Part shown: in pieces, positions 1-64,000 of the stretch
How positions within the stretch are numbered: position 1 is the first letter of the stretch
Layout: each line of letters begins with the position of its first letter
Virus record (IMG/VR): IMGVR_UViG_3300042868_003730
Coordinates: 64,001-128,000 of that record
Source: a virus
DNA: 64,000 nucleotides
Direction: 5' to 3' (one strand)
Made by a program: the position numbers and the translations under genes
Notes under the pieces: model-generated
Told to the model about the DNA's origin: nothing
The model's database searches: none
What the model saw: only the letters and a program-made list of their open reading frames with translations

Positions 1-255
1 GACACAAACCGACTTGAACAAGATATTCTCAATTATTGCAAAGAACGCAATATGGAGAAGGTCGATGTTATCCGAGCTGATCTTATTCAGCAGCGATCGA
101 AACTTGACTTCTTTATGAGCAAGTTCATTGACAAGTATGGCTCTAAGTTGGATGAGAAGCGCAATGACTCATACAACCGATTCTACACTGACAAGAGCAA
201 TGAATATTCCGGTATTAATCGTCTACTTCGAGTAATTGATGCATACAGCAAATAA
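1..255 (+). CDS. hypothetical protein, possibly 5'-truncated by the window edge
   Basis: The frame of ORF 52..255 has no stop back to position 1. No recognisable motif. Confidence 0.5.
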   Translation, partial: DTNRLEQDILNYCKERNMEKVDVIRADLIQQRSKLDFFMSKFIDKYGSKLDEKRNDSYNRFYTDKSNEYSGINRLLRVIDAYSK

Positions 256-538
256 TTTTTCAATCTTTGATCAGGAAATGCTGTTGAATATTGATATCGA
301 TAGCGCAAGTAATTTCCTGTTCCGTAACTCCTCGGAGTTCAGTCAATTCGTGGAACTAACCTCGATTCGTGAGGGACGTAGTTGTACTAGTATTATTCTT
401 GCCTACTGTGAGGATAAGGATCTAGACCCCGAAGACATCTCTAAATTGATATCAAAGCCACTTCGTGAGAAGTTGATGATCGAGATGCAAGAGGATGGCT
501 TGTTACCACGGAGCACTGCTACTTTAGAATTTGAATGA
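236..538 (+). CDS. gp33: late promoter transcription co-activator (T4 gp33-like)
   Basis: SIILAYCEDKDLDPEDISKLISKPLREKL..E..E..LL is the gp33 core pattern; gene order is 33-59-32. Exact start uncertain. Confidence 0.85.
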   Translation: MMHTANNFSIFDQEMLLNIDIDSASNFLFRNSSEFSQFVELTSIREGRSCTSIILAYCEDKDLDPEDISKLISKPLREKLMIEMQEDGLLPRSTATLEFE

Positions 539-1095
539 TGGATGCGTTTCAAGTATACAAGTTATACCAGGCTGTCAGGTTACACTTCTCTAATGAGAAG
601 TATGACATTATTGTACACCGTGGTAAAATGAAACATTGTTCAGAATCGGCATTCTATGAGAAGCCAGGAAGTAGGAAGTTCCATTTCTTATCTAAGCAAT
701 TGGCTGACCCACAACAGGCAGTACAGTTCTTCATTTCCTGCTTCGCATATGATGCAGATGTATTTGATTCAACGTCAGCTGACGCAGCATTCTTTCTTTG
801 GAAGAAGAATAAAGAAATGCTAACTCAGTTGATTCTTGATGATATTGAGCAGATTGGTGATATTACTTCTGCCTTATCTGGCGATCCCTGCAAACTACAA
901 CAATTGGTTGCTGGTGGTCATGTTAATATCGAAACTGCAGTTGCCTTAAATAAGTTTCTGAATTATTCTTCCTCTTGGAAAAATAATTTTGCATATAAGG
1001 GATTAGCAGGTAAAATTGAAAAGTTAAATGCTTTCGTTAAATTCAATGAGTCAAAAGTAAATGAAGTTCTCCAACATGAACAACAATTCGCGTAA
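535..1095 (+). CDS. gp59: helicase loader (T4 gp59-like)
   Basis: N-terminal AFQVYKLYQAVRLHFSNEKYD motif; lies between gp33 and gp32. Confidence 0.9.
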   Translation: MMDAFQVYKLYQAVRLHFSNEKYDIIVHRGKMKHCSESAFYEKPGSRKFHFLSKQLADPQQAVQFFISCFAYDADVFDSTSADAAFFLWKKNKEMLTQLILDDIEQIGDITSALSGDPCKLQQLVAGGHVNIETAVALNKFLNYSSSWKNNFAYKGLAGKIEKLNAFVKFNESKVNEVLQHEQQFA

Positions 1096-1270
1096 CAAGT
1101 TCCAAAAATATGAATCTGCTTTCGATAGGAAAGCAAAGAAGGCTGAACAACTTCGGTTTCGAAACACTCGCGAAAGAATGGAACTAAATAGCAGGTCAGA
1201 AGATGATTACGATCCATATTTTGTAATTGGACACGATGATATCGATGATGAGAAAGAGAATCTGGAGTAA
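1061..1270 (+). CDS. small charged hypothetical protein
   Basis: 69-aa ORF filling the gap between gp59 and gp32; basic centre and acidic tail. Confidence 0.5.
   Translation: MKFSNMNNNSRNKFQKYESAFDRKAKKAEQLRFRNTRERMELNSRSEDDYDPYFVIGHDDIDDEKENLE
1184..1190 (+). promoter_or_regulatory. putative late promoter (CTAAATA) upstream of gp32
   Basis: Same heptamer as the intergenic late-promoter motif elsewhere in the window, about 130 nt before gp32. It lies inside a small ORF. Confidence 0.4.
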
Positions 1271-1300
1271 ATCTCCATTAACCACAGGGGTAAATCCCCT
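1263..1300 (+). promoter_or_regulatory. twin hairpins with identical TAAAT loops in the gp32 leader
   Basis: TGGAG-TAAAT-CTCCA (1263-1277) and AGGGG-TAAAT-CCCCT (1286-1300), upstream of the AGAGGA RBS. Confidence 0.55.
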
Positions 1301-1320
1301 TCAAAAGGAAAGAGGACACT

Positions 1321-2232
1321 ATGTCTATTAGTATTGCAGATCTACGTAAGGCTCGGTCAACTGATTTTGGTGCTATCTCCAAGGCACTTACAAAAACGAC
1401 TGAGGGTAAGTCTGATGATGGCGACTTCTTCAAACTGGAGAAAGACAAGGCTGGCAATGCCTCGGCTGTTATTCGTTTCTTGCCAAAGCACCCAGATGAT
1501 GAACTTCCTTGGGTGACTGTCTATAATCATGCCTTCCAAGGTCCATCGGGTCGCTGGTTCATTGAGAACAGTCGGACGACTATCAATGATGCCGATCCTA
1601 TCTCTGAAGCCAATCGTGCTCTCTGGGCAACGGGTAGTGAAAAGGACAAGGATCTTGCTCGCAAGCAAAAGCGCAAGACGAACTATATTACCAATGTTCT
1701 GGTTATCAGTGATCCAAAGAATCCTGATAACGAAGGCAAGGTAATGCGTTTCAAGTTCGGCAAGAAAATCTTTGAGAAGATCATGGATAAGGCGAAGCCG
1801 ACGTTTGAAGATGAGAAGCCAGTGAATGTGTTTGATGCATTCGAAGGTGCAGAGTTCAAACTTCGTATGCGTCAGGTTGATGGCTATCCAAACTATGATA
1901 CCTCTATCTTCAGCGAACCAAAGCCTATCGCTGAGTCAGATGAGGAAATCGTAGCAGTTGTCAATCAGATGAAGAGCCTGAAGGAGTTCGTTGATCCGAA
2001 GAACTTCAAGAGCTACGATGAACTGAAGCGTAAGTTCGAGTCCGTTATGTCAGGCAGTGTTGCTTCTAGTGCGAAAGCCGAAGCAGTTGCTGAGCGTATG
2101 CGGGAAGAGCCAGCTCCAGTGGCACAGAAACCTGTTGGTAAGGTTGCTGAGGCAAAGTCAACTACCAAGCCAGCTTGGGAAGAGGATGATGACCAATCGG
2201 TAGAGGATTACTTTAAGAGCATCGCTAACTAA
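1321..2232 (+). CDS. gp32: single-stranded DNA-binding protein (gp32)
   Basis: GNASAVIRFLP, HAFQGPSGRWFIENS, FKFGKKIFEKI, GYPNYD.S.F and an acidic tail ending DYFKSIAN. Confidence 0.97.
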   Translation: MSISIADLRKARSTDFGAISKALTKTTEGKSDDGDFFKLEKDKAGNASAVIRFLPKHPDDELPWVTVYNHAFQGPSGRWFIENSRTTINDADPISEANRALWATGSEKDKDLARKQKRKTNYITNVLVISDPKNPDNEGKVMRFKFGKKIFEKIMDKAKPTFEDEKPVNVFDAFEGAEFKLRMRQVDGYPNYDTSIFSEPKPIAESDEEIVAVVNQMKSLKEFVDPKNFKSYDELKRKFESVMSGSVASSAKAEAVAERMREEPAPVAQKPVGKVAEAKSTTKPAWEEDDDQSVEDYFKSIAN

Positions 2233-2244
2233 AGTAGTTCATCC

Positions 2245-2275
2245 AAAAGAAAGGCAGCTTCGGCTGCCTTTTCTT
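2245..2275. terminator. bidirectional intrinsic terminator between convergent genes
   Basis: AAAGGCAGC-TTCG-GCTGCCTTT stem with a UUCG tetraloop, flanked by A-rich and T-rich tracts. Confidence 0.9.
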
Positions 2276-4053
2276 CATCCAACCAAATAACGAGATAGTC
2301 TGTTATTGTATGAGACTTCTGGATTCCTGATCGGAGTTTTTACTGACCCAGAAGATCCTTTATTGTTATTGATAATAGTCGTCGGAGAATTATTCAAAAG
2401 AGTCGGAGCAGCTGGCTCTTCTTTCTTATTATTCATCGTCTGGAGATCGTCAGTACTCGCTGCTAATGCACCAGTCTGCGAAACTCTATTTGGCATCGAT
2501 GGTTTCTCAGCATCAGGACCAGCACCAAACAATGAAGCAATTCCCTTTGATGCAGTATCCTTACCAAGTAATCCGAAGGTAAGCCCAGAAGCCGCACTAC
2601 CAGCAGCGGAGGATAGTTTCTCACCAAGAGTTGCATCTCTGCCCTCGATGCCTAGATTTTCACCTGCCTCATTAAAGCCAGAGTATGCATCATAAGCAGC
2701 CATACCTGCCATTGCAAGTGGACCTGCCTTTCCAAGAGCACCCTTTAGGAATCCACCTGCTTTACCAAGACCACCAAGTGCTTTACTTGCCATTCCTGGT
2801 GCCTTCGCAGCACCACCAGCTATAGCCTTACCTGCGCCGAGGACTGGTGCAGCCAGTTTCGCTGCACCACCAAGTAATTTCCCACCAATTCCTGATAAGG
2901 CACCCATCAGCATTCCAGGAAGTCCTTTGAGCAAACTTCCGAAATTACCGAACATATCCATGATGGACTTCAACCATCCACCACCTTCTGCTTCTTTCTT
3001 CTTATCTTCTTTCGGGTCTTGAATCGAAGTAAGCATATTGTCTTTATTCTTAGACTCTAACTTATCTTCTTCTGAAGCAGTGCTTGCTCGAACGAGAGCA
3101 ACCAATTGATCAAGTTGTTTCTCATTAATCTCTGTCAGACTTCCAAGTGCACCTTCAAATACACCCTTTAGGTATTCTGGATCAGCTGTGTTTAATGCTT
3201 TCTTTTCTTCAGGCGATAGAACAGAGATCTCTGACTTAACACCCTCTGCAACTCCAGCAAGAAGATCCTCTGTTTTCTTGCTACCCATTGGCTTCTCGCC
3301 AGCTGAGAAATCAGTTGCTTCTTTCTTGAGATTCTGAGCAGAAACCAGTCTGGCGGTGTCTTCTTCTGAGAGACTACCACCGAATGACTTGGCTTCTTTC
3401 TGCTTTGCTTCTAACTCAGCGATTATTGGATCAGCCTTGGCGATATCTTTATATCTGCGTTCACCTTCAGCTGTAACTCTTTTCATCCCATCCGCATCAC
3501 CTGGTTTACCTCGTAGCTCTCTTCCCTTTTCAGTGAACTCACCGAAGTTAGCAATAAACTCAGCCTTCTTTGCTTTCTTTTCTTTTCTCTGAAGTATAGA
3601 ACCTAGAACAGCACCCTTCAGTGAACCATCATCTCGACCAATACCAGCCATTCCAGCCACACCCTCTAGGCTAAAAGCCTTCTTTACACTGGCAACTTTT
3701 CCTTGAACATATCCAGCAAGACCCTTCTTCTTTTCTTCCTGCTGCCTTTTGTAACCAAACTGCATTGTCTTGGTCAATTCAGAAACTGCTTTGAGTAGTT
3801 TCTTATCTACATCGATAGCATCCTGCTGGACGTCATTCGATTCTTCCATAAGTTTCGCAGAAGCGGAACTATTATCTCTCTCAACTGATGCTTTCGCGGA
3901 AGATGTTGACGACTGTACTGGCTGAGTAACTTCTGGTTGTTGAATAACTTCAGGTGCGGCTTGTTCCTCGGCATTTCTATTATAATTTGCCTGCACTACG
4001 CGCTGACTAAGTTTCATCTTAGTCGCTTTCGTTTTTTGTCTTACCTTAGCCAT
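2275..4053 (-). CDS. tape measure / baseplate hub protein (T4 gp29-like)
   Basis: 592 aa, helical, with a Gly/Ala-rich hydrophobic segment (GALGKAGPLAMAGMAAYDAY) and a C-terminal NNSPTTIINNN motif. Lies directly downstream of the gp26/gp51-like genes. Confidence 0.7.
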   Translation of the reverse strand: MAKVRQKTKATKMKLSQRVVQANYNRNAEEQAAPEVIQQPEVTQPVQSSTSSAKASVERDNSSASAKLMEESNDVQQDAIDVDKKLLKAVSELTKTMQFGYKRQQEEKKKGLAGYVQGKVASVKKAFSLEGVAGMAGIGRDDGSLKGAVLGSILQRKEKKAKKAEFIANFGEFTEKGRELRGKPGDADGMKRVTAEGERRYKDIAKADPIIAELEAKQKEAKSFGGSLSEEDTARLVSAQNLKKEATDFSAGEKPMGSKKTEDLLAGVAEGVKSEISVLSPEEKKALNTADPEYLKGVFEGALGSLTEINEKQLDQLVALVRASTASEEDKLESKNKDNMLTSIQDPKEDKKKEAEGGGWLKSIMDMFGNFGSLLKGLPGMLMGALSGIGGKLLGGAAKLAAPVLGAGKAIAGGAAKAPGMASKALGGLGKAGGFLKGALGKAGPLAMAGMAAYDAYSGFNEAGENLGIEGRDATLGEKLSSAAGSAASGLTFGLLGKDTASKGIASLFGAGPDAEKPSMPNRVSQTGALAASTDDLQTMNNKKEEPAAPTLLNNSPTTIINNNKGSSGSVKTPIRNPEVSYNNRLSRYLVG

Positions 4054-4056
4054 ATG

Positions 4057-4236
4057 TTACCCTTGTTGTTTCTGAGACTTTTGTTTTTCTATTAGCGTGT
4101 TAAGCATCTGAATATAAATCTCTCGCTCATAAGGAAGCATATTGTCAATTTCAGTTAGTGAGTATTTGTGTATTTGCACTAACTGAAAGTTTGTGTCATA
4201 ATGATTGAATAGCGTCTCGTGGGAGAGATTTATTAA
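4057..4236 (-). CDS. gp51-like baseplate hub assembly / tail chaperone C-terminal segment; no canonical start, probable -1 frameshift extension
   Basis: Not in the ORF track. Reads LINLSHETLFNHYDTNFQLVQIHKYSLTEIDNMLPYEREIYIQMLNTLIEKQKSQKQQG*, matching the small 'gp51' ORF of cyanophage-type T4-likes (NF.L.Q.HKYSLTEI.NM.P.ER.IY). Confidence 0.8.
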   Translation of the reverse strand, partial: LINLSHETLFNHYDTNFQLVQIHKYSLTEIDNMLPYEREIYIQMLNTLIEKQKSQKQQG

Positions 4237-4943
4237 AAAAAATTGTTCAGACCCTTTACGTGTTTATTATGTTCTACTTTACAAACTGGACAGGTATACT
4301 TTACTGCAATCCTAACAAGTGGCATTGTCTCGAAGAAATCCTCGAGCATCTTGTTCTGTTTGCTAGTCAAACTATCCATGAATGCTTTTAGTTCAGATTC
4401 AGTTTCTTCAGCAACATGGTATACGTCATCTTCGACATAAATAGTTTCCATCGCTGCCAAGACTGCTTTCTGCTTAGCATCTTCCTCAGTTGAATTCTGA
4501 ATCTCAATCAATTCATCCATTGTCGGATATTTCATCAGAACAGTGATTGTATCAGATAGTTTGACCTTATTGCTATGCTCTTCAGGAGTAAACACTTCAA
4601 CTGTTCGTAAGTCAATCTGGATCTTTGCTTTGGCTTCTGGATCCTCACAGGTATCACAGCGGAATACTAACTCGCTGAACTCACCAACGGACTTTGATCG
4701 AATAAAGGTAAACAGATACTCAAGATCGAAACTCGTCATATTCTCAACAAGTTCAGATGGCTCGATACAGTTCTCAACTACTTGTTTCAAAGTAGTCAAC
4801 ATCACTGCTAGGTCTTCTGACTCTTGAGCAGCTAACAGAGCACGTTCTTCTTTTACTCGGAATGGACGATACTTTGCTTTCTTCTTTGTTGATGGAATAG
4901 TAATCGGGTATAGTGGGGTTGGGTTAACTTCAGATAATCTCAT
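4233..4943 (-). CDS. gp26: baseplate hub assembly protein / tail assembly chaperone (gp26-like)
   Basis: P.Y.ITIPST.KK.KYRPF.VKEE..LL.A.ES, DLEYLF..IRSKSVGE and two CxxC pairs; ends GLNNFF*. Confidence 0.85.
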   Translation of the reverse strand: MRLSEVNPTPLYPITIPSTKKKAKYRPFRVKEERALLAAQESEDLAVMLTTLKQVVENCIEPSELVENMTSFDLEYLFTFIRSKSVGEFSELVFRCDTCEDPEAKAKIQIDLRTVEVFTPEEHSNKVKLSDTITVLMKYPTMDELIEIQNSTEEDAKQKAVLAAMETIYVEDDVYHVAEETESELKAFMDSLTSKQNKMLEDFFETMPLVRIAVKYTCPVCKVEHNKHVKGLNNFF

Positions 4944-5350
4944 AGTTTTTTCATCTTCTCCATAATTATTGCATTCATTTCAGAGGTAGTACCAATGAAG
5001 GCTACATTATTAGTTACATTAGCAGTCGGTATATTCTTCTCAGTTGACTTCTCAAGAATCTTTCTTTTCTTCTCATGCACGTCCAGCAATTGAGAATTCA
5101 TATCAGATACTGTCTTCAGCATTGTTGCTAGTACTTCATATGACCTTGGTGTTTCGCTTTGAATGGCAATTTCTAGCGCACTCTCAATGGCTCTGTTACC
5201 GAGGTTGAGAAGTCCTTTGATGTTTGTTCTTGCCAGTTCTGCGTCTGTTGAAACAGTTGAGTCTTTATCATCTTCGGAGATTGTGGGAAGTATAACCCGA
5301 TCCATCGGAACTGGTTCTACATCAAATACCTCGGAAATCTTTTTACTCAT
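4940..5350 (-). CDS. gp16: terminase small subunit (gp16-like)
   Basis: ARTNIK.L...G..AIE.ALEIA.QSETPRSYEVLATM.K...D...LL and C-terminal VTNNVAFIGTTSEM are typical of gp16. Confidence 0.85.
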   Translation of the reverse strand: MSKKISEVFDVEPVPMDRVILPTISEDDKDSTVSTDAELARTNIKGLLNLGNRAIESALEIAIQSETPRSYEVLATMLKTVSDMNSQLLDVHEKKRKILEKSTEKNIPTANVTNNVAFIGTTSEMNAIIMEKMKKL

Positions 5351-5631
5351 TGTTCTTTAGAAACTGCGTCAGATGCGTTATTTATTCTCGCAATTTTCTC
5401 TTGACCGCGAGTAAATGCCGAGACGCCAAGAATCGCTCCGAATGAGATATGGAATAATCCAGACCCAACCAGAGTTAATGGTTGCCACTGAGAATTGACA
5501 TTACCATTATAAAATGTCTGGATAATTGACCAGAGAATTGGCGCAACAACAAAATCAAATAAACAAATAACCAAATACACAATGGCAGTAATTGGTCGCC
5601 ATTTATTTTGCAACCAAGTTTCTGGTGTCAT
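5347..5631 (-). CDS. holin-like membrane protein (3TM / GTA-holin type)
   Basis: KWRP..A.VY..IC.FDFV.AP.....WQPLTL.G.GLFH..FGAILGVSA.TRGQEK with hydrophobic helices. Confidence 0.7.
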   Translation of the reverse strand: MTPETWLQNKWRPITAIVYLVICLFDFVVAPILWSIIQTFYNGNVNSQWQPLTLVGSGLFHISFGAILGVSAFTRGQEKIARINNASDAVSKEQ

Positions 5632-6869
5632 TAGTATTTTCCTCTGGTAACATCGGATTGAAGTTGTGATGCTGCACCGGAAACATCATTACCTCTGGTG
5701 TTATATACACTACCCATTTTACCAACAGAATCAGCGATCTGTTGGCTTCCACCAGGAATACTGTTCATTGAATTGGTCAGACTAGAGAAGATTGATCCAA
5801 CTCCTGATAAGTTCGCACCAATAGCACCAAGATGACCAGGAATACCTGCGACATTTGACACAACAGCAAGTTTGCCACCAATTCCCAATAGATTGGTTTG
5901 TATACCTGCGAATGGTGCCCCAAGTCCCAGAGAACTTGCTGCTGAGTTAATAGCACCAAGTGTATTTGCGATACCGACCGTAGCATTAGTGAGTGCAGCT
6001 AATGGTGCGGTGATGTTGTTGATTCCTTCTCCAAGCCCACCAAGAGCAGCACCAAAATCACTGGAACTCTTTCCAAGAGAAAGAATACCACTACCGAAAG
6101 CAGAAGTATTTGCATTTCCTCCAGGTGCTGTGCTTAACAAAGCATAGGAAGCAGAACAACTTCTTGATGTGTCGGATGCGAAATCTCTGCCGAGGGCAAC
6201 TGCACCACCAGAAAAGTTATTCGAGAATCCTGAACCACTACCAGCTGTTGCGTAGCCGAGATATTCAGCAGAACCATCTTTTGCCAATGCTGCCACACCA
6301 CTCTCTGATTTTTTAGTCGTGAACAGTTCTAGTTTATTGCTAATTTCATTCCCTGCTTCATCCATGGGAATTTGAGTCCAGTATTTGAATACCAGAGATA
6401 CGCGCACTCTGATGATATCTTTATTCTCGAAACCGAAACTAATATCCTGTATTGATTTCGGATATGCCTCAAAGACTCTGGCACAATAAACTATTTTACT
6501 TTCTTTATCAGTTACGATGACATCTAATTGTTTAGTGTAATCTGAATAATATCCTACATTTCTTGTTGTTTTATTTACAACTGCGTTAGACCATTGTTCG
6601 AAGTATTGTTTAACTATCATCTTCCTGTCAGATATAAATGATAGTTCCATACTTGGATATAATGGCATATACGGTACTTCTCTATTTTCACCGAATATTC
6701 TAATATCTGTTGTTGAGTTTGTTAACCCAGGAAGGTTAACGCTGTCGCACATTAAACTAACTTCTTTACCAGTGGAGTCACCAAACACCACATAGTAGTG
6801 CGTTCCTGTGAGCAGTCCTTCAGATTTTACCTTAGAGATAAACTCATTTAATGTTGCCTTTGAATCCAT
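5631..6869 (-). CDS. gp54: baseplate-tail tube initiator (gp54-like) with a long Gly/Ala/Ser-rich C-terminal extension
   Basis: N-terminal tube-fold motifs: MCDSVNLPG, R.VPY, YFEQW, NVGYYSDY, FEAYPKSI, V.VSLVFKYW. Confidence 0.75.
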   Translation of the reverse strand: MDSKATLNEFISKVKSEGLLTGTHYYVVFGDSTGKEVSLMCDSVNLPGLTNSTTDIRIFGENREVPYMPLYPSMELSFISDRKMIVKQYFEQWSNAVVNKTTRNVGYYSDYTKQLDVIVTDKESKIVYCARVFEAYPKSIQDISFGFENKDIIRVRVSLVFKYWTQIPMDEAGNEISNKLELFTTKKSESGVAALAKDGSAEYLGYATAGSGSGFSNNFSGGAVALGRDFASDTSRSCSASYALLSTAPGGNANTSAFGSGILSLGKSSSDFGAALGGLGEGINNITAPLAALTNATVGIANTLGAINSAASSLGLGAPFAGIQTNLLGIGGKLAVVSNVAGIPGHLGAIGANLSGVGSIFSSLTNSMNSIPGGSQQIADSVGKMGSVYNTRGNDVSGAASQLQSDVTRGKY

Positions 6870-6871
6870 GA

Positions 6872-7462
6872 TTACCAGTGCGCTTTCTTAGATGATTCTT
6901 TCCATACCTGTTCTTTGGATGCGCCGACGAATCTCTGTACTGGCATTAACATAGCCGTATACCAGGATTCATGGGGGATTTCGCAGAATGGGGACTTTAC
7001 GTGCGGAAGAAGGTATTGTTTAATGCAAGGTGCCGCTGCCTTTAGACGAGACATTCCCTGGATCAAATCCCAAGAATACTTAATCTTAGCAGTATCCGTC
7101 CCACCCTTCTCATAGATGGATGTCAGTTCTTTGAATAGCATCATACGAGGACGATAGTCCAGATAATGAAGATTCAATCCAATGAAACCATTCTCTGTCT
7201 TTGCATAAGGAATAACTAAAGGAAACTGGTCATAGTAAGGCAGAGTTTCTTTGAACTTTGGATCATAGTAAAAGAAGATTGGTCGACCAGGCACTAGGCG
7301 AGAAGTCAAGTTCATACCACCATCACCAATCATAATTCTGTTGGGTGTGATTTTCTTGGTTGACAACATCTTTACTTGGTCGTCAAACCATCTTTTTGAA
7401 TTCACAACTTGACTTGGATCAATATGATACAACTCAAGTGAGGTCTTTCTTTCTCTTGCCAT
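6872..7462 (-). CDS. gp2: DNA end protector protein (gp2)
   Basis: FFYYDPKFKETLPYYDQFPLV, GFIGLNLHYL, PCIKQYL..HVKS. Confidence 0.95.
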   Translation of the reverse strand: MARERKTSLELYHIDPSQVVNSKRWFDDQVKMLSTKKITPNRIMIGDGGMNLTSRLVPGRPIFFYYDPKFKETLPYYDQFPLVIPYAKTENGFIGLNLHYLDYRPRMMLFKELTSIYEKGGTDTAKIKYSWDLIQGMSRLKAAAPCIKQYLLPHVKSPFCEIPHESWYTAMLMPVQRFVGASKEQVWKESSKKAHW

Positions 7463-7468
7463 ATTTCC

Positions 7469-7906
7469 TTAGAACAATTGTTTCTCGGTTAGTACGATGA
7501 ATTCCATATTGTGCTTCTTACAATATGCATCAGCACTTTTCCACTTCTCTGTATTTACAGCATAGGTAGCCATCTCAGTCAGAAACTTCTTGGTCTTTCT
7601 AGTCTGCTTCGGAGGTTCCGTTTGCGCCGAAGGTTTAATTTCCACTGCGTATTTCTTTATATCACCAGTTCTTGTCTTTACCATAATGACAAAGTCAACA
7701 AAGTATCTGTGCGGTCGTTTATCAACTGGTGATATATAAGGAATAACTAATTCTTCGTTGTTGTACTTTAACACTGAAGGATTCGCGTCGCACCAATTTA
7801 GAAACTTCAACTCCCAGCTGCTACGATAGAAGATATTGTTAATATCACCTACGTATTTCTCTGGTCGTTTTGGTTTGAAATATCCCTGAATATAGTGCCG
7901 CGCCAT
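7469..7906 (-). CDS. gp4: head completion protein (gp4, TnsA-like nuclease fold)
   Basis: PKRPEKYVGD, IFYRSSWELKF..WCD, IPYISPVD...HRYFVDF, EIKP..QT. Confidence 0.95.
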   Translation of the reverse strand: MARHYIQGYFKPKRPEKYVGDINNIFYRSSWELKFLNWCDANPSVLKYNNEELVIPYISPVDKRPHRYFVDFVIMVKTRTGDIKKYAVEIKPSAQTEPPKQTRKTKKFLTEMATYAVNTEKWKSADAYCKKHNMEFIVLTEKQLF

Positions 7907-7909
7907 TCG

Positions 7910-7939
7910 CTAAATATAATACTACTAACCATTATTTAG
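7910..7939. promoter_or_regulatory. divergent pair of late promoters (CTAAATA on both strands)
   Basis: CTAAATA at 7910-7916 (+, toward gp48) and TATTTAG at 7933-7939 (-, toward gp4) in a 42-nt intergenic gap. Confidence 0.8.
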
Positions 7940-7948
7940 ACCACCACA

Positions 7949-8878
7949 ATGGCAACTCCTCAAAAACGCTCTGTAACGTACAATACTCTCAAGTACGAGA
8001 TACAGAATTTACAGTACCCAGAGGATTTGGATACATCGGAACAATATGGTCAGAACAGAGTATTGTTCTTTATCAATGTCACTGGTGAAAGTAAATTGAA
8101 CAAGAATTCAATTTACCCTGAGCGAATAGTAGTAGATATTCCTCCGAATGAATACAAGAATTCTGTTGGAAGAGAATCACTTGAGAAAGCAACCGAGAAA
8201 ATTGGTCTTGGTGGAGCATTGAGAAGTACGTTACCAATGAAGAGGTTAACCTCTGCTATTAGCCTATATATCCCAAATGATCTTAGTACCTCGTATGGTG
8301 TTACATGGGGAGATGGAGAAGAGTTAGCGGGTAGTGGTCTTTTTGCGCAACTAGGTTCTGATGTGACTAGTGGTAAAGCGGGATTTGGGGATGCGGCTGC
8401 AAGTGCAGCTCTAACTGGAGTCGCGCAAACAGTCTTAAAAAATTCTAAGTCTGTTCAGAAAATTTCAAGGACTACACAAAACACAAAGAAAGAACAATTA
8501 TTCCAGGGTGTTGATTTTAGAACTATAAATTTCTCTTATCAATTCGCACCAAAGAATGAGTTTGAAGCAGCTAATGTTCTTGACATTATTCGAACATTTC
8601 GTCACCATATGCTTCCTGAGTTCGCAGATGAGAATCAGTTTATCTATATCTACCCTTCTGAATTTGAGATCAAGTATTTTAGGGGTGACCAAGAAAGTGA
8701 ATTCCTCGAGCGACACTTTACTGCTGTGTTGACAAATTGTAACATAAACTACACACCGAATGGGCAATTTGTTACATTCGAAAATGGAATGCCTTCTCAG
8801 ATAAACATGACCTTGACATTCAAAGAACTGTTCTTGGCATCCAAAGAAACATCAAGTCAGTTTGAGGCTGGAAAATGA
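7949..8878 (+). CDS. gp48: baseplate tail tube cap (gp48-like)
   Basis: LQYPEDL, ISLYIP, EQLFQGVDFRTINFSYQFAPKN..EA..V..II..FR.HMLP, YPSEFEIKY. Confidence 0.9.
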   Translation: MATPQKRSVTYNTLKYEIQNLQYPEDLDTSEQYGQNRVLFFINVTGESKLNKNSIYPERIVVDIPPNEYKNSVGRESLEKATEKIGLGGALRSTLPMKRLTSAISLYIPNDLSTSYGVTWGDGEELAGSGLFAQLGSDVTSGKAGFGDAAASAALTGVAQTVLKNSKSVQKISRTTQNTKKEQLFQGVDFRTINFSYQFAPKNEFEAANVLDIIRTFRHHMLPEFADENQFIYIYPSEFEIKYFRGDQESEFLERHFTAVLTNCNINYTPNGQFVTFENGMPSQINMTLTFKELFLASKETSSQFEAGK

Positions 8879-9408
8879 CCTACTTCGCAAACTTCCCAGA
8901 TATCTTATATCCATTCGAACTGGGTGGAAAGATCAAACTCGTTCGAGTCAAAGACATTGTTTGTAATGTTAGAGTTAGAAAGAAGGTACTGAGTAATATC
9001 ACGTTGTATGATGAATATGATATTGAGGACGGAGAGACTCCGGAAATTATTGCTGAGAGAGTTTATGGGGATGCCAATCTTCATTGGGTAATTATGCTTG
9101 CGAATGATCGTTATGATAGGTGGAATGATTTTCCAATGAGTGGAGAGGCTCTTGGCAAGTACATTGAAAACAAATATGGGCAGGGAAATGATGGTGACCA
9201 GCACTATATTTTTGACACGCCACATTTCGAGGATGAGAAAGGAAATATAGTTGACGGTCCTGCAACAAATCTAGTTCGAGCCATAACCAATCTTGAGTAT
9301 GAGACAAGAGTCAATGAGAGTAAACGAAGAATTAAGATTATCAATAAAACTCTAATTGCTGCTATCGTCTCTGAACTTGAAACATCATTTGAGACGTTCG
9401 AAGAATGA
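8875..9408 (+). CDS. gp53: baseplate wedge subunit (gp53, LysM-like)
   Basis: MTYFANFP, YDIEDGETPEIIAERVYGDANLHWVIMLAN, EYE...NESKRRIK. Confidence 0.92.
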   Translation: MTYFANFPDILYPFELGGKIKLVRVKDIVCNVRVRKKVLSNITLYDEYDIEDGETPEIIAERVYGDANLHWVIMLANDRYDRWNDFPMSGEALGKYIENKYGQGNDGDQHYIFDTPHFEDEKGNIVDGPATNLVRAITNLEYETRVNESKRRIKIINKTLIAAIVSELETSFETFEE

Positions 9409-10640
9409 CTGTTAATTACCCTCTGAAGTTTGCAGGTGAATATACCTTAGATGAGGTAACTATAATTACGTCTGAAAATGCAGAGACGAATATTGTCGAT
9501 CAGGTTGTTGGTATTGTTGTTTATGAAGATCTGTTCTCTCCATTTATATCAGGAACTATTTTCATAAAAGATACATTCGACCTCCCTGGGTTATTCGGAA
9601 GATCTGGACTTAATAGAGTTCGTCTAAAGATATACACCCCAACTATTGACAAAGATAATTATATCTCTTCGGTATTTCACATATACAAACATTCTGATAG
9701 AACACTTACTGGGGATAGAACGCAACAATACTCATTCCACTTCATATCAGAAGAAGCTATCGCCAACCAGAAAAAGATATCCAAGAGTTATGGTGGTTCT
9801 CCATCAGAGTTAGTGAACAGAATTATTAGAGATGAGTTCCGTTCTAGAAAACCAGTCTATATGACTCCATCGACGAACAGCATAAAGTATGTGTCTAACT
9901 TCTGGACTCCGACGGAGAATATCAGATTCCTTTCTGAGGTATCAAGAGGAACTGGTGGTGATAACTTCGTATTTTTTGAGAATAGAGATGGGTTCAATTT
10001 TCTTTGCTTAAATGATATGGCAAATAAACAAAAGCCAACTCTACAGAAGTTTAAAAATATTGATTCTCTTGGCAAAGGAAAGAAAGATATCAATTTTGAC
10101 TATGAGACTATTATTTCCATAAACGTAGATACTTTCTATGATTACTTCAAAGACTTAGATTCTGGTATGATAAAATCTAAGTTGTATATCTCTGATCCAG
10201 TATTAAAGAGATACAAGATTAAAACATTCGATCTTTCAACTGATAAAAAAGAACTACTCAATAAGAACAGACTTTATACTGATAAAGTAATTAGTGAATC
10301 ACAAACAACTATTATGAGCGGCACCCGTCAGTATAACACGATGAGTGCCGGAGACTCAACTAACTTTGATTATTATCAGAGACGGATTTCTCAGATCAGA
10401 CAATTCCAAGCATCGAAGGTTGAGATCGAGGTTCTTGGAAGAACGGACTATACTGTCGGCAAGAAAGTGCTCTTGGATATTAACAAGATTCGCTCATTCT
10501 CTGCGGGAGATGATCAGGGAGATTTCTTAGATAAAATCCTTAGTGGATACTATATAATTTCCGCAGTCGCGCATAAGTTCTCTCTTGATAAACACATCTG
10601 CAGCCTCGAACTAATTAAAGATAGCACACAATCAGAATGA
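9405..10640 (+). CDS. baseplate hub protein (gp27-like / late control D-like)
   Basis: YEDLFSPFISG, FVFFENRDGFNF and C-terminal GRTDYTVG...LSGYYIISAVAHKF...LELIKDS; lies between gp53 and gp5. Confidence 0.7.
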   Translation: MTVNYPLKFAGEYTLDEVTIITSENAETNIVDQVVGIVVYEDLFSPFISGTIFIKDTFDLPGLFGRSGLNRVRLKIYTPTIDKDNYISSVFHIYKHSDRTLTGDRTQQYSFHFISEEAIANQKKISKSYGGSPSELVNRIIRDEFRSRKPVYMTPSTNSIKYVSNFWTPTENIRFLSEVSRGTGGDNFVFFENRDGFNFLCLNDMANKQKPTLQKFKNIDSLGKGKKDINFDYETIISINVDTFYDYFKDLDSGMIKSKLYISDPVLKRYKIKTFDLSTDKKELLNKNRLYTDKVISESQTTIMSGTRQYNTMSAGDSTNFDYYQRRISQIRQFQASKVEIEVLGRTDYTVGKKVLLDINKIRSFSAGDDQGDFLDKILSGYYIISAVAHKFSLDKHICSLELIKDSTQSE

Positions 10641-13060
10641 CACAATTTTACACTGGCGTAGTTGAGGATAGAACCACTGACCCATTAAAATTAGGTCGTT
10701 GTAAGGTAAGAGTATTCGGTTTACATTCTGAGAGTAAACTAGATCTACCAACAGCAGATCTGCCATGGGCGATCGTAATGCAGCCTGTTACATCAGCTGC
10801 TATGAGTGGTATTGGGTTCTCTCCAGTTGGTCCAGTTGAAGGTTCTTGGGTAGTTGTTATCTTTACTGATGCTGATAACCAGCAGCCAGTAATTATTGGT
10901 ACACTGGGTGGTATTCCTCAACAGGACGTCGGGACGAACTCAACTTATGCTGAACAAAGCAACACATTAAAATCCACTGATGGCACAGAAGTAACGGATA
11001 GTAGTGGTGCTCCAATCTTAACTGGTGAGACAACTCCTGCTACTCCGGAGACTTCTACCTCAGTTGGCCAAGCAAAGAAAGTATCTTCTTTATCTTTATC
11101 AGCAGAAGGATTAAATGAATTAAAGAGTCACGAGGGTCTTGCTTCTTTGGATAAAGCAAGGACGAGAATCGGCAGAGATTCTACTCCTGATAATACAACA
11201 TTGTATCCATATAAAGATACCAAAGGCATTTGGACGATCGGTTGGGGATCAACTTATCTTCTTGATAATTCAAGAGTCAACGAGAACACAATTATCACTA
11301 AAGCAGAAGCTGATAAACTTCTGGCATATAAACTGGAAAAGGAATTTGTTCCTGCTATAAAACGTAATGTGAAGGTTCCTGTCACCCAGAGTATGTTTGA
11401 CTCTCTGGTGGGTATGGTCTATAATATGGGATCTGGTGGATTGTTTAGCAGCCAGATTGCTACAAGTCTTAATGCAGGAAAATATGAAGAAGCAGCTGCA
11501 TTTATTCCGCAGACCAGAAATAACAATGGTACTCTCACTGGAAGAAGAGAAAAAGAGAAAACTCTATTTCTGAAAGACGGTATTCCTACCATCGATGGTG
11601 ATGTAACACCAACTCCAGCAACGCCAACTGAAACCAAAACAGCAGCTGATGTTACGCAGAATCCAGCTGTTATTCGTAAAGCATCCACGACTACCGTAGC
11701 GCAGCCATTAAACCCAACAGATAATTCTGGTTTCAAGGATCCTAATAAAGCATACCCAAGATTTCTGAATGAACCAGATACGCACCGTCTAGCAAGAAAT
11801 GAGTCTATTGATAATACAGTTGTATTCTCCAAGGAAGCTGGTCGTGTTCTAAACGTAAAGAAGGCAGATGGGTCAACTTGGAATCAACCTCCTATTCCAT
11901 ACAATGCCAAGTATCCATTCAATCATGTATTCGCAACTGAGAGTGGCCATATTGAAGAATGGGATGACACAAAGGGCAGCGAGCGTCGTCACTCCTTTCA
12001 TAAGTCTGGAACATTTTACGAGATCGATGCAAATGGAACTAGAGTAACTCGTATCGTCGGTGATGATTATGAGATCTTAGAACGTAATGGTAACATTCTG
12101 GTTAAGGGTGCTTGTAACGTAACTATCCAGGGAAACTCGAATGTTCGAATTGAGAATAACTCTATCGTTCAAGTTTTAGGAAATGCTACTCTAAATGTTA
12201 CTGGGAATCTAACCCAAGCAGTATCTGGTGATTATAAAGTAAAGGTCGGCGGTCAATTCGCAGTTGACGCAAATAAGATTTACTTCAATAGTGGAGTTGC
12301 GAGTGGAGTGTCTCTACCAACAGAAGCTGCTGGTGAACAACCAGAGTTCGGTGTATTGACTACGACAAGCAGAACTAGCGATGTTGATGCCAATTACGAG
12401 ACTCCACAGGAAGGTAATTCAGAGGAATTCGTTGCGAAGAATATTGATAATGGTAAGGTGAATCCAGAAGAGACTCAACCTACCACGACACCAACCACTG
12501 AGGAAGCAGTTGTTCCAGAGAAAACAGCAGTCGCATCGTTCACTACTTGTGGCGATGACATCAAGAATACAACTACCTTTACCTCTGGATTCAAACTAAC
12601 TGAACAGTTTACGCTTGGTCAAATCTGTGTCGGCTCCAGTGGTATTCCAAGTGGTGTCAACTATGGAATACCAGCATCTGAAATTGTTTGTAACCTTCGT
12701 CTACTGGTAGCAAATTGTATTGAGCCAATCAAAGCAAAGTATCCGAATCTGAATATCACCAGTGCCTGGAGATCGGAAGCACAGAATACAAAAATCGGTG
12801 GTTCAAAGACATCGGATCACTTGAAAGGAATGGCGATCGATTTCCAGTTGAAGGGATTCAACAGAAAGCAACACTACGATGCTATTATTGAGATCCAGAA
12901 AATGCTTCCGGCATTCCGACAACTTATTCTTGAGTATAAAGGTGCAACTACCTGGATTCATATTGCTTTCAATATAAATAATAATCTTATGCAGGCATTG
13001 ACAATTGATGCAGCAATAAATAAGACCCTCAAATCTGGTGGCTATGTGCTAAAGGAATAA
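10637..13060 (+). CDS. gp5: baseplate central spike gp5: OB-fold + GH24 lysozyme + beta-helix + C-terminal M15-type peptidase
   Basis: GVVEDRTTDPLKLGRCKVR (OB fold); HEG...YKDTKGIWTIGWG (lysozyme); YPFNHVFATESGH..E.DDT.G.ER (gp5 C-region); SAWRS..SDHLKGMAIDF..WIHI (peptidase M15A-like). Confidence 0.92.
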   Translation: MTQFYTGVVEDRTTDPLKLGRCKVRVFGLHSESKLDLPTADLPWAIVMQPVTSAAMSGIGFSPVGPVEGSWVVVIFTDADNQQPVIIGTLGGIPQQDVGTNSTYAEQSNTLKSTDGTEVTDSSGAPILTGETTPATPETSTSVGQAKKVSSLSLSAEGLNELKSHEGLASLDKARTRIGRDSTPDNTTLYPYKDTKGIWTIGWGSTYLLDNSRVNENTIITKAEADKLLAYKLEKEFVPAIKRNVKVPVTQSMFDSLVGMVYNMGSGGLFSSQIATSLNAGKYEEAAAFIPQTRNNNGTLTGRREKEKTLFLKDGIPTIDGDVTPTPATPTETKTAADVTQNPAVIRKASTTTVAQPLNPTDNSGFKDPNKAYPRFLNEPDTHRLARNESIDNTVVFSKEAGRVLNVKKADGSTWNQPPIPYNAKYPFNHVFATESGHIEEWDDTKGSERRHSFHKSGTFYEIDANGTRVTRIVGDDYEILERNGNILVKGACNVTIQGNSNVRIENNSIVQVLGNATLNVTGNLTQAVSGDYKVKVGGQFAVDANKIYFNSGVASGVSLPTEAAGEQPEFGVLTTTSRTSDVDANYETPQEGNSEEFVAKNIDNGKVNPEETQPTTTPTTEEAVVPEKTAVASFTTCGDDIKNTTTFTSGFKLTEQFTLGQICVGSSGIPSGVNYGIPASEIVCNLRLLVANCIEPIKAKYPNLNITSAWRSEAQNTKIGGSKTSDHLKGMAIDFQLKGFNRKQHYDAIIEIQKMLPAFRQLILEYKGATTWIHIAFNINNNLMQALTIDAAINKTLKSGGYVLKE

Positions 13061-13061
13061 T

Positions 13062-13346
13062 ATGCCAGCAGTAGCAAGACTCTACGACAAATGTTCTGGT
13101 CATGGTTGTTTCCCTCCGAGGGTAAATGATGCTGCATCATCAGATGTTTTTGTTAATGGTAAAGGCGTACATAGAGTCGGCGACCATTGGATTCCGCATA
13201 AATGTAATAAGAATATGCATGACTCAATCCTTGCTGCTGGGAGTTCTACTGTATTTGTTAATGGTAAGGCTGTTGGAAGAATTGGTGATGATGTTGCCTG
13301 TGGTTCAGTGATAGCGCAGGGATCTTCAGACGTTTTCAGCGGGTAA
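13062..13346 (+). CDS. PAAR spike tip protein (gp5.4-like)
   Basis: MPAVARLYDKCSGHGCFPPR, SSDVFVNGK, RIGDDVACGS. Confidence 0.93.
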   Translation: MPAVARLYDKCSGHGCFPPRVNDAASSDVFVNGKGVHRVGDHWIPHKCNKNMHDSILAAGSSTVFVNGKAVGRIGDDVACGSVIAQGSSDVFSG

Positions 13347-13353
13347 CTAAATA
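13347..13353 (+). promoter_or_regulatory. late promoter CTAAATA
   Basis: Intergenic, directly before gp25. Confidence 0.6.
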
Positions 13354-13357
13354 ATAC

Positions 13358-13744
13358 ATGGCCACAATAACATTCTCAGATATCGATGCTAGTTTTACAC
13401 CAAATCCCATAACAGGCGATTTGGCAGTAAGAACAGACGACCAGGCAATTAAATTCGCCATTCGTTCACTCATAATGACGAATTATTATGAGCGTCCATT
13501 TCATAGTAATATTGGATCCCCTGTCAGTTCTCTCTTGTTTAATAACATGGGTCCAAATTTCAATAGCATCCTTAGGCAAGGCATTACTGATACCATAAAC
13601 AACTTTGAACCAAGAGTTGATGTTTTGGAAGTTCAGATAGATGATTCACCAGATAATAATCGAGTGTATATCTCGATTATCTTTAAGATTAAGAACACAG
13701 AAAGACCAATTGAGGTCGGGCTAAATCTAACGAGAACACGATGA
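13358..13744 (+). CDS. gp25: baseplate wedge subunit (gp25)
   Basis: FSDID.SF..NPITGD, AI...I..L..TN.YERPF...IGS, I.NFEPRV. Confidence 0.95.
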   Translation: MATITFSDIDASFTPNPITGDLAVRTDDQAIKFAIRSLIMTNYYERPFHSNIGSPVSSLLFNNMGPNFNSILRQGITDTINNFEPRVDVLEVQIDDSPDNNRVYISIIFKIKNTERPIEVGLNLTRTR

Positions 13745-15531
13745 CAAGTAAAAACATTAGAACCGATTCTCTTGATTTCGATGAGATCAAACAGAATATC
13801 AAGAACTTCCTTCGTGGTCAGTCTAAGTTTACTGACTATGATTTCGAAGGTTCTGCTCTTAGTATTCTGATTGATGTTCTTGCGTACAACACTCATTACA
13901 ACTCATTGTACACGAACCTTGCGGTCAATGAGATGTTCTTGGATAGTGCAAACAAGTATTCTAGTGTTGTGTCATTGGCGAAGAGTCTTGGTTACAATGC
14001 CAAGTCTATTACTAGTGCCAGAGCAAAAATCAATCTAACCATCACTACTAATACGTTTAGCACAAATACTTTAGTTCTTCCCGCAGGAACAGTATTCCGT
14101 GGTAAAGTAGGTGATGTTGAGTATGACTTCGTCGTAGAGAGTGATGTCAGTTCATCGGGATTTCTTACTGCAGATAACATTAATGGTGTGTATAGGTTCT
14201 TTGATGTAAGTTTGGTTGAAGGTTATAGACTCACCAAACAATACGTCGCGACTGCAACTGGATTTGATTTTGCTATTCCAAATAGATTGGCTGATCTTTC
14301 ATCGCTTCAGGTTAGCGTTCAAGATAATGCATCTTCATCAATCTATACTGGATTTGGTTTTGCAGCTGACACATTATCAGTTCAGGGTGACACCCCTGTA
14401 TATTTTATCAAACAAAGAGATGATCTTTATTACGAGATATTCTTTGGTAATGATGTAATTGGTAAGGCAGTCAATCCTGGTAATGTCGTTCACCTTAGTT
14501 ATTTGGTTAGTTCTGGCTCAGCTGCAAATGGTGCCAATAATTTCGTATACTCCCGTGGATTGAATCTTCCATCTTTGACATCAACTGTCGTAGAGTTAGT
14601 TTCTGCTGCTTATGGTGGAGCAGAAGAAGAAGATATTGATTCAGTTAGATTCAATGCCCCTCGCGCGTATGCCTCGCAGAACAGAGCTGTGACGGCTGAA
14701 GATTATAAGAATATCCTTTATACCAATTACCCATCCATTGAAACAATTGCTACCTGGGGTGGTCAGGAGAATTACCCTCCTGTATACGGAAAAGTTTATA
14801 TCTCCGCAAAACCATACGGTGCCAGTTCATTTACTGCTGCAGAAAAAGAAAGTATCATAAACTTTATAAAGAGAACCAAGTCTGTTGTGTCAGTTACTCC
14901 TGTGTTTGTTGACCCAGAGTTCCTGAGAATTGAACTTACCACAACAGTAAACTTCAATAGAAATGCTGCTCGCCGAAGTGTTGGTGAGATCCAGAGTCTT
15001 GTTGCATCGTCTCTCGTACAGTACGGTGATTCACTTGGTAAATTTGGGTCCAATTTTAGATATTCTAAGGTCGGTGCTTTGATTGATGGCGCAGATGATT
15101 CTATTACGAGCAATGAGACATCGGTTAAAATTAGACATACAATAAGTCCGTTGTATAATAAGAATGCAAGATACACAGTCCCATTCGATAACCCTATCTT
15201 CGATAATCCACTTGGTGGGGCATTCTTCTCAACGAGATTCTATATTCCAACAGTAGAAGATCGTTGTTATCTGTCAGATGATGGTGCGGGCAATATCGAC
15301 CTTTATTCAGAAACAATTGAAGGAACTCCTTCTAGAATTAGAACAGTTGGTAAAATTGAATACGTATCTGGGTTAATTGATGTATATGAATTAACGATCA
15401 GTGGATTACATGATACATTGTTTGAGTTCGTGGTAATTCCAGCGAAGAATGATATCTTTCCAACTAGAAAGTATATCATCCAAATGCCAGAAGAACTGTT
15501 AAATATCAGCATGCAAGTCGATAATACCTAA
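13741..15531 (+). CDS. gp6: baseplate wedge subunit (gp6)
   Basis: LDFDEIKQNIKNFLRGQ..FTDYDFEGS.LS.LIDVLAYNTHY, NEMFLDSA, AP..Y..QNRAVTAEDY, PPVYGKVYIS. Confidence 0.95.
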   Translation: MTSKNIRTDSLDFDEIKQNIKNFLRGQSKFTDYDFEGSALSILIDVLAYNTHYNSLYTNLAVNEMFLDSANKYSSVVSLAKSLGYNAKSITSARAKINLTITTNTFSTNTLVLPAGTVFRGKVGDVEYDFVVESDVSSSGFLTADNINGVYRFFDVSLVEGYRLTKQYVATATGFDFAIPNRLADLSSLQVSVQDNASSSIYTGFGFAADTLSVQGDTPVYFIKQRDDLYYEIFFGNDVIGKAVNPGNVVHLSYLVSSGSAANGANNFVYSRGLNLPSLTSTVVELVSAAYGGAEEEDIDSVRFNAPRAYASQNRAVTAEDYKNILYTNYPSIETIATWGGQENYPPVYGKVYISAKPYGASSFTAAEKESIINFIKRTKSVVSVTPVFVDPEFLRIELTTTVNFNRNAARRSVGEIQSLVASSLVQYGDSLGKFGSNFRYSKVGALIDGADDSITSNETSVKIRHTISPLYNKNARYTVPFDNPIFDNPLGGAFFSTRFYIPTVEDRCYLSDDGAGNIDLYSETIEGTPSRIRTVGKIEYVSGLIDVYELTISGLHDTLFEFVVIPAKNDIFPTRKYIIQMPEELLNISMQVDNT

Positions 15532-15533
15532 AC

Positions 15534-17273
15534 ATGGATGCATTAATCAATAGTACTGCTGTAGTAGCAGCAGTACTTTCTAAACAAGTTGCTCTTGCAT
15601 CTTCTATTGATGCTTCTGCGATTGCATCACCACCGCTGTCTAAACAAGTTGCTCTTGCATCTTCTATTGGTGCTTCTGCTTTAATATCAGGGAACATTTC
15701 TTCTGGTGTTGCAGTATGTACCGTCAATATAGTAGCTAACCTTAATGTTACTGTAGTTATTGGCACTATTCCTGCACGATCTTCTATCAAATGTATTAGT
15801 TCTGCAGCAGGAAATCTTTCTGTAATAAGAAAACGTGATATCAATGATGTTCTTCCTGCCCATCTAGTTGAACAACAGTTTCCTTCATTCATTCGTGATG
15901 ACTATCCAAAGATGGTCGAGTTCACTAGAGCCTATTATGACTTTATGGCTCAGACTGAGAATGGACGGATAGAGAATCTTAGAAATATCGATGAGACCTC
16001 AGGTGATTATCTTAATCACCTACAGAATGAATATCTGTATAATGCAGCGAAACCTAATTTTGAACAGGACTTCGCTGCTGAAGATTTCATTAGATATTCT
16101 AGGCAGTTCTATGCTGCCAAAGGAACTGAAGAATCAATTAAGTTCTTATTCCGCGCTCAGGCAAATAAAGAAATTGAAATTGAATATCCATCTGAACTGA
16201 TATTCAAACCATCAACTGCGCGTTGGTACCAAGAGCAGTCAATTAAAGTATCAATTACTGAGAATTCGAATTCTATTCCTGCTACTTATTTTATTGGTGG
16301 GTATTTAACTATCAGAAATAACAACGGCGAAGAACAGACAATTGAAATATCTAATGTTATTGATTTAACGCAAAAAGTAGCATCTACTGATTTATCTACA
16401 GAATTTGAGATATTCTTTACAACAGAATTGATTATTGATATTCAAGTTGGTAATGAACTTTTCGCGACCAACTTTTCCGCAACAATTACACCATCTATCT
16501 CAGAAGTTGACATTATTAATGCAGGAAGTAATTTTAGAGTTGGTCAGGTAGTTAAACTTGATGGTGTCACTGGATCTGGCGCAGTTGCTGTTATTACAAA
16601 AGTGCTTGAAGGCGGCGCAATTCGAAATCTCAAACTTATTAAGTTTGGTTCTAGTTATGTTACTAACTTCTACCTTGGTATTGAGCCGGAGGGTGTGTTT
16701 ACTAATACAGGTGCATCATTCACTGTTCCTAGTATTGATGGTGTTATTGCTACTACTAATCGTGCTCTCACAGACGTGACAGAAGGGTTTTTAGAATCAA
16801 AATCTATCTTAAGATCAGATTATGTTCTTAATGATTCTCCGGATGCATTTCCTTTCTATGCGTATCCTGGCTATGACGGTAAGTATGTTTCGCAATCATC
16901 TAACAGACAGGTATTTTACCTTGAGGAAAATTACTCTGCGTTGTTATTATGTAAAATTGGAGCGGTCTGTAAATATCCAGGAAAATATCTAGACCAGACT
17001 GGAATGCCATCTAACGATAGCGTTCTGCAAGATAATAATTACTATCAAGATTTCTCTTATGTAATTAAATCTACTCTTGATATTGAGAACTATAGAGATA
17101 CGATTACAGCTCTGGCGCACCCAGCTGGGTTCAAGATGTTCGGTGAACTATCAATTGAAAATGAGTTCTATAGTGACACTACAGCTGGGGAAGCTACTGT
17201 CAACTCATTTGTTGATCCAGCTAGTTTTATAAATGTGAGTGTTACTGTTGCAGCTACTCTTAGTGTTGTCTAA
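15534..17273 (+). CDS. gp7: baseplate wedge initiator (gp7-like) with a repeat-containing N-terminal extension
   Basis: VEQQFPSFIRDDYP..VEF..AYY, FY.AKGTEESIKFLFR, QDNNYYQDFSYVIKS, HPAGFKMFGE. Confidence 0.8.
   Translation: MDALINSTAVVAAVLSKQVALASSIDASAIASPPLSKQVALASSIGASALISGNISSGVAVCTVNIVANLNVTVVIGTIPARSSIKCISSAAGNLSVIRKRDINDVLPAHLVEQQFPSFIRDDYPKMVEFTRAYYDFMAQTENGRIENLRNIDETSGDYLNHLQNEYLYNAAKPNFEQDFAAEDFIRYSRQFYAAKGTEESIKFLFRAQANKEIEIEYPSELIFKPSTARWYQEQSIKVSITENSNSIPATYFIGGYLTIRNNNGEEQTIEISNVIDLTQKVASTDLSTEFEIFFTTELIIDIQVGNELFATNFSATITPSISEVDIINAGSNFRVGQVVKLDGVTGSGAVAVITKVLEGGAIRNLKLIKFGSSYVTNFYLGIEPEGVFTNTGASFTVPSIDGVIATTNRALTDVTEGFLESKSILRSDYVLNDSPDAFPFYAYPGYDGKYVSQSSNRQVFYLEENYSALLLCKIGAVCKYPGKYLDQTGMPSNDSVLQDNNYYQDFSYVIKSTLDIENYRDTITALAHPAGFKMFGELSIENEFYSDTTAGEATVNSFVDPASFINVSVTVAATLSVV
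15579..15679 (+). repeat. 41-bp direct repeat with a 60-bp period in the gp7 N-terminal extension
   Basis: TCTAAACAAGTTGCTCTTGCATCTTCTATTG(A/G)TGCTTCTGC at 15579-15619 and 15639-15679. Confidence 0.9.
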
Positions 17274-17276
17274 ATA
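17270..17276 (+). promoter_or_regulatory. late promoter CTAAATA
   Basis: Overlaps the gp7 stop codon and precedes ORF 17302. Confidence 0.6.
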
Positions 17277-17301
17277 ATACACAAATCTAATTCAAATAAT
17301 T

Positions 17302-17991
17302 ATGCAATTACAAGATACATTCAAAGTCACGGGAAATATTGTTCTGCGTCGATATGATGAGAATGGTATTCTTAATCTCGAGCGTGAACACAAGAATCTA
17401 GTTGTTACGACTGGCAAGGAACTAATTGCATCCAGATTAGCCTCTGATACACGCCCTGCTATTACGATTACTGCTACAGCGGGAACTAGCACAGAAGCGA
17501 CCATTACATACGCTACACAATTAGTTGTTCCGTATGAAGTTGGTACATACATATCCATTAGTGGCGTTGATCCTGTAGGATATAATGGAACATATAGAGT
17601 AAAGACAGCAACCACGACACAGATTACCTTTGATAGTACCACGACTGGGTCAATGGTAACTGCTGGTATTATCAATTCATTGTTTAATGATACAATCAAA
17701 ACAATGAGAATTGGTGAGAATACTACAGTGGCTAATCTTAGCGATATTGCCTTGGCGACTCAAGTAGGTTCTGTTAGTCTTTTCTCAAGTGCGTTTAGTA
17801 ATGCCAATGGAACAGCAGATGTTGTTTATATTGCTTTGTTTCCTGCAGGAACTGGCACCAGTACAGCTGGAATTGCTGAGGCTGCTTTGATGAATAGTAG
17901 TAATAAAATGCTTTGTAGAACAGTATTCCCTCTTGTCACAAAGGCAGCAGGAGAATCCCTGGCAATCTTCTGGACAGTAACTATAAACTAA
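17302..17991 (+). CDS. virion structural protein (tail-collar/fibre-base-like) with an inserted small beta domain
   Basis: KNLVVTTGKELIASRL...A.FPAGTGT...I.EAAL.N....MLCRTVFP.V.K...ESL.I.WT.T pattern; lies in the baseplate cluster. Confidence 0.65.
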   Translation: MQLQDTFKVTGNIVLRRYDENGILNLEREHKNLVVTTGKELIASRLASDTRPAITITATAGTSTEATITYATQLVVPYEVGTYISISGVDPVGYNGTYRVKTATTTQITFDSTTTGSMVTAGIINSLFNDTIKTMRIGENTTVANLSDIALATQVGSVSLFSSAFSNANGTADVVYIALFPAGTGTSTAGIAEAALMNSSNKMLCRTVFPLVTKAAGESLAIFWTVTIN

Positions 17992-17995
17992 TAAG

Positions 17996-20900
17996 ATGTC
18001 ATCAATAATCACACACCAATTAAGAAGAGCCATCGCTGAGGCTATCTATGATGATATCTTCTCAAGAAGAAACAATTATTACTATGTTTTTGGGCGATAC
18101 CTAGACTCGGAAACAGTTCCTACTGATCCCCAGAACACTCTAGAATATGAGACGACAATGCGAAATCACATTGTCGCAGCCAAGAAAGTATATGTCTCAG
18201 ATGTAGCATTTATTGTTCCAAGGTTCAATTGGGTTAGTAACTCGTCATACCCGAAATATACCACATTGATGAATGGAAATGTAACAAAAGATAATGTAGT
18301 TAATGTTACTGACCTCTCCATAGGAGCAACAGCAACTATTCTTACTGTTGGCACCACAAACTTCGTTGCTATCGGAGCAATCAATAACAATATCGGTACA
18401 ACATTCACTGCTACTGGATCAGGGACAGGTACTGGTACAGTTACTTCTTCTGGTCCTGCATTTTATGTATATGATGATATAAACTATAGAGTCTACAAGT
18501 GCATCAATAACAATAATGGTGTCGGTGCTTCTACTATCCGTCCAACCAGTACAGAAGCATTTGATGTTACGTATTCTGATGGATATACTTGGCGCTATAT
18601 GTATAGCATTCCGAAATCTCTCAGGAATAAATTTGTAACAGCAACACACATCCCTGTGTTCACTGCTCTTCAGAAACGATATTATTCTGATGGTGGTATT
18701 GGTGATATTACAATCGTTAAGGCAGGGGCTAACTACACACAGGCAACTTCAGTAATTACTGTTTCTGGAGATGGTTCCGGAGCAGTATTAACTCCTGTTA
18801 TTGTAAATGGCCAGCTTGGTGATATTATCGTAAACAATCCAGGTCGAGATTATACCAGAGCAGTTATTTCTATTTCTGACAGTGGATCTGGATCAGGTGC
18901 CGAGGCAGTTGCTGAATTAAACACAGGTGATCTGGATAGTGATCAGGCACTTGTTGAACTATTAACTGTCGGTGGAACAGTTGACAGCGCCGAAGTAATA
19001 AATGGTGGTTCTGGTTATGTTACTGCCGCTGTCCAAGTCATCGGTGATGGTACTGGAGCTATTGCACAGGCAGATATATTTGGTGGAGTAATCACAAAAA
19101 TCCGCATCACTAGCAAAGGAAAAGGTTATTCCTACGCTTCATTAGTAATTACACCACAGAATATTCCTGCTATTACAACAGCAGCAACAGCTCGAGTTAA
19201 TGTATCGTCATTCCTTGGTCACGGCAGAAATGCAGTTTATGAGTTATTTGCTGACCAACTGATGTTCTATTCGAATATCACTTCAGATAGACTTGCTGAT
19301 TTTGATGTTGTTACTCCATATAAGCAATTCGGTATTATGAAGAATATTCGTAATCTTGAATATACATCAAATATCTATGACCAAGTATCTCCGAACAGGT
19401 ATCAGGTTGAGGCTGACTTTGGACCACAGGTATTATTCGTCGGTGGCGGTGGTACTGGTGCAAAAGGACGAGTCAACGTAACTGGTAATTTTGTTTCAGA
19501 TGTGAAGATCGAAAGTGCCGGAGCAGGATATTCTTCTACACCAACAGTAACTTTTAGTGGTACTGGTTCTGGTGCTACTGCAGTAGCTACTATTGATGCA
19601 AAACTAAACACCGCGACATTGAGTTATGGTGGTGTTGGATACGCATCTCCTCCAGGAGTCGCTTTATCTGCAGCCCAGGGTTTCGGTGGTGTAATTACTG
19701 CGACCACTACTCTTGGTGTTGGTGCTGTTGTTATTACTAACCAAGGCAGTGCTTATGCTACTGCGCCTACTGTTGGGTTCACTGGTGGAACTGGAGTAGC
19801 AGCAACTGCCACTGCAGTTATTGCTGATGGTAAAGTAGTTAAGATTATTATTACGAATCCAGGACAGTATTCTGTAGTTCCTACTGGAGTCACTTTCTCT
19901 GGCGGCGGTGCAGCAGCTGGAACAGTTGTTCAGACGTTTACTACTAATTCACTGACAGTTAGTAAGGTCGGTTCAGGATATCAACAAAATCCAACATTGA
20001 CATTTAATGGTTCATGTGGTATATCTGATATTATTGTAAACGATCCAGGATACTTATTCACTGCTGGTTCTAATCCTGCATTGACATTTACTGGCGGTGG
20101 TGGAAATGGATTAGCAGCAACTGCTTACGTTAATGACTGCATTAGAAGCGTAACAATTACAAATTCTGGAACTGGTTATTATCAGGCTGGAGCATTGATT
20201 CCGACCACGACGTTTACGACGATATCTGGAGTTAAACTAACAACCGCTACTGTTAGTAGCGCAACAGTAAGACAAAAATCGTCCAGTGGTTCTGGAACTG
20301 GTGCTACTTTCACCATTACGACGACTGGTTCTGGAGCTACGTATACTGGTGTCACGACCATTACTCTTGCGATTAATGGTTCTGGATATGCTCTTACTGA
20401 TACAGTAACTATTAGTGGCGCTGCTCTTGGTGGTCTAGATAGCGTCAATGATTTGACATTCACAATTGCTACTGCAGTTGGTGCTTTGCCAGTAGTTACA
20501 TTCGGAGGAGCTGGTGGTGCGACAGCAACAGGAACTGCAGTTGTTTCTGGTGGCGGAGTAGTAGGAATCACTATTACCAATAGAGGGACTGGATATACAT
20601 CAGGTTCAGTTACAATTGCTGCACCAAGCAGTGGAACTACTGCGACAGCCAATGTCTCTGTTGGTAGTGGTATTAGTCATATCAATATTACCAATCCAGG
20701 AACTGGATACACAGCATTACCTACAATAACAGTAGCCAATAATGGAACTAGAGATGGTTTCCAATTAACTCCTGTGCTCGGAAAAGGAATTGGTTCCACT
20801 ACAGTAACTGGCATCTTAAAAACAATTACACTGACAGGCAATGGTAGTGGGTATACTTCTGCCCCGACTGTTGTGTTGAGTGGTGGTTCACCAAGTACGG

Positions 20901-21670
20901 CAGCAGTTGCTTATTCGAAAGTAGTTGGAGCAGTTACATCTATTACAGTGGATGATGGCGGCGCTGGATATAGTAGTAGCCCATCAGTTATTATTTACGG
21001 TGGTGAAGGGATTGGGGCATCATATGTGGCCAATATCAATACCAGCACTGGTACAGTTACTACTTGCACCAAAGTAAGGGGTGGGAGTAATTATGTAATT
21101 ACCAAATTTGCTGATTTTACTATCGGCACATTATTGGTTGATGAACTGTTGAATGAGTATAATGTATACTCTGCCAAAACTAATATTGATAATAGTTCAC
21201 TTATCATAACATCAAATAATGGTTACCCAGTAGTCGGTAGAATGAAGATTCGTAAGAAGAATGCCTCTGACTATTTTATCACCAATACAGCACTGAGTCA
21301 GAAGTTCTTGGAATCGCGTTTTCCTGTTGCTTGTTATAAAGTTCGTGGTAATTTTACTTTAGGTAATTATCCGGCGAATACTACTGTGACATTAAGTGAC
21401 CAGGTAAATGGTACTAAGACATTCATTGTTATCTCATCAAAATACTATGATGTTGGTGTTAACGAAATGTTGTTATTGCCTATCGATGGAGGCACCCTAA
21501 ATAATGGTATGACGCTAACAAATGGGTCAAATCCTTTCTCGGTACTATCTTACGATGAGCCTGCACTGGATAGAAGAACTGGTGATGTATTAATGATAGC
21601 AAACAACTCATCTTCTTTTACTCAGAATGCCGACCAAACTCTTTCATTCAGAACTATCATAAATTTCTAA
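17996..21670 (+). CDS. gp8: baseplate wedge protein gp8-like, expanded by many Gly-rich repeats
   Basis: YYYVFGR, AAKKV..SDV...VPR.NW, FYV.....RVYKCINNN, DGYTWRYMYSI, GHG.NAV.EL; about 20 GxGY/GxGA.A.A repeats. Confidence 0.75.
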   Translation: MSSIITHQLRRAIAEAIYDDIFSRRNNYYYVFGRYLDSETVPTDPQNTLEYETTMRNHIVAAKKVYVSDVAFIVPRFNWVSNSSYPKYTTLMNGNVTKDNVVNVTDLSIGATATILTVGTTNFVAIGAINNNIGTTFTATGSGTGTGTVTSSGPAFYVYDDINYRVYKCINNNNGVGASTIRPTSTEAFDVTYSDGYTWRYMYSIPKSLRNKFVTATHIPVFTALQKRYYSDGGIGDITIVKAGANYTQATSVITVSGDGSGAVLTPVIVNGQLGDIIVNNPGRDYTRAVISISDSGSGSGAEAVAELNTGDLDSDQALVELLTVGGTVDSAEVINGGSGYVTAAVQVIGDGTGAIAQADIFGGVITKIRITSKGKGYSYASLVITPQNIPAITTAATARVNVSSFLGHGRNAVYELFADQLMFYSNITSDRLADFDVVTPYKQFGIMKNIRNLEYTSNIYDQVSPNRYQVEADFGPQVLFVGGGGTGAKGRVNVTGNFVSDVKIESAGAGYSSTPTVTFSGTGSGATAVATIDAKLNTATLSYGGVGYASPPGVALSAAQGFGGVITATTTLGVGAVVITNQGSAYATAPTVGFTGGTGVAATATAVIADGKVVKIIITNPGQYSVVPTGVTFSGGGAAAGTVVQTFTTNSLTVSKVGSGYQQNPTLTFNGSCGISDIIVNDPGYLFTAGSNPALTFTGGGGNGLAATAYVNDCIRSVTITNSGTGYYQAGALIPTTTFTTISGVKLTTATVSSATVRQKSSSGSGTGATFTITTTGSGATYTGVTTITLAINGSGYALTDTVTISGAALGGLDSVNDLTFTIATAVGALPVVTFGGAGGATATGTAVVSGGGVVGITITNRGTGYTSGSVTIAAPSSGTTATANVSVGSGISHINITNPGTGYTALPTITVANNGTRDGFQLTPVLGKGIGSTTVTGILKTITLTGNGSGYTSAPTVVLSGGSPSTAAVAYSKVVGAVTSITVDDGGAGYSSSPSVIIYGGEGIGASYVANINTSTGTVTTCTKVRGGSNYVITKFADFTIGTLLVDELLNEYNVYSAKTNIDNSSLIITSNNGYPVVGRMKIRKKNASDYFITNTALSQKFLESRFPVACYKVRGNFTLGNYPANTTVTLSDQVNGTKTFIVISSKYYDVGVNEMLLLPIDGGTLNNGMTLTNGSNPFSVLSYDEPALDRRTGDVLMIANNSSSFTQNADQTLSFRTIINF

Positions 21671-21671
21671 T

Positions 21672-24600
21672 ATGACAACATACAACCGCGACCCATACTT
21701 CGACGATTTTGACAAAACAAAGAATTTCGTCAAGATCCTGTTCAAACCTGGTGTCTCTGTTCAAGCGAGAGAGTTGACTCAGCTGCAGACAGCGATTCAG
21801 GAACAAATTAAATCGATCGGTGGTTTCCTCTTTAAGAATGAATCACTGGTCACTGGTGGTAATAGCAGAACATTCTCTGCTATTTGGATCGATGTTGCAT
21901 CAACTGATCTTTCTGACTATGTGACCAAGACATTCGTCGGCGCAAGTAGTCGCGCAAAGGCACAAGTTATTTCGTATAAGAATAACGTATCTTCTGGTGT
22001 TTCTAGGCTGTATTTTGTCTATAAGAATGGATACAGATTCCAGAAATCTGAGTCGTTGAGTGAGGATGTTCTTTCACCATCAGTTGCCCCAGTAGTAACA
22101 ACGAATAGCGACACCAATACTGGTAGCGCTATGGCGTACACGATCTCTGAGTCTGTGTTTTTCGTCAAAGACTATTTCGTTGTTTGCTCTGAGCAAACTA
22201 TTATTATTTCTGAGAACGCAACTCCGAGCGTAAAGATCGGTCTTACTGTTACTGAAGATATTGTTACGTATCAGGATGATGCAACACTGTTGGACCCAGC
22301 AACTGGTTCATACAACTACGCAGCACCAGGTGCTGATCGTGTCGCTATTAGCCTTGATCTAGTTACACATGCTCTGGATCCACTGGCAGATACAGATGCT
22401 GAGTTTATGATCGAGAACACTGAAGATAACTTCATTGAACTTGCTCGATATAAAGATGGTGTACTAATTAAGAGTTTGACTAGCCCAACTCTCGGTGCTC
22501 TTGAGGGAGTTCTCGCAAGAAGAACGTATGATGAATCAGGTGATTACACTGTTCGTGCGTTTAAGACTAAAGTTACAGACAATGTCAAGAAAGATTCTTC
22601 TAAATTAAGTCTGGCCATTGAACCAGGTAAAGCCTATGTTAAAGGCTATGAGTTCGAGACTACCTCAACTCTTTTCCTTGACTTAGAAAAAGCAAGAGAC
22701 ACGAATTTCATCAATAACTTCTATGGTGAAGCAGCATTCGGTGATTACTTTATTATTGAACACCCAACTGGTGCGCTTATTGATTATACTGCCAATCCAG
22801 AAATCAATTTAGTTAATTCATCGGTGGCAGTTATTGGTACTGCCAGAGTTAGGTATGTTTCTAGACATTCTGCGAATAGATTAAAGTTATACGTTTACAA
22901 TGTAAAATTCACTACGAGTTCTATTTCTGCAGTAACCACAGTTAAAAATGGATCATGGACTGCTAATGTTGATGGGGCAGCGAACGCAAATAAATTATAT
23001 CGCGGAAAAAACTTACAATATATTGTTCCTTTCACGCGCAGTCCAATTAAATCAGTGACTGATATTAGTTATACTTCACAGGTTGCAGTCAGCAACATAG
23101 CAACGGCTACTACATTAAGTTCACCAACATCATTAAGTGCAGGTAAAACTTATTCATCTAGTAACCCAGATGATTATATTGTTGTCAAGAGTGATGGTTC
23201 CGTTGCAACTGGGTTCACAGTTACAACCAGCGGAGGTCAGACGTTCATTTTGACTGGTACATTTACCAATGCGGCGACATACTCAGTTTATGCTAAGATT
23301 GCAGTTTCTACGCCAACAGTTAAGTCTAAAGTAAAGACAGCTGCTACTGTAACTGCCACAAATAGCAACGGCAACATCTCTCTTGGTGTGGCTGATGTTT
23401 ATAGAATTGTTTCCATCTACGCAAGCAGCACGGATGGAAGTTTGACATTAGATATTACTGGTAGATATAAACTGAATCGTGGTCAGAAAGATACTCATTA
23501 TGATTACAGCACACTTGTTCTGACAACTGGTCAACAAGCAGCCAATTTAACTACGTATCCGCGACTTGTCATAACTCTTGAGTATTTCGTTTCTGCGCAG
23601 ACCAATGGTTATTTCACAATTGACTCATACAATACTACTACAACAGATACAAGTCTGTTAGTTCCGTATGAGAAGATTCCATCATTCACAGGTTCAAATG
23701 GTGCGGTAGTTTCATTACGTGATGTTATTGACTTCAGATCTGTGCGTGCTAATGTTTCTGGATTCCCAGGATCATTAGGGACTCCTATTCCTTCCAGCGA
23801 TAACACAAGTATTGTTGGTAATGAATTCATCACTCCATCGAGTAACATCACTTCTGACTTTGAGTACTACCTTCCTAGAGTTGATAAACTAATTATCACC
23901 AAGGAAAAGAAGTTCGACCTTATTCAAGGCAATTCTTCAGAAATCCCGCAAATTCCATCTGATATTTCAGATGCGATGACGATCTATACAGTAGAGATTC
24001 CTGCCTATACGTTTAGTGCTGCTGAAGTTAAATTGAACTATATTGAGAATCGCCGTTATACAATGCGCGATATCGGTAAGATTGATAAACGAGTAGATCG
24101 TCTTGAGTATTACACATCGATGAGTTTGCTTGAGAAACAAGCATCAGATGAAGTAATTGTTAATGCAACTGGTATTGACAAGTTCAAGAATGGTATTCTG
24201 GTTGATCCATTTGCTGGTCACGGAGTTGGTGACGTTGGCTCTGCTGATTACTCCTGCTCTATTGACGTAGCGAATAGAACTCTTCGTCCGAGATTCGCAT
24301 CTGATTCATTCACGTTTGACGTAAACTTATCAGAGACTAGCGGAGCAAATTATTCGAGGAAAGATGATCTAATCACTCTTCCATATTCAACGGAATTTTA
24401 TGTTTCAAATAACCAGGCTACTAACTGGCAAAACCTAAACCCATATGCAGTGTTCTCATGGGATGGTGAGATTAAGTTAATGCCTGCAACTGATACTTGG
24501 ACCGATACAACTACCCGTCCAGATGTTGTTATTAACATAAATGGAGACAAAGACGCATTCACCATTATGGCTGATGACGTCGCCAACCCTGCATCAGTTG

Positions 24601-27600
24601 GAGTAGAATGGAATAATTGGCAAACTACCGTAAAGGGAGTTTCCCAAACTCCAACGTCAACTAGTAGTACTGCAACTAGCACATCTCTAAAGGGATCACA
24701 GGCTATTCAGTCAACATCAACTACCGCTACTACTTCATTGACAACTACTGTCAATGAGACATCTACGCGTACTGGTATTGAAGTAGAAAGATCTGCGATC
24801 TCAACTGTTACTAGAGATCTTGGAAATAAAGTCGTAGATACTTCTATCGTTCCGTTTATTAGATCTAGAGTTATTGACTTTTCCGCGTCTAGACTAAAAC
24901 CATCAACTCAACTATTTGCCTCATTCGATAGCGTTGATGTTACTACTTATTGCACACAGGCTCCAGTAATTTATCTGACTACGGTTGCTAATGCAAAACG
25001 TGTTCGCAAAATTGGAGCATCTAATGCTGCTAATGTGATTCTGTTAAAGACAGACAGAGCATACATTAAGATGGATGATGGGCAAACATTATTCGCAGTT
25101 GGCGATGTTGTTGAATGGTTAGTAAACAATGCCTGGGTCACTGGTACGACTATTACTGATGTAGCTGCTCCAGTCGATGATTCATTGATTACTGATGAGA
25201 ATGGTGATCTGGCTGGATATTTCCTAATTCCTAATAATTCAGAAACTAAATTCCGAACTGGTGAGCGACCATTTAGATTAGCAGACACTCTCGGTAAACA
25301 ACCACTCACTGCAGCAGAAACAAAGTATGTTGCACAGGGATTGTCAATGTCTGTGCAAAGAGACATTGTAGCAACTAGAGTTGTTACTGTTGCTGTTAAT
25401 CCCGTTCAACAATCAAATACTTCAACTTCTTCATCAACATCAACATCTACTGAAGTCGCAACAGTTACTAAAGATGTAACTGTCCTCTGCGGAGAAACTG
25501 CGAATGGAGCAGGAAGAACTGGTAAATTTACTTATGATCTAGAGTTCGGAACTGACATTGGAGCATGTGGTATTAACTATGCCACTGGACCAATTCCAGA
25601 CTGCTATACTATTATCTGGAATGGAAAAACAATAACTAGTGGTTTCCGTAGTCAGGGAAACAAAACGGAATATAATAGAACTCTTAATTCATTAGGATAT
25701 CCTTCAGTAAATAGCGTTATTGATGCAAATAATCCTGCGTATGGACAATTACGATTCCAGAAAACATCTATCTACCCAACCAAGGCAAAACTAATTGTTG
25801 ATGCTCCTCTTTCTGGCACTGGTTGGACCTGGAAATCAATTTGTCCAGGTAAGACTAATAACCTAGTAGCAGAAACTACTGCTCGTCTAGATGCATTCAT
25901 TGATGTTCCTTCTACGACAATAACGTCATTTAGGTCAGTTGGTGGCTCTCCTGCAGTTCCTGCTGCTTCTTTCGGTCTATTTAACATTCCAGCAAGACCA
26001 GCAGTAGATCCAACTATCTCTACTACAGATACTGGAGTTCGATATAACTTCGCATTGAAGATCAACGGAAATCAGGGCGTTGCTGTTGGTACTCCAGTAA
26101 TAATCACATCACTGTCTAGGTCAGAAACTACTAATGGTCGTTTCACTTCGTTCGCAACTGGAACTCGATTCTTGGTAAATGGCGCACCAATGACATTCCC
26201 TTACACGGTCAATGTCGGTGTTCCTCTTACAATTACAGCGATTTATGACTTCACAAATGACTCAAAAACAAAGGGTCTTAATTTATCCGGAAGTCTGAAC
26301 AATCCTATTTCTAGGATCACAGTTAATGCTGAATTAGTAACAGCAATTGCTGGTTCTGTTTGCGCTACTACTGCAGCAGATTCAGTTACTCATACATCTT
26401 CTTATGAGCGTTGGGACCGTAGTACTTGCAAAAATGACCCACTAGCTCAGACATTCTATGTGTCTTCAGAAGAAAATCCAGATGGTATTTTCGTTGACAG
26501 TGTTGATTTGTTCTTCAAGTCAAAGGATGCATCAGGAACAGTACCAGCAGTAGTGCAGATTCGCCCAACAGTTAATGGCTATCCATCTTCAGATACTGTT
26601 CTGCCTTTCGCAAGTGGTTCTGTTATGTCAAAGGACATTGTTGTCTCAGCTGAGAATAGTTCGAGCAAAGCAGCAACCAGGTTTAATTTCCAGGCTCCGG
26701 TCTTCTTAGCACCAGATACTCAATATGCTTTGGTTGTTCTTGCCAACACTGACAAATTTGAAGTTTATACTTCAAGAATCGGTGAGTTCTTGTTGTCTAA
26801 TCCTTCTGTTCGATGCACGAAACAACCTCTGGCTGGATCATTGTTCTTGTCACAAGATGGAATGACTTGGTCAGCTGTGCAGACTGATGATCTGGTATTC
26901 AGAATGAGTAAGTGCGTGTTTGATACAAATGTCGAGAGACCAGTTGTTCTTAATGTAAGTATTCCTGCAGAAAAGAAAACCAGTCAAGATTTTAACTATG
27001 ATGTTCTGTTTCTTGACGGAGAAGTTCTTGATTTTGCTAATACGAATGTTAACTATTTTTATAAAACAGCAGAGCTATCTGGTAGTTCTGTAGTTTATAC
27101 AAAAGACTCTTCTTGGAATTCATATCAATTAGGAAGTAACGTAATTCTCCCAGCAAGAAAGACTCTTGATATTCAAGATCCAACTACTCTGCGCATTAAG
27201 TGCGATATGCGGACTAATAATAAAGATATTAGCCCTGTTATTGACTTGGATAGATTGTCTACAGTTCTTGTTCAGAATATCATCAATAATAATTCTAACA
27301 GTGAGACAGCAACAACTACAGCTACCATCTCTTCAGTTGCTGCGACTACTAATACAGTAACTATCACGGCTTCTGCTGCTCATGGATTATCTGTTGGCGA
27401 TACTGTTTACGTGTACGCCAATACTTCTACTGTAGTTAATGGATTCGTGACTGTTGCTTCTATTGGTACGACAACAGTAACGAATGACAATTTCACTTAT
27501 GTGAGATTTGATGGAGGAACAACGATTTCTAGCACAAACCAGGCAGGAACTGTAACTAGAAACCCACAGGCACTCTCAAGATATATTACGCGTAAAGTTA

Positions 27601-27944
27601 CTCTGAATTCAGATTTTTATTCAACTGATATTAAGGCATATTTCCTCGCTGATATTCCTGCTGAGTGTTCAGTTATTCCGTATTATAGAGTAGCTAGTTT
27701 GACTGACAATATTCTAGAAGATAATGACTGGATCCCGATGACTCTTGATACAGTTGGTTCTGCCAATTCTTCTGGCTTCGCTGAATATAAATACAAAGCA
27801 CCGTATGTTGTATCTTCGAATACAGTAGCTCTTTCTACTGGTGAGACATTTGGAACCTTCAGTGTTAAATTAGTTATGTTGTCAAGTAATACTGTTAAAG
27901 TTCCGAAAATCAAAGACCTACGAGTATTGGCTCTAGATGACTAA
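21672..27944 (+). CDS. large baseplate/tail structural protein (VrlC / DUF4815-like)
   Basis: YNRDPYFDDFD..KNF.KILFKPG..VQARELTQLQ, NYAAPGADR, LARRTYDESGDY, NRRYTMRDIG, FKNGILVDPF, DPLAQTF. Confidence 0.85.
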   Translation: MTTYNRDPYFDDFDKTKNFVKILFKPGVSVQARELTQLQTAIQEQIKSIGGFLFKNESLVTGGNSRTFSAIWIDVASTDLSDYVTKTFVGASSRAKAQVISYKNNVSSGVSRLYFVYKNGYRFQKSESLSEDVLSPSVAPVVTTNSDTNTGSAMAYTISESVFFVKDYFVVCSEQTIIISENATPSVKIGLTVTEDIVTYQDDATLLDPATGSYNYAAPGADRVAISLDLVTHALDPLADTDAEFMIENTEDNFIELARYKDGVLIKSLTSPTLGALEGVLARRTYDESGDYTVRAFKTKVTDNVKKDSSKLSLAIEPGKAYVKGYEFETTSTLFLDLEKARDTNFINNFYGEAAFGDYFIIEHPTGALIDYTANPEINLVNSSVAVIGTARVRYVSRHSANRLKLYVYNVKFTTSSISAVTTVKNGSWTANVDGAANANKLYRGKNLQYIVPFTRSPIKSVTDISYTSQVAVSNIATATTLSSPTSLSAGKTYSSSNPDDYIVVKSDGSVATGFTVTTSGGQTFILTGTFTNAATYSVYAKIAVSTPTVKSKVKTAATVTATNSNGNISLGVADVYRIVSIYASSTDGSLTLDITGRYKLNRGQKDTHYDYSTLVLTTGQQAANLTTYPRLVITLEYFVSAQTNGYFTIDSYNTTTTDTSLLVPYEKIPSFTGSNGAVVSLRDVIDFRSVRANVSGFPGSLGTPIPSSDNTSIVGNEFITPSSNITSDFEYYLPRVDKLIITKEKKFDLIQGNSSEIPQIPSDISDAMTIYTVEIPAYTFSAAEVKLNYIENRRYTMRDIGKIDKRVDRLEYYTSMSLLEKQASDEVIVNATGIDKFKNGILVDPFAGHGVGDVGSADYSCSIDVANRTLRPRFASDSFTFDVNLSETSGANYSRKDDLITLPYSTEFYVSNNQATNWQNLNPYAVFSWDGEIKLMPATDTWTDTTTRPDVVININGDKDAFTIMADDVANPASVGVEWNNWQTTVKGVSQTPTSTSSTATSTSLKGSQAIQSTSTTATTSLTTTVNETSTRTGIEVERSAISTVTRDLGNKVVDTSIVPFIRSRVIDFSASRLKPSTQLFASFDSVDVTTYCTQAPVIYLTTVANAKRVRKIGASNAANVILLKTDRAYIKMDDGQTLFAVGDVVEWLVNNAWVTGTTITDVAAPVDDSLITDENGDLAGYFLIPNNSETKFRTGERPFRLADTLGKQPLTAAETKYVAQGLSMSVQRDIVATRVVTVAVNPVQQSNTSTSSSTSTSTEVATVTKDVTVLCGETANGAGRTGKFTYDLEFGTDIGACGINYATGPIPDCYTIIWNGKTITSGFRSQGNKTEYNRTLNSLGYPSVNSVIDANNPAYGQLRFQKTSIYPTKAKLIVDAPLSGTGWTWKSICPGKTNNLVAETTARLDAFIDVPSTTITSFRSVGGSPAVPAASFGLFNIPARPAVDPTISTTDTGVRYNFALKINGNQGVAVGTPVIITSLSRSETTNGRFTSFATGTRFLVNGAPMTFPYTVNVGVPLTITAIYDFTNDSKTKGLNLSGSLNNPISRITVNAELVTAIAGSVCATTAADSVTHTSSYERWDRSTCKNDPLAQTFYVSSEENPDGIFVDSVDLFFKSKDASGTVPAVVQIRPTVNGYPSSDTVLPFASGSVMSKDIVVSAENSSSKAATRFNFQAPVFLAPDTQYALVVLANTDKFEVYTSRIGEFLLSNPSVRCTKQPLAGSLFLSQDGMTWSAVQTDDLVFRMSKCVFDTNVERPVVLNVSIPAEKKTSQDFNYDVLFLDGEVLDFANTNVNYFYKTAELSGSSVVYTKDSSWNSYQLGSNVILPARKTLDIQDPTTLRIKCDMRTNNKDISPVIDLDRLSTVLVQNIINNNSNSETATTTATISSVAATTNTVTITASAAHGLSVGDTVYVYANTSTVVNGFVTVASIGTTTVTNDNFTYVRFDGGTTISSTNQAGTVTRNPQALSRYITRKVTLNSDFYSTDIKAYFLADIPAECSVIPYYRVASLTDNILEDNDWIPMTLDTVGSANSSGFAEYKYKAPYVVSSNTVALSTGETFGTFSVKLVMLSSNTVKVPKIKDLRVLALDD

Positions 27945-28176
27945 TAATTATTTGAAAGTAATCGATGCTCCGGGTCTTTTACGAGACCCGTACTCGAAGG
28001 CTCTTGTAAACACAGACCTCTCTGCTCTTAATGAACATAAAAAGAAAAAGAGAGCGATGAATGCTATTCTAAATAATAGCAGAGAATTAGAAGCAAGAGT
28101 GGACGAATTATCTTCTAAGATGGATAACATCGAAATAATGTTAACAAAATTGTTAGAGAAACAATCAAATGGCTAA
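27937..28176 (+). CDS. small conserved coiled-coil protein
   Basis: LKV...PGLLRD..SKA.VNTD followed by a coiled coil; this gene typically follows the VrlC-like gene in T4-like phages. Confidence 0.65.
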   Translation: MTNNYLKVIDAPGLLRDPYSKALVNTDLSALNEHKKKKRAMNAILNNSRELEARVDELSSKMDNIEIMLTKLLEKQSNG

Positions 28177-31100
28177 TTTAGTTTATCGTAAAAGTTCAAC
28201 TCCTGCAGCGAATGTAAGTACTACATTCAAGGGTTCACCATTAACGAATGATGAACTAGATAATAATCTATTTGGTATTAATGCTGAAGTTCAATTAAAA
28301 GCACCAATCAATAATGCTGTTTTCACTGGAACGACAACGATCCCAAGTATTACTGCCACTGGCGGTACAATAAACAATATCACAATTGGCGCAAGCGGTG
28401 CTTCTACTGGTGCGTTCACCACATTAACAACTACAGGTGATGTTAACGTTGATGGTGGTGACATTACAACGGCAGCAACGACATTCAATTTACTTAACGC
28501 AACTGCTACTACAGTGAACTTTGCTGGGGCAGGTACTGCGGTTACTATCGGTGCTACGACTGGAACTGCCACAATCCGTAATGCAACTCTAGCAGTAACT
28601 AATGCAGCCACAGTAGGAACTACATTAGGCGTTACAGGTAACGTAACAATCGGAGCATCCAAATTTGTTGTTACCGCAGCAACTGGTAATACTGCTATTG
28701 CTGGCGATGTTGCCGTCGATACCAATAAGTTTACAGTCGCTGCAGCGACTGGTAATACTGCTGTGTTGGGTACATTTAGTTCCGGTGGACTTTCTACCCT
28801 TAATTCTTTAACAGTAACTAACGCATCTACACTATCTGGCGGACTTAGTACAACTACTGGCTCATTTAGCGGTCAAGTTACATCAACAGTGGCAATCGGA
28901 ACTGCTCCATTTGTTGTAACGTCAACAACTAAGGTCACTAACTTAAATGCAGACAGAGTCGATGACTTTACAGCAGACCAAGCAAATACTGCATCTGCTA
29001 TTGTCGTGAGAGATGCGTCAAAGAATATAAACATTAGTAATGCAGTAATGTCCGGATCGACTTCTGGGACTACTACTTTACAACCAACAGCTATCTCTGG
29101 AACTAGTGTTCTGACTCTTCCAGCTGCGACTGACACTCTGGTTGGAAAAGCAACAACTGATACGTTGACAAATAAATCATTCAGCCTCGCGAGCAATACA
29201 TTAACTGGAACTCTGGCTCTGTTTAATACTGCTCTCACAGATGCTGATTTTGTTTCTATTGCTGGCGCAGAGACACTGACAAGTAAGACTTTAACTAGTC
29301 CAGTAATAAACACTGCCACTATCTCTGGTGGTACAATCAATAACACAATAATTGGCGGAACAACTAGAGCAGCTGGTTCGTTCACTACATTAAATGCGAA
29401 TAGTACTCTTGATGTTACTGGAGCAACTACTCTCTCCAGCACATTGGCAGTTAATGGTGCAAGTTTAACGACTACTGCAACTACGTTTAATTTAATCAAC
29501 GCAACAGCGACAACATTAAATCTCGGAGGAGCGGCGACAACAATCACTGTTGGTGCGGTAACAGGAACAACGACTGTAAGAAATAATGCCTCTATTACCG
29601 GAACTCTTGGTGTAACAGGAACATCTACTCTTGCTGCTGTAACAGCAACTACTGGATCATTTAGCGGTCAAGTTACATCAACAGTGGCAATCGGAACTGC
29701 TCCATTCGTAGTAACATCAACTACCAGAGTGACGAATCTGAACGCAGATAGAGTTGATGACTTTACAGCAGACCAAGCAAATACTGCATCTACAATAGTA
29801 GTTAGAGATGCATCTAAGAATATAAACATCAATAACGCAGTAATGTCTGGTTCAACTTCTGGAACGACGACATTACAACCAACAGCTATCTCTGGTACTA
29901 GTGTTCTGACTCTTCCGGCAGCAACAGATACTCTTGTTGGTAAAGCAACAACTGACGTATTAACTAATAAGACAGTCAATCTAACAAGCAATACATTAAC
30001 TGGAACTCTGGCTCAGTTTAATACTGCGCTAAGTGATGCCGATTTCGCCACTACTTCTGGTGCTGATACGCTGACGAATAAGACACTCAATCTGGCGAGT
30101 AATACATTATTAGGAACTCTGGCTCAGTTTAATACTGCGCTAAGTGATGCTGATTTTGTTTCTATTGCTGGAATCGAAACAATAACCAGTAAAACATTAA
30201 CTAGTCCAGTAATAAACACCGCTACTATCTCTGGTGGTACAATCAATAATGCAATCATTGGCGGAACAACTAGAGCAGCTGGTTCGTTTACTACATTAAA
30301 TGCGAATAGTACTCTTGATGTTACTGGTGTGACAACTCTTTCTAGTCTTGTTGTTGGTACTTCTGCAACAATCGGAACTACTCTAGCAGTCACTGGTGAT
30401 GTTTCTGTTAATACTAACAAGTTTAATGTAACTGCATTAAGTGGTAATACTGCAATCGCAGGTACATTAGGTGTTGCTGGTAATGTTGCTGTTGCTACAA
30501 ATAAGTTTACTATCGCAGCAGGATCTGGTGATACTGTGGTTGCTGGAACATTAAATGTTTCCGGAACATCTACTCTTGCTGGTGTGAACGCAGGCGCATT
30601 GAGTGCTAGTTCGTTAACATCCTCCGCTGGTGTGCAAGGAACAACTCTTACGTCTACTGTTGCTATTGGTACTGCACCACTCACAGTAACATCAACTACT
30701 AGAGTAACGAATCTAAATGCAGATACTGTTGATGGAATGAATTTTGCTACAGTTAATGTCGGTGGAGTTCTGAACACTGATCAGCGAGGTGGTGTTGCGT
30801 ATGCATCTGATGCATCTAATATTACATATGTCGCGCCAGGAACATCTGGATATTTACTGCAATCAAATGGATTAAATTCTGCTCCTACCTGGGTAGCAGC
30901 AAATGCACTAACTGCTGGTAATTCTTCTACAGCAGCAAATGTTTTGGGTGGCGCAGCTGGATCAATATTATATCAGAGCGCAGTAGATAATACTGCAAAA
31001 TTAACGATTGGTTCGACAGGACAAATCCTTACAGCTGGTGCTACGTTACCAGAATGGTCAAGCAGCATATCAGTATCAGGAACTTTGACTCATGGTGGTT

Positions 31101-31489
31101 TGACGCCATCTGCTGGCACGAACATTGACCAATTATACACAGCTACTGATGCAACATTAGTTGTTACCACTTCTTGGGTTAGTACCAGTGTTAATTTCGC
31201 AGAGCTCGCGACTGGTTCATATATGGTCCAAGTAAATACAGGAACAGAGTATTATACTGGTATTATGAGTTGGTATGGCGCTGATATCAATTCTGTGGTA
31301 ACGGACGAAATTATTCTACACAGAGCATCATCTGGTGCTGAAACTAGTAATCTGTTCCTTAAAGTTGAAAGAACAGATACTGACTTAGATCCAGCTGGTG
31401 CTGCTTCTCCAAATATGACACTACAAATTAGTTCATCTGTCGCAAGAGCATCAGCCAGTTACACTTATAAATTCCGCAGAATGATCTAA
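28169..31489 (+). CDS. long tail fibre protein with internal duplications
   Basis: N-terminal KGSPLTNDELDNN attachment motif; Thr/Gly/Ala-rich; repeated TLTNKT and GTAPFVVTSTT..V.NLNAD units. Confidence 0.8.
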   Translation: MANLVYRKSSTPAANVSTTFKGSPLTNDELDNNLFGINAEVQLKAPINNAVFTGTTTIPSITATGGTINNITIGASGASTGAFTTLTTTGDVNVDGGDITTAATTFNLLNATATTVNFAGAGTAVTIGATTGTATIRNATLAVTNAATVGTTLGVTGNVTIGASKFVVTAATGNTAIAGDVAVDTNKFTVAAATGNTAVLGTFSSGGLSTLNSLTVTNASTLSGGLSTTTGSFSGQVTSTVAIGTAPFVVTSTTKVTNLNADRVDDFTADQANTASAIVVRDASKNINISNAVMSGSTSGTTTLQPTAISGTSVLTLPAATDTLVGKATTDTLTNKSFSLASNTLTGTLALFNTALTDADFVSIAGAETLTSKTLTSPVINTATISGGTINNTIIGGTTRAAGSFTTLNANSTLDVTGATTLSSTLAVNGASLTTTATTFNLINATATTLNLGGAATTITVGAVTGTTTVRNNASITGTLGVTGTSTLAAVTATTGSFSGQVTSTVAIGTAPFVVTSTTRVTNLNADRVDDFTADQANTASTIVVRDASKNININNAVMSGSTSGTTTLQPTAISGTSVLTLPAATDTLVGKATTDVLTNKTVNLTSNTLTGTLAQFNTALSDADFATTSGADTLTNKTLNLASNTLLGTLAQFNTALSDADFVSIAGIETITSKTLTSPVINTATISGGTINNAIIGGTTRAAGSFTTLNANSTLDVTGVTTLSSLVVGTSATIGTTLAVTGDVSVNTNKFNVTALSGNTAIAGTLGVAGNVAVATNKFTIAAGSGDTVVAGTLNVSGTSTLAGVNAGALSASSLTSSAGVQGTTLTSTVAIGTAPLTVTSTTRVTNLNADTVDGMNFATVNVGGVLNTDQRGGVAYASDASNITYVAPGTSGYLLQSNGLNSAPTWVAANALTAGNSSTAANVLGGAAGSILYQSAVDNTAKLTIGSTGQILTAGATLPEWSSSISVSGTLTHGGLTPSAGTNIDQLYTATDATLVVTTSWVSTSVNFAELATGSYMVQVNTGTEYYTGIMSWYGADINSVVTDEIILHRASSGAETSNLFLKVERTDTDLDPAGAASPNMTLQISSSVARASASYTYKFRRMI
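28850..30340 (+). repeat. about 600-bp imperfect internal duplication (offset 795 nt) in the tail fibre gene
   Basis: TCATTTAGCGGTCAAGTTACATCAACAGTGGCAATCGGAACTGCTCCATT starts at 28862 and 29657. The second copy carries an extra NTL.GTLAQFNTALSDADF unit. Confidence 0.85.
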
Positions 31490-31492
31490 CCT

Positions 31493-31499
31493 CTAAATA
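31493..31499 (+). promoter_or_regulatory. late promoter CTAAATA
   Basis: Intergenic, before the second fibre gene. Confidence 0.7.
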
Positions 31500-31539
31500 A
31501 TAAACAACTACCTCTGATTCATAAAGAAGGGACGAGGAA

Positions 31540-34500
31540 ATGACATTCAAAATCAAAGATGGTCTTTCTCTTGGCGCGAACACAGTAATTGACGCCACTG
31601 GAAACATAACTGTCCCTGGAAAGACTACCCTAAGTAATACAACAGCTACTGCAGCTAGTCTAAATTTAGGAACAGGAACGGCGGATCCTTCCTCACCAGT
31701 TGCTGGTGATTTTTGGAATAATACTGGTGTTCTAAAGATTCGTCAGGCATCTGCCACTAAGACTATCGCATTCCTCGATAGCAATATTACTGGAACAGCA
31801 GCGAACGTATCTACTGGCACAGTAGCTATTGCTAATGGCGGAACAAATACCACAACCACACCAACCGCTGGTGCAGTTGCAGTGGGAAATGGAACTGCGT
31901 ATGCATTTACTGCAGTTGGAACTGCGGGACAAGTCTTAACATCAGCAGCAGGTTCTACACCAACTTGGACTAACTCGACTAGCGCAAACACATTTTCGGC
32001 TATTGTTCAGAGAGATGCCTCTGGTAATTTTTCAGCAGGAACCATTACTGCTGCTCTCACTGGTACGGCGACGAATGCAACTAATCTAGTAGTAACTGAT
32101 GATACAGCGACGAACGCAACATATTATCCTTCGTTTGCTCTTGGCACATCATCCAATCAAGCGCACAGAGTATCTAGTACAAAGTTAACATTTAATCCAA
32201 GTACTGGTATCTTAGCCTCTACTGGGTTTTCTGGATCTGGCGCATCTATTACTGCTATCAACACAGCTAATATCAGCACAGGAACTCTGGTAGTGGCAAG
32301 AGGTGGTACAGCTGGAAGTGCAACCCCTACAGCTGGCGCCATTGCTTTTGGAGACGGAACTGCGTATGCATTTACTGCAGTCGGAACTGCAGGACAAGTC
32401 TTAACATCAGCAGCAGGTTCTACACCAACTTGGACTTCTCAAGGCAGTTTATCAGTTGGTTCAGCTACCAATGCCACTAATTCTACTAATGCAAATAACG
32501 TCGCGATAACAGCAGACAGCGCGTCAGCTGGAACACATTATGTCCACTTTGGCGCAGTTACTACTGGAAACACCCCAGTAAAAATATCATCTAGTGGATT
32601 ATATTTCCAACCAAGTACAGCAACATTGACTGTTGGTGGAGCGTTGACTGTCGGCGGAAATTTAACAGTTAATGGAACTACAACAACAGTCAACTCAACA
32701 ACTACTACAGTTGACGATCCCATCTTTACTATTGGTGGAGATACGGCTCCGGCATCAGATGATAACAAAGATCGTGGTATTGAATTCCGTTGGCATAATG
32801 GTACTACTGCCAAAGTAGGTTTCTTTGGATACGATGACTCAACAAGTAAATTTACATTCGTCCCAGACGCAACAAATACATCAGAAGTATTCAGTGGAAC
32901 AAAGGGAACTATTGATGCTAACCTAGAATGGGCAGACGTTCTTAATAAACCAGACCCTGTTGTTACAGTCACGTTAACGGGTGACGTAACTGGTACAGCA
33001 AACACAACATTAACTGATCTTGCATCAGGTACAGTTACTGTTGCAACTACAATTGCTGCTGACTCTGTTGCCCTTGGCACAGATACTACTGGTAATTACG
33101 TGGCTACTGTTGCCGCTGGAACTCCTGGAGTAGAAACTACCAGTTCTGGATTAACAATTTCTTCTGTTGCTGGAGAAGGAACTGCTTCAACTATCGCTCA
33201 CGCAGATACATCAACGTTGACTGGTACACAAGGAAGTGCTGGAATTTCTTCAGTTACAATTGATGGTTTCGGTCACGTAACTGGAGTTACAACAGCTACT
33301 TACTTAACAGCTGAGGCAGATACACTTGCATCAGTAACTGGTCGTGGTGCAACTACCTCTACTGCTTCTTCTTTCACTGGTGGAATGACAGTTGGTGGAA
33401 CTGGTATCGTTTATAATGGATCTACCAGTGGTTCTACTACATTCAGAGCAAGTGCCACAGCTGGAACAACAACAATTACTCTTCCTGCTACAACTGGTAC
33501 TGTTGCTCTGGCGGGAGATACACATTTTATCGGAACCACTTCAGTAGCATTGAATAGAGCTAGTGCCAATTTAGCCTTGACTGGTATTTCTAGTGTTACA
33601 TTACCTGGCGCAACCAGTGGTACTGTTCAGATAATTCCAACTGCTATTGCAGGAACAGGAACAGTGTTGACTCTCCCTGCTACAACTGGAACAGTAGCTC
33701 TTAGTACTGGAAATCTATCGCAGTTTGCTGCTACTACATCATCCCAGTTAGCAGGTGTTATTTCTGATGAAACTGGTTCTGGTGCTCTTGTATTCGCCAC
33801 TAGTCCAACGTTAACAACTCCATCAATTGGAGTAGCTACTGGTACAAGTTTCAATAGTATCACTGGTTTGAGTTCCACGACTCCTGTCGTAGCTGGTACT
33901 GCTGCTATTGGAACAGGAACCACGGTAGCAAGAGCTGACCACGTGCACCCTGCACAGACTACTGTTTCTGGCACTGCTGGTGGTTTATCAGCAACGTTAA
34001 GTCCTGCTTCTGGTGGTACAGGTGTTGCAAACAATGCCGCAAGTACAATTACTATAAGTGGAAACTTTGGAACAACATTTACAGTATCAGCAGCAACAAG
34101 TGTTACATTACCAACAAGCGGTACTCTGGCAACTACCGGACAAACATTCTCTATTGGTACAACCAGTATTGCCATTAACCGCGCCAGTGCTGCGCAAAGT
34201 TTAACTGGTATTACTAGTATTGATGGATATGCTGCTGGTTTGGCTGGTGGAAATGCTACGACATTATTGGGCTCAATACCATATCAGAGCGCAGCCAATA
34301 CAACAACTTTATTAGCTCCGAACACTACTGTCACTAAGAGATTCCTACGTTCAACTGGTGATGGCACTAATGGTACTGCTCCTGTATGGGATACTATTGT
34401 TGCAGGTGATATTCCGACTCTCAATCAGAGTACAACAGGCTCAGCTGCTACATTAACGACTGCCAGAACTATCAATGGTGTTTCGTTTAATGGCTCAGCA

Positions 34501-35253
34501 GATATTACTGTAACTGCTGCGGCTGGTACATTAACAGGCGCTACATTGGCTTCTGGTGTAACAGCATCTAGTTTAACTAGCGTTGGAACATTAGCATCAT
34601 TGGCTGTGACTGGTACTGTGACTGGTACTAGTTTCAACAGCATTACAGGTCTTAGTTCTACTACTCCTGTCGTGGCTGGAACTGCTGCTATTGGAGTAGG
34701 AACCACGGCAGCAAGAGCAGATCACGTTCACCCAGCACAGACTACAGTTAGTGGTAACGCAGGATCAGCTACAGTACTCGCGACTGCTCGCGCTATCAAT
34801 GGAGTTTCGTTCGATGGTTCAGCTGCCATTACGGTGACAGCTGCTGCTGGTACATTAACAGGCGCTACATTGGCTTCTGGTGTAACAGCATCTAGTTTAA
34901 CCAGTGTTGGCACGTTAGCAAGTCTTGGTGTCGGTACTGCCAATGGAGTAGCTGGTACTATTGTTGCGTCAGGAAACATTACTGCTTTTTCAGATATTCG
35001 TCTCAAGAAAGATCTTGTCCAGATTCCAAATGCTCTAGATAAAGTTCAGCAATTGACTGGGTACACGTATACACGTATTGATAGTGGAATACAAGAAACT
35101 GGTCTGGTTGCGCAAGACGTACAGAAAATATTACCAGAAGCAATTGTTGAGGGTGAATATCTATCAGTTGCGTATGGAAATTTAGTTGGATTGCTGGTTG
35201 AGGCGATTAAAGAACTTAGAGCAGAAGTAGCTGCTCTAAAGGAAAATAAATAA
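31540..35253 (+). CDS. tail fibre protein with C-terminal intramolecular chaperone (peptidase S74)
   Basis: C-terminal ITAFSDIRLKKD...I.NALDKV..LTGYTY...TGLVAQDVQKILPEA....YLSVAYGNLVGLLVEAIKEL; DDNKDRGIEFRW..G.AKVGFFGYD fibre module; internal repeats. Confidence 0.88.
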   Translation: MTFKIKDGLSLGANTVIDATGNITVPGKTTLSNTTATAASLNLGTGTADPSSPVAGDFWNNTGVLKIRQASATKTIAFLDSNITGTAANVSTGTVAIANGGTNTTTTPTAGAVAVGNGTAYAFTAVGTAGQVLTSAAGSTPTWTNSTSANTFSAIVQRDASGNFSAGTITAALTGTATNATNLVVTDDTATNATYYPSFALGTSSNQAHRVSSTKLTFNPSTGILASTGFSGSGASITAINTANISTGTLVVARGGTAGSATPTAGAIAFGDGTAYAFTAVGTAGQVLTSAAGSTPTWTSQGSLSVGSATNATNSTNANNVAITADSASAGTHYVHFGAVTTGNTPVKISSSGLYFQPSTATLTVGGALTVGGNLTVNGTTTTVNSTTTTVDDPIFTIGGDTAPASDDNKDRGIEFRWHNGTTAKVGFFGYDDSTSKFTFVPDATNTSEVFSGTKGTIDANLEWADVLNKPDPVVTVTLTGDVTGTANTTLTDLASGTVTVATTIAADSVALGTDTTGNYVATVAAGTPGVETTSSGLTISSVAGEGTASTIAHADTSTLTGTQGSAGISSVTIDGFGHVTGVTTATYLTAEADTLASVTGRGATTSTASSFTGGMTVGGTGIVYNGSTSGSTTFRASATAGTTTITLPATTGTVALAGDTHFIGTTSVALNRASANLALTGISSVTLPGATSGTVQIIPTAIAGTGTVLTLPATTGTVALSTGNLSQFAATTSSQLAGVISDETGSGALVFATSPTLTTPSIGVATGTSFNSITGLSSTTPVVAGTAAIGTGTTVARADHVHPAQTTVSGTAGGLSATLSPASGGTGVANNAASTITISGNFGTTFTVSAATSVTLPTSGTLATTGQTFSIGTTSIAINRASAAQSLTGITSIDGYAAGLAGGNATTLLGSIPYQSAANTTTLLAPNTTVTKRFLRSTGDGTNGTAPVWDTIVAGDIPTLNQSTTGSAATLTTARTINGVSFNGSADITVTAAAGTLTGATLASGVTASSLTSVGTLASLAVTGTVTGTSFNSITGLSSTTPVVAGTAAIGVGTTAARADHVHPAQTTVSGNAGSATVLATARAINGVSFDGSAAITVTAAAGTLTGATLASGVTASSLTSVGTLASLGVGTANGVAGTIVASGNITAFSDIRLKKDLVQIPNALDKVQQLTGYTYTRIDSGIQETGLVAQDVQKILPEAIVEGEYLSVAYGNLVGLLVEAIKELRAEVAALKENK

Positions 35254-36839
35254 TGCCAGTACCGACATCAGGCGCGATCAGTCTCGCTAATCTTCAGACT
35301 GAATTAGAAGGTGTAACAGCAGGGGCAAATGCAGCGTCACTAAATGAGTTTTACGCTGGTGGATCATTCGTTACTGCTGGTTCTTTTGGATATCTTAGTG
35401 GTGTCCAAACAGCAATCCCTGCAAGTGGGGCTATATCACTAAATAATTTTTATGGTGCAAAATGGCTTGGTGGTGTGACATATGAGTATACAACTGCAGG
35501 AACATATACAGTCACTATTCCCAATAAAACTGGGTTTATTAGAAATTATCAGTGGAGTGTGTTTCTAGTTGGTGGTGGTGGGGGAGGCGGCGGCGCACAT
35601 GGATCTACTGCACCGAATCGTGACCCCATTGGATCTGGTGGTGGGGGAGGCGGTGGGAATCACACAAATGCCTCTGGCACAAATACTACAGCAACCAGTT
35701 TGTCATTCACTGTTGTTGTTGGTGCAGGCGGCACAGGCGGCGCATCATCTACTGCTGCCAATCCTTATACACCAAAAGGAACAGCTGGTGGCACTGGTGG
35801 CACTACTTCTCTTGCTATTAATGGTACAGTTGTAACTTCTATCGCTGGTGGAGGTGGCGGAGGTGGTGGCTCAATTGAACCAGACGTTGCTGGAACTGCT
35901 GGCACTAGTACTACTGCATATCCTGGAACTGCAGGTACTGTATCTGAAAATGGCAACGCACCAGGTGGCAACGGTGGGCAATCTGTACTTGCGTATGGTG
36001 AGAATGGAAGTTCTAGTGCTGCCACCACCGCAGGAATCCATGGTGGCGGAGGTGCTGGCGGTGGCGGGAATGGTGGTGACATATACAGCAATGGATCTAA
36101 TGGTGGTCCTGGATATGCCAGAGTAACATTTAAGAATGGGTTTAGTTTTACTACTTCACAAACATTCACAACACCAACTGCGTCAGGAACATTTACTGTA
36201 CCTGCAGGAATTTATCAAATATATACAAACTGTGTTGGTGGAGGTGGAGCACAAGGTGCTGCTGGCGGTCTGGTTGAGGCATTGATTTCCGTCACTCCAG
36301 GTGAAGTACTAACTGTTCGTGTTGGTGGGGCTGGCGCTGCGACAACTGTAGTAGGTTATACTACAGCAGCAGTTAATGGTGGGGGTAGAGGAGAAACCGC
36401 ATCAACATCTTATACTGCGTGTGGCGGAGGCGGGTATTCTGGAATATTCCGCAGCACAACTCCTTTAGTAATAGCTGGTGGTGGTGGGGGAGGACAGAAT
36501 GGTGCAGCTGCTGGTGGTGCCCTTCCTGCTAATACTGCATCGTCTGGCGCGACGCCAGGAACACAAAGTGCGGGCGGGTCTTCTGGCGGTGGGTATTTAG
36601 TTGGTGGTGATGGAGTTGCAAGCAAAGGTGCATGTGGCGGTGGTGGCGGTGGGTATTATGGAGGTGGTGGTGCAACTAGCGGTGCTTTGTCAAGCAGCAT
36701 TGGTGGTGCAGGCGGATCAAACTATATTATTTCCACAGCTGCTGGTCTATACAGTATGTCTGGATTTAATGGTGGTGGTAGTTGGGGCGGCACTTATGGT
36801 TCATCAAGTAATGGTGGTCGAGTAATAATTTACTATTAA
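35253..36839 (+). CDS. glycine-rich adhesin / fibre tip protein (functionally gp38-like)
   Basis: N-terminal P.SGAISL..LQTE..G.....SLNEFY.G...IPASGAISLNNFYG followed by many GGGGG runs; directly follows the S74 fibre. Confidence 0.7.
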   Translation: MPVPTSGAISLANLQTELEGVTAGANAASLNEFYAGGSFVTAGSFGYLSGVQTAIPASGAISLNNFYGAKWLGGVTYEYTTAGTYTVTIPNKTGFIRNYQWSVFLVGGGGGGGGAHGSTAPNRDPIGSGGGGGGGNHTNASGTNTTATSLSFTVVVGAGGTGGASSTAANPYTPKGTAGGTGGTTSLAINGTVVTSIAGGGGGGGGSIEPDVAGTAGTSTTAYPGTAGTVSENGNAPGGNGGQSVLAYGENGSSSAATTAGIHGGGGAGGGGNGGDIYSNGSNGGPGYARVTFKNGFSFTTSQTFTTPTASGTFTVPAGIYQIYTNCVGGGGAQGAAGGLVEALISVTPGEVLTVRVGGAGAATTVVGYTTAAVNGGGRGETASTSYTACGGGGYSGIFRSTTPLVIAGGGGGGQNGAAAGGALPANTASSGATPGTQSAGGSSGGGYLVGGDGVASKGACGGGGGGYYGGGGATSGALSSSIGGAGGSNYIISTAAGLYSMSGFNGGGSWGGTYGSSSNGGRVIIYY

Positions 36840-36849
36840 GGAAACAATA

Positions 36850-37164
36850 ATGAGTAAAGTACATGTTTGGGAAGTTCCGAGAATAGATTGTTCAGTTGAT
36901 TATGAAAATGGATCGATTCCTATTTGCAATATTCACTGGAAACTAACATCAAAAAATACAGAAGGTTTCATATATACTTCTATAAATAATGGTTTCGTTG
37001 AGGTCGATATTACTCCAACGGAAGCACTGGCTCTCACAAAAGAATCTGCGTTGACTCTTTTATTGACAACCTTGGGTACCAGAGTTGCTTCTATAGAGGA
37101 AGAGAACTCCGGTATTTTAGATGAAATGATTGTTCCAGTTATTCCAGTTATTACAATATCATAA
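36850..37164 (+). CDS. hypothetical fibre-associated protein
   Basis: 104-aa ORF with RBS (AAGGAA); W.V..........I.NIHW pattern seen in small genes that follow fibre genes. Confidence 0.55.
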   Translation: MSKVHVWEVPRIDCSVDYENGSIPICNIHWKLTSKNTEGFIYTSINNGFVEVDITPTEALALTKESALTLLLTTLGTRVASIEEENSGILDEMIVPVIPVITIS

Positions 37165-37165
37165 T

Positions 37166-37549
37166 ATGATTATTTTAACTCAAGAAATACTTGACGCTGT
37201 AGGTGTTTGTGCTGATGGTCAGCGTGTTGCCGAAGAGTTTAATTGTATTGGTATTGATCTCGCTATTGGTATACAGATTATGGAAGACAATAATACTGGA
37301 TATGCCAAATGGGCCAGAGATTTATACTCAAACAGAATAGCACTAAAGTTATCAAATCATTATGAATATATTCAATACCTGGTCTTTGACCCAGTCAATA
37401 ATCACTACAAAGCCACACCAAATGAATCTGATGTGGCAGGAATCAAACAACAAATAATTGAAGATAATCCAGGTGTGGACCAGTCGCAGATCCTCATCTA
37501 CGAAGAGATCAAATCTTTAGATGGATCAATTCAAAGATTTCTATTATAA
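37166..37549 (+). CDS. hypothetical protein
   Basis: Part of ORF 37130..37549; the ATG at 37166, just after the upstream stop, is the likelier start. Confidence 0.55.
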   Translation: MIILTQEILDAVGVCADGQRVAEEFNCIGIDLAIGIQIMEDNNTGYAKWARDLYSNRIALKLSNHYEYIQYLVFDPVNNHYKATPNESDVAGIKQQIIEDNPGVDQSQILIYEEIKSLDGSIQRFLL

Positions 37550-37552
37550 ATA
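37545..37552 (+). promoter_or_regulatory. late promoter TATAAATA (exact T4 consensus)
   Basis: Precedes the membrane-protein pair and the 146-aa structural gene. Confidence 0.7.
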
Positions 37553-37581
37553 GATAGCACCCAGACACCATAAACCGTATA

Positions 37582-37947
37582 ATGAAAACCTTAATAAGAA
37601 ATCTACTGCCGCAGGATACAAGAAGCGTTGAATTTCCCTCAGCAGTGGGTCTTATTATCTGTTCAATTATGTTGTTCTTCAACCTAATTCCTAATGTTTA
37701 TCATATTGGTTTCTGGTGCGTGGTGACATTTATGCTCGGAGTGGTGTATATTGTATCTCTACTTCATTTCCCTAAACTAGATTGCTGTCGTCCAGTCTTA
37801 TCCTGGTTGGCAGGATCATTTTGGATCTGGTTGACATTTTCGCAGCCGTTATCTATTATGGCAATACCAGTGTTCTTTCTTGGTGTTTCTAATATTGTGG
37901 CATTCCTTATAAATACAGTAATATTGAGTGAAACATGGAGACCATAA
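37582..37947 (+). CDS. multi-pass membrane protein (about 4 TM)
   Basis: Four hydrophobic stretches in 121 aa. Confidence 0.65.
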   Translation: MKTLIRNLLPQDTRSVEFPSAVGLIICSIMLFFNLIPNVYHIGFWCVVTFMLGVVYIVSLLHFPKLDCCRPVLSWLAGSFWIWLTFSQPLSIMAIPVFFLGVSNIVAFLINTVILSETWRP

Positions 37948-38267
37948 TAGTTACCGCATTCAACACACTTAACGGAAGCTCCGGATTCCTGAGTTTTCTA
38001 ATAAGTATATCTACATTGGCTTTCGGTGCTTGGTTGTTTTTCAAGAAAACCAAAATCGAAGAAGTTACATCAGTAGGCACATTACAACAGAAACAAATAA
38101 CTAGCCTTCTCGAGCAAATTCAATTTCTCGCAGAAGAACTAACCAAGGCAAGAAGTCAAATTGCCGAAATTCATGAACAGAATGTTCATCTAATGCAACA
38201 AGTAAGAGAATCCAATCATAGAATACAGGAATTGGAACGTCTTCTTGAAATTAACAGGAGTATATAA
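37935..38267 (+). CDS. single-TM coiled-coil protein
   Basis: N-terminal hydrophobic helix (FLSFLISISTLAFGAWLFF) followed by a heptad-rich coiled coil. Confidence 0.65.
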   Translation: METIIVTAFNTLNGSSGFLSFLISISTLAFGAWLFFKKTKIEEVTSVGTLQQKQITSLLEQIQFLAEELTKARSQIAEIHEQNVHLMQQVRESNHRIQELERLLEINRSI

Positions 38268-38269
38268 TT

Positions 38270-38710
38270 ATGGCAGCAATGTCAAACTATCTAGAAAACA
38301 AACTTGTGGATCACATCCTCAGAGCAACTGCGTTCACCGCACCAGGTACAGTGTATATTGCTCTGTATACAGCAGCCCCATCTGATGCAGGTGGTGGTAC
38401 TGAGATTACTATCGGTACGAATAACTATTCAAGAGCATCATTAGTTTCTTCGCAATCTGCTTGGAACAATACACAGGCGTCAGGAACTGCAGTTGCTTCT
38501 ACTGGTACCACTGGAATTACTGCTAATACATCAGCTATTACTTTCGCGACTCCTTCTGGTTCTTGGGGAACTGTAACTCACTTTGGTATCCTAGATGCTG
38601 CTAGTGCAGGAAATCTATTATTCCACGGAGCATTGACTGTGTCGCAAACAGTTAACACAGGAAACACCGTGTCATTCGCTGGTGGTGCACTACAAATTAC
38701 TTTCGCTTAA
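38270..38710 (+). CDS. small beta-sandwich virion protein (MSNYLENK.../'Gp80-like' family)
   Basis: MSNYLENKL.DH.LR..A.TAP.TVY.ALYTAAP.DAGGGTE...Y.R...AITF.T....WGTVTHFGI.DAAS.GNLLFHG.L. Confidence 0.75.
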   Translation: MAAMSNYLENKLVDHILRATAFTAPGTVYIALYTAAPSDAGGGTEITIGTNNYSRASLVSSQSAWNNTQASGTAVASTGTTGITANTSAITFATPSGSWGTVTHFGILDAASAGNLLFHGALTVSQTVNTGNTVSFAGGALQITFA

Positions 38711-38729
38711 TAGCATAGTAATTTTGATT

Positions 38730-38757
38730 AGGGCTGCTTAGGCAGCTCTTTTCATTT
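38730..38757 (+). terminator. intrinsic terminator
   Basis: AGGGCTGC-TTAG-GCAGCTCT stem followed by TTTCATTT. Confidence 0.8.
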
Positions 38758-38764
38758 CTAAATA
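38758..38764 (+). promoter_or_regulatory. late promoter CTAAATA
   Basis: Immediately after the terminator, before ORF 38792. Confidence 0.7.
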
Positions 38765-38791
38765 TGATTAGTATATTACTAGAATAGAACC

Positions 38792-39997
38792 ATGGCACAT
38801 ATTACTGCAGATCGCGTTAGGCAAACAAGTACCTCAACTGGTACTGGCACGTTCGTTCTATCTGCGTCATTGAGTGGGTTCCGAGATTTCTCATCTGTAC
38901 TCGCGACCAGTGATACTTTCTGGTATGCTATTGCTTCATTTCCTGGGTCAGAATGGGAAGTAGGACTTGGCACATACTCTGCTCTCAACACAATCACCAG
39001 AACAACTGTATTGGCGTCTAGTAATGCCGGATCCGCTGTAGTATTCTCTGCTGGTACGAAAGAAGTATTCATTACTGCAGCGGCGAGTAAGTTCCTACAG
39101 GCAGACGCAGCTGGTAGTTATGGAAACTTTACAGCAGGAACTATTACTGCTGCGTTGACTGGTAATGCAGGTACAGCTACTACATTCTCAACTACAAGGA
39201 CAAACTATAAAGGTGTCACTGATGCCGCAGTAGCTGGCCAGTTAATGTGGAAGCATTATGGAAATAACCATACGATATTTGATGCTTCCAATAGTACAAG
39301 TCCACAAGGTGGAGCAATAAGCAACACAAATGCAGCAACTGCATGGATTGCTACTTATCCAACACTTATGGGGTGGAATGGAACAACTACTTATGGCGTT
39401 AGAGTTGATTCTGCTAGAGTAACTGATGCGCTTTCTACTGCATCAGGTTCAGCACCAAGTTATTCTGCCAGAGCGTGGGTGAATTTCAATGGAGTAACAG
39501 TCGGAACTTTTGTAGGAGGAACTACGACGTTTGCGAGAACATCACCAAGCACAACTGCTGTGTGTACTACTACAAATCCGCATGGGCTAATTACTGGAAA
39601 TAATATATACGCAAGTTCTGGGATAATTATTTTTCCTGGAAGTTATACAGTCACAGTTACTGGGGCAAATACTTTCACAATTGTTACCAGCGCCAGTACC
39701 ACTGTGAGTGGTACATTAAGTGTTTTTGTTAGTAATATTAGAGGCGATGGAAATGTAAGTACTGTCGCCGATGAAGGTGTTGGTATATATTTAATAAATT
39801 TCTCGGTAGCTATGCCAGATACTAATTATGCGGCATTATTTGGATGGGGCATTGGGTCAAACCCGCCATCTGACACCAGTAATGATGGATTTGCTAATAT
39901 AGGTGAGCAGACAGTATATTATGTTCGTGTGTATTTTGAAGCAGCCAATGATACGTCATTAGATAGAGCGTATATGTCAGCTGCGATTTTTAGATAA
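38792..39997 (+). CDS. fibre-like virion protein
   Basis: N-terminal ADRV.QTST.TGTGT..L.....GFR.F...EWEVGLGTY...RTTVLASSN.GS.V.FSAGTKEVFIT module; C-terminal ARAWVNFNG...NVS.V.D.G.G.Y..NF..AMPDTNYA module. Confidence 0.75.
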   Translation: MAHITADRVRQTSTSTGTGTFVLSASLSGFRDFSSVLATSDTFWYAIASFPGSEWEVGLGTYSALNTITRTTVLASSNAGSAVVFSAGTKEVFITAAASKFLQADAAGSYGNFTAGTITAALTGNAGTATTFSTTRTNYKGVTDAAVAGQLMWKHYGNNHTIFDASNSTSPQGGAISNTNAATAWIATYPTLMGWNGTTTYGVRVDSARVTDALSTASGSAPSYSARAWVNFNGVTVGTFVGGTTTFARTSPSTTAVCTTTNPHGLITGNNIYASSGIIIFPGSYTVTVTGANTFTIVTSASTTVSGTLSVFVSNIRGDGNVSTVADEGVGIYLINFSVAMPDTNYAALFGWGIGSNPPSDTSNDGFANIGEQTVYYVRVYFEAANDTSLDRAYMSAAIFR

Positions 39998-40005
39998 GGA
40001 AATAT

Positions 40006-40263
40006 ATGATCAATTTAAGAATTATTTATCCACAACAAAATGGTATTGTTACCATTCTTACACCAGCATTGAATTCTGACTTAACAATTGAAGAACTGGC
40101 TCGCAAAGATGTTCCGGCGGGAATCCCTTATAAAATCATTAATGTAGAAGATATCCCAACAGATCGAACATTTCGTAATGCCTGGGAAGCTGATTTCTCA
40201 TCTCCAGATGGTTATGGTATTGGGCATGCTGCCTGGTTTGCAGAAAGAGAAGGTAATGTATGA
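40006..40263 (+). CDS. putative fibre assembly chaperone, N-part
   Basis: IIY....G.V..L.P.....IEE.A.KDVP.G..YKI....DIPTDRTFRNAW motif, common after such fibre genes. Confidence 0.6.
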   Translation: MINLRIIYPQQNGIVTILTPALNSDLTIEELARKDVPAGIPYKIINVEDIPTDRTFRNAWEADFSSPDGYGIGHAAWFAEREGNV

Positions 40264-40505
40264 TTGTAATTAACATGGATAAAGCGAAAGATATTCGGCG
40301 CAAACAATTTCGAAAAGAGCGTCAACCATTACTCGATGCTCTCGATGTTCAATTCATGCGTGCAGTTGAAACTGGTGATGTTGCATTACAACAAAGTATA
40401 GTGCAAAAGAAACAACTTCTTAGAGATGCTCCTGCAAATCCAGAGATTGAATCTGCACAGACAGTTGATGATCTGAAAGCAATTACATTACCGACCGTGT
40501 TATAA
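40260..40505 (+). CDS. putative fibre assembly chaperone, C-part
   Basis: I.MDKAK.I.....R..R.PLL..LDV.FMRA.E.......IV..KQ.LRDAP. Confidence 0.6.
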   Translation: MIVINMDKAKDIRRKQFRKERQPLLDALDVQFMRAVETGDVALQQSIVQKKQLLRDAPANPEIESAQTVDDLKAITLPTVL

Positions 40506-40520
40506 TATAAAGAAAATTAA

Positions 40521-43298
40521 ATGTTAAGTTTTAACGCAATTTCATCAAATGCAATATCTGCTATAGGCAGAGTATTTGATGTTGCGTTAAATGAAAATGC
40601 CGTCACTGCGTCATCTTTAGAAACTTCTGGTGTAGTAACGGCTAGGTCAATATCAGAAACAAGAGCTACATCTTCAGCAGAAACTGCTGGTGTTGTTGCC
40701 GCAAGATCAATAGCAGAAACAAGAGCTACATCTTCTACTGAAACTTCTGGTGTTGTTGCCGCAAGATCAATAGCAGAAACAAGAGCTACATCTTCGGCAG
40801 AAACTTCTGGCGTAATAACGGCTAGGTCAATATCAGAAACAAGAGCTACTGCATCAACAGAAACTGTTTTACTGACTGCTGGCGCAACCAGAGCTGACAC
40901 TAACTCCACTACGTCAACAGAAACTTCTGGCGTAATAACGGCTAGGTCAATATCAGAAACAAGAGCTACATCTTCTACTGAAACCACCTTACTGACTGCT
41001 GGCGCAACAAGAGCTGACACTAACTCTACTACGTCAACAGAAACTTCTGGCGTAATAACGGCTAGGTCAATATCAGAAACAAGAGCTACATCTTCAGCAG
41101 AAACTGCTGGTGTTGTTACTTCTGCCTCAGTATCAGAATCTAACTCTACCGCTTCGTCAGAAACCACCTTACTGACTGCTGGCGCAACAAGAGCTGACAC
41201 TAACTCTACTACGTCAACAGAAACTTCTGGCGTAATAACGGCTAGGTCAATATCTGAGTCAAACTCATCTGCATCAACAGAAACTACCTTACTGACTGCT
41301 GGCGGAACAGTATCAGAAACTCGTTCTACTGCTTCCACAGAAACCACTACATTAACGGCTGGTGGAACAGTATCCGAAACAAGAGCTACTGCGTCAACAG
41401 AAACTGCTGGTGTCGTAACTTCTGCTACATTATCCGAATCAAGAGCTACTGCATCAACAGAAACTGCCGCATTAACGGCTGGTGCCAGCATAGCAGAATC
41501 AAGAGCTACTGCTTCGTCAGAAACTGCTGGTGTTGTTACTTCTGCATCAGTATCCGAAACAAGAGCTACTGCTTCCACAGAAACCACTACATTAACAGCT
41601 GGTGGTTCAGTAACAGAAACTCGTTCTACTGCTTCCACAGAAACCACTACATTAACGGCTGGTGGAACAGTATCCGAAACAAGAGCTACTGCTTCCACAG
41701 AAACCACTACATTAACGGCTGGTGGAACAGTATCCGAAACAAGAGCTACATCTTCTACTGAAACCACTACATTAACAGCTGGTGGTTCAGTAACAGAAAC
41801 AAGAGCTACATCTTCTACTGAAACCACTACATTAGTAGCTGGTGGAACTTTATCTGATACTAACTCTACTGCTTCCACAGAAACCACTACATTAACAGCT
41901 GGTGGAACTTTATCTGATACTAACTCTACTGCTTCGTCAGAAACCACTACATTAACAGCTGGTGGTTCAGTAACAGAAACTCGTTCTACTGCTTCCACAG
42001 AAACCTCTGGTGTAATTACAACTACATCGAGAGCAGAAACAACTGCCAGTTCGTCATCAGAAAATAGAACATTAGTAGCTGGTGCAACTAGATCTGATAC
42101 TAACTCTACTGCAACTACAGAAGCCTCTGGTGTAATTACAACTACATCAAGAGCAGAAACAGTAGCGGCGACATCGTCAGAAAACACTTTAATAATAGAT
42201 TTTGAACCAATAGCAGAAACAACTGCTACTGCATCAACAGAAACTGTTTTACTGACTGCTGGCGCAACCAGAGCTGACACTAACTCCACTTCGTCAACAG
42301 AAGTTTCTGTTGCGTCTTTAGTTGCTTCTGTAACTGACTCAACTAGTACTTCTGAGTCATCCGCTGCGTTTGTTAGTAATTTCCAGGCTATCATCAATTG
42401 CGCAGCAACGGTAACCGCGCTGTTAGATTTAGATGGAAACACAGAAGGTTCTCCTGCCGGAAATGCTGCTCCTGGATTCACTCCACTATCTAGCGTCGTT
42501 CTTGCTCAGCACATTGAATCTGCCCCAGCCGCGACCTATACAATAACAGCTGACTTTGATCCATTATTAGAGACTGAGATTACATCGGTGTTCTTCAATG
42601 ATAATCCAGCAAATGTTCTTTCGTATTCTATCATTGGACCAGATGTGTTTATTACTGCAAATACACCAGCAGAGGTGTACGCACAGGCATCTACGTTTAT
42701 GGTAAACAGAAAAGTTGTTCCACAGTTTAATGAATTCTTTAATTATAATGTTAGATTCAATACTACAGTCAAGAGAGATAGCGCAGGAAACAATTTCTAT
42801 TCAAATAAATTCTACTCCGAGCAAAATGTAATCTGTTTCCTACAGGATGATGGCACTGGACTAATTGATCTTTATGAAGAGATTACTCCTGGAACTACGA
42901 AGAAACTAAAGACAATTGGTAAAATAGACTATACCACTGGGTTCGTAGAGGTTCGCGGATTAATGATTACATCTCTTTACGATCTTGAGTTGTTCTTCTT
43001 CGTAGAATCCCTCGACGCGATCATCCCTACGAAGGATTACTTCACTGCACAGAATAATCTCTTAGTGGACAGTAAGACCATAACTTTCCCTACTGGAGAA
43101 CAGGTTGAGATTAGCCAGTATGAGAAACAAACAGATATCGTTGATCTGGAGATTTATGTAACAGCCAGATCTTATGCATTGGGCAGTCCATTGACTACAG
43201 TTGAAACAAGAACAGCAACATATGTTCTTAGAATTGTTCCGGATTATAATATCGGTAAGAATGCCATCAAACAACTGGTCTTAGAACAAGCAGCATAA
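40521..43298 (+). CDS. 20-aa tandem-repeat virion scaffold protein with a gp6-like C-terminal domain
   Basis: N-terminal MLSFNAISSNAISA, about 29 Ser/Thr/Ala-rich 20-aa repeats, then a region aligning by eye to the gp6 C-terminus. Confidence 0.75.
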   Translation: MLSFNAISSNAISAIGRVFDVALNENAVTASSLETSGVVTARSISETRATSSAETAGVVAARSIAETRATSSTETSGVVAARSIAETRATSSAETSGVITARSISETRATASTETVLLTAGATRADTNSTTSTETSGVITARSISETRATSSTETTLLTAGATRADTNSTTSTETSGVITARSISETRATSSAETAGVVTSASVSESNSTASSETTLLTAGATRADTNSTTSTETSGVITARSISESNSSASTETTLLTAGGTVSETRSTASTETTTLTAGGTVSETRATASTETAGVVTSATLSESRATASTETAALTAGASIAESRATASSETAGVVTSASVSETRATASTETTTLTAGGSVTETRSTASTETTTLTAGGTVSETRATASTETTTLTAGGTVSETRATSSTETTTLTAGGSVTETRATSSTETTTLVAGGTLSDTNSTASTETTTLTAGGTLSDTNSTASSETTTLTAGGSVTETRSTASTETSGVITTTSRAETTASSSSENRTLVAGATRSDTNSTATTEASGVITTTSRAETVAATSSENTLIIDFEPIAETTATASTETVLLTAGATRADTNSTSSTEVSVASLVASVTDSTSTSESSAAFVSNFQAIINCAATVTALLDLDGNTEGSPAGNAAPGFTPLSSVVLAQHIESAPAATYTITADFDPLLETEITSVFFNDNPANVLSYSIIGPDVFITANTPAEVYAQASTFMVNRKVVPQFNEFFNYNVRFNTTVKRDSAGNNFYSNKFYSEQNVICFLQDDGTGLIDLYEEITPGTTKKLKTIGKIDYTTGFVEVRGLMITSLYDLELFFFVESLDAIIPTKDYFTAQNNLLVDSKTITFPTGEQVEISQYEKQTDIVDLEIYVTARSYALGSPLTTVETRTATYVLRIVPDYNIGKNAIKQLVLEQAA
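40621..42360 (+). repeat. tandem 60-bp coding repeat array, about 29 units built from shuffled half-units
   Basis: Consecutive 60-nt lines stay in register, e.g. AAACTTCTGGCGTAATAACGGCTAGGTCAATATCAGAAACAAGAGCTACATCTTC. Confidence 0.95.
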
Positions 43299-43302
43299 CA
43301 CG

Positions 43303-43309
43303 CTAAATA
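43303..43309 (+). promoter_or_regulatory. late promoter CTAAATA
   Basis: Intergenic, before gp13. Confidence 0.7.
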
Positions 43310-43331
43310 CAAGATAATTATAGGGGCTACT

Positions 43332-44078
43332 ATGGCAGTAACTAATCGCGAAGGTCTAAAGAATTACGCACTAAGGGCACTTGGTGCTCCACTAATCACA
43401 ATTGATATTGCTGATGAACAGGCAGAAGATCGGATTGATGAAGCACTGGCATTCTTTCGCGAATACTACTTTGATGGTATCGAGAAAGTTTACTACAAGC
43501 ATGAAGTAACTGAACAAAACGTAACGAATCAATATATCGCGCTTCCGGATACAATCTGGAGTGTTAACCGTATTTTCCCATACCCAACTAGCAGTGGCTC
43601 TAGTTCTGTTAATATCTTTGACCTGCAATATCAGTTGAGAATGAATGACCTGAAAGATTTGACCAGCACAAGTCTAATCTATTACCAACAGGCTATGAGT
43701 CACATTGCTCTAATTGATAACCTGCTTAATGTACAGAAGCAGTTTAGATTTAATAAACTAAATGGCAAACTATATATTGATCAGAACTGGGGTATCGCTG
43801 GATTGACAGCTGGTCAATACCTTCTGTTTGATGTGTATACTGCCTTAGACCCAAGTGCTAGTCCTAAACTTTGGGATGATCGTTTATTCAAAGAATATAA
43901 CATTGCTCTGTTTAAGAAACAATGGGGCACCAATGTCAAGAAGTATCAGGGTATTCAATTACCTGGTGGGGTGACTATTGATGGCCAGTCACTGTACGAA
44001 GAAGGCAAGGCTGAGCAGGCTGACATTGAAGATAAGATTATGAGTCAGTTGTCGCCACTAGAATTCTTTATGGGCTAA
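43332..44078 (+). CDS. gp13: neck protein (gp13)
   Basis: LK.YALRALGAP.I.I.I..EQ.EDRIDEAL..F.EY.FDG, K.QWG.N..KY.G.QLPGGVT.DG. Confidence 0.95.
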   Translation: MAVTNREGLKNYALRALGAPLITIDIADEQAEDRIDEALAFFREYYFDGIEKVYYKHEVTEQNVTNQYIALPDTIWSVNRIFPYPTSSGSSSVNIFDLQYQLRMNDLKDLTSTSLIYYQQAMSHIALIDNLLNVQKQFRFNKLNGKLYIDQNWGIAGLTAGQYLLFDVYTALDPSASPKLWDDRLFKEYNIALFKKQWGTNVKKYQGIQLPGGVTIDGQSLYEEGKAEQADIEDKIMSQLSPLEFFMG

Positions 44079-44090
44079 ACCTCATAGTCA

Positions 44091-44133
44091 CAGTTGAATT
44101 ATACCCCTTAAATCCAACTCATAAAATAAACTT
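44091..44133 (-). promoter_or_regulatory. promoter-like motif copy 1, antisense to gp13 and the upstream structural genes
   Basis: Minus strand reads AAGTTTATTTTA-N16-GGTATAATTCAACTG; both boxes and the spacing are identical to 61809-61851. Confidence 0.65.
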
Positions 44134-44784
44134 ATGACTTTACGTCTGCATAACTCCGTATATGGGAATGAGAATCTGTTGATCGAATCTATGATCACGG
44201 AAGCCATCAATATGCATGGCGTGGATTTTATGTACATCCCACGAAGTTTCGTCGGTAAAGAAGATCTGTATGGTGAAGATAGGCTTAGTCGTTTTAATAA
44301 TGCGTATCCTATCGTTATGTATATGGAGAACAGTGATGGTGGCTTCCAAGGACAGGGAGCATTCGCCTCGAAGTTTGGTTTGATGATGGAACAGTCTGCC
44401 ACTCTAACTGTGGCAAGAAGAACTTGGGTTCAGGCAGTTGGTCGCTATGGTGAAACGATTCTGCCCCAAAGACCAGCTGAAGGTGATTTACTATACTTTC
44501 CGATGACAGGTGGATTGTTTGAGATTATGTTTGTTCAGCACCAAGATGCATTCTATCAGTTAGGTCAGTTGTATACTTACAAACTGACAGTAGAACTGTT
44601 CCGATACAGCAGCGAAATTATGGAAACTGGTGTTACTGATATCGATGCGTTTATGGAAAATAAGAGTACTGACGTAACTCTTAATGAACCAGAGAAACCA
44701 GATTCCTTCGGTGATAATAGTCTGTTACGTCAAAAGGCAGATGCTTTCGTGTTTGACGTCAATAATCCATTCGGGGAACTTTGA
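44134..44784 (+). CDS. gp14: neck protein (gp14)
   Basis: E..LIES...E.I.MHG.D..Y.PR, EDRLS.F..AY.I.MY, SKFGL, RP.EGDLLYFP, NPFGE. Confidence 0.95.
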   Translation: MTLRLHNSVYGNENLLIESMITEAINMHGVDFMYIPRSFVGKEDLYGEDRLSRFNNAYPIVMYMENSDGGFQGQGAFASKFGLMMEQSATLTVARRTWVQAVGRYGETILPQRPAEGDLLYFPMTGGLFEIMFVQHQDAFYQLGQLYTYKLTVELFRYSSEIMETGVTDIDAFMENKSTDVTLNEPEKPDSFGDNSLLRQKADAFVFDVNNPFGEL

Positions 44785-45620
44785 TGTTTTCGACTCCATA
44801 CTATCATGAACTCATCAAAAAGACCACTATTGGATTTGGTGCTCTTTTCAGTCAGATTAAAGTAATCCGTAGGAATCCTGCTTCTGGTGCTCAGGCGCAG
44901 GTAATCTCTGTACCTATTGCCTTTGGTCCAAAGGAAAAGATTCTTACAAGACTGGATCAAGATCCATCCTTAACTGGTCATACTTATATCACTCTTCCGA
45001 GAATGGCATTTGAGATTACAGGTTATAACTATGACACCAGTAGAATGGTCAATAGGAATAACAAAATCCAATGTTATAAAGACCAAACTCTATCGGCGAT
45101 ATATTCTCCTGTTCCGTATAACATTGAATTCTCATTGTATGTTCTAACTAAGGGAACAGAGGATGGTCTGGCTATTATTGAGCAGATCCTACCATTGTTT
45201 ACTCCTGAGTATTCATTTACAGTAAATGCTATTCCTGAGATGAATATCTCACAGGATATTCCAGTTGTGTTAAATGGTATTTCTGTGTCAGATGATTATG
45301 AAGGTGACTTTGCTACTAGGCGTCTTGTTACACACACACTTAATTTCACTGCAAAAATAAATCTCTTTGGTGATCTCAAGACTTCTGGTGTTATTACGAG
45401 GGTTGATGCTGATATTAAGAAATTCGAGAATTATACTGCGACGATGGATGATGAAGGGAACATTGTTGTTGATGTATGGAATATGACGTCAAGAGAATCA
45501 ATGCAAAATTCATTGGCAGCATCCACATCAACTTCTGCAACTACTTCTGGCGCAGCAACAAAAGCAGATTACACTCCATTGGCAGCAAACATCACTGTCT
45601 CGGCAACTGCTACTGCTTAA
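44781..45620 (+). CDS. gp15: tail sheath stabiliser / tail terminator (gp15) with a C-terminal extension
   Basis: YHE.IKK...GFG.LF, VPIAFGPKEK.L.RL, TLPRMAFEI, PVPYNI.F.L, QILP.F.P, DDYEGDF..RR. Confidence 0.93.
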   Translation: MMFSTPYYHELIKKTTIGFGALFSQIKVIRRNPASGAQAQVISVPIAFGPKEKILTRLDQDPSLTGHTYITLPRMAFEITGYNYDTSRMVNRNNKIQCYKDQTLSAIYSPVPYNIEFSLYVLTKGTEDGLAIIEQILPLFTPEYSFTVNAIPEMNISQDIPVVLNGISVSDDYEGDFATRRLVTHTLNFTAKINLFGDLKTSGVITRVDADIKKFENYTATMDDEGNIVVDVWNMTSRESMQNSLAASTSTSATTSGAATKADYTPLAANITVSATATA

Positions 45621-47209
45621 TGGCAACTGTCTTTTATCAGGCGAACCCGAATCTTAAGAATGTCGGAGTTCCAATTGAATATACTACTGAGCAGGTAGAA
45701 GAATACATCAAGTGTAAACTAGACCCTATCTATTTCATCAAGAAATATATTAAGATCATCTCTCTTGACCTTGGTCTGATAAATTTCGATTTGTATGATT
45801 ATCAGATTCGATTCATAAATCAAATTCACGATAGTCGCCGAGTGCTTGGTATGTTTCCGCGCCAGCACGGAAAGACGACCACAGTAGCTGCCTACCTCTG
45901 CTGGTATCTGTTATTCAATGACAGTAAGACCGTCGCTATCCTTGCCAATAAGGCAGCAGCAGCTCGAGAAATTATGTCTCGTCTTCAGTTGATGTATGAG
46001 TATATTCCGAAGTGGCTACAACAAGGCGTGGCTGAATGGAACAAAGGATCGATCTCACTGGAGAATAACAGCAAGGCATTTACTGCTGCTACCAGCTCTA
46101 GTGGTATTCGTGGTAAATCCGTAAACTTTCTTTATGTTGACGAAGCAGCCATTATCCCGAATACAGTGGCTGATGAATTCTTTACTGCGACTTACCCAAC
46201 AATTTCTGCTGGTGAGACAACTAAGATTGTTCTGACATCAACTCCACTTGGATTGAATCACTTCTGGAAATTCTGGACAGAGGCGGTGTCGAAGATTAAT
46301 GGATTTATTCCAGTAAGAGTTGAATACTGGGAACATCCCGACCATGACGATGCTTGGGCTGCTCAACAGAAACAACTTCTTGGTGATTTGAAATACCGTC
46401 AGGAGATTCTGATGGATTTCCTTGGATCAGCTGCTACTTTGATTGATCCAGCAGCTATCCAAAGAATGGCAGTTGAAGCGACAATATATAACCAAAATGG
46501 TATGTTGGTTTATGATAGACCAGAAAAGAATAAAGCGAGTTATGTTATCACAGTTGATACTGCAAGTGGAGTTGGTGGTGATGCAAGTGCATTCTCTGTG
46601 GTTCGCATTGATATACTGCCATATAAAGTAGTAGCGAGATATAAGAATAATACGATCTCACCATTGTTATATCCATCATTGATCCATAGGTGGGCAAAAG
46701 AATATAACGATGCCTGGGTTTTAATTGAACTAAATAAGAATGAGCAAGTCCCATACATCTTACAGAATGAGTTGGAGTATGAAAATATTGTTTATGTAAA
46801 TCGAGGTGCTAAGGGTCAGACTGTTACTGGTGGTTTCGGCGGCGGAAAGACCCAATTGGGTGTTGTGACTGATAAGAAAACCAAGAGAATTGGTTGTTCT
46901 ATGTTTAAGACATTGGTCGAAGAACATAAACTGATTATTCCTGACGCAGATATTATAAGTGAGATATCTACGTTTATTGAGCAGAGAGGCAGTTATGCTG
47001 CTGATGATGGAAAGAATGATGATCTTGTAATGACTCTAGTTTTATTTGGATGGTTGACCAGCCAATCATTCTTCAAAGAACTCACTGATATTGATTTGAG
47101 AAAAGACATTTACGACGCTAGAATTAGACAAATTGACGAAGAGACATTACCTGCTGGGTTTTTCGTTGATGGGTCTGAATCTGGTATAGAAGAAATTCTA
47201 AATTTTTGA
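45620..47209 (+). CDS. gp17: terminase large subunit (gp17)
   Basis: PRQHGKTTT (Walker A), ILANK, YVDEAA (Walker B), STPLGLNHFWK, nuclease VDTASG.G.D and DDLVM. The ATG at 45620 overlaps the gp15 stop (TAATG). Confidence 0.97.
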   Translation: MATVFYQANPNLKNVGVPIEYTTEQVEEYIKCKLDPIYFIKKYIKIISLDLGLINFDLYDYQIRFINQIHDSRRVLGMFPRQHGKTTTVAAYLCWYLLFNDSKTVAILANKAAAAREIMSRLQLMYEYIPKWLQQGVAEWNKGSISLENNSKAFTAATSSSGIRGKSVNFLYVDEAAIIPNTVADEFFTATYPTISAGETTKIVLTSTPLGLNHFWKFWTEAVSKINGFIPVRVEYWEHPDHDDAWAAQQKQLLGDLKYRQEILMDFLGSAATLIDPAAIQRMAVEATIYNQNGMLVYDRPEKNKASYVITVDTASGVGGDASAFSVVRIDILPYKVVARYKNNTISPLLYPSLIHRWAKEYNDAWVLIELNKNEQVPYILQNELEYENIVYVNRGAKGQTVTGGFGGGKTQLGVVTDKKTKRIGCSMFKTLVEEHKLIIPDADIISEISTFIEQRGSYAADDGKNDDLVMTLVLFGWLTSQSFFKELTDIDLRKDIYDARIRQIDEETLPAGFFVDGSESGIEEILNF

Positions 47210-47227
47210 GGCAAGCAAACGCATTTT

Positions 47228-47234
47228 CTAAATA
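47228..47234 (+). promoter_or_regulatory. late promoter CTAAATA
   Basis: Intergenic, before gp18. Confidence 0.75.
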
Positions 47235-47285
47235 ATAAAGAGCTAAACCTCAACGAATTTGTAACAAATAAAAGAAGGAAATATA

Positions 47286-49238
47286 ATGGCGATTCAATTA
47301 TCCCCGTCTGTAGTGGTTCAAGAACGAGATCTAACGAACGTAATTCCCGCAGTTTCTGCTTCTGCTGGCGCGACGGTCATTGATGCTGTCTGGGGTCCAG
47401 TACTAGAAGTAACGACTGTAGACTCAGAAAACGCACTCGCAGCTCAGTTCGGTAAGCCAAATGCAGGTAATGCAGCCAGCTGGTTTACTGCAGCTAACTT
47501 CCTGTCGTACGCAGACAACCTTAAAGTTGTTCGTACTGATACCTCGGGTCAAAGAAATGCTGTTGCAGCTACAACCGGAACAGTTGATTCTTTCACTATT
47601 ACGCCCGGAAGTGGTTATACGCTTGCTCCTACATTAGCCTTTGCTGCCCCTCCTGCTGGCGGAATTCAGGCTACTGCAGTTGCCGAAGTAACAGCTGGCG
47701 CCATTACTGCAGTCAGAATCATTAATCCAGGTGCTGGTTATCTTTCTGCCCCTGCAGTGACACTTACAGTAGTTAGTGGCGGTGCGGGTGGTGCTGTTAC
47801 TGCTATTCTGAATACGACTAGTGGTGTTAAATTAAATAACGAAACAGATTATGACTCTATTTATTCAGCTGGTGATAAGCCAGTTGGACAATGGGTAGCG
47901 AAATATCCAGGTCTTCTTGGCAACAGCCTTAAAGTCGTGATGGCTGATGCGTCACAATGGGCTGGTTGGGCTTCACTTGGGTATCAAAGTTATTTCTCAG
48001 CTGCTCCAGGAACAAGTACTTATGCATCTTCACGCGGCGGTAGCGGTGATGAAATTCATATTATTGTTATTGATGAAGACGGAAGATTCACTGGAACACA
48101 GAATACCGTTCTTGAGACATACGCTTTCCTTTCTAAAGCATCAGATGCGAAGAAGGAAGATGGATCGACTGCTTATTATAAAAATGCTATCAATACGCAA
48201 TCCGCGTATATTTGGTGGGCCAATCACCCAGCAGGAATGACAGGTCCAAATTGGGGACTTTCTGCTGAGGGTCGATCATTCTCATCCCTTGCTAGTGCAA
48301 ATTCGTTTTCATTAGCTGGTGGTTTAGATGATACCGCAAGCACAAATGCACAAGAAATTGCTGCTTTCAACTTGTTCGCTGATAGTGAATCGCTTGACGT
48401 TAACCTGCTTATGTGCGCCAAGGCTGACACGACTCTTGCTAACCACGTAATTCAAAATATTGCTGAAGTTAGAAAAGATTGCGTCGCTTTCGTTTCTCCA
48501 CAGAACATTAACGGTGGTGACCCTCTAATTGGGGATACTTCTGCTATTGCTGCTTCGATTATTGCTTACCGTAATGTCATCACTTCTAGCTCTTACGCTG
48601 TTATTGACTCTGGTTACAAGTATCAATATGACCGTTACAATGACGAGTACCGTTGGGTTCCACTGAACGGCGACATTGCTGGTCTTTGCGCTCGCACGGA
48701 CTTCACCAATGATCCTTGGTTCAGCCCAGCTGGTCTAAATCGTGGTCAGATTAAGAATGTTGTTAAGTTGGCATTCAACCCACGCAAGACTGATCGTGAC
48801 AATCTTTACAATAATGGAGTCAACCCAGTAGCATCATTCCCAGGTCAAGGTGTTGTTCTGTTTGGTGATAAGACTGCATTGGCCAAACCAAGCGCATTCG
48901 ATCGAATCAACGTTCGCCGTCTGTTCATTACGCTTGAGAAGGCAATCTCTACTGCTGCTAAGTATCAGTTGTTTGAGTTCAATGATGGATTTACTCGTGC
49001 TCAGTTCAAGAATATCGTTGAACCTTTCCTGCGTGATGTTAAGGGGCGTCGTGGTATTACTGAATTCTTGGTTGTGTGTGATGACACTAACAACACTAGC
49101 GAAGTTATCGACACGAATCGCTTTGTTGCTGATATCTATATCAAGCCAGCGCGTAGCATCAACTTCATCCAGTTGAATTTCATCGCGACGCGCACTGGTG
49201 CATCTTTCAATGAAATCGCTGGCGGTTCAGCTGCTTAA
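47286..49238 (+). CDS. gp18: tail sheath protein (gp18)
   Basis: QLSPSVVVQERDLT, RKDCVAFVSP, PWFSPAGLNRG, FDRINVRRLF, FEFND.FTR, IYIKPARSINFI.LNF.ATRTG. Confidence 0.98.
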   Translation: MAIQLSPSVVVQERDLTNVIPAVSASAGATVIDAVWGPVLEVTTVDSENALAAQFGKPNAGNAASWFTAANFLSYADNLKVVRTDTSGQRNAVAATTGTVDSFTITPGSGYTLAPTLAFAAPPAGGIQATAVAEVTAGAITAVRIINPGAGYLSAPAVTLTVVSGGAGGAVTAILNTTSGVKLNNETDYDSIYSAGDKPVGQWVAKYPGLLGNSLKVVMADASQWAGWASLGYQSYFSAAPGTSTYASSRGGSGDEIHIIVIDEDGRFTGTQNTVLETYAFLSKASDAKKEDGSTAYYKNAINTQSAYIWWANHPAGMTGPNWGLSAEGRSFSSLASANSFSLAGGLDDTASTNAQEIAAFNLFADSESLDVNLLMCAKADTTLANHVIQNIAEVRKDCVAFVSPQNINGGDPLIGDTSAIAASIIAYRNVITSSSYAVIDSGYKYQYDRYNDEYRWVPLNGDIAGLCARTDFTNDPWFSPAGLNRGQIKNVVKLAFNPRKTDRDNLYNNGVNPVASFPGQGVVLFGDKTALAKPSAFDRINVRRLFITLEKAISTAAKYQLFEFNDGFTRAQFKNIVEPFLRDVKGRRGITEFLVVCDDTNNTSEVIDTNRFVADIYIKPARSINFIQLNFIATRTGASFNEIAGGSAA

Positions 49239-49243
49239 TTTAC

Positions 49244-49270
49244 AGGGGGAGTAAAATCCCCCTCTAAATA
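49244..49270 (+). promoter_or_regulatory. hairpin after gp18 abutting late promoter CTAAATA for gp19
   Basis: AGGGGGA-GTAAAA-TCCCCCT with no U-tract, then CTAAATA at 49264-49270. Confidence 0.65.
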
Positions 49271-49296
49271 ACTTATTAGAATAAAGGAAACATATC

Positions 49297-49836
49297 GTGG
49301 CAGATATCTCGCAATTTAAAGCCCAGATGATTCAAGGCGGAGCACGTGCTAACCAGTTCCGCGTTGAAATCACATTCCCAACTTTTGTGCAGAATGGTGG
49401 TCTGGCTGGTCAGAAACTACAGTTCTTAGCAAAATCATCGACTCTTCCGCAATCTTCTGTGTCAGATGTTGCTGTTATGTATCGTGGTCGCCCAGTGCAC
49501 TTTGCAGGTGAACGCGAATTCCAGCCTTGGGGCATCGAAGTATACAATGATAACGACTTCGTTATCCGAAATGCATTCGAGGCATGGATTGATAGCATCC
49601 AGAACGCAGAAAACACAAATGGTATTCAACAACCTGGTCTGTATCAAGTAGACATGAGCGTAATCCAATTGGATCGTTCAGACCGTGAAGTTAAGCGCTA
49701 CAGATTCGTTGATGCATATCCAACAGAAGTTGGCTCTATTGCTCTTGATTGGGAAACCAACAATCAGATCGAAGTTTTCCCAGTGACTTTCCAGTATAAT
49801 TATTTTACAAGCCCAACGTCCCAGGGCGTTCTATAA
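49297..49836 (+). CDS. gp19: tail tube protein (gp19)
   Basis: GGARANQFRV, LP.S....V.V.YRGR...FAGEREF..W...VYND.DF.IR.AFE.W, QLDR, AYPT.VG.I.LDW. Confidence 0.97.
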   Translation: MADISQFKAQMIQGGARANQFRVEITFPTFVQNGGLAGQKLQFLAKSSTLPQSSVSDVAVMYRGRPVHFAGEREFQPWGIEVYNDNDFVIRNAFEAWIDSIQNAENTNGIQQPGLYQVDMSVIQLDRSDREVKRYRFVDAYPTEVGSIALDWETNNQIEVFPVTFQYNYFTSPTSQGVL

Positions 49837-49851
49837 TTTATTGGTTGATTC

Positions 49852-51369
49852 ATGGAACTTAACGTATTTGGTTTTAATATTAAACGACAGAAGGGTGACG
49901 ATCAACCGATCCCTTCTGTCGTTGCACCCAATCAAGATGATGGTGCTCTTATTGTCGGCTCCGATGGGGCTAATTATTATGGATACGCGTATAACCCATT
50001 AGGTGATGTAAAGACGGAGAATGATCTTCTTCGTCGCTATAGAGAAGTATCGGCATTTGCTGAGGTCGATCAGGCGATTAATGAGATTACTGATGAGGCT
50101 ATCGTCTTTGATGACGAGAAGTATCCAGTTCGCCTGCAGTTAGATGATCTAAAAGTCCCAGAAACAATCAAGAAGAAATTTAATGAATGTTTCGAAGAGA
50201 TTCTACAACTTCTAAAGTTCGATGACCGTGGTCATGATATCTTCCGTAGCTGGTACATTGATGGTAAAGTCTACTATCATATTATGTTTGATGGTGAGAA
50301 CTTCAAAGATGGTATTGCGGAAGTTCGATATATTGACCCACGAAAGATCAAGAAGATCAAGAACGTCAAGAAGGGTCGGATGGCCAATGGCGTTGAGGTA
50401 GTCACAGAGGTAGAAGAATACTATCTGTATAATGACAAAGGTATTGACGACAAGACCACGCAAGGTGTTCGTCTCACGAAAGACTCTGTTGTTCTGTGTA
50501 CCAGTGGTTTAGTTGATCCAAATAATAGTTTAGTTCTCTCTCATCTACAGAAGGCTATTAAACCAGCCAATCAGCTGAAGATGGTCGAGGATTCATTGGT
50601 TATCTATAGAATGACTCGCGCACCTGAGCGCAGAATCTTCTATGTTGACGTTGGTAATTTACCAAAGGGTAAAGCAGAACAGTACGTCAATGAGATTATG
50701 AACAAGTTCAAGAATAAACTTGTTTATGATGCAACTACTGGTGAGATTGCTGACTCCAAGCGTCATATGTCTATGATGGAAGATTTCTGGATGCCACGTC
50801 GTGAAGGCGGGAAGGGCACAGAGATTACTACTCTGGCAGGTGGTCAGAATCTATCACAGATCGAAGACATTGAGTATTTCAGAGACAAATTACTTCGTTC
50901 ATTGAATGTACCTATTGGTAGGCTAAAGCCAGACCAGACATTCAACATTGGTCGTAGTAATGAAATTACTCGCGATGAGTTGAAGTTTATGAAGTTCGTA
51001 AAGAGACTTCGTTCAAAATTCAACCAATTGTTTATGGATCTGTTGAAGGTTCAGCTCGTTTCTAAGGGTGTTATTAGGCACGAAGAATGGCCAGACATCT
51101 CCAATAAGATTATGTTGGATTACCTTCGCGATAATCAATTCGCGGAGATGAAGGATGCTGATCTGCTGAACGCAAGAATCGCAACTCTCCAGCAAATTGA
51201 TCAGTATGTTGGTAAATACTACTCGAAGGAATGGGTCAGAAAGAACGTTCTTCGATTAACCGATGAAGATATTAAAGATATTGATAAACAAATTGAAGAG
51301 GAAGCACCTGCAGCTGAGGAAGAAGCAGCTGCAGCAATGACACCTCCACCACAAGGAGATATGAGATGA
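49852..51369 (+). CDS. gp20: portal protein (gp20)
   Basis: FRSWYIDG, YIDPRKI, KAIKPANQLKMVEDSLVIYRMTRAPERRIFYVDVGNLP, EDFWMPRREGGKGTEITTL.GGQNL. Confidence 0.98.
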   Translation: MELNVFGFNIKRQKGDDQPIPSVVAPNQDDGALIVGSDGANYYGYAYNPLGDVKTENDLLRRYREVSAFAEVDQAINEITDEAIVFDDEKYPVRLQLDDLKVPETIKKKFNECFEEILQLLKFDDRGHDIFRSWYIDGKVYYHIMFDGENFKDGIAEVRYIDPRKIKKIKNVKKGRMANGVEVVTEVEEYYLYNDKGIDDKTTQGVRLTKDSVVLCTSGLVDPNNSLVLSHLQKAIKPANQLKMVEDSLVIYRMTRAPERRIFYVDVGNLPKGKAEQYVNEIMNKFKNKLVYDATTGEIADSKRHMSMMEDFWMPRREGGKGTEITTLAGGQNLSQIEDIEYFRDKLLRSLNVPIGRLKPDQTFNIGRSNEITRDELKFMKFVKRLRSKFNQLFMDLLKVQLVSKGVIRHEEWPDISNKIMLDYLRDNQFAEMKDADLLNARIATLQQIDQYVGKYYSKEWVRKNVLRLTDEDIKDIDKQIEEEAPAAEEEAAAAMTPPPQGDMR

Positions 51370-51545
51370 GTGAGAGTCTAGTTAATCTAATTGATGCTAT
51401 TCAGAATGGCAAGTCCCTGGATATTGAACAGAATTTCAATCAAGCAATGGCAGAGAAGTTACATTCTGCCATTGATCAACGTAGAGAAGAACTCAGCAGA
51501 AACCTGTTGACTACTCCTGTTGATGAAGTAGAAGAGATCGAATAA
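51366..51545 (+). CDS. prohead core protein (gp67-like)
   Basis: Not in the ORF track (59 aa): MSESLVNLIDAIQNGKSLDIEQNFNQAMAEKLHSAIDQRREELSRNLL...; overlaps the gp20 stop (ATGA) at the T4 gp67 position. Confidence 0.7.
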   Translation: MSESLVNLIDAIQNGKSLDIEQNFNQAMAEKLHSAIDQRREELSRNLLTTPVDEVEEIE

Positions 51546-51549
51546 TCAA

Positions 51550-52062
51550 ATGAAGTTTGACTCACTAAGAACCGAGATACTGCCTGTGCAAGAATCATCA
51601 TTTTTTATTGATGGTAATGTATGCGCGAACATCGAAGGTTCTTGGTATCTGAATGAAGAACAAGTTTATGTTGATTCTTTTGACGATGCAGTTTCAGTTA
51701 TCAAAGAAAAAATTGAGAACAATAAAGAGAAGTATAATTCGCTAATTGACGAATCTTATTCTGTTGGACAGGCAATAAAAATAGTAAGAAAATACAGCAA
51801 TAAAGTATCTCAGACAATATTGGAAAACTGCATTGAAACTGCATCGTCAAAACAATTAACAAATGATCCAGCAGTATTGGAATTACGATTAGAAGATACT
51901 AATTTGATCGCTGATAAATATATGTTCATTCTAGACAATAAAGATGCAGTTGCTTTAAGTAGCTCTGATTTATTGATGCTAGAAAAGTTCGATGATGAAT
52001 TGCTTCAGTATGGAAAGCAATCTGCTGAAAACCTAAAACAAATTCTTAGAGGTATATACTAA
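51550..52062 (+). CDS. hypothetical head-region protein (gp68 position)
   Basis: Position between the gp67-like gene and gp21; acidic. No clear motif. Confidence 0.5.
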   Translation: MKFDSLRTEILPVQESSFFIDGNVCANIEGSWYLNEEQVYVDSFDDAVSVIKEKIENNKEKYNSLIDESYSVGQAIKIVRKYSNKVSQTILENCIETASSKQLTNDPAVLELRLEDTNLIADKYMFILDNKDAVALSSSDLLMLEKFDDELLQYGKQSAENLKQILRGIY

Positions 52063-52466
52063 TGGCAAAGACCATCATGAAACTAACCGAGACATCGGCT
52101 ATCGTCAAGATTTCTGGCACAGGAGCGGAAACAATTACGCTAAACACAGATCTTCTATCGACGACACAGACTGTCAGTGGTACTCCTAAGGTAGGTATTG
52201 GCTATTTGACTTGGACTACTGGTGAAAATATCGTAATCGCCAGAAATGGCGTGACTGTTTATACCTTGTTTACAAATACTGGTGAGTTTGATCTTTCCGG
52301 TAATGGTGGAATGTTAGATATTATTCAAGGAACTTCAAACTTGGTAGTAACGATTACTGGAGATGGCGTAATTTTCCTCACTCTTCGAAAGATTGAGGGA
52401 TATGCTTCGAAGATTGAGCCAGAGAAGTTCGGTAGTTACGATAACCCTGCTGTTGTAGGATCATAA
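52062..52466 (+). CDS. hypothetical virion protein
   Basis: Beta-rich 134-aa ORF in the head operon, translationally coupled to its neighbours. Confidence 0.55.
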   Translation: MAKTIMKLTETSAIVKISGTGAETITLNTDLLSTTQTVSGTPKVGIGYLTWTTGENIVIARNGVTVYTLFTNTGEFDLSGNGGMLDIIQGTSNLVVTITGDGVIFLTLRKIEGYASKIEPEKFGSYDNPAVVGS

Positions 52467-52467
52467 A

Positions 52468-53100
52468 ATGAAGTTCCTTAGAGAATCAGTCAATACCAGT
52501 GATATTAGAGTTATCACTGAAGGCATCCAGAAAGATCTATTCATTGAAGGCATCTTTGCGCAAGCAGAAACAAAGAATAGAAATGGCAGAGTATATCCAC
52601 AGAAGATCATGGAATCTGCTGTTAAGACTTATGTCAATGAATATGTTTCTTCCAATCGTGCACTTGGTGAATTATCTCACCCAGAGAATCGCCCAACAGT
52701 AAAGCCAGAATTAGCAAGCCACCTTGTTACTGAATTCCGTATGGATGGTAATAATGTTATGGGTAAGGCGAAGGTACTCAACACACCACAGGGACAGATC
52801 GTTAAGGGTTTGCTTGAGGGTGGAGTGAAACTTGGCGTATCTACTCGTGGTCTTGGATCAGTCACTGAGAGAGCTGGGTCGACGTATGTTGGTGATGACT
52901 ATACGTTAATGGCAGTGGATGTGGTATCTGATCCATCTGGTATTGATTGCTGGGTTAACGCAATCAATGAGAGTCAAGATTGGACGATCACTGATGACGG
53001 AAGAATCGTCGAAGCGATCAGAAAAGAATTGAAGAAGCAGAAACTAACTGAAGACAAGGCTTTGGCTATGTTCAGTAAGTTTTTACGCGATATCAAATAA
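52468..53100 (+). CDS. gp21: prohead protease (gp21)
   Basis: FIEGIFAQAE.KNRNGRVYP, RALGELSHP, G.KLGVSTRGLGS, VDVVSDPS. Confidence 0.97.
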   Translation: MKFLRESVNTSDIRVITEGIQKDLFIEGIFAQAETKNRNGRVYPQKIMESAVKTYVNEYVSSNRALGELSHPENRPTVKPELASHLVTEFRMDGNNVMGKAKVLNTPQGQIVKGLLEGGVKLGVSTRGLGSVTERAGSTYVGDDYTLMAVDVVSDPSGIDCWVNAINESQDWTITDDGRIVEAIRKELKKQKLTEDKALAMFSKFLRDIK

Positions 53101-53141
53101 TCGTTGATGGAAATAGCCCAAGAGGCAAAAATTCTTAAACA

Positions 53142-53148
53142 CTAAATA
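53142..53148 (+). promoter_or_regulatory. late promoter CTAAATA
   Basis: Intergenic, before gp22-gp23. Confidence 0.75.
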
Positions 53149-53172
53149 ATATATAACACAAAGGATATTAAC

Positions 53173-54018
53173 ATGTCTATTGAACAAAAAATTGCACAAC
53201 TGATGGAACAGGCTAAACAGCTCGAGTCATCGGATGAAGTTGTTTCTATTGAAGAAGAAACAACTGAAGAAGTCATTGCTGAAGAAAACAAAGAACAAGT
53301 TCAGAAGATCGACCTTGGTACTCTTTTTGAAGGTGAAGAGTTCTCGGTAGAATTTAAGTCTAAGGCAGCTGAGTTATTTGAAGCTGCAGTAGAAGCTCGT
53401 ATCAAGCAAGAAATTGCTCAGATCGAAGAAGAAGTTTCACAGCGTTTAGTTAATGAGAGCGCTGAGTTAAAAGAGGGTCTTGTTGATAAAGTTGATGGAT
53501 ATCTCGACTACGTAGTCGAACAGTGGATGCAAAAGAATGAGCTCGCCCTTGATCGTGGTATTAAAGTCGAAATCTTTGAAAGTTTCGTAAGCGGAATGAA
53601 GGATCTTTTTGAAACTCATTATATCGAAGTTCCAGAAGAAAAGTTTGACCTAATGGAAAGTGTCGACGCAAAAGCAAAAACTCTTGAAGAACAAGTAGAT
53701 TTTCTTACTGCACAAAACGTTGAATTACAGCAGAAGTTTAAGTTAGTCGCAAAAGAAAGACAAATCGAAGAAGCTGCTAAAGAGCTGACCGATTTGGAAG
53801 CAGAGCGATTCAAACAACTCGCTGAAGAATTGGCGTATGATGATGAAGAATCATTCGGAAAGAAATTAGAACTCGTAAAAGAGAACTATATTTCGAAGTC
53901 AAAACAAGTGAAGGCAGTTGTTGAGTCAGTGGTAACTGATTCGCCTGTTGAACTTAATGAAGAAAAGCAAATCGATGCATCGATGGCGCGTTATATGCAT
54001 GCCTTCAAAGCACGATAA
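53173..54018 (+). CDS. gp22: prohead core scaffold (gp22)
   Basis: EFK.KA...FEAAV, KVD.YLDYVVEQWM..NELA...GI..EI.ESF..GMK.LF..HYIEVPEEK.D. Confidence 0.95.
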   Translation: MSIEQKIAQLMEQAKQLESSDEVVSIEEETTEEVIAEENKEQVQKIDLGTLFEGEEFSVEFKSKAAELFEAAVEARIKQEIAQIEEEVSQRLVNESAELKEGLVDKVDGYLDYVVEQWMQKNELALDRGIKVEIFESFVSGMKDLFETHYIEVPEEKFDLMESVDAKAKTLEEQVDFLTAQNVELQQKFKLVAKERQIEEAAKELTDLEAERFKQLAEELAYDDEESFGKKLELVKENYISKSKQVKAVVESVVTDSPVELNEEKQIDASMARYMHAFKAR

Positions 54019-54045
54019 TCAACTATTATCAAAAAGGAAATAAAA

Positions 54046-55383
54046 ATGGAACAATCTCGTCCTGATCTAGTTAAGAAGTGGGCTCCTATTCTTGAGCACG
54101 CTGATCTTCCACAAATCAAAGATAACTACCGCAAGGAAGTTACTGCTGTTCTTCTTGAGAACCAAGAACGTGCTCAGCGCGAAGAGCGTCGTGCCCTGTT
54201 CGAAGACATTCCAAACGGATCGGCTGTTAGCGGTACATTCATGCCTGACAGTGGTGGTGTTGCTAAGTTTGACCCAGTTCTGATTAGCCTGGTTCGCCGT
54301 GCTATGCCAGCAATGGTCGCTTATGACATGTGCGGCGTTCAGCCAATGACCCAGCCTACAGGTCTGATCTTCGCAATGAAGTCAACCTATATGACAAGTG
54401 CTGGTGTTCGTGGTTCAGAAGCTCTGTTCAACGAAGCTGACACTGGTTACTCGGGTGTTGCTGCTGGTGGTACTGCTGGTACTTCCAACACTGGTGCTGC
54501 TCAGTCTGCACTGAATGGTTCTACAACTCCGATCACATCGGGTACTGCTTTCCCAACGGCAACTGCTGAAAACCAAACTGGTACTGGTACTGGTACTACC
54601 CAGCAAAATAACGGCGCTGGTTTCAACCAGATGGGATTCACAATCGAAAAGACTTCAGTTACTGCGCAATCGCGTGCTCTGAAGGCTGAGTACTCTGTTG
54701 AACTCGCACAGGACTTGAAGTCGGTTCACGGTCTTGACGCTGAAGCCGAGCTGAGCAACATCCTTTCGCAAGAAATCCTGGCTGAAATTAACCGCGAAGT
54801 TATTCGTACGGTTTACAACTCAGCTAAAGTTGGTGCTCAAGTCGGTACTGCTACTGCTGGTATTTTCGACCTTGACGTTGACTCGAATGGTCGTTGGTCA
54901 GTTGAGAAGTTCAAGGGTCTGATGTTCCAAATCGAACGCGAAGCAAATGCAATTTACCAAACGACACGTCGTGGTCGCGGTAACTTCATCGTTTGCTCAG
55001 CTGACGTTGCTTCGGCTCTGGCAATGGCTGGTGTTCTTGACTACGCTCCTGCGCTGTCAACGAACCTGAACGTTGACGAAGCAAGCAACACGTTTGCTGG
55101 TGTTCTGAATGGTAAGTACAAAGTGTATGTTGATCCATATGCTGCTAACCAATCAGCTGACCAATTCCTGTTGGTTGGTTACAAGGGTTCATCGGCATTC
55201 GACGCTGGTATCTTCTACTGCCCATACGTTCCGCTGCAACTGTACCGCGCTACAGACCCAGCAACGTTCCAGCCGAAGATCGCTTTCCGTACTCGCTACG
55301 GTATCGTTGCTAATCCGTTCACGGCTCTGACCGCTGGCGACAACATCTACTTCCGCAAGGTTCGCGTTCAGAACCTGATGTAA
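54046..55383 (+). CDS. gp23: major capsid protein (gp23)
   Basis: KWAPILEH, FDPVLISLVRRAMP, GVQPM..PTGLIFAM, SRALKAEYS.ELAQDLK.VHGLDAE.EL.NIL, GRWSVEKFKGL, FYCPYVPLQ, FQPKIAF.TRYG. Confidence 0.99.
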   Translation: MEQSRPDLVKKWAPILEHADLPQIKDNYRKEVTAVLLENQERAQREERRALFEDIPNGSAVSGTFMPDSGGVAKFDPVLISLVRRAMPAMVAYDMCGVQPMTQPTGLIFAMKSTYMTSAGVRGSEALFNEADTGYSGVAAGGTAGTSNTGAAQSALNGSTTPITSGTAFPTATAENQTGTGTGTTQQNNGAGFNQMGFTIEKTSVTAQSRALKAEYSVELAQDLKSVHGLDAEAELSNILSQEILAEINREVIRTVYNSAKVGAQVGTATAGIFDLDVDSNGRWSVEKFKGLMFQIEREANAIYQTTRRGRGNFIVCSADVASALAMAGVLDYAPALSTNLNVDEASNTFAGVLNGKYKVYVDPYAANQSADQFLLVGYKGSSAFDAGIFYCPYVPLQLYRATDPATFQPKIAFRTRYGIVANPFTALTAGDNIYFRKVRVQNLM

Positions 55384-55404
55384 TCGGAAACGATGTAGTA
55401 AACC

Positions 55405-55428
55405 AAAAGGGAGCTTCGGCTCCCTTTT
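55405..55428 (+). terminator. intrinsic terminator after gp23
   Basis: AAAAGGGAGC-TTCG-GCTCCCTTTT. Confidence 0.92.
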
Positions 55429-55435
55429 CAGTTGT

Positions 55436-55442
55436 CTAAATA
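55436..55442 (+). promoter_or_regulatory. late promoter CTAAATA for the post-capsid operon
   Basis: Directly after the gp23 terminator, about 30 nt before ORF 55474. Confidence 0.75.
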
Positions 55443-55473
55443 ATGGTATTGATATATTTTTACAGAGGGCAAT

Positions 55474-57003
55474 ATGTCACAGTTAAACGAAGCAATTAGA
55501 CAAAAAGATTTCGGAAGAGCAACTGGGCTTGTTCTTAAGTATCTCCGTAAGAAAATCGGAAACAAAGTATATCTGTATCCAGTTCCAGAAAAGTTCATTC
55601 CATCTGGTGGAAGTGCAATGACTGGAATTCGTTTCTTCCTAGAATCAAATAAATCTATTCGATTTAACTGGAAGACAACTATTGATACATCAAATGGTCT
55701 GCTATCAATGGATTATTGGGATGGGTCAAAACTCCCACAACCAAACCCAAGTGAGCACATCAAATTCGATGAAGCGCAATCTCTGGTAAAAGTATTACCA
55801 TTTGTCGTTGAGTTCTTGGAAGGTAAAGTAGATAAGTCTGGTGTCTATGTCACTGAAGATGTTTCTGCTGAATTTAATCTGGTGCTTGATTTTCGTACAG
55901 ACCTAACTGAAGCAACTTATACATCAGGCGAACTCGCAAAGACTATTTCGAATGTTATCAATGCATTCAAGAGCAATATTCAAATTGCTGACCAGTATAA
56001 GAATGGCGGGAATAAAAAGTATGGTCCGCGCTGGGAACAAGCAATCAAAGAAATTAGAAAACAATATCCAGAATTGTTTACCAAACAAGGTGCAAAGATT
56101 AACATTGATGCTGCTAATGCATCGAAGATTGACTCATCAAAGATTCTAGCAGCAATCTCTGGTGGTGAAGACGCAGTTGCCTTTACTGTTACTGCTGGTG
56201 GCAAAGAAGAACACATCGTTGATGGCGCAAGCGAAGCTGACATCGATCGCATGACGTATGAAGAGCAACTGGACTCACTGAAGTCTGGTATGAAGTTGCT
56301 TATGAGTAATGCCACAAACTCTATGTGGGTCGGTGGTCGTGGTGGTACTGGTAAGACACAGACTGTTGAAGATATGCTCCACGCTGCTGGTAAAACAGAT
56401 GGCGATGGTTACTTTAAGATTACTGGCTCAGCAACTCCAACTGGTATCTATAGAATTCTTTACACGCACCGCAAAGATATCGTTCTTTTCGATGACTCGG
56501 ACTCGGCTCTAAACGATCAAGAAGGTCGTAATCTCTTTAAGGCAGCGTCGGATACGAAGAAGGTTCGTAAAGTATCTTGGATGAAGGGTGGCAAGAACTT
56601 CGTTGATCCAGCTGACTTCGATGAAGAGGATGATAACGAAGACGTTCTACCACGTTACTTTGACTTCACAGGTAAGATTATCTTCATCTCGAATATGCCA
56701 TTGGCTAAACTAGATCCAGATGGTGCTCTGCGCACTCGTGGTTTCGTTATGAACGTTGACCCGACCAATGAAGAGATCTATGATTTTATGAATAAGATTG
56801 TTGACTTTATTCCATTGGATGTTAACTATCCATTGAGCAAAGAGTCCAGAATGGAAGTCGTTGATGTTTTGAGAGCAAGAAAGATCTCTGAGAAGAGTGC
56901 CAACCTTCGCTCGCTAGTACGTGGTCTAAACGTACGCGCTGGTATTGAATCACAGGGTGGGTCAGAAGAAGAATGGCGTCGTTTCGTCAAGATGTTTGCT
57001 TAA
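55474..57003 (+). CDS. protein with a C-terminal P-loop/AAA-type ATPase domain
   Basis: Walker A GRGGTGKT, Walker B IVLFDDSD, sensor-like KIIFISN, ALRTR arginine-finger-like motif. The N-terminal ~250 aa are unassigned. Confidence 0.8.
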   Translation: MSQLNEAIRQKDFGRATGLVLKYLRKKIGNKVYLYPVPEKFIPSGGSAMTGIRFFLESNKSIRFNWKTTIDTSNGLLSMDYWDGSKLPQPNPSEHIKFDEAQSLVKVLPFVVEFLEGKVDKSGVYVTEDVSAEFNLVLDFRTDLTEATYTSGELAKTISNVINAFKSNIQIADQYKNGGNKKYGPRWEQAIKEIRKQYPELFTKQGAKINIDAANASKIDSSKILAAISGGEDAVAFTVTAGGKEEHIVDGASEADIDRMTYEEQLDSLKSGMKLLMSNATNSMWVGGRGGTGKTQTVEDMLHAAGKTDGDGYFKITGSATPTGIYRILYTHRKDIVLFDDSDSALNDQEGRNLFKAASDTKKVRKVSWMKGGKNFVDPADFDEEDDNEDVLPRYFDFTGKIIFISNMPLAKLDPDGALRTRGFVMNVDPTNEEIYDFMNKIVDFIPLDVNYPLSKESRMEVVDVLRARKISEKSANLRSLVRGLNVRAGIESQGGSEEEWRRFVKMFA

Positions 57004-57004
57004 T

Positions 57005-58786
57005 ATGAAAGTAGTGCATAAAGATTTACAGGCTCTTGGTGTTGATCAGGAGTCTGTAAGAAAATTCTTGAAGTACAAAGAAGCAGATGCTAAGGTAGGG
57101 GATGACCCGTATGCTTCATCTGCTAGTGAAAAGGCAAATAAGACCAAGGCGTATCGCGAACTGCATAAAGACCTCACCGCTAAAACCAAGAATCCTAATG
57201 TTGCGATTCAAACTCTAAGTAACATTCATGACTATAAAGGAAAAGAAGCGATGTATGAAAGTATGATGTCATTCAAATCTTTCCTCGAGATCAATGAATT
57301 GTCTAACGTCACCCTGGCTTCTTATAAAAAGAAAGCAGGAGAACAGGCAACAGCTGCTGATAAGGCAGGTGACTTCAAGAAAGGTAATAAGCGATTCTCT
57401 GGTATTACCAAAGCAACGAAGAAACAATTTGCTAATCCAGTAAAAGAAGATTTTAATATCTGTGAAACAGCAGAATCTGGACTCGCTGCCAAAGCAGAAA
57501 AATCTGGTATCTCAATCGGTACGCTACGCAAAGTTTATAATCGCGGTATGGCAGCGTGGAACTCTGGCCATCGCCCAGGAACCACTCCACAACAATGGGG
57601 TATGGCTCGCGTAAACTCTTACATCACCAAAGGCAAAGGTACATATCACGGAGCAGATAAAGACTTGCGTGAAGAAACCGTACAGGAGTCTGGTGGTACT
57701 GCTGTGTGGAAAAGTGGATGTTGTCATGTTGAAAAATATGGAGATGATGTATTTGCTCTATATGTTAATGATAAAAAACATAAATTTTACACTTCATTAA
57801 AAGATGCTAAAGCTGCGTCAGTTGAGTTTAATGGGAAAAATCTAGAAGAAAAAGAAGTTCCAAAAGATCCGGAGTCTGGACTGCCAAAGAAATATGTTGC
57901 TGGTCTTTCATCCTCTACTGCTAAAGCCAGGGCTGCGCACTTCAATAAAATGGATAAGAAAAGCGACAGCGACCCAACTGCATATGAACCAGCACCTGGA
58001 GACGCAACTGCTAAAACCAAAACAAGTAAGCATACATTAAAGTATCGCGAAATGTATGGAGAAAGTATTGATGAGGAAATACTGGAAGCATGCTGGGTTG
58101 GTTATAAACAAGTTGGTGTGAAGAAAAAGGGAAATAGAATGGTTCCCAACTGCGTGGCAGAAGATGTTGATTATATGTTCCATCCTCTTATCGAAGCAGT
58201 AAATGCAATTGATAGTGGTGAGTATGACTACGAGGGCCAGATGGCCAGATTACAGTTACAAACTATCTGCCGCAACTCAAAAGATTTAGTTGACATGCTT
58301 TCTGACGATGAGAATATGCCAGAGTGGGTTCAATCTAAAATAACTTTAGCTCAAGATTATATTAGTTCAGTTAGAGATTACTTACAATCTAAAGAAGAAT
58401 TGGGTGAAAATCTAGAAGAACAATTCGATATAATCGAAGAAGTTGTTGAAGAGCTATCAGCTGAATATGGTATTGACTCTGAAGTAATTTGGGAAAACTT
58501 TGACGAGTTTACAGACGAAGAATTACTAGAATACGCAGTTGATGCCAAAGGGCACAAATCGTCCACTGGTGGATTGACACAAAAAGGTCGAGATGCTTAC
58601 AACGCCAAAGGCGGAAATTTGCAAGCACCAGTGACTACTCCGCCATCCAAACTGAAGCCAGGAAGTAAGGCAGCAAATCGTCGTAAGTCTTTCTGCGCAC
58701 GTATGGGTGGTATGGAAGGTGCCATGAAAAAACCAAATGGTGAACCCACTCGCAAAGCACTAGCTCTGCGTAAATGGAATTGCTAA
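57005..58786 (+). CDS. multi-module basic/acidic protein, probable internal head polyprotein
   Basis: ATG at 57005, just after the ATPase stop. Contains recurrent small phage modules (AEKSG....LRKVY.RG.AAW..GHRPG.TPQQW..ARVNS; CW.GY..VG.KKK...VPNCV; LPEWVQSKIT.A.DY-type; GGL..KGR..Y...RRKSFCARM...KWNC) separated by acidic (L/I/V)xE linkers. Confidence 0.75.
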   Translation: MKVVHKDLQALGVDQESVRKFLKYKEADAKVGDDPYASSASEKANKTKAYRELHKDLTAKTKNPNVAIQTLSNIHDYKGKEAMYESMMSFKSFLEINELSNVTLASYKKKAGEQATAADKAGDFKKGNKRFSGITKATKKQFANPVKEDFNICETAESGLAAKAEKSGISIGTLRKVYNRGMAAWNSGHRPGTTPQQWGMARVNSYITKGKGTYHGADKDLREETVQESGGTAVWKSGCCHVEKYGDDVFALYVNDKKHKFYTSLKDAKAASVEFNGKNLEEKEVPKDPESGLPKKYVAGLSSSTAKARAAHFNKMDKKSDSDPTAYEPAPGDATAKTKTSKHTLKYREMYGESIDEEILEACWVGYKQVGVKKKGNRMVPNCVAEDVDYMFHPLIEAVNAIDSGEYDYEGQMARLQLQTICRNSKDLVDMLSDDENMPEWVQSKITLAQDYISSVRDYLQSKEELGENLEEQFDIIEEVVEELSAEYGIDSEVIWENFDEFTDEELLEYAVDAKGHKSSTGGLTQKGRDAYNAKGGNLQAPVTTPPSKLKPGSKAANRRKSFCARMGGMEGAMKKPNGEPTRKALALRKWNC

Positions 58787-58798
58787 GGTAGAAGGATA

Positions 58799-59305
58799 AT
58801 GAAATCATTTAAGAGTTATCTTACTGAACAATACGCAGGAAACTACGTCTGTCTGGAAACAGAAGATATGTCGTTTTTCTTTGTAGACTGTGGAATTCCT
58901 GAGCCAACATCTGGGGTAGTTCCTCCAGATTTTCACTGTACAGTTATGTACTCTGAAATATCAGTTATTGAACCAGAAAGAGTTGCTAGCCTATTGCGTA
59001 CTTCTGGATTCAATAAACCATACATCGGTAAGATAATTGGGTTTGATCTTTTTGATTCACCTGAAGATAATACCAAGTGTTCTCTTGTCGCTAAAATAGA
59101 ATGCCCTGAATTGATGCAAGCGCATGACTATCTAAAGGGTATTGGTCTACAACATTCTTATTCAGAATATTCACCGCATATTACTCTACGATATGGAATG
59201 GATATTATTGAGGCAGCTAAATACAAAGAATTGCTAAGTGGTTGTACTGGTTCGGTTACGATGGCAAAGTTTAGAAGTGAGCCAATAAATAAACATTACG
59301 TATGA
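58799..59305 (+). CDS. acb1: 2H phosphoesterase, Acb1 / T4 57B-like (anti-CBASS nuclease family)
   Basis: Two HxT motifs (FHCTVMYS and YSPHITLRY), G.YV near the N-terminus, H.Y....G..H.Y..Y.PHITL.Y and terminal EP motif, all paralleling T4 57B/Acb1. Confidence 0.8.
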   Translation: MKSFKSYLTEQYAGNYVCLETEDMSFFFVDCGIPEPTSGVVPPDFHCTVMYSEISVIEPERVASLLRTSGFNKPYIGKIIGFDLFDSPEDNTKCSLVAKIECPELMQAHDYLKGIGLQHSYSEYSPHITLRYGMDIIEAAKYKELLSGCTGSVTMAKFRSEPINKHYV

Positions 59306-59835
59306 CTATTCTAACTTGCCCATCGCCGAGTAACATTAACCCATTAAATCCAAATGGATTTTTGTTCTCGGTCAGTAAACTCCCGGAACTAACATTCTTC
59401 GTTCAGGACGTAGAGTTGCCTTCTCTTAGTATCGGGACTGTTATCCAGTCATCAAGTGTTCAAGATATTAAGATTCCAGGAGAGACAGCTGATTTTGGTA
59501 GTCTTAGTGTTGAGTTTCTTGTAGATGAACAGTTCGCCAACTATAAAGCAATTTATGCCTGGATGGTTGGATTGACATACCCAGAGACCCATGATATGTA
59601 TAAGGCATTCTTAGCCTCTGCAAAGAATGCGAACTCATACAGTGAACTGGCGAAGGGTTACTCTGATGCATCATTGACTATTCTCGATAGCAGCAATAAT
59701 CCAGTTCAGAGAATTACGTTTATTGATGCGTTTCCAACATCGCTAAGTACATTACCATTTACCTCTCAGAGTAGTGATGTTCAATTCCTGAGAGCAACTG
59801 CTACGTTTGACTATACATATTATAAATTATCTTAA
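59302..59835 (+). CDS. gp3: tail completion / tube terminator (gp3)
   Basis: N.LNPNGF.F...KLP...FF.Q...LP....G, PGE...F..L.V.FLVDE...NY..IY.WM, SDA.L.IL, F.DAFP.SLS. ATAAATA lies upstream at 59285. Confidence 0.9.
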   Translation: MTILTCPSPSNINPLNPNGFLFSVSKLPELTFFVQDVELPSLSIGTVIQSSSVQDIKIPGETADFGSLSVEFLVDEQFANYKAIYAWMVGLTYPETHDMYKAFLASAKNANSYSELAKGYSDASLTILDSSNNPVQRITFIDAFPTSLSTLPFTSQSSDVQFLRATATFDYTYYKLS

Positions 59836-59851
59836 CTTCCTGTAATATATT

Positions 59852-60286
59852 ATGACACTCGATGAAATTCGAGAGCAGTGGGAAACTGACTGCTCAATAG
59901 ACGACCTCCATCCTGACAAAGCATCAGCCACTAGTCCAAGTCTTCATGCGAAGTACCTTGGTGAGTTGATGAACTATAGACTCAAACTCACCAAAACGCA
60001 GTTTGAGTACAGCCAGCTGCGCGCCAAGAAGTCTAAGTATTTTCGTGGAGAAATGACTCGCGAAGAACTTGAAGAGAATGGCTGGGAGCAGTGGCAATAC
60101 AAAACACTCAAGTCCGAAGTCGAGGCATTACTCGACGCCGACACACAGACTCAGACTATCCTTGCTCGAGTTGAGTATTTGAAATCCGTTATCTACTACT
60201 TGGAATCAGTTCTCGGTGAGATTAGGTCAAGATCATTCCATGTGAAAAACATAATAACTTGGGCTCAGTTTAGGGCAGGCGCGTGA
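59852..60286 (+). CDS. uvsY: recombination mediator UvsY
   Basis: EQWE.D..ID, P.LHAKYL, K..YF.G, LKSEV...L.AD, R.F..KN.I.W..F..G. Confidence 0.93.
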   Translation: MTLDEIREQWETDCSIDDLHPDKASATSPSLHAKYLGELMNYRLKLTKTQFEYSQLRAKKSKYFRGEMTREELEENGWEQWQYKTLKSEVEALLDADTQTQTILARVEYLKSVIYYLESVLGEIRSRSFHVKNIITWAQFRAGA

Positions 60287-61797
60287 TTCGATTTATTGAT
60301 TTTAATGAGACCCACATCAAGGTTCTCATCGATGATTTTGGCATTGAGCAGGAGATGTCAGACTTCTTCACGTTCTTCGCGCCTGGGTATAAGTTTCACC
60401 CGAAGGTAAAGGCGAAGATCTGGGATGGCAAAATCCGTATGCTCGATGCTCGCAGAAAGACCCTATACAAAGGGTTACTTGCGATCGCGATCAAATTTGT
60501 AAAAGATCGCGAGTATGAGTTCGAGATTGATAAGAGCCTAGACAATCGTACTGGTCTCAAAGAAGAAGATATCCGTGCCTACGTTGATTCCCTTCAACTG
60601 ACTGCTCGCGGTGAGTTGCTTGAGGTAAGAGAGTACCAATACCAAGCAGTATACAAAACTCTAGAGACAAAGCGCAACCTGTTAATCTCACCGACGAGTT
60701 CTGGTAAGAGTGCGATTCTTTACTGCAAAACTCGATACCACGTCGACAATAATCAGAGCGTGTTGCTAATTGTTCCGACGACAATGCTCGTAGAACAAAT
60801 CTTCTCGGACTTCAAAGATTACTCAACGAAAAATGGATGGGATGTTGAAGGTAATATCCAGCTGCTGTACTCCGGCAAAGAAAAGTTATTCCACAAGCCA
60901 ATTATGATCAGCACGTGGCAGTCTATTACTGCTATGATGAAGAATGATCCGGATAACTTCTCGAACCTAACATCTAGCGTAGACGTAGCCCTATTCGATG
61001 AGGCGCATACTTACAAGGCAGCAGCAGTGCTAGCGACGATGGAAAAGTTTATCAAGACTGCTTGGAGAACTGGTACCACTGGAACTATTGATAACAACAA
61101 GATCAATGAACTAAGTCTTATTGGATTGATGGGGCCAATCTATAAGGTCATCACGACGAAACAATTGATGGATGCGGGTCAGGTAACTACCCTAAAGATC
61201 AAAGCATTGATGCTACAACACCCAGAAGAACTACGTAAGCAGCTGAAGGGTATGAAATATGCCGAAGAGATTGCGTATCTTGTTGGATGTCAGGAAAGAA
61301 ATAAGTTTATTGTTAACTTAGCGAAAGCCTGCTCGGGTAACACTCTTATTCTATTCAACTTCGTGGAACGCCATGGAGCAGTTCTCAATGATATGATCTC
61401 CAAGAAACTGGATGGTTCTGGCAGGTCTATATACTTTGTACACGGTGGCACTGATGTTGAAGATCGAGAGAAGATTCGATTGACTGTTGAGAAAGAAGAT
61501 GATTCGATTATTATTGCGACGTCATCTCTATTCAGCACTGGTATCAATATGCCATCGATTGCGAACATCATCTTTGCGGTGCCAACCAAGTCTACGATTA
61601 GAATTCGTCAGAGTATTGGTCGGGGATTACGCCTGAAGGATGGAAAGACTCACTGTAATTTGTTTGATATCGTGGATGACCTGAGTTGCAAGTCCTATAT
61701 AAACACCACGATGCAGCATTTCCAGGAAAGAGTCAAGGTCTATGACTCAGAGCAGTTCGAATGGGAATTAGTAAAAGTTCCTCTAAAGACCCAGTAA
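60283..61797 (+). CDS. uvsW: SF2 DNA helicase UvsW
   Basis: FTF..PGYKF.P......WDGKIR, REYQ, SPTSSGKS, DEAH, GTTGT, STGIN, QSIGRGLR. Confidence 0.96.
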   Translation: MIRFIDFNETHIKVLIDDFGIEQEMSDFFTFFAPGYKFHPKVKAKIWDGKIRMLDARRKTLYKGLLAIAIKFVKDREYEFEIDKSLDNRTGLKEEDIRAYVDSLQLTARGELLEVREYQYQAVYKTLETKRNLLISPTSSGKSAILYCKTRYHVDNNQSVLLIVPTTMLVEQIFSDFKDYSTKNGWDVEGNIQLLYSGKEKLFHKPIMISTWQSITAMMKNDPDNFSNLTSSVDVALFDEAHTYKAAAVLATMEKFIKTAWRTGTTGTIDNNKINELSLIGLMGPIYKVITTKQLMDAGQVTTLKIKALMLQHPEELRKQLKGMKYAEEIAYLVGCQERNKFIVNLAKACSGNTLILFNFVERHGAVLNDMISKKLDGSGRSIYFVHGGTDVEDREKIRLTVEKEDDSIIIATSSLFSTGINMPSIANIIFAVPTKSTIRIRQSIGRGLRLKDGKTHCNLFDIVDDLSCKSYINTTMQHFQERVKVYDSEQFEWELVKVPLKTQ

Positions 61798-61808
61798 TAT
61801 CAACCCTG

Positions 61809-61851
61809 CAGTTGAATTATACCTTGTAAAAAGCAAGTGTAAAATAAACTT
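61809..61851 (-). promoter_or_regulatory. promoter-like motif copy 2, antisense to uvsW/uvsY/gp3
   Basis: Minus strand reads AAGTTTATTTTA-N16-GGTATAATTCAACTG. Confidence 0.65.
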
Positions 61852-61864
61852 TACATCTAAACAA

Positions 61865-61897
61865 TTTATTTTACTTTCTGGCAGGAAAGGGTATACT
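61865..61897 (+). promoter_or_regulatory. promoter-like motif copy 3, sense, upstream of gp55-47-46
   Basis: TTTATTTTA-N16-GGTATACT, followed by a TAGGAG RBS and the ATG at 61924. Confidence 0.7.
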
Positions 61898-61923
61898 TGG
61901 TTGAGTTCCATAGGAGTACCTCA

Positions 61924-62496
61924 ATGCAAGACAATTCAATCAAGATCGTTCCACCAGTTGATGCAGACAATAAGAACCACTACGTAAACAACGTCAAGTT
62001 CTATGAAGAGATCAAGAAATACAAAGAAGCATACGTAATCGCCAAAGAGGCAGGAACGGAACTTCCACGCATTAGTAACTACCTCGGTGAGTGTGTGTGG
62101 AAGATCGCGAAGGGTCTTGCAATGAAACATAACTTCCGGAACTATTCATATCTTGAAGAAATGATCGGTGCAGGAGTTGAGACCTGTATCAAGAATATGC
62201 ATTCATTCGACCCAGCAAAGTCTCAGAATCCTTTCTCATACTTTACTCAGGCTTGCTTCTATGCATATATCCACATTATTCAGAAAGAGAAGAAACAAAG
62301 CGCGATCAAGAAACGTCTAGTCCTTAGTTCAGCGATTGACACATATGAACTACAGAAGCATGATGAAGATGGTGAGTTCGCACTACCATTGATTGAATAT
62401 CTTAATAGTCTTGGTGGTGAGGATGAACCAAAGAAGAAGTCAAAGGTAACTACGGAGGTAGGTGCTCTTGATCAATTCTTCGGAGAAAATAAATGA
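61924..62496 (+). CDS. gp55: late sigma factor (gp55)
   Basis: HYVNN..F, P.ISNYLGEC..KIA.GL....NF.NYSY.EEMI..G.E.C, FDP.KS.NPFSYFTQ..FYA....I.KEKKQ. The RBS supports the ATG at 61924. Confidence 0.96.
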   Translation: MQDNSIKIVPPVDADNKNHYVNNVKFYEEIKKYKEAYVIAKEAGTELPRISNYLGECVWKIAKGLAMKHNFRNYSYLEEMIGAGVETCIKNMHSFDPAKSQNPFSYFTQACFYAYIHIIQKEKKQSAIKKRLVLSSAIDTYELQKHDEDGEFALPLIEYLNSLGGEDEPKKKSKVTTEVGALDQFFGENK

Positions 62497-63536
62497 AGTA
62501 CGTACTTCTTGGTGATTGCCACCTGGGAGCACGCAATGGCAGTTCACGATTCTCAAAGCACTTCAATAAATTCTTCACGGATGTTCTGTACCCATACATA
62601 ATTCATAATGGCATTGATACGATCATTCAGTTGGGTGATCTGTTTGATAATAGAACCAATCTTTCATACAAAGCATTCCACGCCTGTAAGGATCATTGGT
62701 TCGCTCCACTTGATAACATCGGTATTGAGATGCACGTGCTGCTAGGCAATCACGATATCTACCATAAGAACACTCTTGAGATCAATAGTCCAGAGTTACT
62801 CCTTGGTCAGTATGAGAATATACATGTTTACAATAAACCATTTACTATCTCTGAATTTGGTGAGCCAATTTTTGACCTAGTTCCTTGGATCTGCGCTGAC
62901 AATGAAGTTGAGGTTCTTGAGTTCATTGGCAGAACAGACAGAGCCAAGTATTGCATTGGGCACTTTGAGATCGCTGGTTTCTCAATGTATCGTGGTGGCG
63001 AGATGCTATCGCATGGATTATCTCCTGCACTCTTTGATGGCTATGACAGAATGTTCTCCGGACATTATCACCACAAATCAGAAAATGGAAATATCCTCTA
63101 CACAGGAACTCCATACGAGATCACCTGGAGTGACTTCGCTGATCCAAAGGGATTCCACGTAGTAGATACAGATAAAAATACCGTGGAGTTTATTGAAAAT
63201 CCATTTACTATATTCAGTCGTGTAGTGTATAATAATGGTTGGTCAGGTGATATCTCTTCTCTTTCCGAAAAGATTGTTAAGTTAGTTGTTCAGGAGAAGA
63301 AAGATCTTTTCCTTTATGATCGTTTCGTAGACAGTCTTAAATTAGCTGGCGTATATGAGTTGGCTATCATTGAGAATCTCGATGAGTTCAAGGATGGCGA
63401 AGTAGATGAGAATATTGACCTCGAAGATTCCAATGCTATTATTGAGAATTACATCGATGGTATCACGACCAATCTCAATAAAGATAAAATCAAAACATAT
63501 ATGCGTTCACTATACAATGAAGCACTTACCCTATGA
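62493..63536 (+). CDS. gp47: recombination endonuclease subunit (gp47, Mre11/SbcD-like)
   Basis: GDCHLGAR, QLGDLFDNR, GNHD, GHFE, SGHYHH, Y.GTPYE.TWSD. Confidence 0.96.
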   Translation: MKYVLLGDCHLGARNGSSRFSKHFNKFFTDVLYPYIIHNGIDTIIQLGDLFDNRTNLSYKAFHACKDHWFAPLDNIGIEMHVLLGNHDIYHKNTLEINSPELLLGQYENIHVYNKPFTISEFGEPIFDLVPWICADNEVEVLEFIGRTDRAKYCIGHFEIAGFSMYRGGEMLSHGLSPALFDGYDRMFSGHYHHKSENGNILYTGTPYEITWSDFADPKGFHVVDTDKNTVEFIENPFTIFSRVVYNNGWSGDISSLSEKIVKLVVQEKKDLFLYDRFVDSLKLAGVYELAIIENLDEFKDGEVDENIDLEDSNAIIENYIDGITTNLNKDKIKTYMRSLYNEALTL

Positions 63537-64000
63537 TCGTATTCAAAACAGTTAGTGTAAAGAACTTTCTTAGTTATGGAAACTACGATACTAAGTGGTT
63601 TCTTGATAAACATAACAGCACTCTTATCGTAGGCAGGAATGGTCATGGTAAGAGTGTTCTCTTGGACGCAGTGTGTTTCGGTCTCTTTGGTAAACCATAC
63701 CGCAATATCAATAAACCGCAATTGGTTAACTCAATCAACCAGAAAGCCTGTGTTGTTGAATTAGAGTTGATCGTCAATGGCGTTGAGTACAAGATCATTC
63801 GTGGTATGAAGCCGAATGTCTTTGACGTATACTGTCAAGGCAAGATGCTAGACCAGGAAGCAGCGATGCGAGATATGCAGACGTATCTTGAGCAGCAGGT
63901 TTTGAAACTAAACTTCAAGACATTCTGTCAGGTAGTTATCCTTGGCTCAGCTTCGTATACTCCATTTATGCAACTTCCTGCTTATCAGCGCCGAGAGGTA
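63533..64000 (+). CDS. gp46: recombination ATPase subunit (gp46, Rad50/SbcC-like), truncated at the window end
   Basis: Not in the ORF track: MIVFKTVSVKNFLSYGN...TLIVGRNGHGKSVLLDAVCFGLFGKPYRNINKPQLVNSIN; open to the end of the window. Confidence 0.95.
   Translation, partial: MIVFKTVSVKNFLSYGNYDTKWFLDKHNSTLIVGRNGHGKSVLLDAVCFGLFGKPYRNINKPQLVNSINQKACVVELELIVNGVEYKIIRGMKPNVFDVYCQGKMLDQEAAMRDMQTYLEQQVLKLNFKTFCQVVILGSASYTPFMQLPAYQRREV

Follow-up and report, generated by a model that had tools for sequence, protein, structure and literature searches.

Phage tail genes are mosaics, and one gene in the DNA analysed here raises the question of why part of gp6, a wedge protein of the baseplate, should occur in a long fibre-like protein. 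The window (64,000 nucleotides, positions 64,001 to 128,000 of IMG/VR record IMGVR_UViG_3300042868_003730) encodes this protein of 925 aa together with the phage's own gp6. An earlier note, made by eye, had claimed that the C-terminus of gp6 is duplicated in the 925-aa protein and had proposed that the copy anchors the protein to the virion or dimerises it. The features discussed below are listed in Table 1.

Table 1. Features of the 925-aa gene, the gp6 gene and the neck genes in the window
Feature	Position	Strand	Residues	Evidence
gp6 baseplate wedge protein, 596 aa, source family of the insert	13741..15531	+		PF21379, phrog_219, T4 gp6 chains
gp6 distal C-terminal beta-sandwich, counterpart of the insert (T4 gp6 ~482-650)	15106..15501	+	456-587	hhalign
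Gene of the type-A fibre-like structural protein, 925 aa	40521..43298	+		ORF and translation
Conserved N-terminal peptide, about 14-20 aa, M-L-x-F-N-A/P-I/L-S-S-x-A/P-I-S	40521..40580	+		by-eye comparison
About 29 in-register 20-aa (60-nt) tandem repeats, presumed fibre shaft	40620..42320	+		TRF, autocorrelation
First half of C-terminal Ig/cadherin-like beta-sandwich	42450..42677	+	~644-719	model, type-B alignment
gp6-derived beta-sandwich inserted in the Ig-like domain	42678..43067	+	720-849	BLASTP, hhalign, structure match
Return linker, modelled poorly; Ig/cadherin-like domain, second half	43068..43244	+	850-908	model
C-terminal amphipathic helix	43245..43295	+	909-925	AlphaFold model, helix at model residues 291-305
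gp13 and gp14 neck genes, directly downstream	43332..44784	+		phrog_211, phrog_460, phrog_679

Homology of the insert to gp6

The ORF at 13741-15531 encodes gp6. It matched PF21379 (Gp6-like_1st) with E 5.4e-22, phrog_219 with E 4e-158 over residues 7-585 and T4 gp6 chains with E 7e-39. It is collinear with T4 gp6 over its full length and lies between gp25 and gp7-like genes, the adjoining ORFs matching gp25-type and wedge-subunit families. An AlphaFold model of its residues 401-596 (pLDDT 95.6) superposes on T4 gp6 420-660 (3h2t_B; Z 16.2, rmsd 2.8 Å, 186 residues aligned).

The similarity between this gp6 and the insert is far beyond chance. BLASTP aligned residues 734-840 of the 925-aa protein with gp6 470-578 (41/111 identical, 37%; E 3e-18), and profile-profile comparison of both families with hhalign gave 99.3% probability and E 2.7e-20 over 130 columns. 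The resemblance to the gp6 C-terminus seen by eye was thus borne out by both alignments that the earlier note had proposed as checks. Every one of its motif pairs falls inside the BLASTP alignment, and its coordinates (42700-43075 against about 15130-15500) agree with those from hhalign (42678-43067 against 15106-15501). The gp6 core motifs DDG-x-G and VG-x-I-D-Y-x-x-G are kept in the insert. When the complete genome (147.9 kb) was searched in six frames with the C-terminal 286 aa, only the protein's own gene and gp6 (E 1.5e-20) were found, and in an exhaustive search of 1.84 billion representatives the domain was confined to the 925-aa family and to gp6 or gp6 fragments.

The AlphaFold model of the C-terminal module had as its best viral match in BFVD the gp6 of Synechococcus phage S-WAM2 (E 3.7e-6, rmsd 2.2 Å over 113 columns). 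The matches that Foldseek returned from PDB for the whole module were all weak, multi-Ig and of very poor rmsd, none reaching E<=0.001. T4 gp6 was not among the matches listed in this search or in the VIA wide search, where the Ig-like half of the module filled the matches listed; the structural link to gp6 therefore comes from BFVD and from the separate model of gp6. Overall, sequence, profile and structure comparisons agree that the 925-aa protein carries the distal C-terminal beta-sandwich of a T4-like gp6. Similarity was restricted to residues 720-849 in both BLASTP and hhalign, and a Pfam scan (E<=1) found neither the N-terminal helical core-bundle domain (PF21379) nor the Baseplate_J region in the protein.

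Layout of the 925-aa protein and its family

The 925-aa protein is a long, repeat-rich, fibre-like member of an uncharacterised family of structural proteins found in marine T4-like myoviruses. This family is rare, and none of its members comes from a cultured phage: distant blastn and tblastn searches of 50,697 cultured phage records with the gene and the C-terminal 286 aa gave no match. Scans of the protein against Pfam (E<=1) and PHROG (E<=0.01) identified no family, a PDB sequence search with the C-terminal 286 aa gave no match at E<=10, and the repeat region used as a query against ESM Atlas retrieved only unnamed viral clusters with scores <=0.85. Family members with the gp6-derived insert, including that of this phage, are referred to below as type A and those without it as type B.

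From N- to C-terminus, the protein has a short peptide that is conserved, a shaft built of repeats of about 20 residues and a conserved head. By eye, the peptide is common to the full-length type-A proteins with an intact N-terminus, despite their differing repeat regions; type B has a different N-terminus. Period-60 arrays were detected by TRF at 40619-42161, and autocorrelation also gave the 20-residue register. The repeats are rich in Thr (28%), Ser (18%) and Ala (15%). Periods of about 20-21 aa were also found in the relatives, and their repeat sequences could not be aligned with those of the 925-aa protein in most loci and were weakly similar in a few. The shaft turns over very fast in both sequence and repeat number. 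Over the last ~300 aa, homologues are 47-88% identical to the 925-aa protein.

The head is predicted to be an Ig/cadherin-like beta-sandwich followed by the amphipathic helix, which is kept in both types. Its first half opens with the motif LLD-x-DGNT-x-GSPGG and is shared with the type-B proteins, as is the stretch of residues 850-908. In the AlphaFold model of the C-terminal module pLDDT was 80-92 at model residues 32-100, 82-94 in the insert and below 50 at 214-252, followed by a confident beta-hairpin at 255-287. The best matches of the Ig-like domain were cadherin EC and bacterial adhesin Ig-like domains, with Z 7.5-7.8 (rmsd 2.8 Å over 98 residues for the top match), best Z values of 7-8 being typical of models that have no clear match.

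Position of the insert within the Ig-like domain

Comparison of the two types located the gp6 copy inside this domain. Type-B proteins P0017-P0019 and P0024 match residues ~624-726 and ~834-920 of the 925-aa protein and do not have the intervening stretch (BLAST gap ~727-833). The two BLAST segments, 107 residues apart in the 925-aa protein, adjoin each other in P0018 (residues 246 and 239). In VIA, Ig/cadherin-like chains aligned about 98 residues spread over model positions 32..289 as single-domain matches. The copy of the gp6 distal beta-sandwich therefore interrupts a loop of an Ig/cadherin-like domain that was already present at the C-terminus. The earlier note had described the domain as grafted onto the repeat protein. 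The gene is indeed a chimera with a gp6-derived domain, but the domain was not added at the end: it splits an Ig-like domain that is contiguous in type B. The same fusion was found in the type-A relatives. A six-frame search of this genome for a type-B paralogue found none.

Gene neighbourhood

The 925-aa gene shares its strand with tail-fibre-like genes and is placed between these and gp13/gp14/gp15, directly upstream of the latter. The same order is conserved in the three type-A relatives mapped (L003, L004 and L005), where the gene also directly precedes gp13. This position supports the view that the gene belongs to the virion structural module; as the family has no cultured relative, association with the virion is deduced from gene position. 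Types A and B differ in gene neighbourhood. Promoter and terminator scans around the gene detected nothing above background. A hairpin is present after the upstream 146-aa gene.

History of the capture

In the tree the type-A inserts formed one clade (support 100/99, stem length 1.21), which was nested within a gp6 sub-clade (support 98/95). Members of this sub-clade are the gp6 of the window, of relative G001 and of a type-B phage; cyanophage, HTVC008M and Melnitz gp6 are left out. The type-A clade is pure, since rows L003_p10001 and L004_p10001 are type-A proteins with the same sequences as P0004 and P0009. A single type-A clade on a long stem inside the gp6 of this lineage points to one capture followed by divergence under constraint. 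The insert was very probably captured once, in an ancestor, with gp6 of this phage lineage as the donor. The copy diverged quickly after capture and has since been held under constraint, changing about as fast as the remainder of the head. In identity to relatives the insert (44-90%) follows the flanking head (42-93%) and gp6 (50-56%), whereas the repeats could not be aligned in most of them. The length of the stem hints that the captured domain took on a different function. Taken jointly, the anatomy of the chimera and this history of its capture are very probably correct.

A recent origin by intragenomic duplication or gene conversion was considered and rejected. It could be proposed, as could chance or low complexity, because the rest of the protein is a low-complexity repeat and the phage's own gp6 is the best gp6 match by E-value. 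However, the E-values given above were obtained in a non-repetitive region, and the predicted structure matches at rmsd 2.2 Å. Identity to gp6 is only 37%, and the inserts of different phages group together, away from their own gp6. The sequences compared include two pairs of gp6 and insert that come from one genome each. We regard all explanations of this kind as extremely improbable, and the copy is not a recent duplicate; by the tree its capture is old, single and ancestral.

Comparison with known systems

In T4 gp6 (PDB 3H2T, 5IV5) the distal sandwich homologous to the insert, with the same core motifs, ends the wedge subunit, whereas here it is embedded in the Ig-like domain of a fibre. 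The 925-aa protein has no counterpart of T4 gp6 residues 340-489, just as it lacks the helical core-bundle and the Baseplate_J region. T4 fibritin (wac) is likewise encoded directly upstream of gp13-gp14-gp15 and has the same plan of a short conserved N-terminus, a long repetitive shaft and a small conserved C-terminal domain. It differs in that no sequence or family match connects it with the 925-aa protein (0 Pfam, 0 PHROG), in its coiled-coil shaft, compared with Thr/Ser/Ala-rich repeats of 20 aa that look beta-type, and in its foldon, compared with an Ig-like sandwich bearing a gp6 insert. A precedent for the duplication of one structural module across the baseplate and a fibre of a single phage is the 'flower motif' shared by T4 gp10, gp11 and gp12 (PMC3004832), although the fold and the proteins are different and the T4 module is found at the attachment interface, not nested in another domain. 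The domain that hosts the insert finds its best fold matches among Ig-like and cadherin-like domains, a kind also present on phage structural proteins, with Z within the range of unrelated beta-sandwiches; it matches no Ig or cadherin family of Pfam and bears a whole extra domain in one loop.

This locus provides a clean, datable case of a core baseplate domain nested inside another domain of a fibre, with the sister group lacking the insert as a natural control.

Possible role of the insert

The earlier note based its proposal on the contacts between gp6 subunits in the T4 baseplate ring. For the copied sub-domain this basis is not established. The C-terminal part of T4 gp6 (334-660) crystallises as an inter-wedge dimer, and gp7 and gp8 form the platform for gp6 in the wedge (PMC3004832). 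The XM1 paper assigns inter-wedge dimerisation to domain III of XM1 gp16, which it equates with T4 gp6 340-489 (PMC10457771). The copied piece corresponds to T4 gp6 ~482-650, beyond that region, so the ring-contact premise does not transfer directly. The T4 review and the XM1 paper document no contact for the distal sub-domain (PMC3004832, PMC10457771).

The reading that we favour, tentatively, is that the insert docks the fibre head on the baseplate. The fibre would be part of the virion, and the insert would have kept from the wedge a surface for docking between proteins. With it the head would bind the baseplate periphery, at either gp6's own beta-sandwich or a partner of that sandwich, for which the gp7-like (15534-17273) or gp8-like (17996-21670) proteins are candidates. 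Docking might fix this end of the fibre, or it might stow the fibre's free end. Against docking, type-B relatives lack the insert, which consequently cannot be the ancestral anchor of the family and is not needed by the family for assembly. A fixed-distance tether is hard to reconcile with proteins that range from 340 to 925 aa in length, and the functional change suggested by the long stem also counts against docking. If docking is true, it would show how accessory fibres can acquire a site of attachment to the baseplate, namely by duplicating part of it. It would also open a way into an unannotated family of uncultured marine T4-like phages whose shaft changes very fast.

Fibres are usually attached by the N-terminus and carry a C-terminal head. 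T4 fibritin and gp12 have this polarity (PMC3004832). Types A and B share the head and differ in N-terminus and gene position, which points to the head as the distal end. In that case the N-terminal peptide would anchor the fibre at the neck or baseplate and the insert would be an additional ligand-binding or adhesion surface on a free head, with a host glycan or other particles as ligand and no contact with the baseplate. In favour of this, the Ig/cadherin-like fold and its LLD-x-DGNT motif are reminiscent of adhesion domains, the matches of the gp6 sandwich include weak galectin-like or jelly-roll ones (Z ~4), and the long stem after capture fits a new function. However, fold matches at Z 4-8 are within the chance range, and the head, unlike typical receptor-binding tips, shows much stronger conservation than the shaft, with a rate of evolution close to that of gp6. 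We consider such a knob somewhat unlikely; if it is all there is, the locus extends the catalogue of domain shuffling in phages modestly.

C-terminal domains commonly nucleate the oligomerisation of fibres, and the insert could pair fibre heads, cross-linking neighbouring fibres or setting the oligomer register. The crystal dimer of the T4 gp6 C-terminal part would agree with this, but the region that the XM1 paper links to dimerisation was not copied and type-B proteins presumably fold without the insert, which makes self-association quite unlikely. Domain shuffling is common enough in phage tail genes for the insert to be a tolerated passenger or spacer with no specific partner, kept only because the host domain would misfold if it were removed. 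This is very unlikely, given that the core gp6 motifs are retained and that the insert has stayed as similar among type-A proteins as its flanks, while the shaft has lost almost all similarity.

A bolder form of docking appears unlikely to us. In it, the fibre would attach to or be stowed on the baseplate by mimicry of a wedge subunit, the insert occupying a site at the wedge periphery that the gp6 distal domain normally contacts. This mimicry and the repeat-bearing N-terminal arm of the gp7-like protein would together make up a new means, not known before, by which T4-like baseplates carry hypervariable accessory fibres. In this phage the gp7-like wedge protein does have an N-terminal arm with a repeat of ~20 aa, of the same kind as in the shafts of the relatives. 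Compared with the shaft repeats the arm scored 33.5 bits, the highest score after shuffling being 25.8, which is a weak additional hint in favour of docking.

Structural module of the phage

The virus record is 147.9 kb long with direct terminal repeats, and the window covers its bases 64001-128000. Judged from its genes, the structural module is of the T4-like myovirus type. PHROG matches identified baseplate tail-tube-cap, baseplate-wedge-subunit and tail-protein families, a gp5-type baseplate hub/tail lysozyme, a PAAR protein, gp6, gp7-like and gp8-like wedge proteins, and several very large fibre-like proteins followed by the neck genes gp13 and gp14. A further wedge subunit is read as gp25-type. 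The ORFs downstream of gp14 are taken to be gp15, terminase, sheath, tube and portal because they are 67-96% identical to genes of relatives with those Pfam annotations. The phage's gp6 is ~37% identical to gp6 of cyanomyoviruses, Pelagibacter phage HTVC008M and Methylophilales phage Melnitz, which makes the phage a distant, uncultured relative of Kyanoviridae-type marine phages.

A gp6 domain inserted in the head of a fibre-like protein

The layout of P0001, a repeat-rich fibre-like protein, and of gp6 is given in the table. The P0001 repeats consist largely of Thr (28%), Ser (18%) and Ala (15%). Antisense to them lies a minus-strand ORF of 654 aa (window 40517-42481), most likely an artefact of the repeat codon composition, which leaves this frame stop-free.

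Features of P0001 and gp6
Feature	Protein residues	Window	Remark
P0001, 925 aa		40521-43298	ORF
N-terminal peptide, ~14-20 aa	start of P0001		kept, by eye, in relatives with intact N-terminus
Shaft, ~29 perfectly in-register 20-aa repeats	P0001 ~34-600	40619-42161 and onward	60-nt period
Conserved head	P0001 620-925		
Insert	P0001 720-849	42678-43067	profile-profile comparison
gp6 (P0002), 596 aa		13741-15531	ORF
gp6 counterpart of insert	gp6 456-587	15106-15501	profile-profile comparison

An earlier note had paired, by eye, motifs of P0001 with the gp6 C-terminus. All of these pairs are present in the BLASTP alignment of P0001 734-840 with gp6 470-578 (37% identity, E 3e-18). The similarity holds in profile-profile comparison of the two families (probability 99.3%, E 2.7e-20, 130 columns) and in predicted structure: an AlphaFold model of P0001 620-925 has pLDDT 82-94 across the gp6-like stretch, and its top match among predicted viral structures was a cyanophage gp6 (E 3.7e-6, rmsd 2.2 A, 113 columns), the next two also being gp6 proteins. 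When the last 286 aa of P0001 were searched against all six frames of the complete genome, the gene itself and gp6 were the only matches.

Whereas a graft onto the repeat protein had been proposed, the gp6 piece turns out to be inserted within the head. An exhaustive representative search returned 36 proteins; outside the family, all matches to the gp6-like stretch were gp6 or contig-end fragments collinear with it. Type-B relatives (P0017-P0019 and P0024), whose head domain is uninterrupted, match P0001 at ~624-726 and ~834-920, with no match to the stretch between. These flanking segments, 107 residues apart in P0001, abut in P0018 (residues 246 and 239). When single Ig/cadherin-like domains (~100 residues) are aligned with the P0001 model, the ~98 matched residues are spread over positions 32 to 289 (Z up to 7.8). 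This fits an arrangement in which residues 651-719 and 874-908 would together build a single beta-sandwich and the gp6 piece would occupy one of its loops; the Ig/cadherin-like assignment of the modelled fold is only moderately supported, Z values of 7-8 being common for unrelated sandwiches. P0001 was rejected as a gp6 family member, because it has neither the N-terminal core-bundle part nor the Baseplate_J part.

For gp6 itself, residues 401-596 were modelled (pLDDT 95.6), and the model superposes on T4 gp6 420-660 (3h2t_B; Z 16.2, rmsd 2.8 A over 186 residues). In sequence alignments, residue 464 of the phage's gp6 pairs with residue 490 of a T4-like gp6, and residue 500 with T4 519. From these reference points, interpolation places the copied segment at T4 gp6 ~482-650, which is the distal beta-sandwich. 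In T4, wedges dimerise within the gp6 ring through the C-terminal part of gp6 (334-660; PMC3004832), and inter-wedge dimerisation in XM1 occurs via gp16 domain III, stated to be homologous to T4 gp6 340-489 (PMC10457771). The copied piece lies just past that dimerising region, so the earlier premise that it makes gp6 ring contacts is not established for this sub-domain.

Origin of the insert and distribution of the family

In a maximum-likelihood phylogeny covering 44 copies of this domain (131 columns), the inserts of type A, the insert-bearing members, all group together as a single clade (support 100/99) whose stem is long (1.21 substitutions per site). This clade is nested inside a gp6 sub-clade (98/95) holding gp6 of the window, of a type-B phage and of G001, a relative which also carries a type-A gene; cyanophage, HTVC008M and Melnitz gp6 lie outside it. 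The placement indicates that the insert was captured once from gp6 of this phage lineage. With ~130 columns and unsettled bootstrap, the deeper branching order is approximate. Insert identity between phages is 44-90% and tracks the flanking head and gp6; the insert changed fast at first and was then conserved.

The same fusion was found in metagenomic relatives (P0003-P0016; six IMG/VR loci), which have the head in common at 42-93% identity (whole-head 47-88%). Their repeat regions are unalignable in most cases and weakly similar in a few, the ~20-21-aa period persisting, and total lengths across the family range from 340 to 925 aa. From gp13 through portal the same phages are 64-96% identical. 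The family was not found in a search of cultured phage records, nor a paper describing it in a literature search.

The fibre gene lies directly upstream of gp13-gp14-gp15 in all three relatives whose gene maps were read. In T4 this position belongs to wac (fibritin); the P0001 gene occupies it too, with a similar three-part plan, and P0001 was rejected as a fibritin on sequence. The closest precedent for a module common to baseplate subunits and fibres is the T4 gp10/gp11/gp12 motif (PMC3004832). P0001 can be described as a mosaic fibre-like protein in which a domain taken from the baseplate is nested.

Possible function of the insert

Tentatively, and at somewhat less than even likelihood, the insert would dock the fibre on the wedge periphery of the baseplate. 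In its favour, the copied domain came from a wedge protein of this lineage, and the head, unlike the fast-changing shaft, evolves as structural parts do; in the T4 wedge, gp7 and gp8 are described as a platform for gp6 (PMC3004832). A weak hint comes from the gp7-like protein, whose ~100-aa N-terminal arm has ~20-aa repeats like the relatives' shafts: its best match is P0006, residues 106-181 (35% over 76 aa, 33.5 bits, composition-corrected), the maximum over 50 shuffles being 25.8 bits. However, type-B proteins manage without the insert, protein lengths differ two- to three-fold, and the length of the stem branch points to the domain having taken on a new role once captured. Phage fibres, moreover, normally attach by the N-terminus, which differs between types A and B; type-B genes neighbour a Gp80-like gene, not gp13.

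It is possible, if rather doubtful, that the head is a distal binding knob without baseplate contact. That the insert serves as a head-to-head pairing module, akin to the dimerising role once suggested, appears unlikely, and a mere passenger domain a little more so.

Additional observations

In the gp7-like wedge ORF (15534-17273) the N-terminal ~105 aa (15534-15850) are Ala/Ser/Val/Leu-rich with a duplicated ~20-aa unit; by eye, this arm is only ~25 aa in G001 and absent in L007, a type-B phage contig. The Ser/Thr/Ala-rich C-terminal tail of gp15 (45495-45620) has one unit weakly like the relatives' shaft repeats, with a best E of 0.007 in a 17-protein database, unconvincing alone.

Two small ORFs of 85 and 81 aa (40006-40505) separate a 401-aa tail-fibre-like gene from the P0001 gene. 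The 81-aa product matches phrog_20196 and, below threshold, the phage tail assembly chaperone family PF16778 (E 0.0018); relative L003 has an 80-aa ORF at its position. The stretch 38270-38749, upstream of the fibre genes, holds the gene of a 146-aa protein that matches phrog_240, followed by a clean terminator-like hairpin at 38730-38749. Relatives have a syntenic 146-aa gene with the annotation PF23140 Gp80-like, and in type-B phages the type-B fibre gene comes directly after it.

A 528-aa protein of L007 (15136-16722) carries a Pfam mtd_2nd annotation with no mark of a weak or faint match. Mtd, the major tropism determinant, is the classic target of diversity-generating retroelements (DGR), and the annotation hints at a possible DGR-type variable protein in that phage.

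The 807-aa gp5-type hub (10637-13060) has the expected lysozyme region at ~135-317. Towards its C-terminus it again resembles lysis proteins, with phrog_894 endolysin matching at 655-782 and a peptidase matching weakly at 704-749, which suggests a putative extra lytic domain after the needle region. A 2090-aa DUF4815 protein (21672-27944) and a 1237-aa protein (31540-35253) with a Peptidase_S74 intramolecular chaperone domain at its end (E 6e-13) indicate that P0001 is one of several large fibre- or spike-like proteins carried by the phage.

Follow-up and report, generated by a model that had tools for sequence, protein, structure and literature searches.

The T4 capsid targeting sequence (CTS), MKTYQEFIAE (PMC8442874), combines targeting at residues 4 and 7 with processing at residues 8 and 10 (PMC9026906). 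In the T4 internal proteins IPI, IPII and IPIII it forms a leader of about ten residues, with aromatics at positions 4 and 7, L or I at position 8 and E at position 10. The locus described here shares with the T4 system this leader, its occurrence on unrelated proteins, the presence of gp21 and gp22 homologues, a late-promoter motif ahead of the operon, and candidate counter-defence cargo; T4 ipI itself adjoins acb1 (57B). The two differ in several respects. The T4 proteins are small, whereas those considered here are an AAA+ ATPase, a multi-module protein of 593 aa and an enzyme of the Acb1 family, which has no known packaged members. One leader of the source phage is internal and another truncated, and the locus lies directly after gp23 rather than at the T-even ipI or ipII-ipIII sites.

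A second comparison is offered by cyanophage S-SM1, whose purified virions contain the GC190 cytidylyltransferase (25 peptides) and its neighbours GC1453, GC1454 and GC1455 (PMC3037559). Three of these four proteins begin MKKFSAFLNE, MNLNE and MLSFKELQE, so that the cluster (T4-GC190, 1453, 1454, 1455) places like-tagged non-structural proteins in purified particles; neither the leader nor N-terminal processing is reported in that study (Sullivan et al. 2010, PMC3037559). The source genome carries tagged DUF6267 and cytidylyltransferase-like homologues of the S-SM1 genes at genome positions 34865-37756, and S-SM1 has no detectable homologue of ORF2 or ORF3.

The window, the whole 64,000-nucleotide stretch analysed, comes from a complete 148-kb uncultured marine T4-like phage akin to pelagiphage HTVC008M and the cyanomyophages. 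The genes downstream of gp23 form a transcription unit inside the head-gene module, which we infer to be late in timing. The features of this module, with ↓ marking a cut site, are as follows.

52468..53100, + strand: gp21 prohead protease (Pfam Peptidase_S77, E 1.2e-42)
53173..54018, + strand: gp22 scaffold, the prohead core (Pfam T4_CASP, E 7.7e-60)
54046..55383, + strand: gp23 major capsid protein (Pfam Gp23, E 3.8e-139)
about 55405..55430, + strand: terminator-like hairpin after gp23 (10-bp stem, UUCG loop, U run)
55436..55442, + strand: CTAAATA late-promoter-like core, 38 nt upstream of the ORF1 start
55474..57003, + strand: ORF1, 509-aa AAA+ ATPase with an N-terminal beta-rich domain (phrog_1250, E 2.4e-26)
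57005..58786, + strand: ORF2, 593-aa modular protein of the DUF5824...DUF6321 family (Pfam DUF5824 E 1.3e-19, DUF6321 E 7.8e-22)
58799..59305, + strand: ORF3, 168-aa Acb1-clade 2H phosphodiesterase (Pfam Acb1 E 7.3e-14)
59302..59835, + strand: tail-tube-family gene, gp19-like and probably gp3 (phrog_45 'tail tube', E 3.2e-36)

The gp23 terminator, CTAAATA, the three close-set genes and their motifs all lie where the original prediction had placed them. The unit runs from CTAAATA through ORF1, ORF2 and ORF3 to the tail-tube-family gene, with gaps of 1 nt between ORF1 and ORF2 and 12 nt between ORF2 and ORF3; the start of the tail-tube-family gene overlaps the ORF3 stop by ATGA, coupling it translationally to ORF3. 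The hairpin has a dG of -21.1 kcal/mol (z -5.06), equalled by none of 200 shuffles. CTAAATA is the late-promoter core published for the T4-like phage Aeh1 (PMC1524935), and it is strongly strand-biased across the genome, with 30 + strand copies against 4 on the - strand. Some 15 of the 30 lie no more than about 60 nt 5' of a long-ORF start, including that of gp22 (CTAAATA at 53142, 31 nt upstream), and in the relatives L007 and L085 the motif occurs 20 to 30 nt 5' of post-gp23 leader genes.

Both partners of a T4-type loading system are encoded just upstream. The gp21 homologue is 43% identical to T4 gp21, with catalytic H71 and S125 within the conserved GELxHP and GVSxRGLGS blocks, and is the presumed enzyme processing the tagged proteins, for which gp22 is the presumed docking partner. 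In the alignment, gp23 LFE53↓D corresponds to T4 gp23 LTE↓AEIGG, which we take to be the T4 maturation site.

The gene order gp23-...-Acb1-like-tail-tube-family gene-uvsY-uvsW-gp55 is kept in loci L006-L015. L006-L009 and L012-L014 have a leader-bearing Acb1-like gene in the interval from gp23 to the tail gene, as, judged by alignment, do L010 and L011; in L085 this slot is filled by another tagged gene, a lytic transglycosylase. The proposal of an operon of cargo does not hold as a general rule, since the relatives' gap between gp23 and the Acb1-like gene contains homing-endonuclease-like or TnpB-like genes instead.

The leader is complete in ORF3.

58799..58828, + strand: ORF3 CTS-like leader MKSFKSYLTE↓Q (F4, Y7, L8 and E10 match the T4 CTS)

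ORF3 scores 52.1 bits against the Pfam Acb1 cut-off of 27, and matches PDB 7T26 by sequence (E 8e-7). Its model (pLDDT 93.8) has as top Foldseek matches the T4 Acb1 (gene 57B) structures 7T27 and 7T26 and the Burkholderia phage BCSR5 phosphodiesterase, the identity to 7T26/7T27 in the Foldseek alignment being only about 20%. Both HxT catalytic motifs are intact, as in T4 Acb1 (HCT 46-48, HIT 127-129), and a cyclic oligonucleotide substrate and Acb1-type activity would be expected. The leader agrees with T4 MKTYQEFIAE and with IPI MKTFKEF... at residues 4, 7, 8 and 10; it lies outside the crystallised Acb1 core, which begins at GLYVAAKF, and its ten residues have a mean pLDDT of 68. M1, S3, F4, K5, L8 and E10 are kept in six of six homologues at identities down to 60%. 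More widely, 41 of 150 Acb1-like cluster representatives start with aromatic-4, aromatic-7, [LIVM]-8 and E-10, the leader being present in 27 of the 50 nearest and only 4 of the 50 most distant. T4 and Cronus Acb1 begin MMEFKDFSTG and MNNFKEFSTG; these T-even enzymes retain FK(D/E)F without the cleavage site, so the motif could in part be an old feature of the family, in contrast to the complete, putatively cleavable leader of ORF3. The setting also differs: T4 Acb1 is found beside 57A, and ORF3 within the head module, after gp23 and before the tail gene.

The strongest alternative concerns timing rather than packaging. In that account the Acb1-like enzyme, perhaps with its neighbours, acts in the cytoplasm of the producing cell, where an anti-CBASS hydrolase produced alongside gp21 would degrade the signal as it appeared. 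T4 gp21 is reported to suffice for CBASS activation (Hobbs and Kranzusch 2026 preprint, PMC12991175), cutting an I/LxE-containing CD-NTase loop, with signalling from about 14 min, just after the prohead has formed (PMC12991175). An Acb1-like gene would then sit in a late head operon because the prohead protease triggers CBASS late, and the leader would be a relic or have some other role, for instance in tying the enzyme to protease activity. Three points fit this account: ORF3 belongs to the gp21 module, about 3.4 kb 3' of the late-promoter motif; T4 Acb1, active in lysates of infected cells, is not described as part of the virion (PMC9117128); and the T-even enzymes lack the cleavage site. 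It leaves unexplained the clade-wide conservation of the full ten-residue leader, L8 and E10 included, the same leader on many unrelated T4-like phage proteins, and the tagged enzymes in S-SM1 virions. Overall we regard it as unlikely but as retaining an appreciable probability; it is also not exclusive, as the enzyme can be present both in a late cytoplasmic pool and in a packaged fraction. The suggestion that host defences are countered before any phage transcription is, for an anti-CBASS enzyme, doubtful because the prohead protease is reported to trigger CBASS late (PMC12991175).

Head loading, the reading we prefer, takes a different form in ORF2.

57263..57298, + strand: ORF2 internal leader MMSFKSFLEINE↓L, residues 87-98 (corresponds to the N-terminus of most homologues)
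57488..57670, + strand: DUF5824 module (Pfam residues 162-222)
58553..58777, + strand: DUF6321 basic C-terminal module (Pfam residues 517-591)

The ORF2 family is very large (5640 homologues among 8000 scored candidates), with N-termini such as MISFKDYQEHICE↓T, MKSFKNFIEEICE and MKSYKQFIAPICE. Judged from sequence, the internal MMSFKSFLEINE is the ancestral tagged N-terminus of the DUF5824/DUF6321 family; its internal position is due to an N-extension of about 86 residues in the lineage of the source phage, and this extension is confined to the closest relatives. Translation might conceivably also start internally, at MYES, which follows an AGGA-like motif. ORF2 contains 13 [LI]xE sites against 4.9 +/- 1.9 in shuffles, an excess of about 4 sd and an enrichment similar to or above that of gp21 (8 vs 2.2 expected) and gp22 (14 vs 7.3 expected). 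The sites are enriched and conserved at module borders: on either side of the DUF5824 module are the conserved sites ICE↓TA and DLxE↓E (L80 and E82 are invariant in alignment A4), and a conserved ELLE↓(A/Y)AVDAKG site precedes the DUF6321 module. The modules have pI values of 9.05, 9.85, 9.25 and 9.90, with one acidic stretch of pI 4.05.

In its (L/I)xE excess and head-module site ORF2 resembles T4 gp22, gp67 and gp68 and their derived internal peptides, and like the T4 core proteins it mixes mostly basic modules with one acidic stretch. It has no sequence similarity to gp22, gp67 or gp68, and its DUF5824 and DUF6321 modules show very strong conservation, suggestive of specific functions. A looser analogy is provided by adenovirus core-protein precursors, which the viral protease trims. 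DUF6321 also occurs alone, tagged in L066 (MKTFKQFIKE↓AAVDSKG) and untagged in podoviruses between the scaffold and capsid genes, and in the HTVC008M replication region DUF5824 is fused to a cytidylyltransferase. The occurrence of DUF6321 in podoviruses that have no prohead protease and the cytidylyltransferase fusion therefore mean that the domains alone do not imply processing.

ORF1 carries two sites.

55474..55491, + strand: ORF1 truncated leader MSQLNE↓A (matches the final residues of the homologues' full leaders in alignment)
55903..55914, + strand: ORF1 internal LTE↓A site, residues 144-147 (ends a linker variable in length and sequence)

The ORF1 model (pLDDT 85.8) matches RuvB, NorQ, NSF and Vps4 at E 2e-6 to 1e-4 (Foldseek). 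Its C-terminal half is homologous to T-even NrdC.10 (phrog_1250; 25-28% identity over about 260 residues), an AAA+-like protein of about 326 aa without the N-terminal domain, leader junction and linker site of ORF1; NrdC.10 is encoded among the nrdC accessory genes, a long way from the head genes, and ORF1 among the head genes. MSQLNE↓A aligns at the E↓A junction of full tags such as MITFKEYIIE↓AIRQSDF. Most of 120 homologues keep the junction [LI]xE↓A[IV]R..DF, 103 having [LIVM]xE in the first 16 residues and 16 a full tag; the homologue in locus L024 begins MSMIKFSQYLLE and is followed by three further tagged genes. The ORF1 leader lacks the aromatic residues 4 and 7 needed for T4 targeting, and model residues 1-9 are of low confidence. 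The linker before LTE↓A has pLDDT 36-44; E146 is invariant, [LIV]xE-[A/G] is present in nearly all of 52 homologues, and both sites are conserved across these 52. Over its full length ORF1 shows no [LI]xE enrichment (4 vs 4.5 expected). ORF1 may be processed, and its loading is uncertain. The claim that each product bears a T4-type motif accordingly applies in full to ORF3, to ORF1 for the cleavage half only, and to ORF2 for a copy that is internal.

The distribution of the leader was surveyed with a degenerate DNA pattern against IMG/VR, which matched more than 120 stretches, 84 matches being read. In 80 of these the motif has no in-frame Met upstream and so reads as an ORF start. The tagged proteins are unrelated by Pfam, comprising S-AdoMet lyase, adenylate kinase, GNAT, lysozyme, lytic transglycosylase, cytidylyltransferase, DUF6267 and DUF6321 types, and 67 of 80 leader loci share genes with the source phage, often sheath, terminase or portal. 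The leader is absent from podovirus DUF6321 proteins, and a DUF6321 copy sharing a locus with source-phage-like genes carries it at the same AAVD.KG junction. Taken together, these observations support a real, portable, T4-type leader linked to phages with a gp21-type protease.

It is distinctly unlikely that the leader is no address tag and acts instead as a translation-start or expression element (AT-rich first codons, Lys-2) or as a structural part of the protein. Its codons are indeed AT-rich, an ATAAATA-type promoter lies within 20 nt of the ATG in many IMG/VR leader genes, which suggests very short 5' leaders in which the first codons could matter, and T-even Acb1 retains FK(D/E)F. Against an expression element, the synonymous positions vary freely (Thr ACA/ACT/ACC/ACG, Phe TTT/TTC 47:27, several Leu codons), this being the only informative variation as the search pattern itself fixed the residue classes at 4, 7, 8 and 10. 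Only a handful of the roughly 200 source-genome genes carry the leader, and podovirus DUF6321 does without it; a structural role is opposed by its absence from the crystallised Acb1 core.

Chance, with three unrelated accessory genes after gp23 bearing the Glu-ending motifs expected in acidic phage proteins, is already very unlikely: [LI]xE is a short, three-residue pattern favoured by Glu-rich helices, ORF1 has no site excess, the look-alike MFKSYQEFIGE within an unrelated ORF elsewhere in the source genome indicates that single leader matches can arise so, and the relatives' gp23-to-Acb1 gap is a mobile-gene hot spot, but leaders and junctions are conserved over hundreds of homologues in three unrelated families, 80 of the 84 pattern matches read as ORF starts, and the ORF2 site excess is large.

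Loading into the head thus remains the preferred reading, and we consider it reasonably probable that the products of ORF1-ORF3 are, to varying degrees, T4-type head-loading substrates. The part of the original prediction that made them head-loaded proteins is favoured by the portable, T4-type leader and the S-SM1 virion precedent, and is weakened for ORF1 by the missing targeting aromatics. Gene order, the motifs and their conservation, the folds and the tie between the leader and T4-like phages are observed; loading, cleavage and injection are what we infer. The short N-terminal leader would bind the scaffold core while the prohead forms, the leader-bound protein would then be trapped inside, and the gp21 protease would cleave the trapped proteins after (L/I)xE. 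ORF1 would contribute the cleavage half of a leader and, within a flexible linker, a second conserved site. ORF2, whose tagged start became internal in the lineage of the source phage, would probably be cut at its conserved (L/I)xE borders, the basic pieces, including DUF5824 and DUF6321, staying with the DNA and the acidic piece leaving the head, in a manner resembling T4 core proteins and internal peptides. ORF3, with its complete ten-residue leader, is the strongest candidate for an enzyme that would be packaged, trimmed and co-injected, and the phage probably loads at least two of the three proteins into its head.

The source record spans 147,921 bp with direct terminal repeats and is rated complete, and the phage is a T4-like myophage. 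The head module, with the gp15, terminase, sheath and portal genes on its upstream side, is followed by three genes designated ORF1, ORF2 and ORF3, and downstream of ORF3 by a tail-tube-family gene, uvsY, uvsW and gp55. The features of this segment of the window are as follows:

52468-53100, + strand: gp21 protease (Pfam Peptidase_S77, E 1.2e-42; PHROGs)
53173-54018, + strand: gp22 scaffold core (Pfam T4_CASP, E 7.7e-60; PHROGs)
54046-55383, + strand: gp23 capsid protein (Pfam and PHROGs)
55474-57003: ORF1, AAA+ ATPase
57005-58786: ORF2, modular protein with DUF5824 and DUF6321
58799-59305: ORF3, Acb1-like enzyme

Cyanomyophage capsid proteins are about 60% identical to gp23 of the window, and pelagiphage HTVC008M and Methylophilales phage Melnitz match fragments of ORF2. 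Megablast with the operon as query returned no match among 50,697 phage records, a set that may lack the window's own record; the NCBIfam and PADLOC profiles matched none of the three products, and Rfam gave no match within 55000-60000.

The sequence elements named in the original prediction, namely a terminator, CTAAATA, three tightly spaced genes and their motifs, are all present. The hairpin 3' of gp23 consists of a 10-bp stem, a UUCG loop and a U run (dG -21.1 kcal/mol, z -5.06), a stability equalled by 0 of 200 shuffles, and CTAAATA lies at 55436, 38 nt from the start of ORF1. This heptamer also forms the late-promoter core in the T4-like phage Aeh1 (PMC1524935). Across the whole genome it occurs 30 times on the + strand versus 4 times on the - strand, with about 15 of the + strand copies lying within about 60 nt upstream of the start of a long ORF, gp22 among them. 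ORF1 and ORF2 are separated by 1 nt and ORF2 and ORF3 by 12 nt, while ORF3 overlaps the next gene through ATGA. A simple scan found no terminator-like site at the junctions between genes and three weak ones within coding regions; scanning between gp23 and ORF1 found no sigma-70 promoter, and a weak sigma-70-like site may conceivably serve the operon. Given the CTAAATA pattern, the tight spacing, the coupling to the tail gene and the terminator-free junctions, late expression of the operon can reasonably be inferred.

A further CTAAATA copy occurs within ORF3 at 59217-59223, 85 nt upstream of the start of the tail-tube-family gene; it may drive that gene as an internal late promoter or have arisen by chance. 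The gene itself (59302-59835, 177 aa) matches 'tail tube' families (phrog_45; Pfam gp19 weakly), and its size and its place before uvsY-uvsW-gp55 favour its being gp3, the tail terminator of cyanophage-type genomes. An ORF at about 49297-49836, between the sheath and portal genes, is homologous to portal-adjoining ORFs in other T4-like loci and may be the true gp19.

The original prediction held that all three products carry motifs of the kind found in the cleavable N-terminal leader by which T4 loads internal proteins into its head, the capsid targeting sequence (CTS). Both components needed for this route, the gp21 protease and the gp22 scaffold core, are encoded by this phage. The gp21 of the window is 43% identical to T4 gp21 with the catalytic His and Ser conserved, and gp23 LFE53↓D (↓ marks a predicted cut point) aligns with T4 gp23 LTE↓AEIGG, which we take to be the T4 maturation site; this identity, the conserved catalytic pair and the aligned site make it plausible that the enzyme follows the T4 rule of cleavage after (L/I)xE. 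The T4 CTS is MKTYQEFIAE (PMC8442874), and T4 mutagenesis assigned targeting to residues 4 and 7 and processing to residues 8 and 10 (PMC9026906); T4 IPI, for example, starts MKTFKEFTSTTTPVSTITE↓A.

ORF3 is an Acb1-clade 2H phosphodiesterase, related to T4 57B (Acb1), which acts against CBASS, a host defence with cyclic-nucleotide signals. It scores 52.1 bits with Pfam Acb1 (PF23474; curated cut-off 27) and matches PDB 7T26 by sequence (E 8e-7), while its AlphaFold model (pLDDT 93.8) finds its best structural matches in Foldseek in Acb1 7T27 and 7T26 and the Burkholderia phage BCSR5 phosphodiesterase, followed more weakly by Usb1-type, poxvirus cGAMP phosphodiesterase and LigT-type enzymes. 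Cleavage of the cyclic oligonucleotides of CBASS is a predicted activity, and the fold is also like that of Usb1-type and LigT-type RNA phosphodiesterases at lower scores. The catalytic motifs H46-C-T48 and H127-I-T129 are invariant in a 42-sequence alignment. Residues 1-10 read MKSFKSYLTE, with F4, Y7, L8 and E10 agreeing with the full T4 CTS rule and a predicted site at LTE10↓Q, and the leader is kept in 6/6 close homologues (60-99% identity). An exhaustive HMMER search of the Acb1-like family, yielding 150 cluster representatives scored for aromatic-4, aromatic-7, [LIVM]-8 and E-10, found the leader in 27 of the 50 sequences nearest to ORF3, 10 of the middle 50 and 4 of the 50 most remote. 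Many distant members, like the crystallised Acb1 chain, begin at the first strand, G(N/T)YV, and the ORF3 model shows the leader as a short helix with reduced confidence; being absent from many distant members and from the crystallised chain and modelled less confidently, it is an add-on outside the catalytic fold. In T4 (NC_000866, 3592-4411), Acb1 (57B) starts MMEFKDFSTG, which is similar to the MKTFKEFTST start of the adjoining IPI; unlike ORF3, T4 Acb1 carries a targeting-like half of the CTS without the cleavage site.

ORF2 belongs to a very large family (5640 matches among 8000 scored candidates), most members of which start with the leader, for example MISFKDYQEHICE↓T, MLAFKEFNNSICE↓T, MKSFKNFIEEICE and MKSYKQFIAPICE. 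Only in ORF2 and its nearest relatives is the leader internal, behind the N-terminal extension MKVVHKDLQALG...; the leader's aromatic residues 4 and 7 are found only in the internal motif at residues 87-98, with a site at INE98↓L, and the close relative L006, an IMG/VR contig, has a perfect 10-mer, MMSFKSFIEE↓A, as its internal motif. ORF2 holds 13 [LI]xE sites against 4.9 +/- 1.9 in shuffles, the comparison counts being 8 versus 2.2 expected for gp21 and 14 versus 7.3 expected for gp22. In the family alignment, conserved sites of this kind mark the borders between strongly conserved modules (ICE↓T, DLxE↓E, EIxE↓ACW, FDLIE↓ and ELLE↓(A/Y)AVDAKG). Most of the modules are basic (pI 9.05, 9.85, 9.25 and 9.90), with one acidic stretch of pI 4.05, and the basic pieces would, by inference only, stay with the DNA. 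Against processing, DUF5824 also ends a cytidylyltransferase that HTVC008M encodes in its replication region. ORF2 bears the signs of a protease substrate, and its cleavage is predicted.

DUF6321 also occurs alone. In L066, a contig sharing several genes with this phage, a stand-alone DUF6321 gene starts MKTFKQFIKE↓AAVDSKG..., the leader being joined precisely where the polyprotein site would free the module. In the marine podoviruses S-CBP4 and HTVC031P the stand-alone version has no leader and is located as follows:

L003 (S-CBP4), 2738-2989: DUF6321 protein of about 82 aa, very basic, between the scaffold and major capsid genes
L017 (HTVC031P), 4010-4255: DUF6321 protein of about 82 aa, very basic, between the scaffold and major capsid genes

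The S-CBP4 copy is unannotated in its record. T7-like phages are not known to have a prohead protease. DUF6321 forms a natural control, with a leader in the contig sharing genes with this T4-like phage and none in the podoviruses in the same head-module context. No paper describing DUF5824, DUF6321 or the leader strings was found in the literature searched.

In the ORF1 model (pLDDT 85.8), a beta-rich N-terminal domain is joined through a low-confidence linker (residues 130-147) to a classical AAA+ module matching RuvB, NorQ, NSF and Vps4 in Foldseek. The P-loop alpha/beta domain, the helical lid and the Walker A (GRGGTGKT, 288-295) and Walker B (LFDDSD, 338-343) motifs, which are invariant or nearly so, identify it as AAA+; the Pfam AAA_16 match lies below the cut-off, and T-even NrdC.10 is homologous to the AAA+ half. 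Among 120 homologues compared at the N-terminus, 16 have full leaders (MITFKEYIIE↓AIRQSDF, MITFKHYLTE↓AVR, MLTFKEFITE↓AIR), an extended form being MIKFKNLLEQITQLNE↓AVR, while trimmed forms include MSQLNE↓AIR in this phage and MLLQE↓AIR and MYINE↓AIR in homologues; full, extended and trimmed leaders share a common E↓A junction in the alignment. The processing site LNE6↓A is conserved in homologues, and MSQLNE contains no aromatic residue at the targeting positions, so that loading of ORF1 in this phage is uncertain. An internal LTE↓A closes the linker, which varies in length and sequence, with [LIV]xE-[A/G] in nearly all homologues and E146 invariant. The family is often tagged; in the IMG/VR locus L024, the homologue starts MSMIKFSQYLLE and is followed by three more tagged genes, encoding a 317-aa protein, a DUF6267 ligase-like protein and a cytidylyltransferase-DUF5824 fusion.

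The leader stands on three unrelated families in this operon, with an (L/I)-x-E site conserved in homologues of all three, and it behaves as a portable tag elsewhere. A degenerate DNA pattern encoding M-[KINM]-[ST]-F-K-[EQ]-[FY]-[LIFM]-x-E matched more than 120 stretches of IMG/VR, in which the residue classes at 4, 7, 8 and 10 are not independent evidence because the pattern fixes them. Of the 84 matches read, 80 have no Met in frame ahead of the motif, which there reads as an ORF start. Of the 80 leader loci, 67 have genes in common with this T4-like phage, in many cases sheath, terminase or portal. A signal at the nucleotide level is argued against by the free variation of synonymous positions in the leader codons. 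The tagged proteins are unrelated and match 19 Pfam families, several overlapping on the same protein, including S-AdoMet lyase, DUF6267, adenylate kinase, GNAT, lysozyme, lytic transglycosylase, methyltransferase, cytidylyltransferase and DUF6321; the S-adenosylmethionine lyases, an activity known for anti-restriction, account for four of the 59 scanned tagged proteins of at least 90 aa (L018-L097). Many tagged genes in these loci have an ATAAATA-type promoter no more than 20 nt from the ATG, implying very short 5' leaders. A compact array on a 104-kb viral contig (L053:2357-3910) holds four consecutive genes, each starting MKTFKEYLEE or MKTFKEYIRE. No paper describing the leader in marine phages was found within a limited searchable literature.

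With a broader pattern, three more CTS-like tagged genes were found in this genome outside the window:

Genome 34865-36106: DUF6267 protein, MLDFRTYITE, CTAAATA 37 nt upstream, matching a virion-detected S-SM1 cluster
Genome 36119-37756: cytidylyltransferase-like protein, MKNYKSLIQE, CTAAATA 20 nt upstream, matching a virion-detected S-SM1 cluster
Genome 44903-47761: 952-aa protein, MKTFKELFE, CTAAATA 103 nt upstream, within the preceding ORF

A near copy of the T4 CTS, MFKSYQEFIGE, at about residue 105 of an unrelated ORF (genome 59620-60633) is probably due to chance and cautions against trusting single matches.

Purified virions of cyanophage S-SM1 contained the cytidylyltransferase T4-GC190, detected by 25 peptides (Sullivan et al. 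2010, PMC3037559), together with GC1453 (12 peptides), GC1454 (10) and GC1455 (7), in a paper that makes no mention of a leader (PMC3037559). The four genes adjoin in the S-SM1 record, where GC190 starts MKKFSAFLNE↓A, GC1454 MNLNE↓L and GC1455 MLSFKELQE↓K. Since no homologue of ORF2 or ORF3 was found in S-SM1, this proteome bears on the tag and not on those proteins; it is the strongest evidence available that N-termini of this kind occur on proteins that reach T4-like cyanophage particles, and is indirect for this operon.

The gene neighbourhood qualifies the unit itself. In the IMG/VR loci L006-L015 the order is gp21-gp22-gp23, a gap of 0 to 4 kb, the Acb1-like gene, a tail gene, uvsY, uvsW and gp55, with the leader read at the start of the Acb1-like gene in L006-L009 and L012-L014; in L007 this gene directly follows gp23 with CTAAATA upstream. 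The gap in most relatives holds homing-endonuclease-like or TnpB-like ORFs without a leader, paralleled in T4 by segD after gene 23, as in these loci:

L008, 7986-9997: gap with homing-endonuclease-like or TnpB-like genes
L009, 6050-9970: gap with homing-endonuclease-like or TnpB-like genes
L012, 6661-9999: gap with homing-endonuclease-like or TnpB-like genes

The expectation that relatives share tagged cargo within the gap was not borne out, most gaps being occupied by leaderless mobile-type ORFs. ORF1 and a shortened ORF2 were found only in the close relative L006 (ORF3 89% identical), and the conserved element of the segment is the Acb1-like gene alone. As the gap contents vary, the three genes are not a conserved unit, and the notion of a post-capsid 'cargo operon' as a general arrangement does not survive the comparison. 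In a different T4-like lineage (L085), the same slot holds a tagged protein with a lytic-transglycosylase domain, MKTFKQFMSE, behind CTAAATA.

The proposal of head-loaded cargo divides by gene: it is supported for ORF3, with its full CTS rule, plausible for ORF2, from its sites and the leader of its family, and weak for ORF1, where the aromatic residues are absent. The mechanism is the known T4 CTS route, varied here in its cargo, in leaders that are internalised or trimmed, and in a candidate polyprotein. A simple rival reason for the position of ORF3 would be that an Acb1-type gene is made late alongside the head genes against CBASS, with no packaging, which fits the report that the prohead protease is the trigger: T4 gp21 is sufficient to trigger CBASS, cutting an I/LxE loop of the CD-NTase (2026 preprint, PMC12991175), and signalling begins just after prohead formation (PMC12991175). 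Late timing, however, leaves the conserved and portable leader unexplained, and packaging and late timing can both be true. The same gp21-triggered, post-prohead onset (PMC12991175) weakens the earlier suggestion of a need for the enzyme ahead of any phage transcription. A broader scheme, which we consider possible though on the doubtful side, is that a marine T4-like clade pre-loads an anti-CBASS phosphodiesterase and a protease-matured, DNA-bound core of basic modules, the trimming protease being of the same enzyme family as the CBASS trigger, so that one activity would serve both cargo maturation and immune sensing. The proposed DUF5824/DUF6321 core would resemble the core proteins of some animal viruses that are trimmed by the viral protease.

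Should the tag function as it does in T4, abundant ocean phages would supply pre-made enzymes together with their DNA, in this case a cyclic-nucleotide hydrolase, and such cargo would be readable straight from genomes through a 10-residue signature. DUF5824 and DUF6321, present in thousands of marine phage proteins, are predicted to be head-internal and protease-released, and the tag would explain the older finding of 'metabolic' enzymes such as the cytidylyltransferase in purified cyanophage particles. The place of an Acb1-type gene in a head operon, together with its cleavable leader, connects with the report that CBASS senses the prohead protease.
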